Assembly: GCA_021775995.1 (NCBI GenBank)
Contig: JAJFGS010000001.1
Coordinates: 10,195-74,194 of the forward strand
Length of the DNA: 64,000 nt
Source: Alphaproteobacteria bacterium
GTDB taxonomy: Bacteria > Pseudomonadota > Alphaproteobacteria > Micavibrionales > Micavibrionaceae
Direction: 5' to 3'
Positions 1-64,000 of the stretch are shown here, in pieces; positions within the stretch are counted from its first letter, which is position 1; each line of letters begins with the position of its first letter. Made by a program: the position numbers and the translations under genes. The notes beneath the pieces are model-generated. The model saw only the letters and a list, made by a program, of their open reading frames with translations. It ran no database searches and was not told the origin of the DNA.

Positions 1-498
1 GATGTAGGTGATGACCAAATGGCGATGATTAATCATTTGGTAGATGCAGCTCTCTATCTTCATGCAGAATTAGTAGCAGACCGTTTCCCAAATAAGAAAA
101 TGATAATGCCTGCTATTTCGACAGGTGATCATTTAATATCAACTTTCCGTGGCACAAAATTGCAGTTCATTTTGGAGGATGCTGAGCGCGCGTTACAAAA
201 AGCGCAAGAGAGCAATACGCGGGCGCAATGGCAGGATGGATTAAACGGGCTGGTAACAGCTTTAAAACCTTGGCTATTAGAGGGTCGCCCTCAATATTAT
301 AAATCCAAAAATCTTAATCTTTATATGGCTCACGGCCTTGATAAGTATTGGCTACAATTTAAAGGCTCACCCGAACTTCCTTATGAAAGCGGTATGCCAA
401 TGCCGATTGAATGGCCAGATGAAGGACAACAATCTGCACCTGTAATGCAAAAAGAAGCCCCTACAATGCCAGCAGGAGGTTCTCATGCAGGACACTGA
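1..498 (+). CDS. hypothetical protein, probably 5'-truncated by the window edge (first ATG at 19)
   Basis: Frame 1 is open from nt 1 (DVGDDQ precedes the first Met). The stop is TGA at 496-498, and the ORF overlaps the cusA-like start by 14 nt. I recognise no motif, and the sequence does not look like a CusB adaptor C-terminus. Confidence 0.35.
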   Translation, partial: DVGDDQMAMINHLVDAALYLHAELVADRFPNKKMIMPAISTGDHLISTFRGTKLQFILEDAERALQKAQESNTRAQWQDGLNGLVTALKPWLLEGRPQYYKSKNLNLYMAHGLDKYWLQFKGSPELPYESGMPMPIEWPDEGQQSAPVMQKEAPTMPAGGSHAGH

Positions 499-3400
499 TC
501 AAAACGAAACCCGTGATCCGTCTGGATCTGCGGTAGCAAAAATTATTGAATATTCAGTCAATAATCAGCTTTTGATTATTGTGATGATGATAGCACTACT
601 CGTGGCTGGAATTTTAGCGGTACAAAAAACACCGCTCGATGCCATCCCTGATATGTCTGATACGCAAGTAATTATTCGTACAGATTTTGCAGGACAGTCA
701 CCCCAAATTGTAGAAGATTTGGTTACTTATCCGCTCTCTACAACCATGCTTGGCTTACCAAAGACAAAAGATGTGCGCGGCTTTTCAATGTTTGGCACTT
801 CCTTTGTTTATATTATTTTTGAAGATGATGTAGATCAGTATTGGGCAAGAAGTCGCGTGATTGAGGCGCTTTCCAAAATTCAAGGCGATCTACCGCCTAA
901 TGTCCAACCGCAAATTGGGCCAGATGCAACGGGTGTGGGTTGGGTTTATCAATACGCGCTCGTTGATAAAAGTGGCAATTATGATTTGTCACAACTTCGT
1001 AGCTTACAAGATTGGTTTTTAAAATTTGAATTGGCTACCGTCAATGGCGTCTCGGAAGTAGCTTCAGTTGGTGGGTTTGTAAAAGAGTACCAAGTTCTTA
1101 TTGATCCTAATCGCCTTCGTGCGTTCGATATTCCGCTTAAACGTCTGATGGAAGCCGTGCGTAGTGCCAGTATGGATGCTGGTGGTCGTGTCATTGAAAA
1201 AGCTGAAATGGAACTGATGATCCGCTCAAAAGGGTATGTCACTAATATTAATCAGTTGAAGAAAATCGTTGTTTTTGCTCGTGATGGCACGCCTGTAAAA
1301 TTAGAAGATGTTGCCCGTGTAATTGAAGGTCCAGAGTTACGGCGCGGCGTTACTGAACTCAATGGTGAAGGTGAAGTTGTAGCTGGTGTTGTTATAATGC
1401 GGGCTGGTGAAAATGCTCTTCACGTTATTGAAGGCGTTAAAGAAAAGCTAGCTGAATTGCAGCAGGGTTTACCTGAAGGTGTTGAGATTGTGCCAGTTTA
1501 TGATCGAGCGCCATTGATTGAAGGCGCAGTTGATTATTTGACAGACACGCTCTTTAAACAAGCGATTATTGTTTCATTGGTTGTGTTTATATTCTTACTT
1601 CATGTCCGTTCTGCTTTTGTGGCGTTGATTGTCTTACCTCTTGGTGTATTGGGCGCATTTATTGTTATGTCGGCACAAGGCATAACGGCCAATATTGTAT
1701 CATTAGGCGGGATTGCAATTGCGATAGGAACAATGGTGGATGCCTCCATTGTTATGGTTGAAAATGCACATAGGAAACTGGCGGAGCTTGGTGAAGAGGC
1801 TAATAGGGAAGAAAAAAATAAAGCTATCCTAGCTGCGGCCAAGGAAGTTGGCCCTGGGTTATTCTTCTCACTGCTTATTATTACAATTTCATTCCTGCCT
1901 GTATTGGCGCTCACAGGCCAATCTTACCGTTTGTTTTCACCATTGGCTTTTACAAAAACTTATGTACTTGGATTTGCCGCTATTTTGTCGGTCACTGTCA
2001 TTCCAATATTAATGCTTTGGACATTACGCGGAAAAATTAAAAAGGCAGAAGCCAATCCTGTGAATGCAGGGCTTTTGAAGATATATCGACCATTATTACG
2101 CCATGTACTGGCAAAGCCTGCCGTGACGATTGTTTTAACAATCGTTTTGATAGCAAGTATGGCTATACCGATTATGCGCACAGGTTCAGAGTTTATGCCC
2201 GCTCTTTATGAGGGTGAATTGCTTTACATGCCAACGACAATGCCTGGGGTTTCTATTACGAAAGCCAAGGAGATCCTTCAGCAGACTAATCGTATGATAA
2301 AGCAAGTGCCAGAAGTCCATCATGTCTTTGGTAAAGTTGGACGCGCTGATACGGCTACTGATCCAGCACCAATTACGATGATTGAGACATGGATTAAATT
2401 AAAACCACGCGAAGAATGGCGAAAGGGTATGTCGCCAGACGATATAATAAAAGATTTAAATGCCCGTGTTAAATTGCCAGGGGTTGTTAATTCATGGGGT
2501 TATCCGATTAAAATTCGTATGGATATGATTTCTACAGGAATTCGTACTCCCATTGGAATTAAAATTTCAGGTGATGATTTAGAGACGATTGGCCGTGTTG
2601 CGCTTGATATTGAAGCAACCATTAAAGATGTTGCTGGAACACGCTCTGCTTTTGCTGATCGTGTGACGGGTGGTAAATATTTAGAAATTACGCCTGATAG
2701 AGACGAATTAGCGCGACGTAATATTGATTTAGGTGTTTTTCAAAACATTATTGGTACGGCACTTGGCGGTATGAAAATGGCTGAATCTATCCAAGGGCGT
2801 GAACGCTATAACATTATGCTACGTTATGACCGTCCGTTTAGAGAAGATCCTGACGACTTAAGCAACATTTTAATACCAACCCCACAAGGACAACATATAC
2901 CACTTGGCGAAGTAGCAAAAATCGAATTTGTTGAAGGTCCACCAATGATTAAGTCTGAAAACGCTAGACTGACTGGTTGGGTATTTGTCGATATTGAAGG
3001 GCGTGACATTGGCTCTTACGTTAAAGACGCTCAAAAAGCTGTGATGAACTCGGTTGATCTACCTGCTGGATACGCAGTGGAATGGTCAGGTCAGTTTAAA
3101 CAAATGCTAGAGGCTAAAAAACAGCTTAGTATTGCTATTCCTGCGGCTGGCTTTGCAATCTTTGTTTTGTTGATGATTTATTTTGGAAGGACGGATCGAA
3201 CATTGATGGTCATGCTCTCTCTACCAGTCGCTATGGTTGGTGGTATGTGGGCGATTTATCTAGCTAATTATAATCTCTCTGTAGCAGCGGGGGTAGGATT
3301 TATCGCGCTTGGTGGGTTGGCCGTTGAAACGGCCACGATCATGATGGTGTATATAGACCTGCGCGTTCGAGAAACCAATCCCACAAATAAGGAGCAACTT

Positions 3401-3649
3401 AGCGAAGCTGTATTTGAAGGTGCGCTTATGCGTATCCGTCCCGTACTCATGACAGTTATAACAGAATTTGCAGGATTGTTACCGATCTTCATATTTGCAG
3501 GATTGGGGGCAGATGTAATGCGCCGTATTGCCCTGCCAATGGTGGGAGGCATGATTACAACCACTTTGCTTACTCTCATAGTTATTCCTGTTGTTTATTA
3601 TCTTTGGGAAAGCCGCCGCTATAAACATCAAGAAGTGGAGGTTTTGTAA
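485..3649 (+). CDS. cusA: CusA-type Cu(I)/Ag(I) heavy-metal efflux RND permease
   Basis: 1054 aa. It is collinear by eye with E. coli CusA. The sequence contexts of the three-methionine metal site are kept (LLYMPTT, ITMIETW, MDMISTG). It has the typical RND 12-TM layout. Confidence 0.9.
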   Translation: MQDTDQNETRDPSGSAVAKIIEYSVNNQLLIIVMMIALLVAGILAVQKTPLDAIPDMSDTQVIIRTDFAGQSPQIVEDLVTYPLSTTMLGLPKTKDVRGFSMFGTSFVYIIFEDDVDQYWARSRVIEALSKIQGDLPPNVQPQIGPDATGVGWVYQYALVDKSGNYDLSQLRSLQDWFLKFELATVNGVSEVASVGGFVKEYQVLIDPNRLRAFDIPLKRLMEAVRSASMDAGGRVIEKAEMELMIRSKGYVTNINQLKKIVVFARDGTPVKLEDVARVIEGPELRRGVTELNGEGEVVAGVVIMRAGENALHVIEGVKEKLAELQQGLPEGVEIVPVYDRAPLIEGAVDYLTDTLFKQAIIVSLVVFIFLLHVRSAFVALIVLPLGVLGAFIVMSAQGITANIVSLGGIAIAIGTMVDASIVMVENAHRKLAELGEEANREEKNKAILAAAKEVGPGLFFSLLIITISFLPVLALTGQSYRLFSPLAFTKTYVLGFAAILSVTVIPILMLWTLRGKIKKAEANPVNAGLLKIYRPLLRHVLAKPAVTIVLTIVLIASMAIPIMRTGSEFMPALYEGELLYMPTTMPGVSITKAKEILQQTNRMIKQVPEVHHVFGKVGRADTATDPAPITMIETWIKLKPREEWRKGMSPDDIIKDLNARVKLPGVVNSWGYPIKIRMDMISTGIRTPIGIKISGDDLETIGRVALDIEATIKDVAGTRSAFADRVTGGKYLEITPDRDELARRNIDLGVFQNIIGTALGGMKMAESIQGRERYNIMLRYDRPFREDPDDLSNILIPTPQGQHIPLGEVAKIEFVEGPPMIKSENARLTGWVFVDIEGRDIGSYVKDAQKAVMNSVDLPAGYAVEWSGQFKQMLEAKKQLSIAIPAAGFAIFVLLMIYFGRTDRTLMVMLSLPVAMVGGMWAIYLANYNLSVAAGVGFIALGGLAVETATIMMVYIDLRVRETNPTNKEQLSEAVFEGALMRIRPVLMTVITEFAGLLPIFIFAGLGADVMRRIALPMVGGMITTTLLTLIVIPVVYYLWESRRYKHQEVEVL

Positions 3650-4119
3650 TGTATCAAAATATGCCAGTAACTATTTTTATCAGCATTGCTTTGGTGCTTG
3701 TCACAACGGCTATCTTTTATGAGATTTTGGGTATCGTGCTACGGATTGTTGCCAGACACGATTTGCGTAATCGCCCCCTTATGTTTTTTTTAGTAGTGGC
3801 CATTTTCTCGGCACATACTATTGCCATTTGGATTTACGGCACTGTCTATTGGGTGATGGTGCATTCATTTGGTGTAGAGCCGTTAAGCGGCATCGCCCAC
3901 GATAACTTTTTTGGCTATATCTATTTTTCAGCCGCAACTTATTCATCGCTCGGTATAGGCGATGTATTTCCACATGGCGCTATGCAGTTCATCACTGGTG
4001 TTCAGGTCTTAAATGGTCTGATCCTTATAGGGTGGTCTGTCATGGTGACCTATTTTGCCGTGCAAAAGCTGTGGGACATTCATTTACCAACCATTAACTC
4101 AAAGGAGACTACCAAATGA
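3649..4119 (+). CDS. small ion-channel-like membrane protein (Ion_trans_2-like pore loop)
   Basis: 156 aa with several TM helices. The pore-loop-like FSAATYSSLGIGDVFP is a degenerate version of the TxGYGD filter. Its ATG overlaps the cusA stop (TAATG at 3647-3651). Confidence 0.55.
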   Translation: MYQNMPVTIFISIALVLVTTAIFYEILGIVLRIVARHDLRNRPLMFFLVVAIFSAHTIAIWIYGTVYWVMVHSFGVEPLSGIAHDNFFGYIYFSAATYSSLGIGDVFPHGAMQFITGVQVLNGLILIGWSVMVTYFAVQKLWDIHLPTINSKETTK

Positions 4120-4844
4120 AAATAATATTAACATTATTATTGGCCTTTATAGCTTTTCCCGCTATGGCCGCAGAAGACACCACAAATAAGCTTAGAATAG
4201 TTGAATCCAAATACATTTGCATGGTGAATGACAGTGTATTTAATAAAGAACAAATTTCCGTTCCTGTAGGAGATAAGACTTATTATGGTTGCTGTTCAAT
4301 GTGCGAAGAAAGATTGAAAACCGATGAATCAATACGCACAGCTATTGACCCTGTAAGTGGTAATCCAGTCGATAAAGCTGAAGCTGTCATTGCCGTAGAT
4401 TCAAGCAACAATGTTTATTATTTTGAGAGTGAGGAAACGATGAGAAATTACGTTTTTAACGCAGCTCAAGGAAAAACTACTAAGCAAATGCCTATGGATC
4501 ACTCTGGCCATGATATGTCAGGAGATAGCAAAGTGGTCATGGGTAAAGGTGTTATTCATAGCGTTAGTAAAATGAATAAGAAGGTTAATCTAACTCATGA
4601 ACCAATACCTGCTTTAGGTTGGCCAGAAATGACAATGGATTTAGCCGTTGCAGATGATGTTGATTTAAAATCTGTCGCGCCAGATCAAGAAGTAATGTTT
4701 CACATGGTTTTAGGTGAAGATAAAGTTTATCGCATTACAGAATTTATGAAGCCAGATGCAAAAATGGACCATAGCAAAATGGATCACGGTGACATGAAGC
4801 ATGATAATAGCGACGGTCATCATGGCGACAAAAGTCATCATTAA
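4116..4844 (+). CDS. periplasmic YHS-domain / CusF-domain fusion metal-binding protein
   Basis: It has a signal peptide and a YHS/TRASH-like DKTYYGCCSMCEERL. The CusF-type motif VNLTHEPIPALGWPEMTMDL keeps the His, Trp and Met-x-Met ligand positions. The linker and C-terminal tail are Met/His-rich. Confidence 0.7.
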   Translation: MKIILTLLLAFIAFPAMAAEDTTNKLRIVESKYICMVNDSVFNKEQISVPVGDKTYYGCCSMCEERLKTDESIRTAIDPVSGNPVDKAEAVIAVDSSNNVYYFESEETMRNYVFNAAQGKTTKQMPMDHSGHDMSGDSKVVMGKGVIHSVSKMNKKVNLTHEPIPALGWPEMTMDLAVADDVDLKSVAPDQEVMFHMVLGEDKVYRITEFMKPDAKMDHSKMDHGDMKHDNSDGHHGDKSHH

Positions 4845-4870
4845 TAAATAAAAAAAGAAAGGTTTATCAT

Positions 4871-5761
4871 ATGATGGACATGGAAATAATACCAAACTGG
4901 CATCCGATGTTAGTACATTTTACGGTAGCCTTATTTAGTGTATCAGCCCTGCTATATTTAGCAGGACTGGTACTAAAGAAACCAAATTTGTTGATTGTTG
5001 CCCGATGGAATCTTTGGATTGGTGCTTTAGCAACAATACTAACCGTAATTGCTGGTTTTAATGCGTATAATTCAATCCCTCATGATGGGCCACTTCATGC
5101 AGCCATGACAGACCATAAGAATTGGGCACTTATAACAGTTTCAGTATTTGGAGCGCTTGCCTTATGGGCTCTTTTCAAGCATCGGGGAGCTAAAACTGTA
5201 GGCGTTACTTTTGTCGGTCTTATACTTCTCGCTTCAGGGCTATTGACTGTGACAGGCTATAAGGGCGGTGAAGTTGTTTACCGTCATGGTGGCGGTGTAA
5301 TGCGTATGCCTGAAATATCAGGTGATGGTGGACATGGAAGTCATGCTCATGGTGAAGGTGAGGAACATGATGTTATGTCTGCTCAGGAATCAATGGATAT
5401 GACGTCTATGGAAGATAATCATTCAAATCATGATCATGGCTCTAAGTCTGAACATGACGATATGCAGATGCCTAATCAAAAAGCGATAGGACAAGGTGTT
5501 ATCAATTCAGTTGATACGGTTAATCGAAAAGTAAATTTAAACCATGAAGCCATTATAGATATTGGCTGGCCAGCAATGACAATGGATTTGGATGTTTCTA
5601 AGGATGTTGATCTTGAAGCATTATCCATTAATCAACCAGTTCAGTTTTATATGAAGCTTGGTAAAGACAAAATATACCGTATTACAAAGATTATAAAGAC
5701 GGATGAAAATAACTTAAATGATAATCAAAAAGAATATGATCATGGTGGTCATGAGCATTAA
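4871..5761 (+). CDS. DUF2231-like membrane domain fused to a CusF-type copper-binding domain
   Basis: The N-terminus has HPMLVHFTVALF plus about 4 TM helices. A His/Met/Asp-rich linker follows. A second CusF motif, VNLNHEAIIDIGWPAMTMDL, is present, and the protein ends in a His-rich tail. Confidence 0.65.
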   Translation: MMDMEIIPNWHPMLVHFTVALFSVSALLYLAGLVLKKPNLLIVARWNLWIGALATILTVIAGFNAYNSIPHDGPLHAAMTDHKNWALITVSVFGALALWALFKHRGAKTVGVTFVGLILLASGLLTVTGYKGGEVVYRHGGGVMRMPEISGDGGHGSHAHGEGEEHDVMSAQESMDMTSMEDNHSNHDHGSKSEHDDMQMPNQKAIGQGVINSVDTVNRKVNLNHEAIIDIGWPAMTMDLDVSKDVDLEALSINQPVQFYMKLGKDKIYRITKIIKTDENNLNDNQKEYDHGGHEH

Positions 5762-5780
5762 ATATTAAAGGAAAACTGCA

Positions 5781-6515
5781 ATGTTAAAACAAGCTAAACT
5801 TTATCGTATGGTGACCGATAAGCATGTATGCCCATATGGAATTAAATCTAAAGATCTCCTAGAACGCCAAGGATATGAGGTAGAAGACAATCACCTCAAA
5901 ACCCGCGAAGAAACAGATGTATTTAAAGAAAAGCATAATGTTGAAACGACACCACAAACTTTTGTTGATGGTAAATGTATAGGCGGACATGATGACCTTC
6001 TGAATTATTTTGATGTAAAAACCTTGAAGCAGGAAGGCACAACCTATCAGCCTATTATTGCTATTTTTGCGACGACTTTTCTAATGGCGCTCACTACGAA
6101 TTGGGCTATCACAGGTGGATTATCTTTCATTAGAGTTACAGAATTGTTTATAGCCATCAGTATGTGCGTATTGGCTATTCAGAAACTGCGCGACCTAGAT
6201 TCATTTTCCAATCAATTTATAACCTATGATCTGCTTGCAATGCGCTGGGTAAGGTATGCTTACATCTATCCGTTTGTAGAAATGTTAGCAGGCGTTGCAA
6301 TGATTGCAGGCTTATTTACGCCTGTTGCCGCACCTGCTGCTTTGTTCATAGGAGCTATCGGGGCAATATCAGTTGTAAAAGCCGTTTATATTGATAAGCG
6401 TGAATTAAAATGTGCCTGTGTTGGCGGTGATAGCAATGTGCCTCTTGGATTTATCTCTTTGACAGAAAACATTATGATGATGGCGATGGCTGTTTGGATG
6501 CTGTTTAATATTTAA
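5781..6515 (+). CDS. glutaredoxin-like domain fused to MauE/DoxX-like membrane domain
   Basis: The N-terminus has CPYG and TTPQTFVDGKCIGGHDDL, a glutaredoxin fold signature. The C-terminal half has about 4 TM helices with ELKCACVGG near the end. Confidence 0.6.
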   Translation: MLKQAKLYRMVTDKHVCPYGIKSKDLLERQGYEVEDNHLKTREETDVFKEKHNVETTPQTFVDGKCIGGHDDLLNYFDVKTLKQEGTTYQPIIAIFATTFLMALTTNWAITGGLSFIRVTELFIAISMCVLAIQKLRDLDSFSNQFITYDLLAMRWVRYAYIYPFVEMLAGVAMIAGLFTPVAAPAALFIGAIGAISVVKAVYIDKRELKCACVGGDSNVPLGFISLTENIMMMAMAVWMLFNI

Positions 6516-6555
6516 AATTGACAACAGCACTAATTTTTATGATAAGATTATTTTA

Positions 6556-6846
6556 ATGAAACACTTAATTCTCATTTTAGCCCTTGTTGCGTTCGTCACT
6601 GGTAGTTATGCCAGCAACGTTTTCGCGGCTGCGCCTGATGTGAATTGTGTTGATTGCTTAGATCATGAGAATGAAGCTGCTGATGACCAATGCAATGATT
6701 GCGAATGTCATCACAGTCACGTTATTGGTTTTACAATTTATAATGTTTCCAATGCTTTTCCAGTAAGTGGTCTAACGTTAATAGAGCCAACAGATAATTT
6801 GGTTTCTAATGCTTTATTCTCTCTATATCGCCCTCCAATAGCTTAA
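6556..6846 (+). CDS. small secreted Cys/His-rich protein (CzcI/DUF2946-like by position and shape)
   Basis: It has a signal peptide and the cluster CVDCLDHENEAADDQCNDCECHHSH, and it ends LYRPPIA. It sits immediately upstream of the czcC-like gene. Confidence 0.4.
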   Translation: MKHLILILALVAFVTGSYASNVFAAAPDVNCVDCLDHENEAADDQCNDCECHHSHVIGFTIYNVSNAFPVSGLTLIEPTDNLVSNALFSLYRPPIA

Positions 6847-6927
6847 GTTCACAGGCGTATTGCGCCTTTTTCATGTCTTTTCATAAGGCATAGGACTTTT
6901 ATTACTTAAGCTATAAGGAATTTACCA

Positions 6928-8211
6928 ATGTTACCCCATAGAATTTTACGTGGAAGATATATCCTTCCTGTAATTGTCGTGATGATCTTTTCTATCACAC
7001 AGGCAAAAGCCGACAATGAATTAACGCTCAATCAAGCCTACAATCTTGTTTTAAGCCAAAACCCAATGGTGCAAAGCTACCAAGCGCGATACATAGGCGC
7101 AGAAGGCAATCGTATCCAGCAATCTTTAATGCCTAACCCCGAAGCCAGTTTTGAAGTTGAAAACTTTGCTGGTGATGAAGGGCGTAGCGGTGTTGATGGT
7201 GCGGAACTAACGCTGGGTATTGAACAAAAGATTGAGATTGCAGGAAAACGGTCAAATCGTGTTCGCGTTGCTGATCTAGAAAAACAACAGATTAAACAAG
7301 AAGCGATTGCTTCTATTCAATCGGTTTTAGCACAAACAAATCAAGCGTTCGTCGATATAGCCATTGCAGAGAAACAGCTTCAATACGCTCAAAACCGTCT
7401 TGGTGTGGCCGATAAAATGCATAAAGCGGTGAAAGTACGTGTAAATGCTGCTAAAGCCCCCAAGATTCAACATACGAAGGTTGATATTGAACAAGCAACG
7501 GCAGAGTTAGAAAAACGTAAGGCGGAAAAAGAACTGACTTTGGCCAAAACAGTTTTAGCCAACCTCATGGGTGTGCCTTCTATTAACCAAGCTATAAAGG
7601 CTGATATATCAAAACTTCCTGAAACACCAAGTTATGATGATGTTGTAAATGCTTTAGAGCAAACACCTATGGCGACGATGAGCCAGCTTGCTATTATGAA
7701 GCAAGAAAGTGTTTTGAATTTAGAGCGTTCTAATGCCATTTCTGACCCAACGGTTGGTTTAGGGGTTAGACGGTTTAATGAAGATGATGGGACAGCTTTT
7801 TTAGCAAGCGTTTCTATTCCGCTTAATTTCTTTGATCGTAATCAGGGCAATATATTAAGCGCAAAAGCGAACGTTAAATCAGCGCAAGCGCAAGATACCA
7901 GTTTACGCTTAAACATGAACAAACAAGCTGTAGAGATATGGCAGGCGATGAATAATGCGCGTGATGAGGCAAAAGATTATCAAGCGAACATCATACCGTC
8001 AGCCCGTAAAGCCCTTGAGCAAGCGGAATACGGTTATGGCCGTGGAGCATTTTCGTTTTTAGATTTGCTCGATGCGCAGCGCACCTTGTTTGATGTTCAG
8101 GAAAATTATCTGAAAGCCTTACGCGTCTTTTACAAAAACAAATCCCAAATTGATATGTTAAGCGGGACTTACACTCCTTATACAGCATCACTTCTAAATG
8201 AAAAGGAATAG
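6928..8211 (+). CDS. czcC: TolC/CzcC-family outer membrane efflux protein
   Basis: 427 aa with a signal-like N-terminus and two coiled-coil-rich repeats typical of outer membrane factors. It is the first gene of an OMF-MFP-RND triplet. Confidence 0.8.
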   Translation: MLPHRILRGRYILPVIVVMIFSITQAKADNELTLNQAYNLVLSQNPMVQSYQARYIGAEGNRIQQSLMPNPEASFEVENFAGDEGRSGVDGAELTLGIEQKIEIAGKRSNRVRVADLEKQQIKQEAIASIQSVLAQTNQAFVDIAIAEKQLQYAQNRLGVADKMHKAVKVRVNAAKAPKIQHTKVDIEQATAELEKRKAEKELTLAKTVLANLMGVPSINQAIKADISKLPETPSYDDVVNALEQTPMATMSQLAIMKQESVLNLERSNAISDPTVGLGVRRFNEDDGTAFLASVSIPLNFFDRNQGNILSAKANVKSAQAQDTSLRLNMNKQAVEIWQAMNNARDEAKDYQANIIPSARKALEQAEYGYGRGAFSFLDLLDAQRTLFDVQENYLKALRVFYKNKSQIDMLSGTYTPYTASLLNEKE

Positions 8212-9325
8212 CAAAATGAAAAAAATTATACTGACAATTTTAGCTTTATTAAGTTTAGGTGGATTTTATTTATACACCCAATCTAGCCATACGGAAGATG
8301 TACACGATCATTCAGAGCATAAAGAAGAAAGTCATGAGAGCCATGAAGGACATGGGCATGATGAAGATGATGGTGACGATCACAGCGATGATCATGGTAA
8401 AGACGGTGACTCACATGACGAACATGGTCATGAGAGCCATGAAGATGAGGATAGTCATGATGATCATGGACATAAAGATGAACACGGTCATGGTGATGAA
8501 CATGAAGAAGGAAAAACAGAAATAGAGCCAGAACACGCAAAACAAGCAGGGGTTGTTTTATCAAAAGCGCAAGGCGGGACTATTTCTCAAAATGTTTCCC
8601 TAACAGGCCAAATCATTCTTAATTCTAATAGGTCTGCCGATGTAAAGGCACGTTTTACAGGTGCGGTGAAGAGCGTCAAAGTGGAATTGGGTCAAAAGGT
8701 AACAAAGGGGCAAGTGCTTGCAACGGTTGAGAGCAATGAAAGCCTTCAAGTGTTTAATGTGACTGCACCTATTTCAGGGACGATCTTAAAGCGGAATACG
8801 AATATCGGGAATTTAACCAGTGATGATCCAATGTTTACGATTGTTGATTTATCAAAGGTCTGGGCGAAATTTCATATTTTTCCAAAAGACACTAATCAAA
8901 TAAAGGAAGGTCAAAGTGTTAAAGTCCACACGTTAGGAAATGTTGAAAAAGAAGCAACATCTACAATCAAAATGTTATTACCAACTGCTGATGCCCTAAG
9001 TCAAACTTATATAGCGATAGTTGAATTAGATAATGAAAATAGTGATTGGCGACCTGGCATGACCGTTGAAGGTGATGTTGCTGTATCACAACAAAATGCC
9101 ACTATTATTGTTTCTGAAAGTGCAATCCAAACGATGGAAGATCAAACTGTCGTATTTGTAGAAAGCAATAATAGCTATGAAATGCGCCCTGTTAAGACAG
9201 GTAAAACAGACAATGAAAATATCGAGATAGTAAGTGGTTTAAATGAAGGTGAAAGTTATGTCAGTCAAGGCAGCTTCATCGTCAAAGCAGATATTTTAAA
9301 GTCTGGTGCGGCGCACGAGCATTAA
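8198..9325 (+). CDS. czcB: efflux RND periplasmic adaptor (CzcB-like) with His/Asp/Glu-rich N-terminal tract
   Basis: MFP-type lipoyl and beta-barrel segments are present (GQVLATVESNE, APISGTILK). A tract of about 75 aa is rich in H/D/E. An alternative start at 8216 (MKKIIL) avoids the overlap with czcC. Confidence 0.8.
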   Translation: MKRNSKMKKIILTILALLSLGGFYLYTQSSHTEDVHDHSEHKEESHESHEGHGHDEDDGDDHSDDHGKDGDSHDEHGHESHEDEDSHDDHGHKDEHGHGDEHEEGKTEIEPEHAKQAGVVLSKAQGGTISQNVSLTGQIILNSNRSADVKARFTGAVKSVKVELGQKVTKGQVLATVESNESLQVFNVTAPISGTILKRNTNIGNLTSDDPMFTIVDLSKVWAKFHIFPKDTNQIKEGQSVKVHTLGNVEKEATSTIKMLLPTADALSQTYIAIVELDNENSDWRPGMTVEGDVAVSQQNATIIVSESAIQTMEDQTVVFVESNNSYEMRPVKTGKTDNENIEIVSGLNEGESYVSQGSFIVKADILKSGAAHEH

Positions 9326-9363
9326 GACCTATTGAACAATCGTATGATCAAAAATTTACTTAG

Positions 9364-12546
<3,183 letters not shown>

Positions 12547-12559
12547 AAAGGAGAAAACT

Positions 12560-12802
12560 ATGAAAAAACTAGTAATTTTAACCGTCTCTATTTTAGTTGT
12601 GAGTATAGGGGCTGCTTCTGCTCAACATAAAGGCTATACAGAAGAACAGGTTAAGGAAATGCCGCGCTTCGCCAGTATTGAACAGCAACGTTGCCCAAAA
12701 GCACGCCACTGCTCTGTAAAAAGTAGACTAGAATGTAAGCATGAAGTTCGTGTAGAAATATATGAAAAGCGTTTGAAGCAGAAAAATAACTTAGATGATT
12801 AA
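12560..12802 (+). CDS. small secreted hypothetical protein
   Basis: 80 aa with a strong SD (aaggag) 7 nt upstream and a signal peptide (ends GAASA/Q). It has 3 Cys and no recognisable family. Confidence 0.35.
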   Translation: MKKLVILTVSILVVSIGAASAQHKGYTEEQVKEMPRFASIEQQRCPKARHCSVKSRLECKHEVRVEIYEKRLKQKNNLDD

Positions 12803-12826
12803 TACGAAAAAAAATACTATAAAGGA

Positions 12827-13876
12827 ATGTTTAATATGAATGTGGAACAATCACCAATAGGTTTTTTTGAGCGTTACCTGTCTCTTTGGGTCGGGCTTTG
12901 TATTGCTGCGGGTGTTGTTTTAGGCTTAATTTTTCCAAGTGCATTTCAATTTATTACTTCTCTTGAATATGCCAATGTCAATTTGATTATAGCGTTCTTT
13001 ATCTGGGTAATGATTTACCCGATGATGGTCAATGTAGATTTTTCAAGTCTTAAAGATGTAGGGAAAAAGCCTAAAGGCTTGTGCATTACGCTAGTTGTAA
13101 ACTGGTTAATTAAGCCTTTTACAATGGCTGCGCTTGGTATCTTGTTTTTTGAACATATCTTTTCGGGACTGGTTAGTCCACAAGACGCGAAAGAATATAT
13201 TGCAGGGATGATACTACTCGGCGTTGCACCCTGTACGGCAATGGTATTTGTGTGGAGTCAGCTTGTAAAAGGTGACGCCAATTATACGATAGTTCAGGTA
13301 TCGGTTAACGATATTATTATGATTTTCGCTTTCGCACCTATTGCCGCGCTTCTTCTTGGTATAACTGATATTATCGTGCCGTGGCAGACGTTGCTCTTAT
13401 CGGTCATTCTTTATGTGCTTATTCCTTTGGTGGCTGGATATATCACCCGTAAAAAGCTGGGTAGTTCAGATAGCGATGAACGCATTACCAAATTTACGGC
13501 CAAGGTAAAACCATTTTCAATTATGGGCTTACTGGCGACAGTCATATTACTATTCGGTTTTCAAGCTGGTACTATTATTGAAAAACCAATGGTCATTGCT
13601 TTGATTGCCATACCCTTACTTATTCAAAGTTACGGCATATTCGCAATTTCTTATGGTTGGGGATATTTCTGGCGTGTACCTTTTAGTACTGCCGCACCCG
13701 CCGCACTTATTGGTACGTCAAATTTCTTTGAATTGGCCGTAGCGGTGGCTATAAGTTTGTTTGGTCTTAATTCGGGTGCTGCTTTGGCTACTGTTGTTGG
13801 AGTATTGGTTGAAGTACCCGTTATGCTTTCACTAGTTGCTTTGGCAAATAGAACGCGTATTTACTTTGATCGTTAA
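12827..13876 (+). CDS. acr3: ACR3-family arsenite efflux transporter
   Basis: A polytopic membrane protein with ACR3-type segments [19 protein letters not shown] and [14 protein letters not shown]. Confidence 0.85.
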
Positions 13877-13878
13877 CA

Positions 13879-14565
13879 GTGAAAAATATCAGGCTAGAGA
13901 AGCTACAAAGAAAACCAACGATTAAGAAAGAAAAATTATTGTCTAAAAACTGTAATGACTCATGCGGTAGTCAGTCCTTTGAAGGGCTTTCAGCCAAATA
14001 TATAAAAATTTTATGGGTAGTTGTATCCATTAATTTCCTTATGTTTCTGGTTGAGAGCGTAGCTGGTTTTCTAGCCGATTCAACAGCTTTGAAAGCCGAC
14101 GCTCTGGACTTTCTCGGTGACGCTGCCACTTATGCGGCAACACTTCTTGTGATTGGAAAACCGTTAAAAACAAGATCCTTGATAGCTTTACTAAAAGGGT
14201 TGAGCTTGGGGGCAATGGCAATTTTTGTCCTCGGTTTTACTCTCTATCGTGTTTTTGTTACAGGTGAGCCAGAGCCATTCACTATGGGCGCAATAGGCTT
14301 TTTAGCCCTTGCAGCAAATATGGTTAGTGTCCTGCTTTTAATGAAATATCGTGATGGCGACTCCAATGTTCGCTCAGTTTGGCTGTGCAGCCGTAATGAT
14401 GCTATTGGCAATGTAGCTGTAATAATTGCTGGTGCTGGTGTTTTTGCTACTGGAACAGTATGGCCAGATATCTTAGTCGCTTTCATTATAGCAGGGCTAT
14501 TTATGCATTCATCCGTGAATATTACTGTACAAGCCTTAAAAGAACATAAAGGAGTTAAGGTTTAA
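13879..14565 (+). CDS. short cation diffusion facilitator (CDF) family transporter lacking the cytoplasmic C-terminal domain
   Basis: GTG start 2 nt after the acr3 stop. It has 6 TM helices, a TM2 motif ALKADALDFLGDA and a TM5 motif SRNDAIGN. The protein ends about 20 aa after TM6. Confidence 0.7.
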   Translation: MKNIRLEKLQRKPTIKKEKLLSKNCNDSCGSQSFEGLSAKYIKILWVVVSINFLMFLVESVAGFLADSTALKADALDFLGDAATYAATLLVIGKPLKTRSLIALLKGLSLGAMAIFVLGFTLYRVFVTGEPEPFTMGAIGFLALAANMVSVLLLMKYRDGDSNVRSVWLCSRNDAIGNVAVIIAGAGVFATGTVWPDILVAFIIAGLFMHSSVNITVQALKEHKGVKV

Positions 14566-14687
14566 TCAGGGTTAAAAGCCAGTGTATAAAATTACCCATA
14601 TTAATTTGTAATTTGATTGCACTGCTTTCTAATTATTTAGTATCTTTGGCTTATTGAACGTAAAGAGATACTAAGGTTTATGATTTC

Positions 14688-15737
14688 ATGAAACAGGTCG
14701 ATATTGATAGTTTTGAAAAAGAATCTAAATGCACTTACAAGGATGAACATTATTCTGTTCGTGATAACGGGGCGGTGCTTCGCCATACCCCAAAAGAAAA
14801 GAAAAAACGTCCAACAGACTTGAAGTGGACTTTTGGAAAACCAAACATAAAAACTGGGTATATGGAGATTGCTTCTGTTAGGGTGCATAGAATAGTAGCC
14901 ACCGCTTTTCATGGCGAACCGCCAACCCCTGAACACGTTGTTGATCACATTGATACCAACCGTCAGAATAATAGACCTAATAATCTACGTTGGCTAACCC
15001 GCTTAGAAAATGCTCTTAAAAATCCCATTACAAGAAAACGTATTGAATTTATTTGCGGCAGTATTGATGCCTTTATAAAAGACCCTTCAATATTAGGTCA
15101 AAGTACCGTCGATCCGAATTTTCAATGGATGCGTACTGTTACTGTAAAAGAAGCTCAAGCCTGCCGAAAACGTTTGGAATTATGGGCTGAAAGCGACAAA
15201 CAACCCTCTGGTGGCTCTTTGGGAGAATGGGTTTATAAACCTTTGAAAGCCTCAAATCAGCAAGATAAACCATTTCAACCTGCACCGCCGAGAGATCGCT
15301 CAAGCCCTTTGGTCAGAGAAGCAGAAAAGGCACATCGTCTTAATGGCTTAGTGATGGCAAAAACGGAAGGTGCGGCACAACAAAACTGGCAAGTTCCTTC
15401 GGAATTTCCGTGTTGTCCGAACGAAGCAGAGGAAGAGCCAATTAAAGCTTATGCAAAAAAGCTTAAAGTAGGCTCAATCTTTGCAACCAATGACTATTCA
15501 GAAACAGAGGTTTTTAAAGTTGCTACTATAGATGATGGTCAGTCACTATTGGTCATGTGTCTGCAGAAAAAAAGTGGCGTTAAGCCTTGGTCTCTTGCCA
15601 AGGTTTTTTATGAAGACGGGTTATACATTCATACTAGTCTTGGGACTTTCTTTGATGACCAAGGGGCTGAAAAATCGTTTACAATTAAGCAGGGACTTGA
15701 GTGGGCTGGTGGCGATAGTATTGATGATTATTGCTGA
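14688..15737 (+). CDS. HNH endonuclease (HNH_3 / homing-endonuclease-like) with unassigned C-terminal domain
   Basis: It carries HVVDHIDTNRQNNRPNNLRWLTRLEN and an upstream NUMOD4-like YSVRDNGAVL. The C-terminal region of about 170 aa has no motif I recognise. Confidence 0.7.
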   Translation: MKQVDIDSFEKESKCTYKDEHYSVRDNGAVLRHTPKEKKKRPTDLKWTFGKPNIKTGYMEIASVRVHRIVATAFHGEPPTPEHVVDHIDTNRQNNRPNNLRWLTRLENALKNPITRKRIEFICGSIDAFIKDPSILGQSTVDPNFQWMRTVTVKEAQACRKRLELWAESDKQPSGGSLGEWVYKPLKASNQQDKPFQPAPPRDRSSPLVREAEKAHRLNGLVMAKTEGAAQQNWQVPSEFPCCPNEAEEEPIKAYAKKLKVGSIFATNDYSETEVFKVATIDDGQSLLVMCLQKKSGVKPWSLAKVFYEDGLYIHTSLGTFFDDQGAEKSFTIKQGLEWAGGDSIDDYC

Positions 15738-15896
15738 ACACAGTTTAATTGCCATGTATCACGCCCTTCAAAAGCGAAAATTCTGAAGTAATACTCACAT
15801 AACTTGGAACGAATCGCCAAATCCATGACTTCAATATAGAAATTTTACTCCAGAAGTGCTTATCTAGCTGATAAATATAATTAATCGGATAGTAAT

Positions 15897-18800
15897 TTGC
15901 AGCTTTTTCACAATAAAGTATTAAAAAAAATAACAGATACAAAAGCTGAAATTCCAGCCGATCATTTGGCAATTTTAGAAAATTGGTCGCGTTCTATCAA
16001 AGACGGCAGTATTCTAAAACAAAAAGAAACCGCGCTTCATGGTATATTCACTGAAAATATTGTTACCAAAGTATTAGGGTATAAGCCATTCGGCGCAACG
16101 GTTGATCATTATGATGTTGCCGTTGAATATCCAATCGCAGGAACGCGTGTTGACCTTGCTTTGGGTAAGTTTATTGACCCTAACACCCCTGAAAAGAATG
16201 ATTGTATCGCTCCCTTTGAATTAAAAGGGGCAAAAACCAAGCTTAATGCCATTATGTCAGGACGCAATAAAACCCCAGTACAACAAGCTTGGGATTACGC
16301 AATGGACGTAAAAGGCGCAAAATGGGTTCTTGTGTCCAATTATATTGAAATACGATTGTATGCAGTCGGTCATGGTCGAACAGAAGACGATTGCATCAAA
16401 TTTCAATTAGAAACAATAACCGAGCCTGAACAATATCAAAAATTTTACCGACTTCTTTGCAAAGAAAACTTGCTTGGAGGTCAAACGGCAGAGTGGCTTA
16501 AGCAATCAGAAGAACAAGATAAAGACATTACGACCAAGCTTTATCAAGATTATAAAATCATTCGGCATAATGTTATTCACGCCATTACATCTAATAATCC
16601 AGAAGTTGAATTTCAAAATGCGGTAGGAATGGCACAGGTTATTCTTGATCGCGTTTTGTTTATCGCTTTTGCCGAAGATAAAGGCTTATTACCAGACGAA
16701 AGCCTTAAAAAAGCGTATGAATTTAAGAACCCTTACAGCACATCGGATAACCCAAGTAAAATCTGGGATACTTACAAATCTCTCTTCAAATCTATTGATG
16801 AAGGGAATGCTAATTTGGGTATTCCTAAATATAATGGTGGCTTATTTTCTCCAAACGATAATATAGATAATTTAAATTTACCTGATGATATATTCCAAGG
16901 GTTTAAAAAGATTGGTGATTATGACTTCAAGAGTGAGGTTGGTGTTACAATATTGGGGCATATTTTTGAACAGTCAATTTCTGATATTGAAGCCCTTAAA
17001 GAATTTGGTGATTTAAACCTTAAGAAAAAAGACGGTAAGCGTAAAAAAGAAGGCGTTGTTTATACACCTGACTCTATCACGCGCTTTATTGTTGAAAAGA
17101 CGTTGGGCGAATATGTCATTAAATGCCGTACAGAATTACTAGAAGAATTTATTACCAAAGGTAGTTGGCAACAATTTACAGCGGGTAGTGCCGTAGGTGA
17201 GCCATTAGCAAAATGGAAGTCTAAAGCCGCAGAGCTTGAATATTGGCGTGCTTATCAAGAACTTCTTAAAACCATTCGTATTGTTGATCCTGCCTGTGGG
17301 TCGGGAGCGTTTTTGGTGGCGGCGTTTGATTATATGTATGGCGAATATGACCGCGTGAATATGCGTATTGCAGACTTGCGTGGTGGTACAGGTGATGTTT
17401 TTGATCTAAACAAAGAGATTCTGAATAACAACCTCTATGGTGTAGATGTTAATGAAGAATCCATTGAAATTACGAAGTTGTCATTGTGGTTAAAAACAGC
17501 GCAGCGCGGTAAAATCCTTAATTCATTGGATGATAATTTACGCGTGGGCGATAGCGTCATTGAAGATTCCAGCTTTACCCATCGGGCTTTTTCATGGAAA
17601 GAAGCTTTCCCTGAAGTATTCAAGGATGGCGGCTTTGATATTGTTTTAGGAAACCCGCCTTACGTGCGCCAAGAATTTATATCCCCTATGAAGCCATATT
17701 TAGAAAAACGATACGAGGTTTATAATGGTGTTGCCGATCTCTATACCTATTTCTTTGAATTGGCATTGCGGATTCTAAAGCCCAATACAGGACGCATGGG
17801 CTATATCAGCTCCGCCACTTTTTTTAAAACAAGTAGCGGTGAAAATCTTCGTAAATATTTAAGTGAAAAATCACAAATAGATACGATTATAGATTTTGGC
17901 GATGTGCAGATATTTGAAGGTGTGACGACCTATCCCGCAATTTTTGTTCTTAATAATAAATCAGTCAATAAAGACCATAAGATTGATTTTTTAAGCCTGA
18001 CTTCAAAACCAGAAGAAGATATAGCAAAGATGTTTACCGAGTCTGCTTTGTCTATGCCACAAAAGTGGTTAGGTGTAGAACAATGGAATTTACAAAGTGA
18101 AGAATATCAGAATATTTTAATAAAAATTAAGTCTAGAGGTACTAAATTAAAAGAGGTAAAATCCTCTCCTCTTAATGGCATAAAAACAGGACTTAATGAA
18201 GCGTTTGTAATTAGTGAAAATGAATATAAATCTTTGATAAAAAAAGATCCTAAATCAAATCATCTTATAAAACCTTTCTTAGAGGGCAAAGATCCCAAAA
18301 AATGGAGAGTAGAATCTAGAAAAATTTATATAATTTTAATTTCGAATGGTTGGACTAAATCCCAAATACAAGCTTCAAGCGAAAAAGATTCTTGGAATTG
18401 GTTTTGTAATAATTATCCTGCAATTTCAGAACATTTGGAAAAATTTGAAGAAAAGGCTAGAAAGAGATATGACCAAGGAGATTTTTGGTGGGAATTGAGG
18501 GCTTGCGCCTACTTAGAAAAATTTAAAAAAGAAAAAATTATATGGTCACATTTTCAGAGCGAGCCGTTCTTTTCGTATGACCGAAATGGTTATTATCTAA
18601 ATAATAAATGCTATATTCTAGATGATGTCGGTTTCTATGAGTTAGCTATATTTAATAGTAATGTTAATTGGTTAGTATTTAAGTCGATGACCACTATGGT
18701 TCGGGGTGGTTATTATGAAGCAACAACTCAAAATACAGAGCAATTTCCTATCCCTGAAGCATCTGATACAGAAAAAACGCTTATCGGCTCATTGGCGGAA

Positions 18801-19145
18801 CAAGCGCAAGATACTGCCGAACAACGTTATGCCTTGCAGGAACAAGTGCGTAATCGTATCCATGACATTGCCCCAGAAGGCAAAGCATTTGATTTAAACA
18901 ATAAACTCAAATCTTGGTGGATGCTTGATTTCAAAGAATTTCAAAAGGAAATCAAAAAAGTTTTTAAACGTGAATTAAAACTATCAGAGCGTGATGAATG
19001 GCAAACCTATATCACCGAAAAACAAAAACAGGTAGAGGCACTAACAAATACCCTGACAGCAATAGAAAATGACCTAAATACCGAAGTCTATAAACTTTTC
19101 GACCTCACCCCTGATGAAATAAAACTAATCGAGGAGAATGTCTGA
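15897..19145 (+). CDS. MmeI-like type IIG/IIL bifunctional restriction endonuclease / N6-adenine DNA methyltransferase
   Basis: TTG start. The N-terminus has PD-(D/E)xK-like VDLAL...FELKGAK, then QQAWDY...VLVSNY. The helical spacer carries YNGGLF. SAM motif I is VDPACGSGAFL and motif IV is NPPY. A C-terminal target-recognition region and coiled-coil tail end in LFDLTPDEIKLIEE. Confidence 0.8.
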   Translation: MQLFHNKVLKKITDTKAEIPADHLAILENWSRSIKDGSILKQKETALHGIFTENIVTKVLGYKPFGATVDHYDVAVEYPIAGTRVDLALGKFIDPNTPEKNDCIAPFELKGAKTKLNAIMSGRNKTPVQQAWDYAMDVKGAKWVLVSNYIEIRLYAVGHGRTEDDCIKFQLETITEPEQYQKFYRLLCKENLLGGQTAEWLKQSEEQDKDITTKLYQDYKIIRHNVIHAITSNNPEVEFQNAVGMAQVILDRVLFIAFAEDKGLLPDESLKKAYEFKNPYSTSDNPSKIWDTYKSLFKSIDEGNANLGIPKYNGGLFSPNDNIDNLNLPDDIFQGFKKIGDYDFKSEVGVTILGHIFEQSISDIEALKEFGDLNLKKKDGKRKKEGVVYTPDSITRFIVEKTLGEYVIKCRTELLEEFITKGSWQQFTAGSAVGEPLAKWKSKAAELEYWRAYQELLKTIRIVDPACGSGAFLVAAFDYMYGEYDRVNMRIADLRGGTGDVFDLNKEILNNNLYGVDVNEESIEITKLSLWLKTAQRGKILNSLDDNLRVGDSVIEDSSFTHRAFSWKEAFPEVFKDGGFDIVLGNPPYVRQEFISPMKPYLEKRYEVYNGVADLYTYFFELALRILKPNTGRMGYISSATFFKTSSGENLRKYLSEKSQIDTIIDFGDVQIFEGVTTYPAIFVLNNKSVNKDHKIDFLSLTSKPEEDIAKMFTESALSMPQKWLGVEQWNLQSEEYQNILIKIKSRGTKLKEVKSSPLNGIKTGLNEAFVISENEYKSLIKKDPKSNHLIKPFLEGKDPKKWRVESRKIYIILISNGWTKSQIQASSEKDSWNWFCNNYPAISEHLEKFEEKARKRYDQGDFWWELRACAYLEKFKKEKIIWSHFQSEPFFSYDRNGYYLNNKCYILDDVGFYELAIFNSNVNWLVFKSMTTMVRGGYYEATTQNTEQFPIPEASDTEKTLIGSLAEQAQDTAEQRYALQEQVRNRIHDIAPEGKAFDLNNKLKSWWMLDFKEFQKEIKKVFKRELKLSERDEWQTYITEKQKQVEALTNTLTAIENDLNTEVYKLFDLTPDEIKLIEENV

Positions 19146-21421
19146 TGGAAAATGGTATTCAAAAAATCTCAAAATTGAAAAAATTTGGAATTTACAAAGA
19201 TTTCTCATGGGGCGATTTAACTGACTTTAAAAAGTCTGGTCTTATTTATGGTTGGAATTATTCGGGGAAAACCACACTTTCTAAATTGTTCCAGATTTTG
19301 GAATTTCAGGAAGATAGAACACGATTTGAAGAATCAGAATTTAAAATTGATTATGTAGAAAATAATGTTTCAAAGTCAGTTACAAAAGCTAATATCACCA
19401 ACTTTCCCTTTATTGTGAAGGTTTTTAATTCTGATTATATCTCGCGAATTTTTACATGGGATGAGCCTGAATCATCTTTCGATCCAATATCCTTCTACCT
19501 TGGTGATCCTGCGGGAGACATAGATAAGAAAATCAAAAAACTAGAGAGCGATAATAAAAGATGGAAATCTATTTTAGAAAAACGCCATCAAAAATCTATC
19601 GATTGCTTTGCAGAGTATGAAAAAAATAATGGTAAATTTTCATCAAAATCAAAAAATATAAGAGAAGAATCCTTACCAAGATTATTGCAACCGCATGAGT
19701 TCAATAAATCTAAGTTTTCAGATATTGCGAACGAGGTGTTAGATGACTTAGATAGCCATATCTTATCTGAAGAAAATAAAGAAATTAACAGAAGAGGCGC
19801 GTTAGCAACTAACACGTACGCACCTCAACAAGAAAACTTTGATTATTCTAAAAACTTAAAAGAGCTATCGGGTGCTGTTAAATCTATATTGGAAGATAGT
19901 GCGCCGCAATCCATTGCTTTGCCGAGTTTAGATGCTAATGAAGAACTTTTTAAATGGGTGCAAGAGGGACTAAAGTTTCACCAAGATAAAGATGAGTGTC
20001 AATTTTGCACTGAAAAAATACCAGAAAATAGAATGTATAATCTTAATGCTTATTATTCTAAAAAATTAAAGGAAATTCAGGCATCAATTAGTTCTGTTAG
20101 TCAGGAAATAACTAATGATAAAACAGGTTTAGATATTAATTTCCCAAAAGTTGATGAATTGGCGGAAGAATATAAAGAAAAGTATTCCCAAAAAATAAAA
20201 GCATATAAAAATGATGCTTTAAAATATCAAAAACAACTTGAAGTTTTAGAAAAAGACTTAAAACGCAAGCCAGAAGACTTTTTTAATAGTATCGATGCTA
20301 CTGAAATAGTAGATATATCACTTAAAAGCAGTATTGAGGCTATAGAAGCGATTATTAAAGAGTTCAACATTTGGATAAACGCTTTTGACCAAAGAAAACA
20401 AGAAGCTTTAGATAGAATTTTAAAGCATTATGTGGCTGAATATCTGAAAGCTGAGAATTATATTCCTAAGAAAAAAGCAGCAGAGCTAGCAGAAAAAAAT
20501 AAGCTTCTTATTGAAGCTCAAATTTCTAGTAATGAAGAGGAAATTCAATCTTTAAATGCTCAGTTAAGCGATAAAGTTCAGGGACAAGAAGAGCTTAATC
20601 AAAGTCTTAAAATATTGCTTAATAGAGATGATATTAAAATTGAGATAGAAGAAGAAAAATTTATATTAAAACGAAACGATTATCCCGCTTATAGTTTAAG
20701 TGAAGGAGAAAAATCTGCGATAGCCTTTTCATATTTCTTAACAGAGTTGAAGTCTCTTAAAAAAGAAGGTGACATAGAAAAGACTATATCTTTTATTGAC
20801 GATCCTATATCGAGCTTAGATAGTAACCATGTTTTTCAAGTACGTTCATTAATCAGTAATTTCTTTAAAAACTGTGATTATTGTCAGCTATTTGTTTCGA
20901 CACATAACTTTGAATTTTTCTCAATGCTATTAGACAGTAAAACTTTTGGCCGTATTACTAGTAGCACCCAAGAAGATAAAAGAAATCTGTACTTTATAGA
21001 AAGAAGTAAAGAGGGCGCAGCAATTATTAAAAAACTACCTAAATCTTTTAGTAGCTATAAATCGGAATATGTAGGTTTATACTCTATATTAAAAGACTAT
21101 AGAGATTTAGCTGATAAAAACGATTACCCGAATGTTTTAATTTTACCAAACGCCTTAAGACGTTTTGTTGAATTATATACATTAATGAAATATCCCAGTG
21201 ATACTGAAGTTGATGATAGGATTAATCATATCTTTAGTCCCAATAGTCAAACAAAGCATAATACTAAGTTATTGCATTGGTTTTCACATCAGAATGAATT
21301 TGAAAAAATTCAAACTCATGATGGAAAAATTCTTCAAATTGAAGAAGCTATAGATGAATTACTCACTCATATTGAAAACGAAGACAAACTTCATTGGGAA
21401 GGCCTTCAAAAAGTCGCTTAA
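19145..21421 (+). CDS. AAA_13-family ATPase, RloC/PrrC-like candidate anticodon nuclease
   Basis: Walker A is GWNYSGKTT. A CxxC (ECQFC) sits in a long Lys/Glu-rich coiled-coil stretch. LSEGEKSAIAF is ABC-signature-like, and Walker B is ISFIDDPISSLD. The C-terminal NALRRFVELY...HWFSH resembles the PrrC/RloC nuclease region. The start overlaps the upstream stop (TGATG). Confidence 0.7.
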   Translation: MENGIQKISKLKKFGIYKDFSWGDLTDFKKSGLIYGWNYSGKTTLSKLFQILEFQEDRTRFEESEFKIDYVENNVSKSVTKANITNFPFIVKVFNSDYISRIFTWDEPESSFDPISFYLGDPAGDIDKKIKKLESDNKRWKSILEKRHQKSIDCFAEYEKNNGKFSSKSKNIREESLPRLLQPHEFNKSKFSDIANEVLDDLDSHILSEENKEINRRGALATNTYAPQQENFDYSKNLKELSGAVKSILEDSAPQSIALPSLDANEELFKWVQEGLKFHQDKDECQFCTEKIPENRMYNLNAYYSKKLKEIQASISSVSQEITNDKTGLDINFPKVDELAEEYKEKYSQKIKAYKNDALKYQKQLEVLEKDLKRKPEDFFNSIDATEIVDISLKSSIEAIEAIIKEFNIWINAFDQRKQEALDRILKHYVAEYLKAENYIPKKKAAELAEKNKLLIEAQISSNEEEIQSLNAQLSDKVQGQEELNQSLKILLNRDDIKIEIEEEKFILKRNDYPAYSLSEGEKSAIAFSYFLTELKSLKKEGDIEKTISFIDDPISSLDSNHVFQVRSLISNFFKNCDYCQLFVSTHNFEFFSMLLDSKTFGRITSSTQEDKRNLYFIERSKEGAAIIKKLPKSFSSYKSEYVGLYSILKDYRDLADKNDYPNVLILPNALRRFVELYTLMKYPSDTEVDDRINHIFSPNSQTKHNTKLLHWFSHQNEFEKIQTHDGKILQIEEAIDELLTHIENEDKLHWEGLQKVA

Positions 21422-21457
21422 AAGAAATTATTAATACAAATAAAAGAGATATAGAAA

Positions 21458-23164
21458 ATGACAAAGAAAATTAGTGCTGCAGAACAGCCTTTATCAAAGA
21501 TATTTAGTTCAGATTTTGAATATATTATTCCGTCATATCAACGCCCCTACGCTTGGAGTGTTTTAAATACTTACGATTTATTTGATGATTTATATGATTT
21601 TTATAAATCAGGGACAGATGAAGGTTATTTTCTTGGTAGTATTGTTTTAATCAAACAAGAAAATAAGGCATTTTCACAAGTTATTGATGGCCAGCAAAGA
21701 CTTACGACATTAACTATTTTATTGGCCGCAATAGCTTCAAAAATGAGCGGTGGAAGCCAAGAACGCTTAAAGCAATACATAAAAGAACCAGGAAATCATT
21801 TTGAAGGATTAAAATCTAAGCCTAGATTGACGTTACGCGATAAAGATAAAGATTTTTTTGAAAAATATGTTCAGTCTTTAGATTTTGATGCATTACATAA
21901 ACTTGATCCTGAAACACTAGCTAGCGAAGCACAAAAAAATATCTATAAAAATAGTAGAAGTATTTTATCTTGCCTTGATAAATATTTTCCTACCGACCAA
22001 GAGGAACTAACCTCGTTTACAAGTTTTATCTTACAACGTTGTTTTCTTGTTGCTGTATCAACGCCAAGCCAAGAATCTGCATTTCGTGTATTTTCCGTTA
22101 TGAATACTAGGGGTATGAGTTTGCAAGCTACAGATATTATAAAAGCCGATATAATTGGTCAAATTAAAGATGAGTTACAAAATAATGCTTATAATGAGCG
22201 TTGGGAAGATATGGAAGTGGAGCTTGGTCGCGATGGGTTTAATGACCTCTTCTCTTATATTCGTATGATTTATAGTAAAGAAAAGGCTCAACGCTCTATT
22301 TTAGAAGAATTTCGTACGCACGTACTATCTAAAGTTTCCTCCCCTACAGGATTGATTGAAACAGTTTTAGAGCCTTATGCTGATGCCTTAACCATTATTA
22401 AGAAATCTAACTATCAAGCTTCATCTAATGCTGAAAATATTAATGATTATCTGAAGTGGTTAAACCGTATTGATAATTCTGACTGGATACCTCCAGCAAT
22501 AAAATTTTTATCACAACATAAAAACAATCCTGAATATGTAGATTGGTTTTTTAAAAAACTAGAACGTCTTGCTGCGTACTTGCATATATGTAGCAAAAAT
22601 ATTAATGAGCGTATTTCAAGGTATGCGGGACTTTTAGAAGAAATGGAAAAACCTCACAGTTTTTTAACACCTCTAGAAAGTATAGAGCTTACAAGTGCTG
22701 AAAAAATGCTGATGAGTCAAACCTTGAATGGGGATGTATATGAATTAACCGCTCGTCGTAGAAATTATATAATTCTTCGGCTTGATGCTTTTATGTCAGA
22801 TGGTGCTGCTACTTATGACCCTTCAATTTTAACGATTGAGCATATTTTACCTCAAACGGTAAACCCTGATAGCGAATGGGCAAAAAATTGGCCTGTAATT
22901 GAAAATAGGCAAGAGTGGGTTCATCGAATTTCTAATTTAGTTCCCCTTAATCAAAGGAGAAACTCACAGGCACAAAATTTTGATTTTGAAAGAAAAAAAT
23001 CTGCATATTTTACTGGTAAGAAAAAAGTCTCTTCATACATTTTGACAACACAAGTTTTAAATGAAGAAAAATGGACACCTAGCGTAGTTGAAAATCGCCA
23101 GAAAGAATTATTATCTGTAATGAATGATAATTGGGAATTAAATGAGATTTCTTCAATAATTTAA
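21458..23164 (+). CDS. GmrSD-like DUF262/DUF1524 nuclease (type IV restriction family)
   Basis: DUF262 motifs IPSYQRPYAW and DGQQRLTT are present. The C-terminal DUF1524 His-Me finger is IEHILPQ ... NLVPLNQRRNSQAQN. Confidence 0.8.
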   Translation: MTKKISAAEQPLSKIFSSDFEYIIPSYQRPYAWSVLNTYDLFDDLYDFYKSGTDEGYFLGSIVLIKQENKAFSQVIDGQQRLTTLTILLAAIASKMSGGSQERLKQYIKEPGNHFEGLKSKPRLTLRDKDKDFFEKYVQSLDFDALHKLDPETLASEAQKNIYKNSRSILSCLDKYFPTDQEELTSFTSFILQRCFLVAVSTPSQESAFRVFSVMNTRGMSLQATDIIKADIIGQIKDELQNNAYNERWEDMEVELGRDGFNDLFSYIRMIYSKEKAQRSILEEFRTHVLSKVSSPTGLIETVLEPYADALTIIKKSNYQASSNAENINDYLKWLNRIDNSDWIPPAIKFLSQHKNNPEYVDWFFKKLERLAAYLHICSKNINERISRYAGLLEEMEKPHSFLTPLESIELTSAEKMLMSQTLNGDVYELTARRRNYIILRLDAFMSDGAATYDPSILTIEHILPQTVNPDSEWAKNWPVIENRQEWVHRISNLVPLNQRRNSQAQNFDFERKKSAYFTGKKKVSSYILTTQVLNEEKWTPSVVENRQKELLSVMNDNWELNEISSII

Positions 23165-23174
23165 TTTTTAAAAG

Positions 23175-23852
23175 ATGGCAAAAAAAGAAGAAAATGCGGA
23201 TTTTTTAAAACCTATTACAAAGGTTCTAGATGCTGACCCCAGAACAAATAGCTTTGTTAAATATAACAGTACAAAAGGCACATGGGATAACTTAAGTATT
23301 GAAGATTATCATAATGATGTTCAATACATTAATTTAAATGCAAGCGTTCCTGAAGATATATTAGTTCATTTTGAAACCGCTAAAAACCTTCATCTATACT
23401 CTTGGTTTGTATATCGCTTTTTTCCTATTGCTGATCAACAAGCAATGTTTTGTGTTGAGTTTGCTTTACGAGAACGCTTTAGAGATGATGAAAATGCCCC
23501 AAGAAACAAAACCTTAAAGAAATTGTTAAATTATGCAATTAAGACATCAAGAGTGAAAAATGAAGGGTTTAGCGTATGGAAAAACAGAGTGCGGATGAAC
23601 AGTGAAAATAGACATAGATTTGATTTAATAAAGAAAATGAATGATGAAGGTTTAGAAGAAATTATTATTGATGAGTCTGATATAGAAATTAAAGAAGAGG
23701 ATATGCAGTTTAATTATGTTGAAACATTGAAAGAGAGTTTACCTTTTCTAAGAAATGAGTATGCACACGGCAGTTCAATGTTACACAATCATTCTTTAAC
23801 GACCATTATAATTGCTTCTGAAATTATTAATCAGCTTTATCCTGAAGCATAG
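23175..23852 (+). CDS. hypothetical protein with C-terminal R-x4-H (HEPN-like) motif
   Basis: 225 aa with no TM helix, starting 10 nt after the preceding stop. LRNEYAHGS (Arg codon at 23751-23753, His codon at 23766-23768) is the minimal HEPN signature. The rest is unrecognised. Confidence 0.5.
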   Translation: MAKKEENADFLKPITKVLDADPRTNSFVKYNSTKGTWDNLSIEDYHNDVQYINLNASVPEDILVHFETAKNLHLYSWFVYRFFPIADQQAMFCVEFALRERFRDDENAPRNKTLKKLLNYAIKTSRVKNEGFSVWKNRVRMNSENRHRFDLIKKMNDEGLEEIIIDESDIEIKEEDMQFNYVETLKESLPFLRNEYAHGSSMLHNHSLTTIIIASEIINQLYPEA

Positions 23853-23931
23853 AAACTACCCACTTGATTTATTTTTCATATAGTTTACTTTGGCGGTAAT
23901 TCTAAATCTATTTATTCTCTCCCCAAACAAG

Positions 23932-23944
23932 AAACCGTAGGTCG
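23932..23944 (+). repeat. 13-nt direct repeat of the tRNA-Trp fragment core (aaaccgtaggtcg)
   Basis: This is an exact copy of 24090-24102. It is preceded by tctcc..aaa, which loosely matches the anticodon-loop part of the fragment. Confidence 0.5.
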
Positions 23945-24082
23945 CAAATGGGACACTCATGGGACACTAGAAGTTCAAAAGAGGGTGTAAGCAGTAACTA
24001 TTATGTTAATATAAAGTTAACTAACTTATTGATAAATAATTAAAATTATTATTATATATTTTTACCGTTTTCCGTAATTTAA

Positions 24083-24129
24083 GTCTCCAAAACCGTAGGT
24101 CGAGGGTTCAAATCCTTCTGCCCCTGCCA
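24083..24129 (+). other. 3' half of tRNA-Trp(CCA) without a 5' half; putative att site (attR-type) remnant
   Basis: The sequence is GTCTCCAAAACCGTAGGTCGAGGGTTCAAATCCTTCTGCCCCTGCCA. It reads as anticodon loop CTCCAAA, short variable region, T-arm GAGGG-TTCAAAT-CCTTC, acceptor 3' strand TGCCCCT, discriminator G and CCA. The expected 5' strand AGGGGCA and a D-arm are absent from the AT-rich DNA upstream. Confidence 0.7.
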
Positions 24130-24171
24130 TTATCTTTAATCCATTGATATCAGAGAATTTATGCTCGTAAG

Positions 24172-24196
24172 CCCTGCATGTTGCGGGGTTTTGTGT
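24172..24196 (+). terminator. intrinsic terminator downstream of the tRNA-Trp fragment
   Basis: The stem is CCCTGCA/TGCGGGG (7 bp including one G-U), with a 3-nt loop followed by TTTTGTGT. Confidence 0.5.
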
Positions 24197-24330
24197 ATGG
24201 GGGTGTTCCGTCAATAAATCTCTTTAAAAGCCAGTGAGGAAATGTCAGTATTCCTAATGATCACTCTGTAACTCAATAGGATAATTAAGCGAATTGAAGA
24301 CTAGATAATTAAACCAAAGGAGATAAATAA

Positions 24331-25899
24331 ATGGAAATGCCGTCACATGATTTTGTAATGACCAGCTTGGACTATCTTTCAACTTTATTCGTATTTTCTC
24401 TTGGTCTTGGTTTTTTGGTCGTGATTATCATGTTCATACTGGATGTAACTCAGACGAAAGATGCAGTTCGTAAGAACTATCCCGTCGTTGGTCGTTTCCG
24501 TTATTTATTTTCAACGCTTGGTGAATTTTTCCGTCAATATTTCTTTGCGATGGATCGAGAAGAAATGCCTTTTAACCGGGCCGAGCGTGAATGGATACAT
24601 AGAGCTGCCCATAACCGTGATAACACAGTGGCATTTGGGTCGAGTAAGAATCTAACCCCACCGGGCACAGCTATTTTTGTAAACTGCCCTTTTCCAACTT
24701 TGGATGAAGATGCGGTTGAAATGCAAGCTCTCCAAATTGGTCCATATTGTAAAAAACCTTATGATGCTCCATCTTTTTTTAATATTTCAGGGATGAGCTA
24801 TGGTGCTCTTTCTACGCCTGCTGTCAGAGCTCTGTCAAAGGGTGCAAAAATGGCAGGGTGTTGGATGAATACAGGGGAAGGGGGGCTATCTCCCCATCAT
24901 CTGGAAGGTGGTGCTGACATTGTGATGCAAATTGGTACGGCCAAATATGGTGTGCGTGATGAAGCAGGTAATTTATCTGATAAAAAATTAAAAGAAGTGG
25001 CAGCTCATGAACAAGTCAGAATGTTTGAACTCAAAATGAGTCAAGGAGCGAAGCCTGGAAAAGGTGGAATTTTACCTGCGGTTAAAGTTACGCCAGAAAT
25101 TGCAAAAATTAGAGGCATTGCCGAAGGAAAAGATTCCATCTCTCCAAATCGTCATCCTGAAATTGACGATGGTGCTGAAATGCTGAATATGATTAATCAT
25201 ATTCGGGACGTTACAGGAAAACCGACTGGGTTTAAGGCTGTGGTAGGTACTTTTGGTTGGCTTGAAACAATGTGCCAAGAAATTCATGTACGCGGCATTG
25301 AAAGCGCACCTGATTTTATTACAATTGACAGTGGCGATGGTGGAACGGGTGCGGCGCCAATGCCGCTCATGGATAATGTTGGATTGGTTATTAAAGAATC
25401 ACTTCCGATGGTTTCAGATATCCTACATAAATATGGTTTGCGCGATCGGATTAGAGTTATAACATCAGGAAAACTTGTGACACCATCGGAAGTAGCGTGG
25501 GCCTTGGCAACCGGGGCAGATTTTATCACATCTGCGCGTGGCTTTATGTTCTCACTAGGCTGTATTCAGGCGTTAAAATGCAACAAAAATACTTGCCCAA
25601 CAGGAATTACAACCCATAATCCACGCTTACAAAAAGGGTTAAATCCCGAAGACAAGTCTGTAAAAGTAGCTAGTTATTGCAAAAACATGATTCATGAGGT
25701 GCAGATTATTTCTCATTCTTGTGGTGTAACACGCCCTCGTTTAATGCGGCGTTACCATGTGCGCATTGTGCAGAATAATGGTAGATCGATACCAATGGAT
25801 GAACTTTACCCGCGTCCTGAAGTTCTATCTGAATATAAGGCTACTGCTGAAGCGTTGGCTCCGGAGCCTGAGAAGATACAAGGCGGTTATTGTGCCTGA
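24331..25899 (+). CDS. FMN-binding glutamate synthase family protein (GltB domain-2-like) with N-terminal TM anchor
   Basis: It carries SGMSYGALS, NTGEGG, KMSQGAKPGKGGILP and DSGDGGTGAAP, the characteristic segments of this family. Confidence 0.8.
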   Translation: MEMPSHDFVMTSLDYLSTLFVFSLGLGFLVVIIMFILDVTQTKDAVRKNYPVVGRFRYLFSTLGEFFRQYFFAMDREEMPFNRAEREWIHRAAHNRDNTVAFGSSKNLTPPGTAIFVNCPFPTLDEDAVEMQALQIGPYCKKPYDAPSFFNISGMSYGALSTPAVRALSKGAKMAGCWMNTGEGGLSPHHLEGGADIVMQIGTAKYGVRDEAGNLSDKKLKEVAAHEQVRMFELKMSQGAKPGKGGILPAVKVTPEIAKIRGIAEGKDSISPNRHPEIDDGAEMLNMINHIRDVTGKPTGFKAVVGTFGWLETMCQEIHVRGIESAPDFITIDSGDGGTGAAPMPLMDNVGLVIKESLPMVSDILHKYGLRDRIRVITSGKLVTPSEVAWALATGADFITSARGFMFSLGCIQALKCNKNTCPTGITTHNPRLQKGLNPEDKSVKVASYCKNMIHEVQIISHSCGVTRPRLMRRYHVRIVQNNGRSIPMDELYPRPEVLSEYKATAEALAPEPEKIQGGYCA

Positions 25900-25960
25900 G
25901 TAGAATATTTATGAAAGGAGCGAAGATGACTCAGGATAAAATGGCTGTCATTAAGTTTTC

Positions 25961-26371
25961 ATGATTTATTGTCTGATATTTTTTCTGGCTTTTTGGGCAG
26001 GATTCTCTGTAAGGAGGGCAAGCCTTTGCCTTGTTCGAGCAACTCATGAAATTATTGATCATAAACCTCCGAAAACAATTTTTTTTGTTGTGCAAGCAAT
26101 GATGGTTGCATTGTCAATTACTATCCCAGCGATGATATTATTTCCTGAAAAAATATTTTTAGCGCAATCTTATAGTATATCTCCATATTTACTTGTAGGT
26201 GCTTGCCTCTACGGTGTAGGGGCTTCTGTAAACGGGGCCTGTGCTTTAGGAACATTAAATAAACTTATGAACGGTAAAATTGAGTATATAGCTTCTATCT
26301 TAGGGATTTCTTTAGGGTTTTTCATTTTTTTTAACTATTCAACACATGGTTTCTCTACAAGAGTTAGATAA
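25961..26371 (+). CDS. membrane protein, possibly YeeE/YedE-like half-transporter
   Basis: 136 aa with 4 TM helices. Cys-containing segments are SLCLVRA and NGACALGTL. The family assignment is tentative. Confidence 0.4.
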   Translation: MIYCLIFFLAFWAGFSVRRASLCLVRATHEIIDHKPPKTIFFVVQAMMVALSITIPAMILFPEKIFLAQSYSISPYLLVGACLYGVGASVNGACALGTLNKLMNGKIEYIASILGISLGFFIFFNYSTHGFSTRVR

Positions 26372-26942
26372 CTCTAATATGGTTGATTATAAATTTTTCT
26401 ATCTTCTCCCTTTAATGTTGTCTGTTTGGGGCATTACAATTTTTCAAACTCAAAAATTCTTTGTTAAAAGTGAAGGAAATAGACTTAAAAAATTAAAGCA
26501 ATATATGACCTCACCAGTTGCCAGAGATTATATTGGTATATCTGTTTTTGGTTTTTGCAGTGGTGCGCTTTATTTGATTTTTGGAAGTTCATGGAATTAC
26601 ACACATTTTATAAAAAACACAGCAATTATTTTATTTGATAAAGGGATTCCTGATACTAGTGTTTTTCCTATTTTAATAACAACCCTTGCTCTTATGCTTG
26701 GTATTGCCTTTGCATCCACTCTGTCTAAAGATTTTAAATTGAGTAAGGGAAAGCCTAAAGATTTTCTTATTAAAATTTTTGCAGGAGGTTTGATGGGGTT
26801 TGGTGCGGGTTTAATTCCTGGCGGGAATGATACGCTTATCCTTCACGGCATACCAGGTGTAGCTCTTCATGCGCCTGTTGCGTTGATTATAATGATGGGC
26901 TCAATCGCTGCTATGGCACTTATAAAAAAAGGGTTCAAATGA
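26346..26942 (+). CDS. membrane protein, possibly YeeE/YedE-like half-transporter
   Basis: 198 aa and polytopic. An internal start at 26379 (MVDYKFF) would remove the 26-nt overlap with the preceding gene. The family assignment is tentative. Confidence 0.4.
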   Translation: MVSLQELDNSNMVDYKFFYLLPLMLSVWGITIFQTQKFFVKSEGNRLKKLKQYMTSPVARDYIGISVFGFCSGALYLIFGSSWNYTHFIKNTAIILFDKGIPDTSVFPILITTLALMLGIAFASTLSKDFKLSKGKPKDFLIKIFAGGLMGFGAGLIPGGNDTLILHGIPGVALHAPVALIIMMGSIAAMALIKKGFK

Positions 26943-27406
26943 CAGAACATGATAATTGCTGTGACCGCAAAAAAGATAACAATAAATTTAAATGGATTAC
27001 TTCAGCGCACGCAACGTTTCATTGCCTTACAGGTTGTGTGATTGGCGAGGTTCTTGGTCTCTTAATCGGCGTATCATTAGGCTTTACTGCAAGTGCAACC
27101 ATACTTCTTGCGTTTATTTTAGCTTATGTTTTTGGCTTTACTCTCGGGATTATTCCCGTAATGAAGCGTGAAAAAATGAGCGCCTTGTCTGCTTTTAAAG
27201 TGATTTGGTTGGGGGAGGTTATATCTATTTTTGTAATGGAAGTGGCCATGAATACTGTTGATTATAGCATAGGCGGGGTACAGGCTCCTTCCGTGTTTTC
27301 ATTAATATTTTGGATAGGGATTACTGTTGCTATTCCAGCAGGTTTTTTAGCGACTTGGCCTGTAAATCATTGGCTTTTAAAGAAACAATTGAAGAAATGT
27401 CATTAA
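26939..27406 (+). CDS. DUF4396-like membrane protein
   Basis: It carries HATFHCLTGCVIGEVLG, a signature-like segment, and 4 TM helices. It overlaps the previous stop by 4 nt. Confidence 0.55.
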   Translation: MTEHDNCCDRKKDNNKFKWITSAHATFHCLTGCVIGEVLGLLIGVSLGFTASATILLAFILAYVFGFTLGIIPVMKREKMSALSAFKVIWLGEVISIFVMEVAMNTVDYSIGGVQAPSVFSLIFWIGITVAIPAGFLATWPVNHWLLKKQLKKCH

Positions 27407-27636
27407 ACTAACCCGTGGCGTAAAAATGTTGAAAAAAGAGCTTGAAATTACGTCTCGATTATTTTAATAGTAGCCCATGGATTTTAATTCTTTAGAAAAC
27501 TGCTTTTTTTCTTGCTGCTGCCCTTGTGGGGCTGCATAAATTTCCTATGGCTTATTGATAAGCCGATTTTTCACAACATTTTAAATTAAACGCGCAGACA
27601 AATTATTTTGTTGGCGTCTGTACTTTTGGAGTAATT

Positions 27637-28653
27637 ATGATACCTGTACGTAACAGTGTGCTTGATACTATTGGACAAACACCGATGATTAAGCTTGATA
27701 GAGTTTTTCATGCCTATAAACAGGCTAATGTTTTTGCAAAACTTGAATTTTTAAATCCTGGCGGATCGATGAAGGATCGCATTGCCTTAAGCATGGTTGA
27801 GCGTGCTGAAAGAGAAGGGCGTATTAAACCTGGGGACACGCTTGTGGAGCCAAGCAGTGGTAATACTGGAATTGGTCTGGCGATGGTTGCCGCCGTAAAG
27901 GGGTATAAAATGATCATCACAATGCCAGAAAAAATGAGCGAAGAGAAAAGAAGGCTTATTCGTGCTTACGGTGCAGAGTTAATTTTAACACCAACGGAGC
28001 TTTCGTATGACCATCCTGGTAACTATATTCAGGTAGCACATAGATTAGCGCAAGAAAATAAAAACATACATTTATTAAATCAATATACAAATGAAGGAAA
28101 TCCAGAGGCGCATTTTAGTACCACAGGTGTAGAAATATGGGAGCAAACAAACGGAAAGATAGATTATCTGGTTTGTGGTATGGGAACAGGTGGAACTATT
28201 AGTGGAACGGCTAAATACCTTAAACAACAAAACGCAGAGATTAAAATTATCGGGACAGATCCTGAGGGGTCAATTTACACCGGTGAAGTCGGGCAATATC
28301 AGGTTGAGGGCATTGGTTATGATTTTTATCCTGAGGTCTTTGCTCCTGAAATTGTAGATGAAATGTACCGTATTGGTGATGAAGAAAGTTTTTCTGAAGC
28401 TCGTCTGTTGGCAAAAACAGAAGGAATTTTGGCTGGTGGTTCTACCGGAAATGTTTTAGCTGGAACACGGCGGTTATTGGACACCCTTAATAAAAATAAT
28501 AATTTAGCTGGAAAAAATATTGTCATGTTTGTACATGATAGTGGTCGCAGTTACTTAAGCAAAATTTATAATGATGATTGGATGGAAGGGCACGGCTTTA
28601 GCATTCAAGATGACAATGAAAATAACTTCTTAGAAAAGGAAATGGCGGCATGA
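27637..28653 (+). CDS. PLP-dependent cystathionine beta-synthase / cysteine synthase family enzyme (no CBS-pair domain)
   Basis: It carries TPMIKL, LEFLNPGGSMKDRIAL, SSGNTGIGLA and GMGTGGTISG. Confidence 0.8.
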   Translation: MIPVRNSVLDTIGQTPMIKLDRVFHAYKQANVFAKLEFLNPGGSMKDRIALSMVERAEREGRIKPGDTLVEPSSGNTGIGLAMVAAVKGYKMIITMPEKMSEEKRRLIRAYGAELILTPTELSYDHPGNYIQVAHRLAQENKNIHLLNQYTNEGNPEAHFSTTGVEIWEQTNGKIDYLVCGMGTGGTISGTAKYLKQQNAEIKIIGTDPEGSIYTGEVGQYQVEGIGYDFYPEVFAPEIVDEMYRIGDEESFSEARLLAKTEGILAGGSTGNVLAGTRRLLDTLNKNNNLAGKNIVMFVHDSGRSYLSKIYNDDWMEGHGFSIQDDNENNFLEKEMAA

Positions 28654-29846
28654 AAAGCGCGACAATCTCAATACATGAATCACAAAAACCAGATGGTGAG
28701 TATGGATCAGTAACAACACCTATTCATCAAACCTCTACATTTGCGCAACATGCGCCTGCAGAAATGATGGAGGGTACGTTAGGAAAGTATGACTATTCCA
28801 GATCTGGAAATCCCACTCGAAGCGTTCTTGAAAATGTTTTGGCACGTTTAGAAAATGGGAAGCATGGATTTGTTTTTGCAAGTGGTATGGCGGCCATAAC
28901 AAACCTTGCGCTGGGATTCTTGTCCTCTGGTGACCATGTTATATTAGGGGATGATGTCTATGGTGGAACTTTTCGGTTATTCGATAAAGTTTTTAAGCGG
29001 TTCGATATTGAATCGTCTTATGTAGATATGACCGTGCCAAATAATATTGCTAAGGCAATAAAGAGCAATACAAAAATGTTGATTTTGGAAACGCCAACGA
29101 ACCCACTTTTGAAATTAGCAGATATTAAGGCGATTACAGATATAACAACAAAATATAAGGTTATGAGCGTTGTTGATAATACATTTGCTTCGCCGATTTT
29201 ACAGCGTCCTTTAGATTTGGGTGCTGATATCATATTGCACAGCACGACGAAATATATTAATGGGCATAGTGATGTGGTTGGCGGCGCTTTGATTACTAAT
29301 AATGAAGAGTATTCGGAATCTATTGCTTTTTATCAAAATACTATTGGGGCGACAGCAGATCCGCTCGCCAGTTGGTTAACATTGCGAGGTCTTAAAACAC
29401 TCACCCTTCGTATGGAAAGGCATAATAAGAATGCAAAAATTCTAGCTGAATTTTTAGAAGGGCATGATGGTGTTGAAAAAGTTATTTACCCTGGATTGGC
29501 ATCTCATCCACAATATGAACTGGCCAAAAAACAGATGGATGATTTTGGTGGAATGATTAGTTTTTACTTGAAAGGCGATGCCGAAACAACGAAGAAGTTT
29601 TTTTCACAGCTTGAATATTTTATTCTAGCAGAGAGTCTTGGCGGCGTAGAAAGCCTTATCGAAATCCCAGCTGTGATGACGCATGCTGCCCTTACGCCAG
29701 AGGCGCGGCAGGATTTAGGCATTAGTGATACGCTCATACGTCTTTCGGTTGGAATTGAAGACATAGAAGATTTAAAGAGTGATCTTGAGCAGGCATTAGA
29801 GAGTATAACGGAAAACAGTTTTTTACAGAGAAAAGCTGTCGGGTAA
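28650..29846 (+). CDS. cystathionine gamma-lyase / gamma-synthase family PLP enzyme
   Basis: It carries YSRSGNPTR, the PLP-lysine context HSTTKYINGHSDVVGG, and ESLGGVESL. It overlaps the upstream gene by 4 nt. Confidence 0.8.
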   Translation: MKSATISIHESQKPDGEYGSVTTPIHQTSTFAQHAPAEMMEGTLGKYDYSRSGNPTRSVLENVLARLENGKHGFVFASGMAAITNLALGFLSSGDHVILGDDVYGGTFRLFDKVFKRFDIESSYVDMTVPNNIAKAIKSNTKMLILETPTNPLLKLADIKAITDITTKYKVMSVVDNTFASPILQRPLDLGADIILHSTTKYINGHSDVVGGALITNNEEYSESIAFYQNTIGATADPLASWLTLRGLKTLTLRMERHNKNAKILAEFLEGHDGVEKVIYPGLASHPQYELAKKQMDDFGGMISFYLKGDAETTKKFFSQLEYFILAESLGGVESLIEIPAVMTHAALTPEARQDLGISDTLIRLSVGIEDIEDLKSDLEQALESITENSFLQRKAVG

Positions 29847-30045
29847 TTGTAAGCACTTGTCCTAGTTCATCACGAAAATCCTTCTCTAATATTCAAAATC
29901 AGTAACTTAACGTGCCAATATCAGCAGATTCTAGGTAAAATTATCCGATTTGGGTGCTGAATGTGACAATAGCGTTGTAATGAATGCACCATGCTATATT
30001 CTTTTGTGAGAATAAATGAATATGAACTAAGGATAGTTAAGATCA

Positions 30046-31182
30046 ATGGACAAAGACCTCGAAACTTTAAAAAATATGGTGATTGATGTTTGGACCCACG
30101 GGTTCATGGGGATTGATATTGGTAAAATCATTATTGCACTCTTAATTTTTTTAGCATTTTTATTAATCCGTGGACTATTTAGCAAATTCGTTCTTAAATA
30201 TTTACGAAATTTAGTGACAAAGTCGACGAACGAGCTAGATGATAAAATCATTGATGCGCTGATCCCTCCAGTCAAATTTATTCCTGTTATTCTTGGGATT
30301 TTCTTTGCCAGCAAATACATGGATTTATCAGAAGAAGCAAATGAAGTTATCATGAGACTCGAACGTTCATTGATAGTTTTTACAATTTTCTGGGCTCTCC
30401 ACCGTACATGCACACCTTTATCATATGGTCTTAAAAGGCTTGAAAAAATTCTAACACGTCAAATGATGATATGGATTTTCAAGGCACTCAAAGTTCTCAT
30501 TATATTTTTAGGTGCTGCTATCATCTTAGAAATTTGGGGTATTGCCGTTGGACCATTACTCGCAGGCCTTGGTCTATTTGGGGCGGCTGTGGCATTGGGT
30601 GCGCAAGATTTATTCAAGAACCTCATTGGTGGTATTACCATTATAGCAGAAAAACGCTTTCATCCTGGTGAATGGATTTTGGTTGATGGTGTTGTTGAAG
30701 GTACAGTAGAAGATATTGGCTTTCGTTCTACCAAAGTGCGTCGTTTTGATAAAGCGCCTGTGCATGTTCCAAATTCAAATCTTTCTGACGCTGTTGTTAC
30801 AAATTTTTCTCGTATGACGCATAGACGTATCAAATGGAAAATCGGCGTAACTTATAGTACTGATGTGCAACAACTTCAGATTATTCGTGATGGTATAATG
30901 AATTATCTCATAGAAAACGATGCTTTTGCTAAGGCAGATGAGGTAAGTACCTTCGTACGTGTTGATAGCTTCAACGCAAGCTCGATTGATTTTCTTGTTT
31001 ATTGTTTTACTAAAACAATAAACTGGGGTGAATGGCTAGAAATAAAAGAAGCCTTCGCAATGGAAATCAAACGCATTGTTGAAGAAGAGGCTAAAACTGG
31101 CTTTGCATTTCCTTCGCAAAGCATTTATATCGAGAGCATACAGAGCGAGGCCCCAGAGATATTTGTTCCTCCTAGAGGCTAA
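30046..31182 (+). CDS. MscS-family mechanosensitive channel
   Basis: The pore helix and beta-domain segment is GLFGAAVALGAQDLFKNLIGGITIIAEKRFHPGEWI. Confidence 0.8.
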   Translation: MDKDLETLKNMVIDVWTHGFMGIDIGKIIIALLIFLAFLLIRGLFSKFVLKYLRNLVTKSTNELDDKIIDALIPPVKFIPVILGIFFASKYMDLSEEANEVIMRLERSLIVFTIFWALHRTCTPLSYGLKRLEKILTRQMMIWIFKALKVLIIFLGAAIILEIWGIAVGPLLAGLGLFGAAVALGAQDLFKNLIGGITIIAEKRFHPGEWILVDGVVEGTVEDIGFRSTKVRRFDKAPVHVPNSNLSDAVVTNFSRMTHRRIKWKIGVTYSTDVQQLQIIRDGIMNYLIENDAFAKADEVSTFVRVDSFNASSIDFLVYCFTKTINWGEWLEIKEAFAMEIKRIVEEEAKTGFAFPSQSIYIESIQSEAPEIFVPPRG

Positions 31183-31223
31183 CAACATAATAGTGTCATA
31201 TTTTATTAATTAGATTTTTGTTT

Positions 31224-32915
31224 TTATTCTATAATTAAAGAACCGTTGTTAATAAAATCAGTTAAATCAACGCCTGTTACATTTTCAAGCAGAACAACTT
31301 CTATAGCTCTTGTAGATGGGTCGCTGCCAGAAGTATCAACAAGAACTTTCGTATCACCATTTTGTTCGAATAATAGTACAAAATCATCAATAGAATGTTG
31401 AGTGGAATCATAAGCCGTCAGTAAGTCTGATAGATCAAGAGCGTCACCTTCGGATGCATCAAAATCTTTAATGGTATCAAAGCGATCGTCTAATGTTTCA
31501 AATAAGAATGTATCAGCGCCAGAGCCGCCATATAAAGTATCATCTCCAAGACCACCACTGATAATATCATCACCTTCTTGGCCAAAAATTAAGTCATCGC
31601 CATCGCCGCCATGGATAATGTCATTTCCGCCAATACGTGCAACACCTTCATCTGTTACGACTTCTACGGCAAGTTCGTCGGCATTGTTACGGATGTAGGC
31701 TGTACTGTCCGCCCTGTTCCATCCTGAATCAATAGTGCTTTGGCCAGCTTCTAATTGTACAAAAACTTCCCACCCATCGCCCTGTTCTGTCATAAGACCG
31801 TGAGTTATTGCTAGGGCATCTGTATTGAGCGCATCACCAAAAATAATGTCATTACCTGCATTTCCGTTAATGACATCATCACCTACGGAGGCGAGCTTTG
31901 TCATAGGATTGGTTTCTTGCATAACAGCAGAGAGTTGATCTGCAGGAACGTTGAGCGCATTACCGTCCGAGTCAATGAGTTCAATATTAGAAATACTGTC
32001 ACCAATACTAATACCAACACCGATAACTTCATCACTTAAAGACTGTAATTGTTCTACTTCGTTTGTTCCGTCTAAACCAAGGATGTGATCCATCGCCGAT
32101 AGAGGCGTTCCTGATGCCGATTGCGAGTTTCCTGTTGCATCATCAACGGCAAAATTTGGAAAACCATCACTTAAAAAATAAGAAGTAGTGGTAGCATTTT
32201 CAATAGCATCACCATTTTCTAACCAATCAACAGCGCTTTTAAGACCTGCTTCATAGTTTGTATAACCACCATGTGTGAGGCTATTCATTAAATCAATAGC
32301 ATCATTAAACTCACCTTCATTTGTAACCGTAAAGGTACCACTACTACCGCTATCGGTGCTAAAAGCTGAGATATGAACTTTTATTTCCCCACCTTCAAAG
32401 CTGGAGAAAGTTGTCAAAAGTTCATTTACTGAGCGAACCATGAGCTCTAATCGGCTTTCACCTGTAACAGATCCTGCGCGCATAGAGCCACTGGTGTCTA
32501 GAACAAAAACAACATTATAATTTTGGGTCTGTCCTTCTAATGTCGAACCGCCATAATCTCCAACGAGAACCTCATTAATATTGAAACCATTGATTTCACC
32601 GCGATTGTGACCAACGGCGTAGTATTCGGACGCACCTGCAACATCATCTATATTTTGACCAACAATTAATCCAGGGGGATCGATAACCGTAATAGCGTCT
32701 AACGGTTCATCTACAATAATACTATTTTCTTGTGCTGATAAAACGGAAGGTGAGATCAGTTGATCTGGGTTATCTAACTCATAATAGGAATCATAGTCAT
32801 ATTCATAGTTACTATCGGTAATATTGGCATAAACATAGTTACTATCACCACCACCTAAGGCGACCGAAAACAATAGGTCTGTTGACATTGTATCTAGATA
32901 AAACTGAGCACCCAT
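31224..32915 (-). CDS. secreted VWA-domain protein with RTX calcium-binding repeats and type I secretion C-terminal target region
   Basis: The VWA MIDAS context is VVFVLDTSGSM. The nonapeptide repeats are GGDGDDLIFGQEGDDIISGGLGDDTLYGGSGADTF. The C-terminus has DFDASEGDALDLSDLL. Confidence 0.75.
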   Translation of the reverse strand: MGAQFYLDTMSTDLLFSVALGGGDSNYVYANITDSNYEYDYDSYYELDNPDQLISPSVLSAQENSIIVDEPLDAITVIDPPGLIVGQNIDDVAGASEYYAVGHNRGEINGFNINEVLVGDYGGSTLEGQTQNYNVVFVLDTSGSMRAGSVTGESRLELMVRSVNELLTTFSSFEGGEIKVHISAFSTDSGSSGTFTVTNEGEFNDAIDLMNSLTHGGYTNYEAGLKSAVDWLENGDAIENATTTSYFLSDGFPNFAVDDATGNSQSASGTPLSAMDHILGLDGTNEVEQLQSLSDEVIGVGISIGDSISNIELIDSDGNALNVPADQLSAVMQETNPMTKLASVGDDVINGNAGNDIIFGDALNTDALAITHGLMTEQGDGWEVFVQLEAGQSTIDSGWNRADSTAYIRNNADELAVEVVTDEGVARIGGNDIIHGGDGDDLIFGQEGDDIISGGLGDDTLYGGSGADTFLFETLDDRFDTIKDFDASEGDALDLSDLLTAYDSTQHSIDDFVLLFEQNGDTKVLVDTSGSDPSTRAIEVVLLENVTGVDLTDFINNGSLIIE

Positions 32916-33106
32916 ACTCTTTATTCCCTAAATTTTTTTATTCGTTATGCCCCTATCCTACAATTTAAGCATAATAAGCGTTTAAATTTGCATAATTATA
33001 CATAAAGTTTTAACTATTATGTGTTCAAAATGCCTTAAAATTTAAAGGAATTTGTAGCTATCTGATTGTTTTTAAATGGTTTTTTGGGAAAATAAGTAAA
33101 ATTAAT

Positions 33107-34132
33107 TTAAATCGCCACTAAGCGCTTTTTTTCTTCATCCCATAGTTTTAAGCGCGCGCATTTTAAGCTCTGTAAAAGAGTTAGTTTGTTGATTTCCTTT
33201 AGTTCTGGTCGTGCATCCATACATTCTTGCAGTTTGTAATTGGGTATCGTACTGCACATATGGTGAATGTGATGCAAGCCAATATTACCTGAGAACCACT
33301 GTAGAACTTTAGGTAAAGCAAAATAAGAACTACCCATGAGCGCAGCTTCTTGTCTGCTCCAGTTTTCATTTCTTTCCCAATGGGTATTTTCGAATTGATG
33401 CTGTACAAAAAATGCCCAACCATAAAACCATGCTGCAACAATTAAAATTGGTAGCGCAATACTCACAAGGGGAATAATTCCAACAAGTAATGAGATGGAT
33501 CCATAGAATAGGATAAGCGTAACATTGGTCAACATGGTGCTTTTCCATGTTATCGATAAAGAAAGCGTTTTATACGTATCGCGGAAATAGGCACCTTGAT
33601 TATATGGGATACGCTGCATGAGCATGATATAAAGTGGGGTTCCGACAATTAATAGAACAAATGGATTACGATATATGCGGTACAGAGCCTTTTTCCATTT
33701 AGACAATGCTTGATATTCTTTGACGGTAATGACATCAATATCACCAACACCGCAACGATCAAGATTTCCAGATGTTGAATGATGTATGTTATGAGAGCGA
33801 CGCCAAAAATCATAAGGAATAGCAGTTAAGGTACTCAAAAACCTACCTGTCCAGTCATTAGCTTTTTTTGAAACGAAAAATGATCCATGACCACAATCAT
33901 GTTGGAATATAAAAATTCTGGCTAGTAAGCCTGCGGTTGGAAACGTAAGTAAAATTGTTACCCAGTAAGAAAAGTTTAAGCTGTAAAACATCAAACTACA
34001 GGCCATTATAAAAAGGCCAAGTGTTGTTGTAAGCTGAAAAATACTCCGCCATTTATCAGCACCTTTATATGCATTACAATGGGCGGCTATTTCTTTAAAA
34101 AATTGTGGAGAGTAATGATCTGAAGTGCTCAT
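33107..34132 (-). CDS. membrane fatty acid desaturase
   Basis: It has three His boxes: HDCGHGSF, HNIHH and HHIHH. Confidence 0.8.
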   Translation of the reverse strand: MSTSDHYSPQFFKEIAAHCNAYKGADKWRSIFQLTTTLGLFIMACSLMFYSLNFSYWVTILLTFPTAGLLARIFIFQHDCGHGSFFVSKKANDWTGRFLSTLTAIPYDFWRRSHNIHHSTSGNLDRCGVGDIDVITVKEYQALSKWKKALYRIYRNPFVLLIVGTPLYIMLMQRIPYNQGAYFRDTYKTLSLSITWKSTMLTNVTLILFYGSISLLVGIIPLVSIALPILIVAAWFYGWAFFVQHQFENTHWERNENWSRQEAALMGSSYFALPKVLQWFSGNIGLHHIHHMCSTIPNYKLQECMDARPELKEINKLTLLQSLKCARLKLWDEEKKRLVAI

Positions 34133-34299
34133 AAAAGTGCTTTAATATTACAATTACATACTTAACTATTAGAATCTAAAACTAATGATAAAGCCCTTAA
34201 TTATAATTTCAATGTTGAAAACGCAAATCTAAGGATTTCATACCAGCACAAACAGCACGAACTGTTTTTTATTATGGTAAAATTACTATTAATTGTTTT

Positions 34300-36639
34300 T
34301 TAAGCAGCTTTTTCTTTTTGTACTTGTGTTCGTAAAAACTTTGCCGCTTTCACCATATTTTCAAGTGCAGGCTTAACCTCTGTCCAACCACGGGTTTTTA
34401 AGCCACAATCAGGGTTAACCCAAAGTTGATCTGCATTGAGCACTCTGCGTGCTTTTTCTAGTAAGGTAACCATTTCTTCAACAGATGGCACACGCGGTGA
34501 ATGTATATCATAAACACCAGGTCCGATTTCGTTTGGATAATCATAGGTGCCAAAAGCTTCTAGAAGTTCCATTTGTGAACGAGAGGTTTCAATAGAGATC
34601 ACATCTGCGTCCATGGCACCAATTGACTCAATAACATCATTAAATTCCGAATAACACATATGAGTATGAATTTGTGTTTCATCAGATACACATGATGAGC
34701 TTAGGCGAAAATCATCAACTGCATTATCCAGATAAGCTTGCCAGTCGGCGCGGCGTAGGGGAAGACCCTCACGAAAAGCTGCTTCATCAATTTGAATCAT
34801 GCGAATGCCCGCTTTTTCTAAATCTGCGACTTCGTCACGGATGGCTAATGCAATTTGTGTGGCTGTGACAGAGCGAGGCTGGTCATCACGTACGAACGAC
34901 CATTGTAAAATAGTAATGGGTCCTGTAAGCATGCCTTTCATAATTTTATCCGTTTGGCTCTGGGCATATTTTGACCATTCTACAGTCATCGGATTTGGTC
35001 GAGAGACATCTCCAAAGATGATGGGTGGTTTCACACATCGTGAACCATAAGATTGTACCCAAGCTTTCTTTGTAAAAATAAAACCTGCAAGTTGTTCTCC
35101 AAAATATTCTACCATGTCATTACGCTCTGGTTCACCATGGACAAGAACATCAAGACCAGCTTCATGTTGGTAATCTACGACAAGACGAATTTCTGCTTCC
35201 ATAGCGGCTTGGTATTCAGCTTTATCAATTTTACCTTTCTTAAAACTCGCTCTGGTTTGGCGAATATCTTTTGTTTGTGGAAAAGAACCAATCGTTGTCG
35301 TTGGAAAAGTAGGGAGGTTGAGTGCTTCTCGCTGTATTGTTTGACGTTGTGCGAAAGGTGATAGGCGTTTTTTTTGTTTTGGTGTAATAGAAGAGAGTCT
35401 TTCTTTAACAGAAGAGTCATGAATACGTGTAGAGGTTTGACGTTCACTTTGTGCATTATCACTATTATATAAAGCTTCAGATATAACCTCTCGTCCATTA
35501 TTTACACCATTGGCTAAGGTAACAATTTCATCTAACTTTTGTGTTGCAAAAGATAACCAATTTTTAATTTCAGGTTCTAATTCGGTCTCACTCTCCAAAT
35601 CGACAGGTGTGTGAAGAAGAGAGCTACTACTTGCTACAAATACTCTTTCTTTTCCTAAGGCTTGTACTGCTTTTTCGATATGACCTAAAGATTTGTTGAG
35701 GTTGTTTTTCCAAATATTGCGACCATCAACAACACCAAGGGAGAGAGTTTTTTCTGTACCGGCTTGTGCCAAAGCTTCTGTTAATTGCGCATCAGGGTTA
35801 TTGGTATTGCAATTAGCTTGCCCTGCACCACGGCATAAATCAATATGTACCCCATCAACTGGTAAGCTAAATGCTAAATCAGTATTATCACGGAGACCAT
35901 CAAAATAGCTGGTGAGTAATATTTTTAGACCTGTGGGCGTTTTTATATCTTTGTATGCTAGTTCAATAGCAGTACGTTGAATATTTGATAAATCAAGTGC
36001 CAGAATGGGTTCGTCAATCTGTACCCATGTTGCTCCTTTTTTGGCTAGTTTTTCAAAAATTTCATTATACACCGGGATTAAGCTTTGAACGAAAGATATA
36101 GGATCAAACCCTTCATACTGTGCTTTGCCGATAAAGGTATAGGTTGCAGGTCCGACGATAACAGGGCGCGTAATGATACCAAGCGATTTGGCTTCATCAA
36201 AGTCATCAAATATTTTATTGCTAGAAAGTTTAGGTTTCGCATCTTTTTCAAATTCAGGGACAAGATAGTGGTAATTCGTATCAAACCATTTGCTCATATC
36301 CATAGCAGTTACATCTAAGTTATCTTTTTGCGCACCGCGTGCCATAGCGAAATAGGTATCCAAGTCTACCTCATCTTGATCAATCCATTGGTAACGTTGT
36401 GGGATTAAACCAAGAGTCGCTGTTAAATCTAAAATATGATCGTAAAAGGAGAAATCATTGGAAGGAATATGGTCTAGTCCCGCTTTTTGTTGTAATTTCC
36501 AGTTAAGGGTACGTAAGCGTTTACCCTCTTTTAATAAGGCTTTAGAATCACTTTGACCTTTCCAGTAGCTTTCAACAGCTTTTTTAAGTTCTCTATTTGC
36601 CCCTATGCGCGGGAACCCTAAATTTGTTGCTTGTACCAT
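34300..36639 (-). CDS. metE: cobalamin-independent methionine synthase
   Basis: 779 aa. The N-terminus is MVQATNLGFPRIGANRELKKAVESYW. The C-terminal zinc-site contexts are THMCYSEF and NPDCGLKTR. Confidence 0.92.
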   Translation of the reverse strand: MVQATNLGFPRIGANRELKKAVESYWKGQSDSKALLKEGKRLRTLNWKLQQKAGLDHIPSNDFSFYDHILDLTATLGLIPQRYQWIDQDEVDLDTYFAMARGAQKDNLDVTAMDMSKWFDTNYHYLVPEFEKDAKPKLSSNKIFDDFDEAKSLGIITRPVIVGPATYTFIGKAQYEGFDPISFVQSLIPVYNEIFEKLAKKGATWVQIDEPILALDLSNIQRTAIELAYKDIKTPTGLKILLTSYFDGLRDNTDLAFSLPVDGVHIDLCRGAGQANCNTNNPDAQLTEALAQAGTEKTLSLGVVDGRNIWKNNLNKSLGHIEKAVQALGKERVFVASSSSLLHTPVDLESETELEPEIKNWLSFATQKLDEIVTLANGVNNGREVISEALYNSDNAQSERQTSTRIHDSSVKERLSSITPKQKKRLSPFAQRQTIQREALNLPTFPTTTIGSFPQTKDIRQTRASFKKGKIDKAEYQAAMEAEIRLVVDYQHEAGLDVLVHGEPERNDMVEYFGEQLAGFIFTKKAWVQSYGSRCVKPPIIFGDVSRPNPMTVEWSKYAQSQTDKIMKGMLTGPITILQWSFVRDDQPRSVTATQIALAIRDEVADLEKAGIRMIQIDEAAFREGLPLRRADWQAYLDNAVDDFRLSSSCVSDETQIHTHMCYSEFNDVIESIGAMDADVISIETSRSQMELLEAFGTYDYPNEIGPGVYDIHSPRVPSVEEMVTLLEKARRVLNADQLWVNPDCGLKTRGWTEVKPALENMVKAAKFLRTQVQKEKAA

Positions 36640-36665
36640 AGTTGTCTTTCCTTTTTATCTTAACT

Positions 36666-37538
36666 CTAAGCAGTTTTTTCTGTTTGATTTAAATTTAACA
36701 ATGCTGTGCAGCTTTCTTGCGTAATTGAAGCCTTATTTAAAGTATAAAAGTGAAAATGATCCACTCCCTCTGCGGCAAGTTCTACAGATTGGTTTCTTAG
36801 TAGGTCTATTGCTATGGATTTTGCTTCATCTGGTTTGTTCTCTAGGCCTTCAAATTTTTCGTGTAACCAATCAGGAACATTGGTTCGGCAACGTGTTGCA
36901 AAATCTTGCATGGTTTTAAAATTATGAATTGGTAATAAGCCTGGACTGATAGGCAATTGAATATTTGCTTTATTGCAAGTATCACGAAAACGTAAGAATA
37001 CATCATTATCAAAAAAGAATTGTGTGATTGCACGATCTGCACCAGCGTCACATTTTTTCTTTAACGCTTCAATGTCATCTTTTAGAGATACTGCATCAGG
37101 ATGTTTTTCAGGATACGCCCCAACAAAAATTTCAAAATCTTGACATGCTTTAAGGGCGGCAACAAAATGACTGGTATATTGAAAATAATTTTTATCATTA
37201 TCTAATGGCCAGTTTAAGTCTTCTGGAAGATCACCACGTAGAGCGACTATATGTTTTATATTTTTTTTCCAAAGGGTGTCGGCTAATTGATAAAGCTCTT
37301 TTCGTGTTGTATCAATATATGTTAGATGCATAGCAATAGGTGTATCTGTTCGGTTTTGAAACTCTTGAATAGTATCAAGTGTTTTTTCTGATGAAGAACC
37401 ATTGGAACTACAGGTGACTGTCATACAAGATGGAGTAAATTCTAGGAGTTTGCCAAGCTGTTCCCATAGTAGTTCTGACCCCTTACTTGTTTTGGGAGGG
37501 AAAAATTCAAAGCTTAATGTTGGTGTATGCGCACCCAT
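36666..37538 (-). CDS. metF: 5,10-methylenetetrahydrofolate reductase
   Basis: It carries LSFEFFPPKT, ALRGD and FFFD. It lies 26 nt upstream of metE on the same strand. Confidence 0.88.
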   Translation of the reverse strand: MGAHTPTLSFEFFPPKTSKGSELLWEQLGKLLEFTPSCMTVTCSSNGSSSEKTLDTIQEFQNRTDTPIAMHLTYIDTTRKELYQLADTLWKKNIKHIVALRGDLPEDLNWPLDNDKNYFQYTSHFVAALKACQDFEIFVGAYPEKHPDAVSLKDDIEALKKKCDAGADRAITQFFFDNDVFLRFRDTCNKANIQLPISPGLLPIHNFKTMQDFATRCRTNVPDWLHEKFEGLENKPDEAKSIAIDLLRNQSVELAAEGVDHFHFYTLNKASITQESCTALLNLNQTEKTA

Positions 37539-37587
37539 GAAAAATAATTCCTATTCAATATTCATACTTATTAAAGCCAATAACTAT

Positions 37588-37622
37588 AAAAAAACCCGTC
37601 TTATTGTGGAGCATAAAACGGG
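37588..37622 (-). promoter_or_regulatory. intrinsic-terminator-like hairpin inside the metF-metE 5' leader (candidate attenuator or riboswitch expression platform)
   Basis: The minus strand reads CCCGTTTTAT-GCTCCACA-ATAAGACGGG followed by TTTTTTT, about 50 nt upstream of the metF ATG. Confidence 0.45.
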
Positions 37623-38157
37623 ATTCCTGAGCTTAGAAATCGTTTTAGCTGTATATTTTAAGTGCCCGCAAGTTGAAGTAAATCAACACTATTGTAAATG
37701 CTATAATAAAGGTATTAATCACGTCAAGCTTTTAACAAATAATTCATTTATAACAGGAAATGTCCCATTTTTGACTATAGAGATTAAATTACTCTTTAGT
37801 GTTAAAAAATATTTTCTGTAGCTTAAATTTCAAAAGACATGCGCGCAATTTCATAGTCAGCTGTGATTACAAAATAAAATGTAAATGCCATAGCCGTTAA
37901 AAATAACGCGATAAATGTAATGCCAAAAGAGACCTCGGTCATCATTCTGTCAATCTATTGTTTAAAATTATGATTAAATTGGGGTTTAACGGCATAGTGA
38001 GCGTATGTCAATAAGTATTTAACATATTATTAATTTGTTAGATATGAATTACCATTATTGAATGGTGGTGATGTTGCCTTTCATATTGCAACATTTGAAA
38101 ATGTGAATACTCTTAAACAGAGAATGCTTTCTAGATTGATAAATAAGGTTTTAGAGT

Positions 38158-38910
38158 ATGTTTGAATTTTTTGGGTTTAGAATCGCTCGTTTTTTACAAA
38201 AAACATCTTCTGGCTATAAACCACTTGCTCATACAGATCCGGATAAACTTAAAAAAATTATCAGACCAGGAGATATTCTTTTGGTTGAGGGTAATTTACG
38301 CATCAGCATAGCCATTAAATATCTAACTCAATCAACATGGTCGCATGCTGCTGTTTATGTTGGTCCAGATGATAATGAAGATACAGATTCGCCGTGTCTT
38401 ATCGAAGCAGATGTTGTGGACGGCGTTATTAAGGTCCCCTTATCAAAATATGCAGGGTTAAGTACGCGTATTTGTCGACCGGTAGGCGTTGCTCCTGAAG
38501 AGTTAGAAAAAGTAATCGATTTTTTAAATAGTAAAATCGGCATGCATTATGATATGTCGAATACGATGGATTTAGCGCGGTACTTATTTCCAATGCCGCC
38601 CATCCCTGTACGGTGGCGTCGTAAAATGCTAGCTTTGGGGAGCGGCGAACCTACGAAAGCCATATGTTCGACATTAATTGCGCAAGCTTACCAATCAATC
38701 CAATATCCTATTCTACCGACTGTTTCTGAGCGGGTCGTTTTAGATGAAGAAACTGGCGAAGATATTAGGGAAGAGATTCTTCATATTCGTCACTACTCCT
38801 TATTTACGCCGCGTGACTTTGATATTTCTCCGTATTTTCAAGTCATAAAACCAACCATTGAATCAGGTTTTGATTATAAAAATATTCGTTGGGGAAAGAA
38901 AAAATTGTGA
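38158..38910 (+). CDS. YiiX/YaeF-like permuted papain-fold hydrolase (tentative)
   Basis: GDILLVEG ... SHAAVYVG comes before AICSTLIAQAY. This is the His-before-Cys order of the permuted NlpC/P60-like family. Confidence 0.5.
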   Translation: MFEFFGFRIARFLQKTSSGYKPLAHTDPDKLKKIIRPGDILLVEGNLRISIAIKYLTQSTWSHAAVYVGPDDNEDTDSPCLIEADVVDGVIKVPLSKYAGLSTRICRPVGVAPEELEKVIDFLNSKIGMHYDMSNTMDLARYLFPMPPIPVRWRRKMLALGSGEPTKAICSTLIAQAYQSIQYPILPTVSERVVLDEETGEDIREEILHIRHYSLFTPRDFDISPYFQVIKPTIESGFDYKNIRWGKKKL

Positions 38911-38980
38911 TGGCGTTTATGAGCAAGTAAAAGCCATGAATTTTACTGTTGATATATTCACTAATATAAAGCTGTTAAAT

Positions 38981-39013
38981 AAAAACCCCTTCGGTTTAAT
39001 TGAAGGGGTTTTT
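38981..39013. terminator. bidirectional intrinsic terminator between convergent genes
   Basis: The sequence is AAAAACCCCTTC-ggtttaatt-GAAGGGGTTTTT, a GC-rich 7-bp core flanked by an A-run and a T-run. Confidence 0.6.
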
Positions 39014-39037
39014 ATTTAATAAGTAAATTTTTGTCTT

Positions 39038-40747
39038 TTAAAATTTCTTGTTTAAGCTGAAGAAGAATTGAGGTTCACGATTGCCTCTGGTTTGAATATC
39101 TCTATTCAAGGGCTGTGCCGCAACCACTTCAGCATTGACGTCCATTGGTAAGTCTACACGAACGCCCACTCCTGTTGAGGTCAATGAATTACGTTTAGCA
39201 TTGCTGGTGGTGGCATCTTGGTTCCATACAGTGCCCGAATCTAAGAAGCCGAAAACTTGAGTTTTTCTTGAGGGCGTATTCCACTGAACTTCAACCGTTC
39301 CGCCGATACCATCATCTCCAACAGTTTCAGAAGGATCATAACCGCGTACTGAACTAATACCGCCTAGACCAAACTCTTCAGAGCTGAGAAGTGGGTCGCT
39401 TGAAATTTGCGCACGTCCAGATAGAACAACATTTACACTCTTTGTAACGCGTTGTAGGCGCTCTACACGAAGATTTGCTTTTGTGAAAGTAGGGTCACCT
39501 GCTGGGCGTGTAAGGTTTGCATCGCCTTCATCGCTCGAACCTAAAATATCAACTCCTTGGGACACTTGAAAATCTATGGAGTTAACAGCAACACCAAGAA
39601 GTCTGTCCAGAAAATCAGCTTTTACACCTGCGCGTATGGCGCGGATTTTATCTTTACGTGTAGCCTCAACATTGTTTTTACTCTCAACATTGCGAAAATC
39701 TAAAAGTAAACGAGCAAATATATTTGTGTTACGTGATCTTAAGACAGGATGTTCAGCACCGACAAAAAGACTTCTAGACAGACCTTCTACGTCAAACGTA
39801 TCTAAAGTAAAGCCCGGGTCTGTGTCTGTTATACTGACGCCAGCCGAAACAGTTGTTCCAAAAGGTCCAACAGGTTGCTGGTATCCCAGTGAACCAAAAG
39901 CCAATTCAATACCAGCATCTGGTGCAATAACAGCTTGTGCTGTGATTTGTTCATTGTGACCAAAAGCAGAATTGAAAATTGTAGCACCACTAAATTGTAA
40001 TGGACCAAGAAAGCGGCTGCCAAAATTATCAACACTAACAAGTGCTTCAAATGGATCGCGTTCTAAAATGATAAGAAGGTCAGCTGCCCCAGTAGCCGAA
40101 GGGGAAGGGCTAATAACTGTTCTTGCTTCGATACCAGGCAAGTCGTTAATTAATAAGAGATAGCGCTCTAGGCTTTCTATATTAAGTGGACCACCTTTGC
40201 TAATTTGACCAGCATAATCTTCAACGGTTCTTAATGCAGAAGCATTTTCTTCACCACCATTAATAGTAATGTTGTCAACAAAACCTTCAACAACAAGAAG
40301 GTTTGGTAAGCCGCTTTCAATTGTTTGTGGGGGAACAACAACGCGTGATAAAATATAGCCGTCATTTCTATATTTTAAAGCTATATTGTTAGCAATTGTA
40401 TAAAGATCTGCTAAGGAAATTTCAGTGCCAATTTTATCTCTATATATTGAAGCTAATTCTTCTTGGTTATAAATGCTAACACCGTTAAATTTTATACCGC
40501 CGAAATTAAACTTAATATTCTCTGCCCCTGCTGGAGCGTTTTGAAGCTCCATTTTTTTAATGCTAATATTTGGTGCAGATTGAGGAATCAAAGTGCTTTC
40601 TATTAAACGGTCTCCTGCGCGACCTGGATCAGCAATAACAGTTTGCTGTTCGAGCTGTGCAAAAGCGGCATTGGTGAACATAAGTGATGAGATAAGAATC
40701 GCTGTAAAAGCAAAGTTCTTTGCCATCGTTTTTTTAGATGTTGTCAT
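39038..40747 (-). CDS. ShlB/FhaC/HecB-family two-partner secretion outer membrane transporter (TpsB)
   Basis: 569 aa with a signal peptide and a POTRA-like N-terminal region. The C-terminal beta-barrel ends in an aromatic residue (KKF). It is divergent from the TpsA gene. Confidence 0.85.
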   Translation of the reverse strand: MTTSKKTMAKNFAFTAILISSLMFTNAAFAQLEQQTVIADPGRAGDRLIESTLIPQSAPNISIKKMELQNAPAGAENIKFNFGGIKFNGVSIYNQEELASIYRDKIGTEISLADLYTIANNIALKYRNDGYILSRVVVPPQTIESGLPNLLVVEGFVDNITINGGEENASALRTVEDYAGQISKGGPLNIESLERYLLLINDLPGIEARTVISPSPSATGAADLLIILERDPFEALVSVDNFGSRFLGPLQFSGATIFNSAFGHNEQITAQAVIAPDAGIELAFGSLGYQQPVGPFGTTVSAGVSITDTDPGFTLDTFDVEGLSRSLFVGAEHPVLRSRNTNIFARLLLDFRNVESKNNVEATRKDKIRAIRAGVKADFLDRLLGVAVNSIDFQVSQGVDILGSSDEGDANLTRPAGDPTFTKANLRVERLQRVTKSVNVVLSGRAQISSDPLLSSEEFGLGGISSVRGYDPSETVGDDGIGGTVEVQWNTPSRKTQVFGFLDSGTVWNQDATTSNAKRNSLTSTGVGVRVDLPMDVNAEVVAAQPLNRDIQTRGNREPQFFFSLNKKF

Positions 40748-41112
40748 GACGGACCCCAGATTTAGTTAATTATTATTATTGATGTAACGAAAAAATACAA
40801 AGAAGACAATAGAAAAAGAGGACAATAAAAGAAGTTATTTACTCCTAATAATTGACTTAATATAGCTTTTTTGACCCTATTTTACAATAAATAACCCTAT
40901 ATTATTTTTGTAATATAATTGCGTATTGCCAATTATTTAAAGAATCCTTAATTTATTATTGCAAATAGGCCAAAAAAGTGGCATTAGAGCCTTATATTCC
41001 ATTTGTAAAATATTGCTTGAAAGGCCATAAATGGCTCTAAGCATAGAAAACACTGATTTAATTTAAACCATTTCATATTTTGAAATGTAACCTGAATTTA
41101 ACGGAGAAAAAA

Positions 41113-44100
41113 ATGACCCAACATAATCACACCAATAAAATTGCTCATATATTAGGTGGCGCAAGTAAAAAGCTTTTGGCAACGACAGCGATGACGGCAG
41201 TTGGCCTTCTTGCCATGTCAGGAAATGCGAAAGCTGATAACTGGGTTGATTTGTCAACAACGTCTGGAAGTACGACGACAGATCTTAGTCAAGCGAATAC
41301 AACTAATCTTGGTATAAATTCAGGCAGAGCGGTTGTTGAAGGTGATTTGGATATTAATGCAAATTGGACAGTTAATGTTGGTAAAGGTGATTTGGTTGCT
41401 ATCGATCGTGAAAATGATCCGACATTTATTTATGGGCGTTTAAATTGTGCGGGTTCTTGTCATGTTTTAGATAACAATGGTGTTTTCGTTGGTGAAGGTG
41501 GATCTGTTGATGCTGTTGGTATTGCAACATTGTCCGATGGTGAACTGATGGATACAACGCGTTTTATGGAGACTGGCGATGTGACGCTAGGCAACTTTTC
41601 TAACGTAAGTACTGGTGTTACAAATAAAGGTACAATTACTGCTGGTTTTGTAGGCTTAGTTTCTCCTGTCATCAATAATGACGGTCTTATTAGTGCCAAA
41701 ATGGGTAAAGTCGTTATGGCGGCTGGTGAAGTTGTTACGCTTGATATGTACGGTGATGGTCTTGTTGAAGTTGCCGTTGATGGAGAGTTGGCCGATGGTT
41801 TAATCCAAAACACTGGTAGAATTGAAGCAGAAGGCGGTGAAGTTCTTATCACTGCTTCCGTTGCTAAACAGGCTGTTGAGAATGTCATTAATATGGGTGG
41901 TGTTGTTGATGTTTCTTCGGCCACTGTTAAAGGTGGAAAAATTATTCTTTCTGGTGGTTCAAAAGGTAAAGTTACTGTTGCTGGGAAGTTGAAAGCTTCT
42001 GGTACAAAGGGTGGTAACGTCGACGTAACTGGTCAAATTGTTGACATCGCTGACACAGCAGAAATTACGGCTGATGGTGATAACGAAGGTGGTAGAGTTT
42101 ATGCTTACGGTACAGACAAAGCTATTTTCCGTGGAAGCATTTCTGCACGTGACTTAGCCGATGGCGGAAACGGTGGATTTATAGAGGTTTCTGGTGAAGA
42201 TCTTAAATTGGCTGGTACGGCACTTGTTGGGCAAGGCGGTACAATTGTTTATGATCCGCACACACTTAACATTGATGCAGCAGCGGCAGCATCGCTTGTT
42301 GTATCTCTGGGTGGTGGTGGAACAATTATTGCTCAGGCACGTAACACAATTAATGTGAATGCTGCGATCGATTCTTCCGCACAGGCCAACGTGGCAACAT
42401 TGCGTTTGAAAGATCAAAACAGTAATGGATTTTTGCGTGTTAATTTGAATGATACAATTGTACTCGGTGCTAGTCAGAATTTAATCGGGGACGGAACAGA
42501 AGTTAATGTTGCGAGCACTGGTTTAATTCAAAACGGTGTTGATGTTTCAGCTTCTGGTGCAACTGTGAACGTTGCTGATGGTACTTATAATGAGTATATT
42601 CTTGTTGATAAAGCGCTTACGCTTTTAGGTGCGAACGCTGGTGTTGATCCGAATGCTGGTCCACGTGGTCCGGAGAGTACAGTTTTTGCTGCTCCTGGTC
42701 CATTCGGTACAGCTTACGGCTTTAAAGTCACATCAAGCGACGTCACTATTGATGGCTTCAATATTGATGCCGATGGTGCGGGCATTACGCTTGATGGCGG
42801 TGTCGGCGGCACAAGCAACCTGACGGTTAAAAATAACATTATTACAACCCAAAACATTGTTGACGCCGATGATGAAGGTGTTCAGGGCGACAATGTTGAC
42901 AATGTTGTGGTCATGAACAACCAGCTCAACACAATTGGTAACTCAGCCATTAGATTTGGTGGTTCTTCCAATGTTGATGTCCTGGGTAACGTCATCAACA
43001 ACCCAGATTCTGATGGCGTTGTATTCAATGACGTGACGGGCGGTCAGATTGACGGCAACACAATCAATGATACCAATGTTGGTATCAGAGTTACGGACTC
43101 TGAAGATATTCTTGTCGGTAACAAAGACGGCGACAATGATAATGGTAACACTGTTGACGGTGCGGCAACTGGTGTTGAGGTTAACGGCGGCGATGACATT
43201 GAAGTGGTTGATAATACGATCACTGATGTTGATAACGGTGTTGTAGCAAATTCTTCCGAAAACATTCAGATTGCTGAAAACTCAATTACTGGTTCAAGTT
43301 CTATCGGTATTGATGTTGATGATTCTGAAAGTGCAGATATTGACAACAATATTGTGACGCATTTCACAACTGGTATCCAGGTGACAGATTCTGATTTGGC
43401 TGACATTGAAGGCAACACTGTGACTGACATTACAGCCAACGGTATTGAAGCTGATGGTTCTCTTGGTGTTGACATCAAAGACAATAATATTGGTAACGCT
43501 GCCGTTGCAGGTGACATTGGTGGCGATGCTGTCCATGTGACAAATAGTGTGGCTGCAGACGTTCGTGGTAACACAATCCGCAATGCTGATGGTGACGGTA
43601 TTGAACTGATTTCTTCAGATTCCGCAACTGTTGGTGGTCTGGGTGTTGGTGATGCCAATAATATTGCCAACGTTCTTGGTCATGGTATCGCATCATTCTT
43701 CGGTACATCACCTGATATTATCGGTAACATTGTTAGCCGTATTGGCATGAATGGTATTCACCTTCAAGATGGTACCGACGCGCAGGTTCGTTCTAATACT
43801 GTTAGCAATACAGTTGGTGATGGTATCGAATCCAACAACAACTTTAATATCCAGATTACTGATAACATGATTGGTACTGGTAGCTTTGCGAATAATATTC
43901 GTGGGCAAGGTGTAGACGTAAACGGTTCAGATAATGCTGACATTCTGCGCAATACTGTTACTGAAACTGTTGGTATTGGTGTTTCTGTTAACCCAAGCGA
44001 TGATGTTGTGATTGATGACAACACAATTAGCAATACAGACCAACATGGTATTCATGTTCAGGGCGGTAATGATATCCAGATTACGAATAACAATTTGACC

Positions 44101-47100
44101 AACACAGGCGCGTTTGGTTGGAGTGGTATTGTTACTAATGGCTCTACGCTAGTTCGGATTTTGTCCAACGTTATTAATGGAACTGGCTGGGACGGTATTC
44201 AAGTTGCTAATGGTTCAGACATTGAAGTTAGAGATAACGATCTTGATAACATCACAATCTCTGGTATTGCTGCACTTACAGTTGATGATGTTCTGGTTGA
44301 CAACAACACAGTGGATGTAGCTCAACGTGGTATCTACACGGGCAATGCAACAAACACAACATTGAATAACAACAATATTGATACAACATCCAATGATGGT
44401 ATCGAAGCGAATAACAGTGCCAACATCCAAATTACAAATAACAAAGTGGGTACAGATGCTGGTGCTTTAAATATTGGTGCAGAAGGTATTGATGTAAATA
44501 ATTCACCAAGTGCTGATATTTTGGGCAATATGGTCAACAATACCGGACATAACGGTATTTCTGTTAACCCAAGTCCGGGCAGTATTATTAATGGTAACAC
44601 TATTAATAATGCCGGTTGGGATGGTGTGAACGTTTCTGGTTCTGACAATGTTCAGGTCATTAACAATATAATCACCAATACGTTGGGAGCATCTGGTGTT
44701 GCCATCATTAATTCTGCAGATGCGTTGGTTGATAACAATGATATCGATCGTTCAGCCCGTCTTGGCGTTTATGTCGGTAATGGCGATCGCGTTAATATTA
44801 ACAATAACCGCATCACAAATTCTGGCCTTGAAACCGGTCTGGATTGGAGCGGTATTCAGATTGAAGTTTCAGATGCGGGTAGAGTGACAGATAATGTTGT
44901 TAGATATGCAACACTGGACGGCATCAATCTTGGCGGGCCTATTAATACTGTGAACGGTGGTAACACGGGTCTGTTTGTTGTTGATAACAACAGAGTCGAT
45001 AACACAGGTCGCGATGGTGCCCATGTGGTTTCTACTGACAATGCTCAGGTAACGAACAACCGTATCGGTACAGTCGGCGGTGCGAATAATATTGGTGATG
45101 ATGGTGTTCACATTAATGGCTCTAACGGTGCTTTGGTTAATCTCAATACGATTGTCAATACAGTTGGCGCTGGTGTTCACGTTAACCCATCAAGTGGTGT
45201 AACGGTTAGTAACACCACGATTGATAATACTGGTAGTCACGGTATCTTTGTTGAAGATAGTGAAAATACGAACATATTGACCAATTTAATCGGAACCAAT
45301 GGTGGTGCTGAAAACATTAATGGCGACGGTGTTCTACTGGATAATTCTGATGGTAGTAACATTAAAGGCAACACAATCACAGAAACCAAATCTCCAGCCA
45401 ATGGCTTCGGAAGTGGTATCCAGGTTGTTGATAGTGATGATGTAACAGTTGGTGGAGATGGTGCTGATAAAAACTTCATTAAAGGTGTTGATTGGGATGG
45501 TATTCGCGTTGTTAATGCCGATAACATCAATATCCGCAAAAACGAAATTACAAATGTTGAGCGTACAGGTATCTTTGGTAAGGATCTGACAAACAGCAGA
45601 ATAGTACGCAACATTATAGATGGTGCGAAGAAATTCCACGGTATTCACTTGAAGAATGGCGACAATGTTCTTGTTCACCGTAATAAAATTGATGATGTTA
45701 AGAAAAATGGTATTCTTACTGATGGCACTGCCAATCTGACAGTCAGCAAAAATAATGTAGATACGACAGGTATTGACGGTATTCACATTAAAGCTAGCCA
45801 TGGTGCTCAAGTTACTGAAAATAAAGTAGGTACGGATGCTGGGCCAGCCAACATTGGTGAAGACGGTATTCACATTAACGGTTCTAACGGTGCTAATGTT
45901 GCTGGTAACACTGTGAACAACACTGTTGCTAACGGTATCCTTGTAAACCCAAGTGATAATGTTCAGGTTCATGACAACATCATTGCTGATGTTGCTGAAA
46001 ACGGTGTTAAAATTCTTGGTGGAACGGGTCACGATGTCCGTCGCAATAATATCCGCCGCGCTGGAAATGACGGTATTACCATCAGAGATCATGAGGGTGA
46101 TAAATTCGGTTCTGCTTGGATTGCTTATAATGATATCAAATGGACTGGTGATGACGGTATCCACGTTGAAAACGGTAACTTTGTTTCTATCTATGATAAC
46201 TACATTGATCTATCTGGTTTCTTACCAAATCCGGGTCCTTTCCCAGCGAATGTTGAAGTTGGTAAAGATGCTAACGGTATTTATGCAGAAAATATTGGTG
46301 GCGGTGATTTACCACCTCTTGCTGAAGAGTCTGAAGGTTTTGGTCACAGCTACTATGGTGCCGCTGTTGAGATCCACGGCAATGATATTGCCAATGTTGA
46401 AGATGATGGTGTTCAGGTTAAAGACAGCGACTCTACCTATATCGGACGCAACATTATAGGTCACGTTGGCGATGATGGTGTCGATGTTGATGATGTTGAT
46501 TACACTAAAGTTGCACACAATGCTGTTACATTGGCTGGCGATAAAGGAATTACCATTGATGGTGGTCACTATGCAGGTGTCTTTGATAACCGCGTTCTTT
46601 TGACTGGTAGTGATGGTATTCAAGTTGAGAATGTTCGTTACGACCATGAGACAGACATTGCTGCGTTTGGTGATGAAGAATATGGTCATGGTTGGGCTGT
46701 GAATGTCTCTGGTAACGACGTCGCTTTGACTGGTGATGATGGTATCGAAGTTCGTAATAGTGATGCAACGAAAGTTCAGAAAAACAATGTCTTTATGGCA
46801 GGTTTAGGTGAAGGTTTTGGTGGAATTGTTGACACAATCAACAGTTTTGCAAGTGAAACGTTTAATCCAGCTCTTGCTTTCGCAGCAGCGCCAAAAGTTG
46901 TTCCTGAAGAGTATTACAACGGCTTTGAATGGGAATGGGGCAATGGTCATGGTATTAATGTCCATGGTATTGACGGTGCTTACTACAGCCCGAATGGCTG
47001 GGCGGCTGATATTCGCGGTAATAACGTGAAATACACAGGTGGTCACGGTATTCGCGCTGAAGACAATGATCGTACACGCATTAATAATAACACTGTGAAA

Positions 47101-50100
47101 TATGCTGGTATTGATTATACAGCCTTCCACGGCGCGCATAACATGCTTGAAATGCTGAATAGCGGACCTTTCAAAAGCGAAGGTCGTCGTGATCTATGGA
47201 TGTCTACAGACGAAAGCCTTGTTTCTGTGATGGAAGGTTACTTCGGACAAGAGTCTGAAGAAGAGCCTGATGAAGAAAAACCATACATCTCTATCAGCCA
47301 TGTTGGGTTTGATAACCATGATGGTATCCATGCTGGAAACATCTTCAATCAATTCCTCGACGGTGAGAGTGGGGCAAATTATCTCTTCGCACTAAAAATC
47401 AAAGGCAATGATGTTCGCATCACTGGCGATGATGGTATCGAAGTACATGACTCTGGTCGTACCCTAATCGCAGAAAATACAATTCGTGATGCCGGTTATG
47501 GCGGTGGTGAAGAATATGGCTCTGGTGGTTATGACGGTGCCGATGGTATCCGTGTGACTAACGTGATTGCCCCAGTAGGTGATGTTATCGTAAGAGCTTC
47601 TGGTCTTGAAGAAGAGCCTGCTCCTGAAGAAGAAGGTTACAATTACGAGCCTAATGAAAACTATGCACTTATCATTCGTAATAATGATATTGAACGCACA
47701 GCCGACGATGGTATTGAAGTTGTCGGTGGAAACAACATTCTTGCTTCAAAAGTTCTAGAAACAGGTCCTCAAGACGAAGACACTAAAAAAGTGCCGCACT
47801 ATTACGGCATCACAGACCGTGTTTTGATTGCTGAAAATACTGTTTCAGAAACAGGTTATTTTGATAATGACTTTGATGTTCCAGAGCCAGGACTTAAACA
47901 TGGTTACGAAAATGTAGGCCCAGATGGTTACGGTCATGATGGTATTCATGTTCGCAACATCAATGGTGCAAACTTCTATGGTGACGTACTTAATGTAGCT
48001 GCTTCTGGTTATGCTGGTGGTGGTGATGGTGCACGTTTCACTGGTTACGCTGTTGATGTTTTAAACAATGACGTTCGTAAAACTGGTGATGATGGTATCG
48101 AAGTCTTCAATTCAGACTCAACATTGATCTTGGGTAATACAGTTCGTCAATCTGGTGTTTATTGGAACCGTAAAGGTCGTCCAAACACTGATGGTGCCGA
48201 TTACTATGGCGCGGATGGTATCCATGTTCGTAATGTTGGCGGCAATAATATCGCTCAGATGCAAACATTGTTTGCAGGTGAAGGCGAATACAGCGGCGAT
48301 GGGTTTGAACCTTACTCTGTAGCCATCGTTGATAATGACGTTCGTAAAACGGCTGATGATGGTATTGAAGTTGTTGGTGAAAACAATGACCAAGATGATT
48401 GGAATGACGACTGGGATGAAATCGAAACAGTTCTCACCATTTCAGATGATTGGGATGAAGATGCTTACCAATATAATGGTACAGGTCGTACGTTAATTCT
48501 GGCGAACACAACACGTGATAATGGCGTGTCTGGATATTACGGGCACTCAGAAAGCAATTCTTATGACTCTAGAACAGGTAGTTCCTATAGCCATGAACGT
48601 TACGGTAATCGTGGATCTTATGACGGTTACGGCGGTGATGGCATCCATGTTCGTGGTGTAGGTTCTAACAACAACCCTAACCCATGGATTGGTGATACGA
48701 TCACAGCGGGATCTGCTGGTGATGCTGGTGGTCCAGTTTATGGTCGTGGTGATTACGTTGTGAAGATCATTGGTAACAATGGACGCCGCACAGGTGATGA
48801 CGGTATCGAAGTTATCGGTACTGCTTTTGATGATCGTAACTTAAACATTAACGCATTAGATGGTGGTTGGTATCCTTCAGAAGGTGGTGATTACCGCGTT
48901 CTGATCGAAGGAAACTTCGTGAAGAAAGCTGGCCTGTCTGGCGGATCGTACCATTCTGATTACCATGATTATGCTGGTTATGACGAAGGTGGTTATTTCT
49001 GGGGTCACAGCAATAACTATGGATATGATTATCACGGCAATGCAGGTGATGATGGCTATGGTGCAGATGGTATCCATGTCCGTAATGTTGGTGCTGGTTA
49101 CAATGACAGTCCTTGGACGATGGCTGGCTTAGCTGGTTCTGGTGATGAAGGTGGTTCCTATGTTGGTTACGCCGTTGATATTATTGGTAATACTGTTCGT
49201 AAAACAGGTGATGATGGTATTGAAGTTCGTAACTCCGATTCAACATTCATTGCACACAATGACGTGAAGAATGCTGGAAAACTAAGCAGAAGCCGCTATT
49301 CTTATCACTATGAGAACAGTGGTGATAACGAAGGTTCCTATGACAACCATAGTTCTGAAAGCGAAACATGGAGAGGTGGCTCTAGCGATGAAGGTAACTA
49401 CACTGGTGGTGACGGAATCCATGTTGAAAATGTTGGAACCAATGGTTTTGTGCAATCACCAGGTTTTGCTGGTGGTGTTGATACTGGTAATGGTTTCGAG
49501 GAATATGCTGTTGTTATCTATGATAACACCGTAGACAAATCTTCTGATGATGGTATTGAAGTTCTTGACTCTGGCCGTACACGCATCGAAATGAATGACG
49601 TTTCTAACTCTGGTTTGGCTAGATTTAGTGGTTACGAAGAGTATAGCGAATCATCAGCTTATGATGATTATGGTTACATGAATACTGGAAGTAACGGCCG
49701 TTCTAGTCGTGGTGCAGGTGCGCACGATGGTCGCGGGTCTGATGGTATCCATGTCGGCGGTGTTGATATTGATGAAAACCATGAATCTGATGGATGGGAA
49801 ACAGCGCAAATCTTAGATGATGGTCCATATGATGACTATGATCATGAGCGTCGTCGTATTGACAGTGTTGAAATTATTGGTAACACCGTTGATGAATCTG
49901 CTGATGATGGTATCCAAGTTGTAGATAGTGGTGACACTCTTATTAAAAAGAACACTGTTTCTAACTCTGGTACAGCGACATTTGAAGGCGATGAAGAAGG
50001 CGAAGGTGGTCCTGCTCCTGTTGCTGTTACGGATGACTACGATGATTACTACGAAGATTACGGTTATCGTCGTGAATATAGTGGTGTTGGTGAACTCGAC

Positions 50101-51417
50101 GCAACGGGCGGCGATGGCATCAATGTAAGCCGTGATCGTATTCGTCCTAGCAAAAAGAAACCTCCTAGAGGTGGTCGTCTTGCTTTAGCGAGTGAGTCTC
50201 TTGACGTCCAAAAATATGAAGATGAAGGTCGACCAGTAAGAGTTCGTATCATTAACAATGATGTAACTAATTCAGCAGACGATGGTGTTGAGGTTATTGG
50301 CTCTATGACGATGATGGACGGTTACGACTACGACTACGATCATGACTATAGACCAAGCAGAAGAGATATAACCAATGTTATTGTAAAACGTAATGAAATC
50401 GAAAATTCTGGTGATAATGGAATTGCTTTGATTACAGGTAATATCTTTGGACACGATGATGATAATGAGAAACCTGAAATATCTTTGATTTCTGGGTATG
50501 GATATGGCTCTGGTTCTCGTATGAACTCTAGAACTATTGATAATGAAGTTACAAATTCTGGTAACAATGGTCTGTTTGTTGGTGGTCCAAATCATAATCG
50601 CGTTATTGTGTCTGGTAACACATTCACTGATTTTGATATCGGTGCGCATTTTGAAAGTGGTAAGATCAACTTAACAGGTGATGGCAATAGATTTAATGGT
50701 GGTCGTGTCGGTATGCGTTTTGCGCCTGCTGAAATACATTCACACTATGATGTTAAAACTCTTGGCCCAGATCCAATGTATGCTCCTATGAAGCTTATCG
50801 ATGATACAATCGGGGCGCAAACATTTGACGGTCAAAGTCAGTTCTACGTCGAGTTGGATAACGGAGCATTCTTTAATCCGGGTACACCAACTCTCTTGAG
50901 AGAGAATGATAGTACTTTTGTAAACACACCGTTTGGTACATTTACGCCATCCGTTGACTATCCTGGCGGTTATCCTCCTGCTGTTCTGGCTTACTTGGAA
51001 AGCATGTTCTATCACTATAATGATGATGGATCATTGGGATTATTCTTCCTTGAGCCTGGTGGAGACATTGCTCAAGAAAGAATTTTCAATGAGTTTGATC
51101 CATTTGATGGTGGATTGGGTGGATTGAATGTCACTATTCTTGGCTTACCTACTGTTCCAGGAGGACCTGCGCCAACACCAACGGGTGGGCCACTAACGCC
51201 AGCACAGCTTAACAATATTCAAACAGCGGCTGGTGGTGAAACTGATCCAGAGGCTCTGAATGCGATTGAAACAGCGGCTGGTAGTGGTGAAGAAACAAGT
51301 TGTTGGAATGATGCACTAAACGGTGCAGGTGCTGGTCAGACAACAACGCTAAACTATGATGGAAGTGCAGAAGGTCTTCTAAATGGTGAAGTTGGTTGTG
51401 CTGCACCAAGTATCTAA
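41113..51417 (+). CDS. giant TpsA-type exoprotein: N-terminal TPS secretion domain plus hundreds of parallel beta-helix (PbH1-type) turns
   Basis: The ORF is open from 41080, but GGAG lies 6 nt before the ATG at 41113. It has an extended signal peptide and a TPS-like segment, AVVEGDLDINANWTVNVGKGDLVAIDRENDPTFIYGRLNCAGSCHVLDNNGVFVGEGGSVDAVG. Repeated N-x-I/V-x-N/D-x-x-x-x-G-I/V turns then run throughout. Confidence 0.85.
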   Translation: MTQHNHTNKIAHILGGASKKLLATTAMTAVGLLAMSGNAKADNWVDLSTTSGSTTTDLSQANTTNLGINSGRAVVEGDLDINANWTVNVGKGDLVAIDRENDPTFIYGRLNCAGSCHVLDNNGVFVGEGGSVDAVGIATLSDGELMDTTRFMETGDVTLGNFSNVSTGVTNKGTITAGFVGLVSPVINNDGLISAKMGKVVMAAGEVVTLDMYGDGLVEVAVDGELADGLIQNTGRIEAEGGEVLITASVAKQAVENVINMGGVVDVSSATVKGGKIILSGGSKGKVTVAGKLKASGTKGGNVDVTGQIVDIADTAEITADGDNEGGRVYAYGTDKAIFRGSISARDLADGGNGGFIEVSGEDLKLAGTALVGQGGTIVYDPHTLNIDAAAAASLVVSLGGGGTIIAQARNTINVNAAIDSSAQANVATLRLKDQNSNGFLRVNLNDTIVLGASQNLIGDGTEVNVASTGLIQNGVDVSASGATVNVADGTYNEYILVDKALTLLGANAGVDPNAGPRGPESTVFAAPGPFGTAYGFKVTSSDVTIDGFNIDADGAGITLDGGVGGTSNLTVKNNIITTQNIVDADDEGVQGDNVDNVVVMNNQLNTIGNSAIRFGGSSNVDVLGNVINNPDSDGVVFNDVTGGQIDGNTINDTNVGIRVTDSEDILVGNKDGDNDNGNTVDGAATGVEVNGGDDIEVVDNTITDVDNGVVANSSENIQIAENSITGSSSIGIDVDDSESADIDNNIVTHFTTGIQVTDSDLADIEGNTVTDITANGIEADGSLGVDIKDNNIGNAAVAGDIGGDAVHVTNSVAADVRGNTIRNADGDGIELISSDSATVGGLGVGDANNIANVLGHGIASFFGTSPDIIGNIVSRIGMNGIHLQDGTDAQVRSNTVSNTVGDGIESNNNFNIQITDNMIGTGSFANNIRGQGVDVNGSDNADILRNTVTETVGIGVSVNPSDDVVIDDNTISNTDQHGIHVQGGNDIQITNNNLTNTGAFGWSGIVTNGSTLVRILSNVINGTGWDGIQVANGSDIEVRDNDLDNITISGIAALTVDDVLVDNNTVDVAQRGIYTGNATNTTLNNNNIDTTSNDGIEANNSANIQITNNKVGTDAGALNIGAEGIDVNNSPSADILGNMVNNTGHNGISVNPSPGSIINGNTINNAGWDGVNVSGSDNVQVINNIITNTLGASGVAIINSADALVDNNDIDRSARLGVYVGNGDRVNINNNRITNSGLETGLDWSGIQIEVSDAGRVTDNVVRYATLDGINLGGPINTVNGGNTGLFVVDNNRVDNTGRDGAHVVSTDNAQVTNNRIGTVGGANNIGDDGVHINGSNGALVNLNTIVNTVGAGVHVNPSSGVTVSNTTIDNTGSHGIFVEDSENTNILTNLIGTNGGAENINGDGVLLDNSDGSNIKGNTITETKSPANGFGSGIQVVDSDDVTVGGDGADKNFIKGVDWDGIRVVNADNINIRKNEITNVERTGIFGKDLTNSRIVRNIIDGAKKFHGIHLKNGDNVLVHRNKIDDVKKNGILTDGTANLTVSKNNVDTTGIDGIHIKASHGAQVTENKVGTDAGPANIGEDGIHINGSNGANVAGNTVNNTVANGILVNPSDNVQVHDNIIADVAENGVKILGGTGHDVRRNNIRRAGNDGITIRDHEGDKFGSAWIAYNDIKWTGDDGIHVENGNFVSIYDNYIDLSGFLPNPGPFPANVEVGKDANGIYAENIGGGDLPPLAEESEGFGHSYYGAAVEIHGNDIANVEDDGVQVKDSDSTYIGRNIIGHVGDDGVDVDDVDYTKVAHNAVTLAGDKGITIDGGHYAGVFDNRVLLTGSDGIQVENVRYDHETDIAAFGDEEYGHGWAVNVSGNDVALTGDDGIEVRNSDATKVQKNNVFMAGLGEGFGGIVDTINSFASETFNPALAFAAAPKVVPEEYYNGFEWEWGNGHGINVHGIDGAYYSPNGWAADIRGNNVKYTGGHGIRAEDNDRTRINNNTVKYAGIDYTAFHGAHNMLEMLNSGPFKSEGRRDLWMSTDESLVSVMEGYFGQESEEEPDEEKPYISISHVGFDNHDGIHAGNIFNQFLDGESGANYLFALKIKGNDVRITGDDGIEVHDSGRTLIAENTIRDAGYGGGEEYGSGGYDGADGIRVTNVIAPVGDVIVRASGLEEEPAPEEEGYNYEPNENYALIIRNNDIERTADDGIEVVGGNNILASKVLETGPQDEDTKKVPHYYGITDRVLIAENTVSETGYFDNDFDVPEPGLKHGYENVGPDGYGHDGIHVRNINGANFYGDVLNVAASGYAGGGDGARFTGYAVDVLNNDVRKTGDDGIEVFNSDSTLILGNTVRQSGVYWNRKGRPNTDGADYYGADGIHVRNVGGNNIAQMQTLFAGEGEYSGDGFEPYSVAIVDNDVRKTADDGIEVVGENNDQDDWNDDWDEIETVLTISDDWDEDAYQYNGTGRTLILANTTRDNGVSGYYGHSESNSYDSRTGSSYSHERYGNRGSYDGYGGDGIHVRGVGSNNNPNPWIGDTITAGSAGDAGGPVYGRGDYVVKIIGNNGRRTGDDGIEVIGTAFDDRNLNINALDGGWYPSEGGDYRVLIEGNFVKKAGLSGGSYHSDYHDYAGYDEGGYFWGHSNNYGYDYHGNAGDDGYGADGIHVRNVGAGYNDSPWTMAGLAGSGDEGGSYVGYAVDIIGNTVRKTGDDGIEVRNSDSTFIAHNDVKNAGKLSRSRYSYHYENSGDNEGSYDNHSSESETWRGGSSDEGNYTGGDGIHVENVGTNGFVQSPGFAGGVDTGNGFEEYAVVIYDNTVDKSSDDGIEVLDSGRTRIEMNDVSNSGLARFSGYEEYSESSAYDDYGYMNTGSNGRSSRGAGAHDGRGSDGIHVGGVDIDENHESDGWETAQILDDGPYDDYDHERRRIDSVEIIGNTVDESADDGIQVVDSGDTLIKKNTVSNSGTATFEGDEEGEGGPAPVAVTDDYDDYYEDYGYRREYSGVGELDATGGDGINVSRDRIRPSKKKPPRGGRLALASESLDVQKYEDEGRPVRVRIINNDVTNSADDGVEVIGSMTMMDGYDYDYDHDYRPSRRDITNVIVKRNEIENSGDNGIALITGNIFGHDDDNEKPEISLISGYGYGSGSRMNSRTIDNEVTNSGNNGLFVGGPNHNRVIVSGNTFTDFDIGAHFESGKINLTGDGNRFNGGRVGMRFAPAEIHSHYDVKTLGPDPMYAPMKLIDDTIGAQTFDGQSQFYVELDNGAFFNPGTPTLLRENDSTFVNTPFGTFTPSVDYPGGYPPAVLAYLESMFYHYNDDGSLGLFFLEPGGDIAQERIFNEFDPFDGGLGGLNVTILGLPTVPGGPAPTPTGGPLTPAQLNNIQTAAGGETDPEALNAIETAAGSGEETSCWNDALNGAGAGQTTTLNYDGSAEGLLNGEVGCAAPSI

Positions 51418-51443
51418 AATCTAGACGTTAGAATAATATAATT

Positions 51444-51477
51444 AAAATGCGCTTAAATTTATTAGGCGCATTTTTTT
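51444..51477. terminator. bidirectional intrinsic terminator between TpsA gene and leuA
   Basis: The sequence is AAAATGCGC-loop-GCGCATTTTTTT, between convergent stops. Confidence 0.5.
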
Positions 51478-51496
51478 ATGACTTAAAAATATTATT

Positions 51497-53167
51497 TTAT
51501 TGTAAGCGATTAAAGGCAGATAAAAGGGCTTTAATAGAGGCGCGGGTAATGTTGGAATGGACGCCAGCACCATAAAATTCTGTGCCGTCTTGCGCAATTA
51601 GAGAAATATAAGCGGCTGCTTCGGCACCACTACCTGTTGATAGTGTATGTTCTTCATAGTTACTGAGTTTAAAGTCTGTGTCTGTTATTTGGCGCAAGCC
51701 TTCAGCAAAGGCGTTAATAGGACCATTGCCTTCTGATGTGAATTCAATTTTTTTACCAGATTGATCAATTAATTTAGCAACGCATTTCACTTTATCATCG
51801 GTTCCCATTAAATTCTCATAATTAAAAGATTCTAATTTGTAACCAATATCTTGATCTAAATATTCTTTAGAGAAAACATCCCAAATTTGGTTGGCCAAGA
51901 TTTCTTTGGCAGTTTTATCTGCTAATCTCTGGATAGAACGTGCAAATTCAATCTGCATAGCTTTAGGTAATTTAAAGCCGAATTCTTGCTCTAATATGTA
52001 GGCAATGCCGCTTTTTCCAGACTGGCTGTTGATACGGATTGCGGTTTCATATGTTCGTCCAATATCATTGGGATCAAGTGGTAGATAAGGAATATCCCAG
52101 TGATTGCGTTTTTCTTTTTTATAGGCGTCCAATCCTTTTTTAATGGCATCTTGGTGAGAGCCAGAAAGGGCGGTGAAAACCAATTCACCGGCATAAGGGT
52201 GACGCACATGGGTTGGAATTTGATTGCATTCCTCAATAGTTTTTATGATGCCTGGTAAATCAGAAAAATCTAGTTCTGGGTCAACGCCCTGAGTAAATAA
52301 GTTTAAAGCAAGCGTTACAAGATCTGCATTGCCTGTGCGCTCACCATTGCCTAGTAATGTTCCTTCTACACGTTGTGCGCCTGCCATGATGGCTAATTCT
52401 GTGCTAGCAATGGCACCACCGCGGTCATTATGTGTATGCACACTTAAGGTAACAGAATCTCTACGTACCAAATTACGGCTCATCCATTCAATTTGGTCGG
52501 CATAAATATTTGGTGTCGACATTTCAACTGTTGAAGGGAGGTTAATAATCATTTTGTTGTCTGGTGTTGGTTGCCATGTTTCGATGACGGCATTACAAAT
52601 ATCGGCGGCGACTTCTAATTCTGTACCAGTAAAGCTTTCAGGAGAATATTCTAAAACCCATTCAGTTTCTGGATTCTCTTCAGCGAGTTTTTTTATTAAT
52701 GCCACACCCTCACAGGCAAGTTTAGAGATACCATCAGGATCCATTTGAAAGACATCACGACGTTGAGCCACAGATGTTGAATTATATAAATGAACGATGG
52801 CACGTTTTGCACCTTTCATAGATTCAAAAGTTTTTTCAATCAAATGCGCGCGTGATTGTACTAAGGCTTGCGGGGTTACATCATCGGGGATTAGGTCGTT
52901 TTCAATGATATGGCGGGCAAAATCAAATTCAATCTGAGAAGCTGATGGGAAGCCAATTTCAATCTCTTTGAAACCCATAGAGAGCAGAAGGTTGTACATC
53001 TTCATTTTACGCTCATGATTCATAGGGTTAATCAGAGCTTGGTTGCCATCACGTAAATCAACAGCGCACCAAATGGGTGCTTTATTTATGTTAACATCTG
53101 GCCATTTGCGGTCTTGGATAGAAACAGGGGTATAGGGCGTATACTTTGAATGGCTGCCTGTTGTCAT
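51497..53167 (-). CDS. leuA: 2-isopropylmalate synthase (long form)
   Basis: It carries WCAVDLRDGNQAL, HTHNDRGGA and a C-terminal LeuA dimerisation/regulatory region. Confidence 0.9.
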   Translation of the reverse strand: MTTGSHSKYTPYTPVSIQDRKWPDVNINKAPIWCAVDLRDGNQALINPMNHERKMKMYNLLLSMGFKEIEIGFPSASQIEFDFARHIIENDLIPDDVTPQALVQSRAHLIEKTFESMKGAKRAIVHLYNSTSVAQRRDVFQMDPDGISKLACEGVALIKKLAEENPETEWVLEYSPESFTGTELEVAADICNAVIETWQPTPDNKMIINLPSTVEMSTPNIYADQIEWMSRNLVRRDSVTLSVHTHNDRGGAIASTELAIMAGAQRVEGTLLGNGERTGNADLVTLALNLFTQGVDPELDFSDLPGIIKTIEECNQIPTHVRHPYAGELVFTALSGSHQDAIKKGLDAYKKEKRNHWDIPYLPLDPNDIGRTYETAIRINSQSGKSGIAYILEQEFGFKLPKAMQIEFARSIQRLADKTAKEILANQIWDVFSKEYLDQDIGYKLESFNYENLMGTDDKVKCVAKLIDQSGKKIEFTSEGNGPINAFAEGLRQITDTDFKLSNYEEHTLSTGSGAEAAAYISLIAQDGTEFYGAGVHSNITRASIKALLSAFNRLQ

Positions 53168-53342
53168 TTGAGCACCTGAGCACCTTTATATTGAATTTTT
53201 GGCTACTTTGTTGTTTATAGACCTTACTAATAATACATATATTACAGGCTTTCAATATCAAGTATGAGGTCTATGAAAAGAACTCGAGTGGCTAAATGAA
53301 GCAGTGACATGCTTATGAACAAATTATTTATTAAAAACTGAG

Positions 53343-54326
53343 ATGAGAAAACCTATTGCCATTACAATGGGTGAACCAGCAGGAGTCGGCAGTGAGCTGA
53401 CTTTAAAAGCATGGGCTTTGCGTCAGGAAAAATCATTACCACCCTTTTTTGCCATTGATAACATTGCTCGCCTTCAAGCTTTGAGCCCTGATATTCCCAT
53501 AAAGGAAATCCAAGACCCTACGCAAGCTTTAGATGTGTTTGATACGGCACTCCCTGTTTTAAATATTGAGCTGGCGGTGCCTTCAATAGTTGGTACGTTG
53601 AATCCATTAAATGGACAGGCTGTTTTGACCAGTATTAAGAAGGCTGTTGAGTTTTGTATGGCGGGACAGGCTGCTGGTGTTGTGACCAATCCTATTCATA
53701 AGGCTGCACTCTATGATATTGGCTTTCAACATCCAGGGCATACAGAATTTGTGGCGGCACTCTGTGGTAAGGATGAAACGCCTGTTATGATGCTTGTGGC
53801 AAAGGATTTACGTGTTGTTCCGCTAACTGTTCATATTCCTCTAAAAGATGTACCAGCCGCCGTTACAGAAGAATTAATTTTGGAGAAGGCTCGTATCGTT
53901 AATGAATCCCTCAAGGGCGATTTTAAACTCGATACGCCGCGTATCGCTATAGCTGGGTTAAACCCACACGCAGGCGAAAATGGTAAAATTGGCTTGGAAG
54001 ATCAACAGGTTATTACGCCTGCCATTGAAAAATTAAAGGCTGAGGGTGTTCATGTGACGGGGCCTCACCCTGCAGATACATTATTCCATGAAGAGGCACG
54101 TGCTCAATATGATATTGCGTTGGGTATGTATCATGATCAAGCCCTTATCCCTTTGAAAACATTAGATTTTTATGGTGGGGTGAATGTGACGTTGGGTTTG
54201 TCTGTTGTGCGTACTTCGCCTGACCACGGGACAGCACTGGATATAGCGGGGCAGGGCATTGCCAATCCGAATAGCTTCATTAATGCTATTCTAATGGCGT
54301 CAGAAATTGACAGAAATCGTGTTTAA
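53343..54326 (+). CDS. pdxA: 4-hydroxythreonine-4-phosphate dehydrogenase
   Basis: It carries ITMGEPAGVG, GHTEF, LNPHAGENG, MYHDQALIP and TSPDHGTA. Confidence 0.88.
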   Translation: MRKPIAITMGEPAGVGSELTLKAWALRQEKSLPPFFAIDNIARLQALSPDIPIKEIQDPTQALDVFDTALPVLNIELAVPSIVGTLNPLNGQAVLTSIKKAVEFCMAGQAAGVVTNPIHKAALYDIGFQHPGHTEFVAALCGKDETPVMMLVAKDLRVVPLTVHIPLKDVPAAVTEELILEKARIVNESLKGDFKLDTPRIAIAGLNPHAGENGKIGLEDQQVITPAIEKLKAEGVHVTGPHPADTLFHEEARAQYDIALGMYHDQALIPLKTLDFYGGVNVTLGLSVVRTSPDHGTALDIAGQGIANPNSFINAILMASEIDRNRV

Positions 54327-54460
54327 ATTATTTTAAAAAACTTCTGGATTTTATTGCCGTCTTGGAGTATCACTTCCCTATTCCCTAAACTTTAGGTTTC
54401 TAACAGCGGTCACAAGACCTTACGAACCTATGGTCAAAAAGGGAAGAACAAGGATAAAAG

Positions 54461-54485
54461 CGTCCTCGCGTTTATGCGTATGACG
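54461..54485 (+). promoter_or_regulatory. leader hairpin motif, copy A (upstream of secE)
   Basis: The sequence is CGTC-CT-CGCGT-TT-ATGCG-TAT-GACG. It has a 4-bp outer stem, an asymmetric CT/TAT internal loop and a 5-bp inner stem. It ends 21 nt before the secE ATG. Confidence 0.5.
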
Positions 54486-54506
54486 GCACTTAAAAGGAAT
54501 AAAAAA

Positions 54507-54704
54507 ATGGCGAAAACAAGCCCTATTGAATTTGTAAATCAGGTTAAAGCCGAAGTTAAAAAAGTGACTTGGCCTTCGCGTAAAGAAACGACGGTTAGCA
54601 CAATCGCTGTCTTCATAATGGTAGCGTTGGCTTCAACATTTTTGTTTTTTGCAGATCAGCTTTTGGCTCTGGTTGTTAATTTTATTTTGGATTTTGGGCA
54701 GTAA
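54507..54704 (+). CDS. secE: preprotein translocase subunit SecE
   Basis: It starts MAKTSPIEFVNQVKAEVKKVTWPSRKET and has a single TM helix. The start at 54507 has AAGGA upstream. The ORF-track start at 54474 lies inside hairpin copy A. Confidence 0.85.
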   Translation: MAKTSPIEFVNQVKAEVKKVTWPSRKETTVSTIAVFIMVALASTFLFFADQLLALVVNFILDFGQ

Positions 54705-54716
54705 TAATTAATTTAG

Positions 54717-54741
54717 CCTCCTCCCGCTTGCGGGCATGAGG
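54717..54741 (+). promoter_or_regulatory. leader hairpin motif, copy B (upstream of nusG)
   Basis: The sequence is CCTC-CT-CCCGC-TT-GCGGG-CAT-GAGG. It ends 29 nt before the nusG ATG. Confidence 0.5.
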
Positions 54742-54770
54742 GTTTTTAAAAAAGAAAAGGATTTAAGACA

Positions 54771-55301
54771 ATGGCAATGCGTTGGTACGTACTACACGTT
54801 TATTCAGGCTTTGAAAATAAAGTTGCGGAAGCGATTAATGATAAGGCTCGTAAGCTTAAATTGGTGGATCGTGTTGGTGAAATTATGGTGCCGACTGAGG
54901 AAGTCGTTGAGGTTAAGCGTGGACAACGTGTTCAGGCTGAGCGTAAATTTTTCCCTGGCTATGTGCTGGCAAAATTAGATATGAGCGATCAGGTTTGGCA
55001 TATGGTTAAGGATACGCCAAAGGTGACTGGATTTTTGGGGGCAAGTAATAAGCCTTCACCAATCACGCAAAAAGAAGCCGAGGCGCTGATTAAACAAATT
55101 CAAGAAGGGGTTGATAGCCCACGGCCATCTATTATCTTTGATATTGGTGAAGAGGTTAAGGTTGTTGATGGTCCATTTGCGTCATTCAACGGTATGGTTG
55201 AAGAAGTCGATGAAGAAAAAGGTAAGTTGAAAGTGTCTGTTTCTATCTTTGGCCGTGCAACGCCTGTTGAGCTGGAATACAGCCAAGTTGAAAAGCTTTA
55301 A
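54771..55301 (+). CDS. nusG: transcription termination/antitermination factor NusG
   Basis: It carries WYVLHVYSGFENKV and the KOW segment GEEVKVVDGPFASFNGMVEEVD. Confidence 0.92.
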   Translation: MAMRWYVLHVYSGFENKVAEAINDKARKLKLVDRVGEIMVPTEEVVEVKRGQRVQAERKFFPGYVLAKLDMSDQVWHMVKDTPKVTGFLGASNKPSPITQKEAEALIKQIQEGVDSPRPSIIFDIGEEVKVVDGPFASFNGMVEEVDEEKGKLKVSVSIFGRATPVELEYSQVEKL

Positions 55302-55327
55302 TTAAAGAATTAACAAATTAAGATTTG

Positions 55328-55361
55328 AAACGCCTCTTAAAGACTTTAGGGGGCGTTTTTT
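55328..55361 (+). terminator. intrinsic terminator after nusG
   Basis: The stem is AAACGCCTC/GGGGGCGTTT, running into a 6-T run. Confidence 0.55.
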
Positions 55362-55490
55362 CCTTGCATAATCATCCAAAACCTCTATAAATCGCCTCAT
55401 TAATGACTGTAGGAAGCATTTCTTCGACTTCAAGACCATTGAAGGAAGCTGTACTACGGACACTCTTTAAATTTAAAAAAGGAGCTAGAA

Positions 55491-55928
55491 ATGGCAAAAG
55501 ACGATAAACCAGTTGGTTTTATTAATTTGATCATTCCTGCGGGAATGGCAACACCGGCCCCACCTATTGGTCCAGCTTTGGGTCAACATGGGGTAAATAT
55601 CAAAGCATTTACGGATGAATATAATGCGAAAACATCTGACATGGAAAAAGGTATTCCTATTCCTGTTGTGATTTCGGTTTATAAAGATAAATCATTCAGT
55701 TTTATTACGAAACAGCCACCGAACAGCTATTTCATCAAAAAAGCGACGAAGCTTAAATCTGGTGCGAATAGCCCAGGTCATGAAGTGGCGGGACAAATTC
55801 GTCTATCGCAAGTTAAGAAAATTGCGGAAGATAAAATGGTTGATTTAAATGCGGTCAATATAGAAGGCGCGATGAAAATTATCGAAGGTTCCGCTCGCTC
55901 TATGGGCATCGAAGTGGTGGAAGGATAA
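55491..55928 (+). CDS. rplK: 50S ribosomal protein L11
   Basis: It carries [25 protein letters not shown]. Confidence 0.93.
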
Positions 55929-55932
55929 GATC

Positions 55933-56643
55933 ATGGCTAAAAATACTAAAAAAATGAAAGCTGCGAACGAAAAATTTGATCGTGAAACACTTTATTCTGT
56001 AATGGATGCTGTGAAGATGATTAAAGAATGTGCTTCGAAGCGTAAATTCGATGAAACTATTGATGTTGCTATGAATTTGGGAATTGACCCAAAACATGCT
56101 GATCAACAGGTTCGTGGTATGGTTTCCCTTCCTAGTGGAACGGGTGCAACGGTTCGTGTTGCTGTGTTCGCACGTGATGCTAAAGCTGATGAAGCGAAAG
56201 CAGCTGGTGCAGATATTGTTGGTGCAGAAGATTTGGCCGATAAAATTAAAGCCGGTGAGATGAACTTTGATCGTTGTATTGCAACACCTGACATGATGCC
56301 GCTTGTTGGTCAATTAGGTCAGGTTTTGGGTCCAAAGGGTCTGATGCCAAATCCAAAATTGGGTACAGTGACACCAGATGTAAAAAAAGCTGTTGAAGCT
56401 GCTAAAGGGGGTGCTCTTGAATATCGTGCGGAGAAAAGCGGGATTATTCATGCGGGTATTGGTAAAGCAAGCTTTAGCGAAAAGGAAATTATTGAGAACG
56501 TGAATGCGTTTATTGAGACTATTCAAAAAGCACGTCCAGCTGGTGCCAAAGGAGCGTTTATTAAGCGTGTAACGCTGTCCTCAACAATGGGTCCTGGGAT
56601 CAAGATTGATTTGGAAGCGTCTGCACAAGCCAAAGCAGCTTAA
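55933..56643 (+). CDS. rplA: 50S ribosomal protein L1
   Basis: It carries [24 protein letters not shown] and [15 protein letters not shown]. Confidence 0.93.
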
Positions 56644-56666
56644 GCTTAGTTTTTAAAGAAATTCGT

Positions 56667-56702
56667 AAAATAGGCGTTCTTGACAGAATGCCTATTTTTT
56701 TA
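56667..56702 (+). terminator. intrinsic terminator after rplA
   Basis: An 11-bp stem (ATAGGCGTTCT / AGAATGCCTAT) with tetraloop TGAC, followed by 7 T. Confidence 0.6.
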
Positions 56703-56713
56703 TTAAAAAACCC

Positions 56714-56741
56714 TTGACGTAGGGGCTAAAACCCTTATAAC
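56714..56741 (+). promoter_or_regulatory. candidate sigma-70-type promoter for rplJL-rpoBC
   Basis: TTGACG at 56714-56719, a 16-nt spacer, then TATAAC at 56736-56741. Confidence 0.35.
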
Positions 56742-56868
56742 AGCGTCATTACCTATCCAAGACCGCAGGTGCGAAAGCTTAATGACCCTGTGATAGATGG
56801 GGTTTATAAGAAAACAGCAGGATTTTAGGGCTGTTTCGTTATTAACCTAATTTATTTGTATTGGATGG

Positions 56869-56895
56869 GCGGTTTTATTTAAAAACCGCTTTTTT
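56869..56895 (+). terminator. intrinsic-terminator-like hairpin inside the rplJ leader (candidate attenuator)
   Basis: An 8-bp stem (GCGGTTTT / AAAACCGC) with a 5-nt loop, followed by 6 T. It lies about 50 nt upstream of the rplJ ATG and downstream of the candidate promoter. Confidence 0.5.
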
Positions 56896-56897
56896 AT

Positions 56898-56922
56898 TGC
56901 CCTCCCGTTTACGGGTATGGCG
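56898..56922 (+). promoter_or_regulatory. leader hairpin motif, copy C (upstream of rplJ)
   Basis: The sequence is TGCC-CT-CCCGT-TT-ACGGG-TAT-GGCG. It ends 21 nt before the rplJ ATG. Confidence 0.5.
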
Positions 56923-56943
56923 TATTTATTTGGAGGACTACCC

Positions 56944-57459
56944 ATGGGAATGACCCGTGCACGCAAACAAGAAGAAATTGAAGACCTAAAAGGCCGTATG
57001 GAGAATAGCGAGATTATCGTTTTGACTCAAAATACTGGTTTGGACGCAAAAAGCATTACTGATTTACGTTTAGAAATGCGTAAAAATGAAGTTGGCTTTA
57101 AAGTTGTTAAGAATACATTGGCTAAAATTGCTGCTAAAGGGACGAATGGTGAGAAAATCATCGATATGTTCGCTGGTCCTGTTGGGATGGCAACATCTCA
57201 AGATCCAGTAGCGGCGGCGAAAGTGGCTCATAATTTTGCCAAAGGGAATGACAAGCTTGTTATTCTTGGTGGTATTTATGGTGATATGATTTTGGATGTG
57301 GCTGGCGTTAAGCAATTAGCAAGCCTTCCTTCATTGGACGAGCTTCGTTCCAAAATTATTGGTCTTATTCAAGCGCCAGCACAAAAAATTGCGCAGATTA
57401 CTCAAATACCTGCGCAACAATTGGTTGGTGTTACAAAGGCTTATGCCGAAAAGGGTTAA
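56944..57459 (+). CDS. rplJ: 50S ribosomal protein L10
   Basis: It starts MGMTRARKQEEIEDLKGRM with GGAGGA 6-7 nt upstream. The ORF-track start at 56917 is the ATG embedded in hairpin copy C. Confidence 0.9.
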   Translation: MGMTRARKQEEIEDLKGRMENSEIIVLTQNTGLDAKSITDLRLEMRKNEVGFKVVKNTLAKIAAKGTNGEKIIDMFAGPVGMATSQDPVAAAKVAHNFAKGNDKLVILGGIYGDMILDVAGVKQLASLPSLDELRSKIIGLIQAPAQKIAQITQIPAQQLVGVTKAYAEKG

Positions 57460-57510
57460 GTATAGAAGTTTTTATTATTAATTAAGTACATTTTAAGAGG
57501 AGAAAAGAAA

Positions 57511-57888
57511 ATGGCTGCAAATATCGAAAAAATCGTTGATGACTTATCAGCACTAACTGTTATGGAAGCTGCTGAGCTTTCAAAAGCACTAGAAGAAAAA
57601 TGGGGCGTAACTGCTGCCGCTGCTGCTGCACCTGTTGCTGCTGCCGCTGGTGGTGCTGAAGCTGCTGGTGAAGAGAAAACAGACTTTACTGTTGTTCTTG
57701 CTGCTGCTGGTGGTAACAAAATCGCTGTTATTAAAGAAGTTCGTGCAATTACAGGTCTTGGCTTGAAAGAAGCAAAAGACATGGTTGAAGGCGCACCTAA
57801 AGACCTTAAAGAAGGGGTCAAGAAGGATGAAGCCGAAGAAATGAAGAAGAAGCTTGAAGAAGCGGGTGCGACTGTCGAACTTAAGTAA
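57511..57888 (+). CDS. rplL: 50S ribosomal protein L7/L12
   Basis: It has an Ala-rich hinge and the C-terminal segment [26 protein letters not shown]. Confidence 0.93.
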
Positions 57889-58197
57889 TCTTGTTTAAAC
57901 TTACATAATGCCATGTCCCATGGTGGGGCATGCGCATCGGTTTTGAACAATTTTTTATTTGAGGGTAGACATTGAAATTTATTTCAGCTAATTAACGGTA
58001 CAATTTAAAGGCGGAAGCGGTATAGCTTGTCGCCTTTAAGTGCGTTTTTATACGCAAACGATTATTGATAATATTTTTGGCGTAATCGCCAATATAAAGG
58101 GACAAAGCGTTCAGCAGGAAAGCGATACTGAGATAGGCTTTCAATTTGTTCCTAATATCTGCCTTTTGATAAGGCAGTAAAACTGAACAATTAAAAA

Positions 58198-58222
58198 TCT
58201 CCTCCCGCCTGCGGGTATGAGG
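58198..58222 (+). promoter_or_regulatory. leader hairpin motif, copy D (upstream of rpoB)
   Basis: The sequence is TCTC-CT-CCCGC-CT-GCGGG-TAT-GAGG. It ends 32 nt before the rpoB ATG. Confidence 0.5.
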
Positions 58223-58254
58223 ATTAAATAAGACGATTAAAGGATCTCGGACAC

Positions 58255-61200
58255 ATGGCAAAACAAGCAAATAAATCAGGTAAAATCCTAGCGGCGAACA
58301 AAGATGTTACGCGCGGACATACAGGTGTAGCCAACGACATTAATTCTTATACGGGCCGTAAACGTGTTCGTCGTTCATTTGGGAAAATTCGGGAAGTGGC
58401 ATCTATGCCAAACTTGATCGAAGTGCAGCGCGATTCTTATGAAGCATTCTTACAGGCTGGTATTGCGGCGAGTGAGCGTGCCATGCAAGGTCTTCATAAA
58501 GTTTTGACTGAAGTATTTCCGATCAAAGATTTTTCTGATAAGGCCGAGATTGATTACGTGTCTTATGAACTTGAACAGCCTAAATATGATGTTGAAGAAT
58601 GTCAGCAACGCGGCATGACTTTTTCTGCACCGCTTCGTGTAACTCTTCGTCTATCTGTATTTGATGTTGATGAAGATACAGGTCTTCGTTCTATTCGTGA
58701 TATTAAAGAGCAAGATGTTTACATGGTTGACATGCCATTGATGACAGATAATGGTACATTTGTTGTGAACGGAACTGAGCGTGTTATCGTTTCTCAAATG
58801 CACAGATCTCCTGGTGTGTTCTTTGACCATGATGGTGGTAAAACTCACGTATCAGGTAAATATTTATTCTCAACACGTGTGATTCCTTACCGTGGTTCAT
58901 GGTTAGATTTTGAATTTGACGCTAAAGACTTAATGTTTGTTCGTATTGACCGTCGTCGTAAATTACCGGTGACAACATTCATGCGTGCCTTGAATTCTGA
59001 ATCTACAGAAAAATATTTGGCTGAATGTGAAGCAAAAGATCAGGAGCCTGATCCACTTCGTATTCAAGGTATGTCTAATGAAGAGATTCTTTCAACTTTT
59101 TACGAAACAGTTTCCTATGTGAAGGATTCTAAGGGTTGGAAAACACCATTTATGTCTGAAAGCTATCGTGGTGTAAAACTACCTTATGATCTTATCGATG
59201 CCAAAACAGGTAAAATTGTTGTTGAGGCTGGTGAAAAAATCACACCGCGTAAAGGTAAAAAATTAGTTGAAGATGGTCTGAAAGAAATTTTGGTTCAAGA
59301 TGAACAGCTATTGGGTGCTTATCTGGCGGAAGATATTTTTGATGGTGGGACTGGTCAGGTTTACTTTGAAGCTGGCCATGAAATTACAGAAGAAGATTTA
59401 GGGGAGCTAGATGACTTCTCTATTAAAACACTTCCTATCTTACAAATTGATCACACAAATGTTGGTCCTTATGTTCGTAATACAATGCAGGTTGATAAAT
59501 GTGATACACGTGAAGAAGCGTTGATCGATATTTACCGTGTGATGCGTCCAGGTGAGCCGCCAACAGTTGAATCTGCTGAAAATTTATTTAACTCACTATT
59601 CTTTGATGCAGAGCGTTATGATTTATCAGATGTTGGTCGTAACAAAATGAATACGCGTCTTGATCTTGAAACATCAGACGAAGTTCGTGTTTTAACAAAA
59701 GCCGATATCATTGCGATGTTGGAATATCTTCATGGTCTTAAAGACGGTAGAGGTGAGGTTGATGATATTGATAACCTTGGTAACCGTCGTGTGCGTTCTG
59801 TTGGTGAATTGATGGAAAACCAAATTCGTGTTGGTTTGCTTCGTATGGAACGCGCTATTCGTGAGCGTATGTCTTCTGTAGAGATTGATACTTATATGCC
59901 GCATGATTTGATTAATGCAAAACCTGCGGCTGCGGCTGTGCGTGAGTTTTTTGGCTCATCACAATTGTCACAATTTATGGATCAAACAAATCCTTTGTCT
60001 GAAATTACGCATAAGCGTCGTTTGTCTGCTCTTGGACCGGGTGGTTTGACACGTGAGCGTGCTGGTTTTGAAGTTCGTGACGTGCATCCTACGCATTATG
60101 GTCGTATTTGTCCGATTGAAACACCTGAGGGACCAAATATTGGTCTAATTAACTCATTGGCTACTTTTGCTCGCGTTAATAAATATGGTTTCATCGAAGG
60201 ACCTTACCGTCGTGTTCAAAACGGTAAAGTAACCGACGAAGTTATTTACATGTCTGCCATGGAAGAAGCCAAATACACAGTTGCGCAAGCAAATGCGACG
60301 CTAACTGATAAAGGTGGTTTTGAAAATGACCTTGTTTCCTGTCGTAAGGGCGGCGATAACTTGATGTCACAAGCCGAACAAATTGAATTTATGGATGTGT
60401 CACCAAAACAGATTGTTTCTGTTGCGGCTTCTCTTATCCCGTTTCTTGAAAATGATGATGCGAACCGTGCTTTGATGGGGTCAAACATGATGCGTCAGGC
60501 TGTGCCATTGTTGAAAGCAGATGCTCCGCTTGTTGGTACGGGTATGGAAGCGACTGTTGCTCGTGATTCTGGTGCGGCTGTAACGGCGCGCCGTTCAGGT
60601 ATTGTTGTTCAAATTGATGCAAAACGTATTGTTATTCGTGCAACCGAAGATTTGGATGCGTCTGAAGCTGTGGTTGATATTTATAAGATGCAAAAATTTC
60701 AACGTTCAAACCAATCAACTTGTATTTTGCAAAAACCACTTGTGAAAGTTGGTGATGAAATCAAGGCAGGTGATATTATTGCTGATGGTCCATCAACTGA
60801 ATTTGGTGAATTGGCTTTGGGACGTAACGTGCTTGTCGCCTTTATGCCTTGGAATGGTTACAACTTTGAAGATTCAATCTTACTGTCTGAGCGTATCGTG
60901 AAAGATGATGTTTATACATCTATTCATATTGAAGAATATGAAGTGATGGCACGTGATACGAAGTTGGGTACTGAAGAAATTACACGTGATATTCCAAATG
61001 TTGGTGAAGAAGCTCTGAAACATCTTGATGAGTCAGGTATTGTTCATATCGGTGCCGAAGTTGGCCCTGGTGATATCTTGGTTGGTAAAGTAACACCAAA
61101 AGGGGAGTCGCCCATGACTCCTGAAGAAAAACTTCTTCGTGCTATCTTTGGTGAAAAAGCGGCTGATGTAAAAGATACATCGCTTCGTCTTCCTTCTGGT

Positions 61201-62526
61201 GCAATTGGAACTATTGTTGATGTTCGTGTCTTTAACCGTCGTGGCGTCGATAAAGACTCTCGTGCAATGGCAATTGAACGTGAAGAAATTGAACGTCTCG
61301 CAAAAGACCGTGATGATGAACGCCGTATTTTGGAAGATGGTTTCTATGGCCGTTTGGAAGAATTATTGATGGGTCAAAGCGTTGCCAAAGCTTACAAAGA
61401 AGGTGGCTTGAAAAAAAGTGACAAACTGACAAAAGCGAACTTGGGTGAAATCAAGCGTGGTCATTGGCGTCAAATCGTTATTGAAAAAGAAAAAGTCATG
61501 GAAGAAATCGAAGCGATTTCTAAAACCGTTGATGCTTCTGTCGATGATATTAAAGAGCGTTTTGAAAACAAAGTTGAAAAACTTCAACGTGGTGATGAAC
61601 TTATGCCAGGCGTGATGAAGATGGTTAAAATCTTTGTTGCGATTAAACGTAAGATGCAACCCGGTGATAAAATGGCAGGTCGTCATGGTAATAAAGGGGT
61701 TGTATCCCGTATTATGCCACAAGAAGACATGCCATATACGGAAGATGGTCAGCCTGTTGATATCGTGTTGAACCCACTTGGGGTGCCGTCACGTATGAAC
61801 GTGGGTCAGATTTTGGAAACACATCTGGGTTGGGCTTCCGCGAATTTAGGTAAGCAAATTGGTGATATCATTGATGGTTTTGATGATAAGAAAAATCCTG
61901 CTGCTGGTGAAGTTAAAGAACTTAAAGCGAAATTACATGAAGCTTATGGTGATTCAGAATTTGATAGCAAAGTTCAAGAGCTTGACGATAAGGAAGTTGT
62001 CGAAATGGCTGGTAACTTGCGTAAGGGTGTGCCGATGGCAACACCCGTCTTTGATGGCGCGCATGAAGCAGATATTGATATTCTTCTTGAAAAAGCTGGT
62101 TTGAACACAACAGGTCAGGTGACATTGATTGATGGTCGTACAGGTGAAAGATTTGATCGCCCCGTGACGGTTGGTTACATCTATATGTTGAAGTTACACC
62201 ACTTGGTTGATGATAAAATTCATGCTCGTTCAATCGGACCATATTCATTGGTTACGCAACAACCATTGGGCGGTAAGGCTCAATTTGGTGGTCAACGTTT
62301 CGGCGAGATGGAGTGTTGGGCACTGCAAGCTTATGGTGCGGCTTATACGCTACAGGAAATGCTGACCATTAAGTCAGATGACGTTGCGGGTCGTTCGAAA
62401 GTCTACGAAAGTATCGTGCGTGGTGAAGACACATTTGAAATCGGTGTTCCTGAATCCTTTAACGTTCTGACGAAAGAGTTAAAAGCTCTCGGTCTGAATG
62501 TTGATATGAAACAATCAGGTAAATAA
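58255..62526 (+). CDS. rpoB: DNA-directed RNA polymerase subunit beta
   Basis: 1423 aa. It carries [10 protein letters not shown], the rifampicin-region context [32 protein letters not shown], and [13 protein letters not shown]-type segments. Confidence 0.95.
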
Positions 62527-62531
62527 TTAAG

Positions 62532-63080
62532 ATGAAAAAAATACTTTTACTATCATTTTTAATACTGTTCTCTATTCCTGCCTTTGCAGGAGTAGAGGGT
62601 GACGCCACAGATCAAGAAAAAAGTGCTGGGCAAACTTTTATGCCACTTGCTTTAGACTTTGGTATGGATGATTACGTTTTTGCTACCAGAACGACACCAA
62701 TCTCTATTTTGTATGAATATATACCGAAGGGCCAAAATTTGAAAAGCTGGAACGATATGGCGACTATGACTATGTATGCTCCTAGCAAGCAGTCGGAAGA
62801 AATGTTGTCAAAAATAATTCAAAGTACAATGAAGGCACTTAAAGGTAATATTAAAAATTCTAAAGTTTATGGCTCGGGATCGAAAAAAGTAGGTTTCGTT
62901 GAGTATGTAATTGGCACGGGGGCAATTCAGGAACACAATTTAAATATGACTTGGTTAGTTGCCCCTTACACAGTTGGAAGTTTCCAAATTCAAAAACGTG
63001 GTGGGGCACCGAGTGAAGAGACTAAAGAAAAATTTTTAGAATTAGTAAATAAAACAGCAAAACAAGAACAATTAAAATAG
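62532..63080 (+). CDS. secreted hypothetical protein encoded between rpoB and rpoC
   Basis: 182 aa with signal peptide MKKILLLSFLILFSIPAFA/G. It is Lys-rich and AT-rich. It starts 5 nt after the rpoB stop and ends 49 nt before the rpoC ATG. I recognise no family. Confidence 0.55.
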   Translation: MKKILLLSFLILFSIPAFAGVEGDATDQEKSAGQTFMPLALDFGMDDYVFATRTTPISILYEYIPKGQNLKSWNDMATMTMYAPSKQSEEMLSKIIQSTMKALKGNIKNSKVYGSGSKKVGFVEYVIGTGAIQEHNLNMTWLVAPYTVGSFQIQKRGGAPSEETKEKFLELVNKTAKQEQLK

Positions 63081-63123
63081 ATTCTGACTTACGTCGGGAT
63101 AAAGATTTAAAAGAAAAAGGTAG

Positions 63124-64000
<877 letters not shown>

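Follow-up and report, generated by a model that had tools for sequence, protein, structure and literature searches.

In the PrrC-EcoprrI system, the anticodon nuclease PrrC is silenced by a type Ic restriction-modification (R-M) enzyme; PrrC is a protein of about 400 aa without a coiled-coil/zinc-hook insert and is found without exception inside type Ic hsd loci. RloC, described for Geobacillus kaustophilus and Acinetobacter baylyi and counted among the Campylobacter jejuni rloC/E/G genes, combines ABC-ATPase motifs with a long helical insert bearing a CxxC zinc-hook motif and a triad of the pattern Arg-X3-Glu-X36-52-His, with Ser often preceding the His (PMC2610378). The name rlo stands for 'restriction-linked orf', and the linkage described for RloC in 2008 was to type I loci, plus one of type III (PMC2610378). 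Two sources (PMC3458546, PMC3710099) report that control of RloC lies with its own ATPase and zinc hook and not with a linked R-M enzyme. GmrSD-type enzymes such as BrxU join a DUF262 domain (DGQQR) to a DUF1524 domain whose EHxxP motif is that of a His-Me nuclease; BrxU and other GmrSD homologues act independently within defence islands (PMC12707154). At least sixteen clades of HEPN proteins are linked to R-M loci, and part of the HEPN domains lack catalytic activity (Anantharaman et al. 2013, PMC3710099). Four consecutive genes, g1 to g4, of the window (the whole stretch of 64,000 nucleotides that was analysed) encode an R-M enzyme and RloC-, GmrSD- and HEPN-like proteins. This block of about 8.3 kb is probably a horizontally acquired defence islet at a tRNA-Trp scar, in which self-contained modules are stacked and do not form an obligate four-gene machine. 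Its features are listed below; L007 is the only other contig compared that holds close relatives of both g1 and g4.

15796-15896, + strand: conserved leader/promoter region of g1 (nucleotide homology with L007)
15897-19145, + strand: g1, 1082 aa, TTG start
19145-21421, + strand: g2, 758 aa
21458-23164, + strand: g3, 568 aa
23175-23852, + strand: g4, 225 aa
23853-24082, no strand assigned: conserved spacer separating g4 from the tRNA scar, non-coding (identity with L007 and sequence reading)
24083-24129, + strand: 3' fragment of a tRNA-Trp(CCA) gene, attachment-site-type scar (read from the sequence)

The tight packing of four same-strand ORFs described in an earlier note on this DNA agrees with the ORF listing, with spacings of -1, 36 and 10 nt. 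At the g1/g2 junction (TGATG), the stop codon TGA (19143-19145) shares one nucleotide with the start codon ATG (19145-19147). Because the spacing is tight, the four genes are likely to be co-transcribed from the promoter of g1; a promoter consensus scan of the leader upstream of g1 performed no better than chance. The block is also AT-rich, as had been claimed, with a GC content of 0.332 against 0.393 for the window (g1 0.362, g2 0.304, g3 0.329, g4 0.308; flanking genes 0.40-0.43). The lowest-GC 8-kb stretch of the window begins at 16501, and the GC3 values of the block (0.22-0.30) are consistent with the richness of its proteins in Lys, Asn and Ile. Upstream, the gene at 14688-15737 carries the HNH domain ascribed to it earlier (HNH_3, E 1.6e-17), and the block is flanked by ordinary efflux and metabolic genes. 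This setting, together with a GC content of 0.33 against 0.39-0.43 in the flanks, argues for horizontal acquisition.

The product of g1 had been proposed to be an MmeI-like R-M enzyme. Its assignment to type IIG is supported: the protein matches the PADLOC model REase_MTase_IIG (PDLC03609, E 2.8e-150) over residues 38-1080, and Pfam matches comprise Eco57I (8e-44), N6_Mtase (1.6e-19), MmeI_Mtase (3.7e-15) and TaqI_C (1.5e-9, residues 792-952). Motifs I and IV of gamma-class N6-adenine methyltransferases (VDPACGSGAF and GNPPYV) occur within the single polypeptide, and its N-terminus carries a D...ExK motif (RVDLAL...FELKG). No curated nuclease-domain model matches the N-terminus; alignment to the PADLOC IIG profile sets in at residue 38. 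With TaqI_C the protein possesses its own target-recognition domain, and there is no separate methylase or S subunit gene, the only neighbours being the HNH gene and g2. The one-chain form, the N-terminal D...ExK, the methylase core (NPPY) and the TaqI_C-type recognition domain are all in common with type IIG enzymes of the Eco57I/MmeI kind. The label 'MmeI-like' is nevertheless loose: MmeI_Mtase is matched with 56 bits (cut-off 27), but MmeI_hel reaches only 22.9 bits, under its cut-off of 27. Eco57I is the Pfam family matched best, and PDB sequences retrieved with g1 were BseCI, TaqI and BrxX but not MmeI, of which g1 is probably no close relative.

The RloC/PrrC-like ATPase claimed for g2 was recovered as an AAA_13 match (E 6e-104) accompanied by RloC sequence hallmarks. 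Among 31 homologues, the Walker A residues G36-K42-T43, LSEGEK (518-523), D552-D553-P554 and S585-T586-H587 are invariant, as are C285-x2-C288 and the C-terminal R672-x3-E676-x38-S714-H715, whose X38 spacing and Ser-His pair fall inside the published RloC pattern. In the structural model of g2 (pLDDT 74.6, moderate), the CxxC lies in the central loop of a 370-aa helical insert (residues 122-492), and by fold the model is closest to Rad50 heads (E 6e-7). Motifs and model together mark g2 as a Rad50-like ABC ATPase of the RloC type, whose C-terminal domain is of the anticodon-nuclease type. Occasional placement beside R-M genes is a further trait that RloC has in common with the g2 family. In contrast to the published linkage to type I and type III, the neighbour of g2 is a single-chain type IIG gene; moreover, PADLOC places the g2 subfamily in the candidate class PDC-S06 (E 2e-121), and the likeness to RloC is drawn from motifs and the predicted fold. 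With PrrC, g2 shares the combination of ABC ATPase and anticodon-nuclease-type protein, a triad of the same type and a position adjoining an R-M gene with which it is probably co-translated. An identity as PrrC proper was ruled out by the size of 758 aa, the 370-aa insert, the type IIG neighbour and the PrrC match, which is partial (residues 497-634, E 1e-14).

In agreement with the GmrSD-like nuclease described earlier, g3 encodes in one chain of about 570 aa a GmrSD_N (DUF262, 3.8e-39) and a GmrSD_C domain (DUF1524, 2.9e-27), with the motifs IDGQQR and IEHILP (EHxxP), which place it in the GmrSD family of type IV restriction enzymes. PADLOC matches were to Orf5 (6e-165), HEC-06 (2e-63) and mREase_IV, and PDB sequence matches were to the DUF262 protein 9jfl (E 1.5e-12) and SspE; sequence similarity to solved members of the GmrSD/BrxU group is distant. 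As with BrxU, g3 has a methylation-based system for a neighbour within a defence island and by analogy probably acts independently. Unlike BrxU, its nearest relatives (78% and 68% identity) are part of type III-like R-M loci, flanked by the Mod-type methylase gene on one side and the Res gene on the other; a relative at 65% identity is solitary.

The fourth protein had been noted as a small R-x4-H protein, and the motif (R193-N194-x2-A-H198-G-S) proved invariant in 36 homologues. Searches of Pfam, PADLOC and NCBIfam gave no match for g4, and against the curated families HEPN_Apea, Swt1, RiboL-PSP, LA2681 and Abi_2 it stayed below every threshold; Pfam HEPN matches were sub-threshold only, occurring in 12 member-family pairs. 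The model is all-helical (pLDDT 90.5). Foldseek returned nothing at E<1, with HEPN proteins making up seven of the 32 weak matches. The motif and the sub-threshold matches suggest a stand-alone HEPN-like protein from a family without curated annotation. This family comprises 1818 clusters at 50% identity and, judging from the loci retrieved, is widespread and preferentially placed behind R-M specificity or methylase genes: the direct upstream same-strand neighbours of g4 relatives (n=42) include Methylase_S in ten cases, N6_Mtase in three and a type ISP gene in one. The Rx4-6H signature, here with a polar residue (N194) behind the Arg, the small helical stand-alone form and the frequent position immediately behind hsdS of type I or behind other R-M genes are shared with the R-M-linked HEPN proteins, from which g4 differs in having no significant match to a curated HEPN family or structural neighbour. 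For those who catalogue defence genes, a widespread HEPN-like family without a curated model that trails R-M specificity or methylase genes may be of practical use.

Downstream of g4, the stretch 24083-24129 (gtctccaaaaccgtaggtcgagggttcaaatccttctgcccctgcca) can be read as the anticodon arm (CCA anticodon), T arm and acceptor 3' strand, ending in CCA, of a tRNA-Trp gene. The tRNA-Trp att-type remnant proposed earlier holds as far as this 3' fragment is concerned, which also terminates L007, where an A-T pair of the T stem is C-G through compensatory change on both sides. ARAGORN called no tRNA in the whole window, however, Rfam gave no tRNA match at 24083-24129, and a 5' half of tRNA-Trp was looked for and not found. 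The scar marks the right end of the islet, and the spacer preceding it (23853-24082) contains tgggacac(t) as a doublet and, at 23932-23944, repeats 13 nt of the scar. Nucleotide homology with L007 (72.7%) begins at 15796, about 100 nt upstream of the g1 start, and extends over 15796-19148, covering g1 (72% aa identity). A further match at 23163-24122 (79.5% nucleotide identity) covers g4 (75% aa identity), the spacer and the scar. Between its g1 and g4 relatives, L007 encodes an FRG/PDC-S15 protein, a HAD/PNKP-like phosphatase and an unrelated AAA_13 protein of 871 aa (PDC-S06).

For the survey of related loci, a multi-gene defence system was defined operationally as the same gene set and order recurring in unrelated genomes, and a crude criterion, the longest ORF, was used to call neighbouring genes in the loci that were fetched. 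The four-gene composite system put forward in the earlier note did not recur: all four genes were found together only in contigs L005 (100% identical to the window) and L006 (99.98%), both of which break within the tRNA-Trp scar, and across 80 g4 and 79 g2 loci they never co-occurred outside this genome. An AAA_13 or GmrSD gene was found within 10 kb of a g4 relative in none of 80 genomes, and none of the 79 g2-relative loci had a g4 relative or a downstream GmrSD gene. The best PADLOC matches of the block are single-gene classes (REase_MTase_IIG, PDC-S06, HEC-06/mREase_IV), the top model for g3 being 'Orf5' (PDLC02686). A copy of g2 with 97.3% nucleotide identity over 19150-21422, ending exactly at the ORF borders, was identified in an integrase island of L088; there a complete type II-A retron (NDT_II-A and RT_II-A) precedes it, and no R-M gene is close by. 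The limits of this match indicate that g2 was exchanged between islands as a single ORF, from its start codon to its stop codon, an event that cataloguers of defence genes may wish to allow for. Further g2 relatives stand alone amid housekeeping genes, and the majority of g2 relatives lack an R-M neighbour. Of 42 loci that were scored, about 14 nevertheless have an R-M gene directly 5' of the g2-family gene, and in most of these the codons overlap; among the 79 loci, a type I hsdS is directly upstream in nine and a IIG-type gene in four to five, usually with stop/start overlaps of 1-4 nt. The IIG-type loci (L101, L115, L139 and L149) lend some support to the earlier suggestion that an RloC/PrrC-like gene can partner a single-chain IIG enzyme. 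An R-M gene with an RloC-like gene immediately behind it is a recurrent pair that extends the known 'restriction-linked ORF' theme, and the RloC-like (PDC-S06) genes of such pairs stand after single-chain type IIG genes as well as after type I loci.

Because each part occurs elsewhere without the others, the block is best regarded as an ordinary defence islet and not as a new four-gene system. The islet would be framed by g1 on its 5' side and by g4 on its 3' side, with g2 and g3 as a two-gene cargo placed between them. From what is known of the families, g1 would methylate host sites (m6A) and cut unmethylated incoming DNA, and g3 would cut modified-cytosine DNA that escapes g1. A back-up disabling translation would be provided by g2, whose zinc-hook ATPase would respond to damaged DNA or failed restriction by freeing a tRNA anticodon nuclease, with g4 as a second abortive effector, of RNase type. 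Judged by their contexts, g2, g3 and g4 appear to belong to a 'restriction-linked' class that has repeatedly been inserted in or beside R-M loci of differing types. Defence genes in a tidy-looking 'operon' do not necessarily make up a system: g2, g3 and g4 would each be an independently mobile rider of R-M loci, and current concepts of layered defence are left unchanged by the block.

That all four proteins cooperate in an obligate integrated system is very improbable. The tight same-strand packing, the shared low GC and functions that are complementary on paper speak for such cooperation, but it is largely refuted by the context survey, in which the set was confined to contigs identical to this genome. 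The exchange of g2 as a single ORF, the different middle of L007 and PADLOC matches to single-gene categories, the 'Orf5' model for g3 aside, likewise count against it. The g1/g2 overlap and the gaps of 10-36 nt are less easily reconciled with a mere stack, as they suggest coupled expression, and a physical dependence of g2 on g1, analogous to that of PrrC, is conceivable in view of the R-M genes that directly precede some g2-family genes. Taken further, g2 and possibly g4 would be held latent by the type IIG enzyme and freed when a phage anti-restriction protein inactivates g1; g1 and g2, together with g4 or without it, would then make a true system, with g3 as an independent rider. This would accord with the hsdS and IIG-type genes directly ahead of g2 relatives, with the ten loci in which hsdS directly precedes a g4 relative, and with the different AAA_13/PDC-S06 protein that L007 keeps inside the same g1...g4 frame; PrrC-EcoprrI offers a precedent, and the same has been proposed for R-M-linked HEPN genes (PMC2610378, PMC3710099). 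Adjacency by itself shows no interaction, however, and the many g2 relatives away from R-M genes, the nearly identical copy persisting beside a retron and the self-regulation reported for RloC make such guarding somewhat unlikely.

It is also quite unlikely that the parts differ from their domain labels, for example that g1 is a methylase only or an inactive nuclease, or that g4, instead of being an RNase toxin, is HEPN-like without catalytic activity and serves R-M loci in regulation, immunity or specificity. Such a possibility is raised by the g1 N-terminus, which matches no curated nuclease-domain model, by g4, for which structural and profile searches gave nothing significant, and by the existence of non-catalytic HEPN domains; against it, the D...ExK of g1 is kept in L007, the full-length IIG profile aligns almost throughout, and the invariance of R, N and H across 36 diverse g4 homologues argues for catalysis. 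Returning to the islet of stacked modules, the similar divergence of g1 and g4 between the window and L007 could mean that they are functional partners, beyond forming a frame. It is unlikely that the g4 family is a general rider of R-M loci, an HEPN RNase kept latent by type I, type ISP and type IIG enzymes until restriction is inhibited, and that g1...g4 is a two-gene docking frame whose interior other defence genes enter and leave with breakpoints exactly at the limits of their ORFs, as g2 appears to have done. Within g1, the recognition domain is the part most diverged from L007, as would be expected for specificity switching.

The block at 15897-23852, proposed in the earlier note as a composite four-gene anti-phage system, is a defence islet built on a restriction-modification (R-M) locus, in which all modules are of known kind and the combination of the four genes is not conserved. 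The ORFs lie on the + strand exactly where that note had placed them:

15897-19145, + strand, g1, type IIG R-M enzyme by sequence, 1082 aa, TTG start
19145-21421, + strand, g2, RloC-type AAA_13 ATPase, 758 aa
21458-23164, + strand, g3, GmrSD-family protein, 568 aa
23175-23852, + strand, g4, HEPN-like protein, 225 aa

The TGA of g1 (19143-19145) shares one nucleotide with the ATG of g2 (19145-19147), a GAGGAG Shine-Dalgarno sequence being located close 5' of the latter, and the gaps of 36 nt (g2/g3) and 10 nt (g3/g4) were likewise found. The block is AT-rich, as had been claimed, with a GC content of 0.332 against 0.393 for the window (g1 0.362, g2 0.304, g3 0.329, g4 0.308; flanking genes 0.40-0.43), and the lowest-GC 8-kb stretch of the window starts at 16501. 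Scanning for promoter and terminator consensus sequences gave counts not above those of shuffled sequence, so the support for an operon structure is the gene spacing, on which basis g1-g4 are probably co-transcribed from the g1 promoter. The flanks consist of ordinary chromosomal genes, encoding two AcrB-type pumps, OEP, an SBF symporter and a cation-efflux protein on the left, and a glutamate-synthase-like protein, sulphur transport proteins and a PALP enzyme on the right.

The g1 product matches the PADLOC model REase_MTase_IIG (E 2.8e-150, residues 38-1080) and the Pfam families Eco57I, N6_Mtase, MmeI_Mtase and TaqI_C. Its translation possesses the motifs DPACGSG and NPPY, with D...ExK at the N-terminus, and on these sequence features it is a single-chain type IIG restriction-methylase. 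The description 'MmeI-like' holds only loosely, as MmeI_hel falls under its cut-off and the PDB sequence matches are to BseCI, TaqI and BrxX. No relatives of g1 were identified among 2.9 million viral contigs.

For g2, matches were obtained to AAA_13 (E 6e-104) and to PADLOC PDC-S06 (E 2e-121), a model for which no functional data were found in the literature; the PADLOC PrrC model covers part of the ATPase only. An alignment of 31 homologues showed the Walker A motif, C285-x2-C288, LSEGEK, DDP and STH to be invariant, together with R672-x3-E676-x38-S714-H715. These last residues agree with the published RloC pattern, Arg-X3-Glu-X36-52-His with a Ser preceding the His (PMC2610378). In the AlphaFold model (pLDDT 74.6), a helical insert of 370 aa interrupts the ABC head and carries the CxxC in its central loop, and the structures that match the model best are Rad50 heads (E 6e-7); the g2 profile had no match among PDB sequences. 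Given the invariant motifs, the split head and the Rad50 matches, the 'RloC/PrrC-like' ATPase of the earlier note has all the sequence-level features of RloC and lacks those of PrrC.

The GmrSD-like nuclease is borne out in g3 by both GmrSD_N and GmrSD_C and by the motifs DGQQR and EHxxP. Its top PADLOC model is 'Orf5', the parent system of which was not found in the literature. Relatives with 78% and 68% identity lie in type III-like loci, with a Mod-type methylase on one side and a Res gene on the other, and one with 65% identity is solitary. Two contigs with close relatives (L174:2035-12724 and L176:7284-11974) show the order SNF2 helicase, DUF4391, N6_N4 methylase, GmrSD, ResIII/RE_endonuc, so that a type III-like R-M locus contains a type IV enzyme.

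The g4 product has no match in Pfam, PADLOC or NCBIfam at default thresholds. It belongs to a large family (one search gave 469 homologues, and an exhaustive one 1818 clusters at 50% identity), nearly all members being stand-alone proteins of 200-260 aa. Invariant among 36 homologues are E67/T68/N71, E95/R99 and R193-N194-x3-H198, a HEPN-type RNxxxH motif, in accordance with the R-x4-H protein described previously. The model is helical throughout (pLDDT 90.5); Foldseek searches of PDB and the viral BFVD returned nothing significant. The weak matches are, all the same, enriched for HEPN proteins, with seven among 32 Foldseek hits and six HEPN families among the 19 Pfam families with sub-threshold hits. 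Matches of the g4 profile to PDB sequences were at chance level (e.g. ThyX). Membership of g4 in the HEPN superfamily is probable, and the label 'HEPN-like' is used here. Only four relatives occur among the 2.9 million viral contigs, and the plasmid collection gave a single g4 protein match, weak and partial.

All four genes were found together only in two assemblies (L005 and L006), whose identity to the window is 100% and 99.98%, so the composite system as proposed is not supported; recurrence of the gene order in unrelated genomes, looked for in loci of the g4 and g2 families, was not found, and the block has no nucleotide match in the plasmid collection. Among 80 species-representative genomes, no AAA_13 or GmrSD genes were detected within 10 kb of g4 relatives by tblastn, phmmer or family profiles. 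The direct same-strand upstream neighbours of g4 relatives (n=42) comprise the type I specificity subunit (10), N6_Mtase (3), RAMA (2) and type ISP (1), the rest being defence-type (HEPN_LA2681, DUF4357, NERD) or housekeeping. The stop codon of hsdS often lies within ~35 nt of the g4-relative start, and tblastn located an HsdM-like gene up to 10 kb away in 24 loci; downstream neighbours vary (Fic, DUF4238, Hypoth_Ymh, AbiEi, Mrr_cat).

What does recur, in the g2 family, is an R-M gene followed by an RloC-like gene. In 79 metagenomic loci, of which 42 upstream neighbours were scored, the preceding gene is Methylase_S in nine and IIG-type in four to five (L101, L115, L139, L149), mostly with stop/start overlaps of 1-4 nt; other g2 relatives are solitary amid housekeeping genes. 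None of these 79 loci contains a g4 relative, and their downstream neighbours show no recurring family and no GmrSD. The genes in L112 and L118 that had looked like GmrSD neighbours encode a UvrD helicase and an HNH protein. Upstream of g2 relatives in L110, L126, L128 and L140 there are DUF262 proteins with other architectures. Of these four loci, L126:687-10000 is a type I locus in which two riders are embedded, hsdR - DUF262+Schlafen/AlbA_2 (713 aa) - hsdM - hsdS - g2-family AAA_13, that is, the module types of the window in another order and with another DUF262 architecture.

Two loci document exchange of modules. In a metagenome contig (ctg580730_14x_c, L088:7993-12277), 97.3% nucleotide identity to the window extends over exactly 19150-21422, the g2 ORF alone, and this copy follows, at a distance of 15 nt, a complete type II-A retron (with an NDT_II-A effector of 290 aa and an RT_II-A of 308 aa) in an integrase-bearing island. 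A 225-aa ORF of the same contig, examined as a possible g4 copy, is unrelated. In the second locus, L007, two segments correspond to the window: 15796-19148, covering g1 (72% aa identity) with ~100 nt of leader, and 23163-24122, covering g4 (75% aa identity), the spacer and a tRNA fragment. Between them (L007:6071-9974) are FRG/PDC-S15, a HAD/PNKP-like phosphatase of 150 aa and an unrelated AAA_13 protein of 871 aa from another PDC-S06 subfamily. The frame, from the IIG gene to g4 and the tRNA scar, is thus conserved, whereas its cargo has been exchanged along the borders of genes. In g1, the methylase core is near-identical between window and L007 and the target-recognition region has diverged most, as expected for a change of specificity. 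It is curious that L007 has a PNKP-type (tRNA-repair) phosphatase next to a putative anticodon nuclease.

The tRNA-Trp remnant at the right end stands as a reading of 24083-24129, the 3' two-thirds of a tRNA-Trp(CCA) comprising the anticodon arm, the T arm and the 3' strand of the acceptor stem up to its CCA, but it was called by neither ARAGORN (no tRNA genes in the whole window) nor Rfam (no tRNA in 23800-24400). L007 terminates in the same fragment, with a T-stem A-T pair replaced by C-G on both sides, and the contigs of L005 and L006 break inside it. A search for the 5' half found none, and when direct repeats were sought as att sites on either side of the island, only AT-rich chance-level matches and no long repeat came up. 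The fragment shared with L007, the contig breaks and the missing 5' half and repeat fit a putative attachment-site scar of an integrase-less island remnant.

Several minor features accompany the scar. A sub-threshold Rfam PrrF match (24029-24198; 31 bits against a gathering score of 90) takes in a palindromic, AT-rich sequence, then the scar, and 3' of it a hairpin and T tract (~24172-24198); the match was treated as spurious and is most likely a trace of the old tRNA terminator, not an sRNA. A 13-nt direct repeat, aaaccgtaggtcg, at 23932-23944 and 24090-24102 copies part of the scar 158 nt upstream, and the interval from g4 to the scar also contains a doublet of tgggacac(t) (23950-23975). Both are kept in L007 and could represent a second att scar and binding sites of a recombinase or regulator.

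From these family assignments we infer the functions of a layered yet modular defence, probably transcribed from the g1 promoter. Unmethylated DNA would be restricted by g1 and DNA with modified cytosine by g3; g2 would act as a suicide tRNase of the RloC type, set off by DNA damage or restriction failure, and g4 as a second, RNase-type abortive effector. As riders on the R-M locus, g2, g3 and g4 all fall in the class of restriction-linked genes, a class recognised from the Campylobacter rlo genes and PrrC onwards and extended to HEPN proteins generally by Anantharaman et al. (PMC2610378, PMC3710099, PMC12707154). The chief alternative to such modularity is that g2, and perhaps g4, may be physically silenced by the IIG enzyme as PrrC is. 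The recurring adjacency of R-M and g2-family genes favours silencing of this kind, but free-standing and retron-adjacent g2 copies argue against an obligate dependence. Three findings are modestly new: the repeated occurrence of RloC-like genes after IIG enzymes of the single-chain kind, a HEPN-like family that is large, associated with R-M genes and without a curated model, and the swapping of a single defence gene, g2, with ORF-precise breakpoints.

The HNH gene noted earlier beside the block lies directly upstream of it (14688-15737) and does encode HNH_3. Its 349-aa product, a PADLOC 'homing endonuclease' with host-like GC (0.41) at the left edge of the islet, is the sole sequence in its own 90% cluster, has no domain match across its ~240 C-terminal residues and is missing from the L007 version of the islet. 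Elsewhere in the window, 41080-51417 holds a 3445-aa ORF with a TTG start and many right-handed beta-helix/NosD repeats, the product of which is probably a giant surface or secreted protein.
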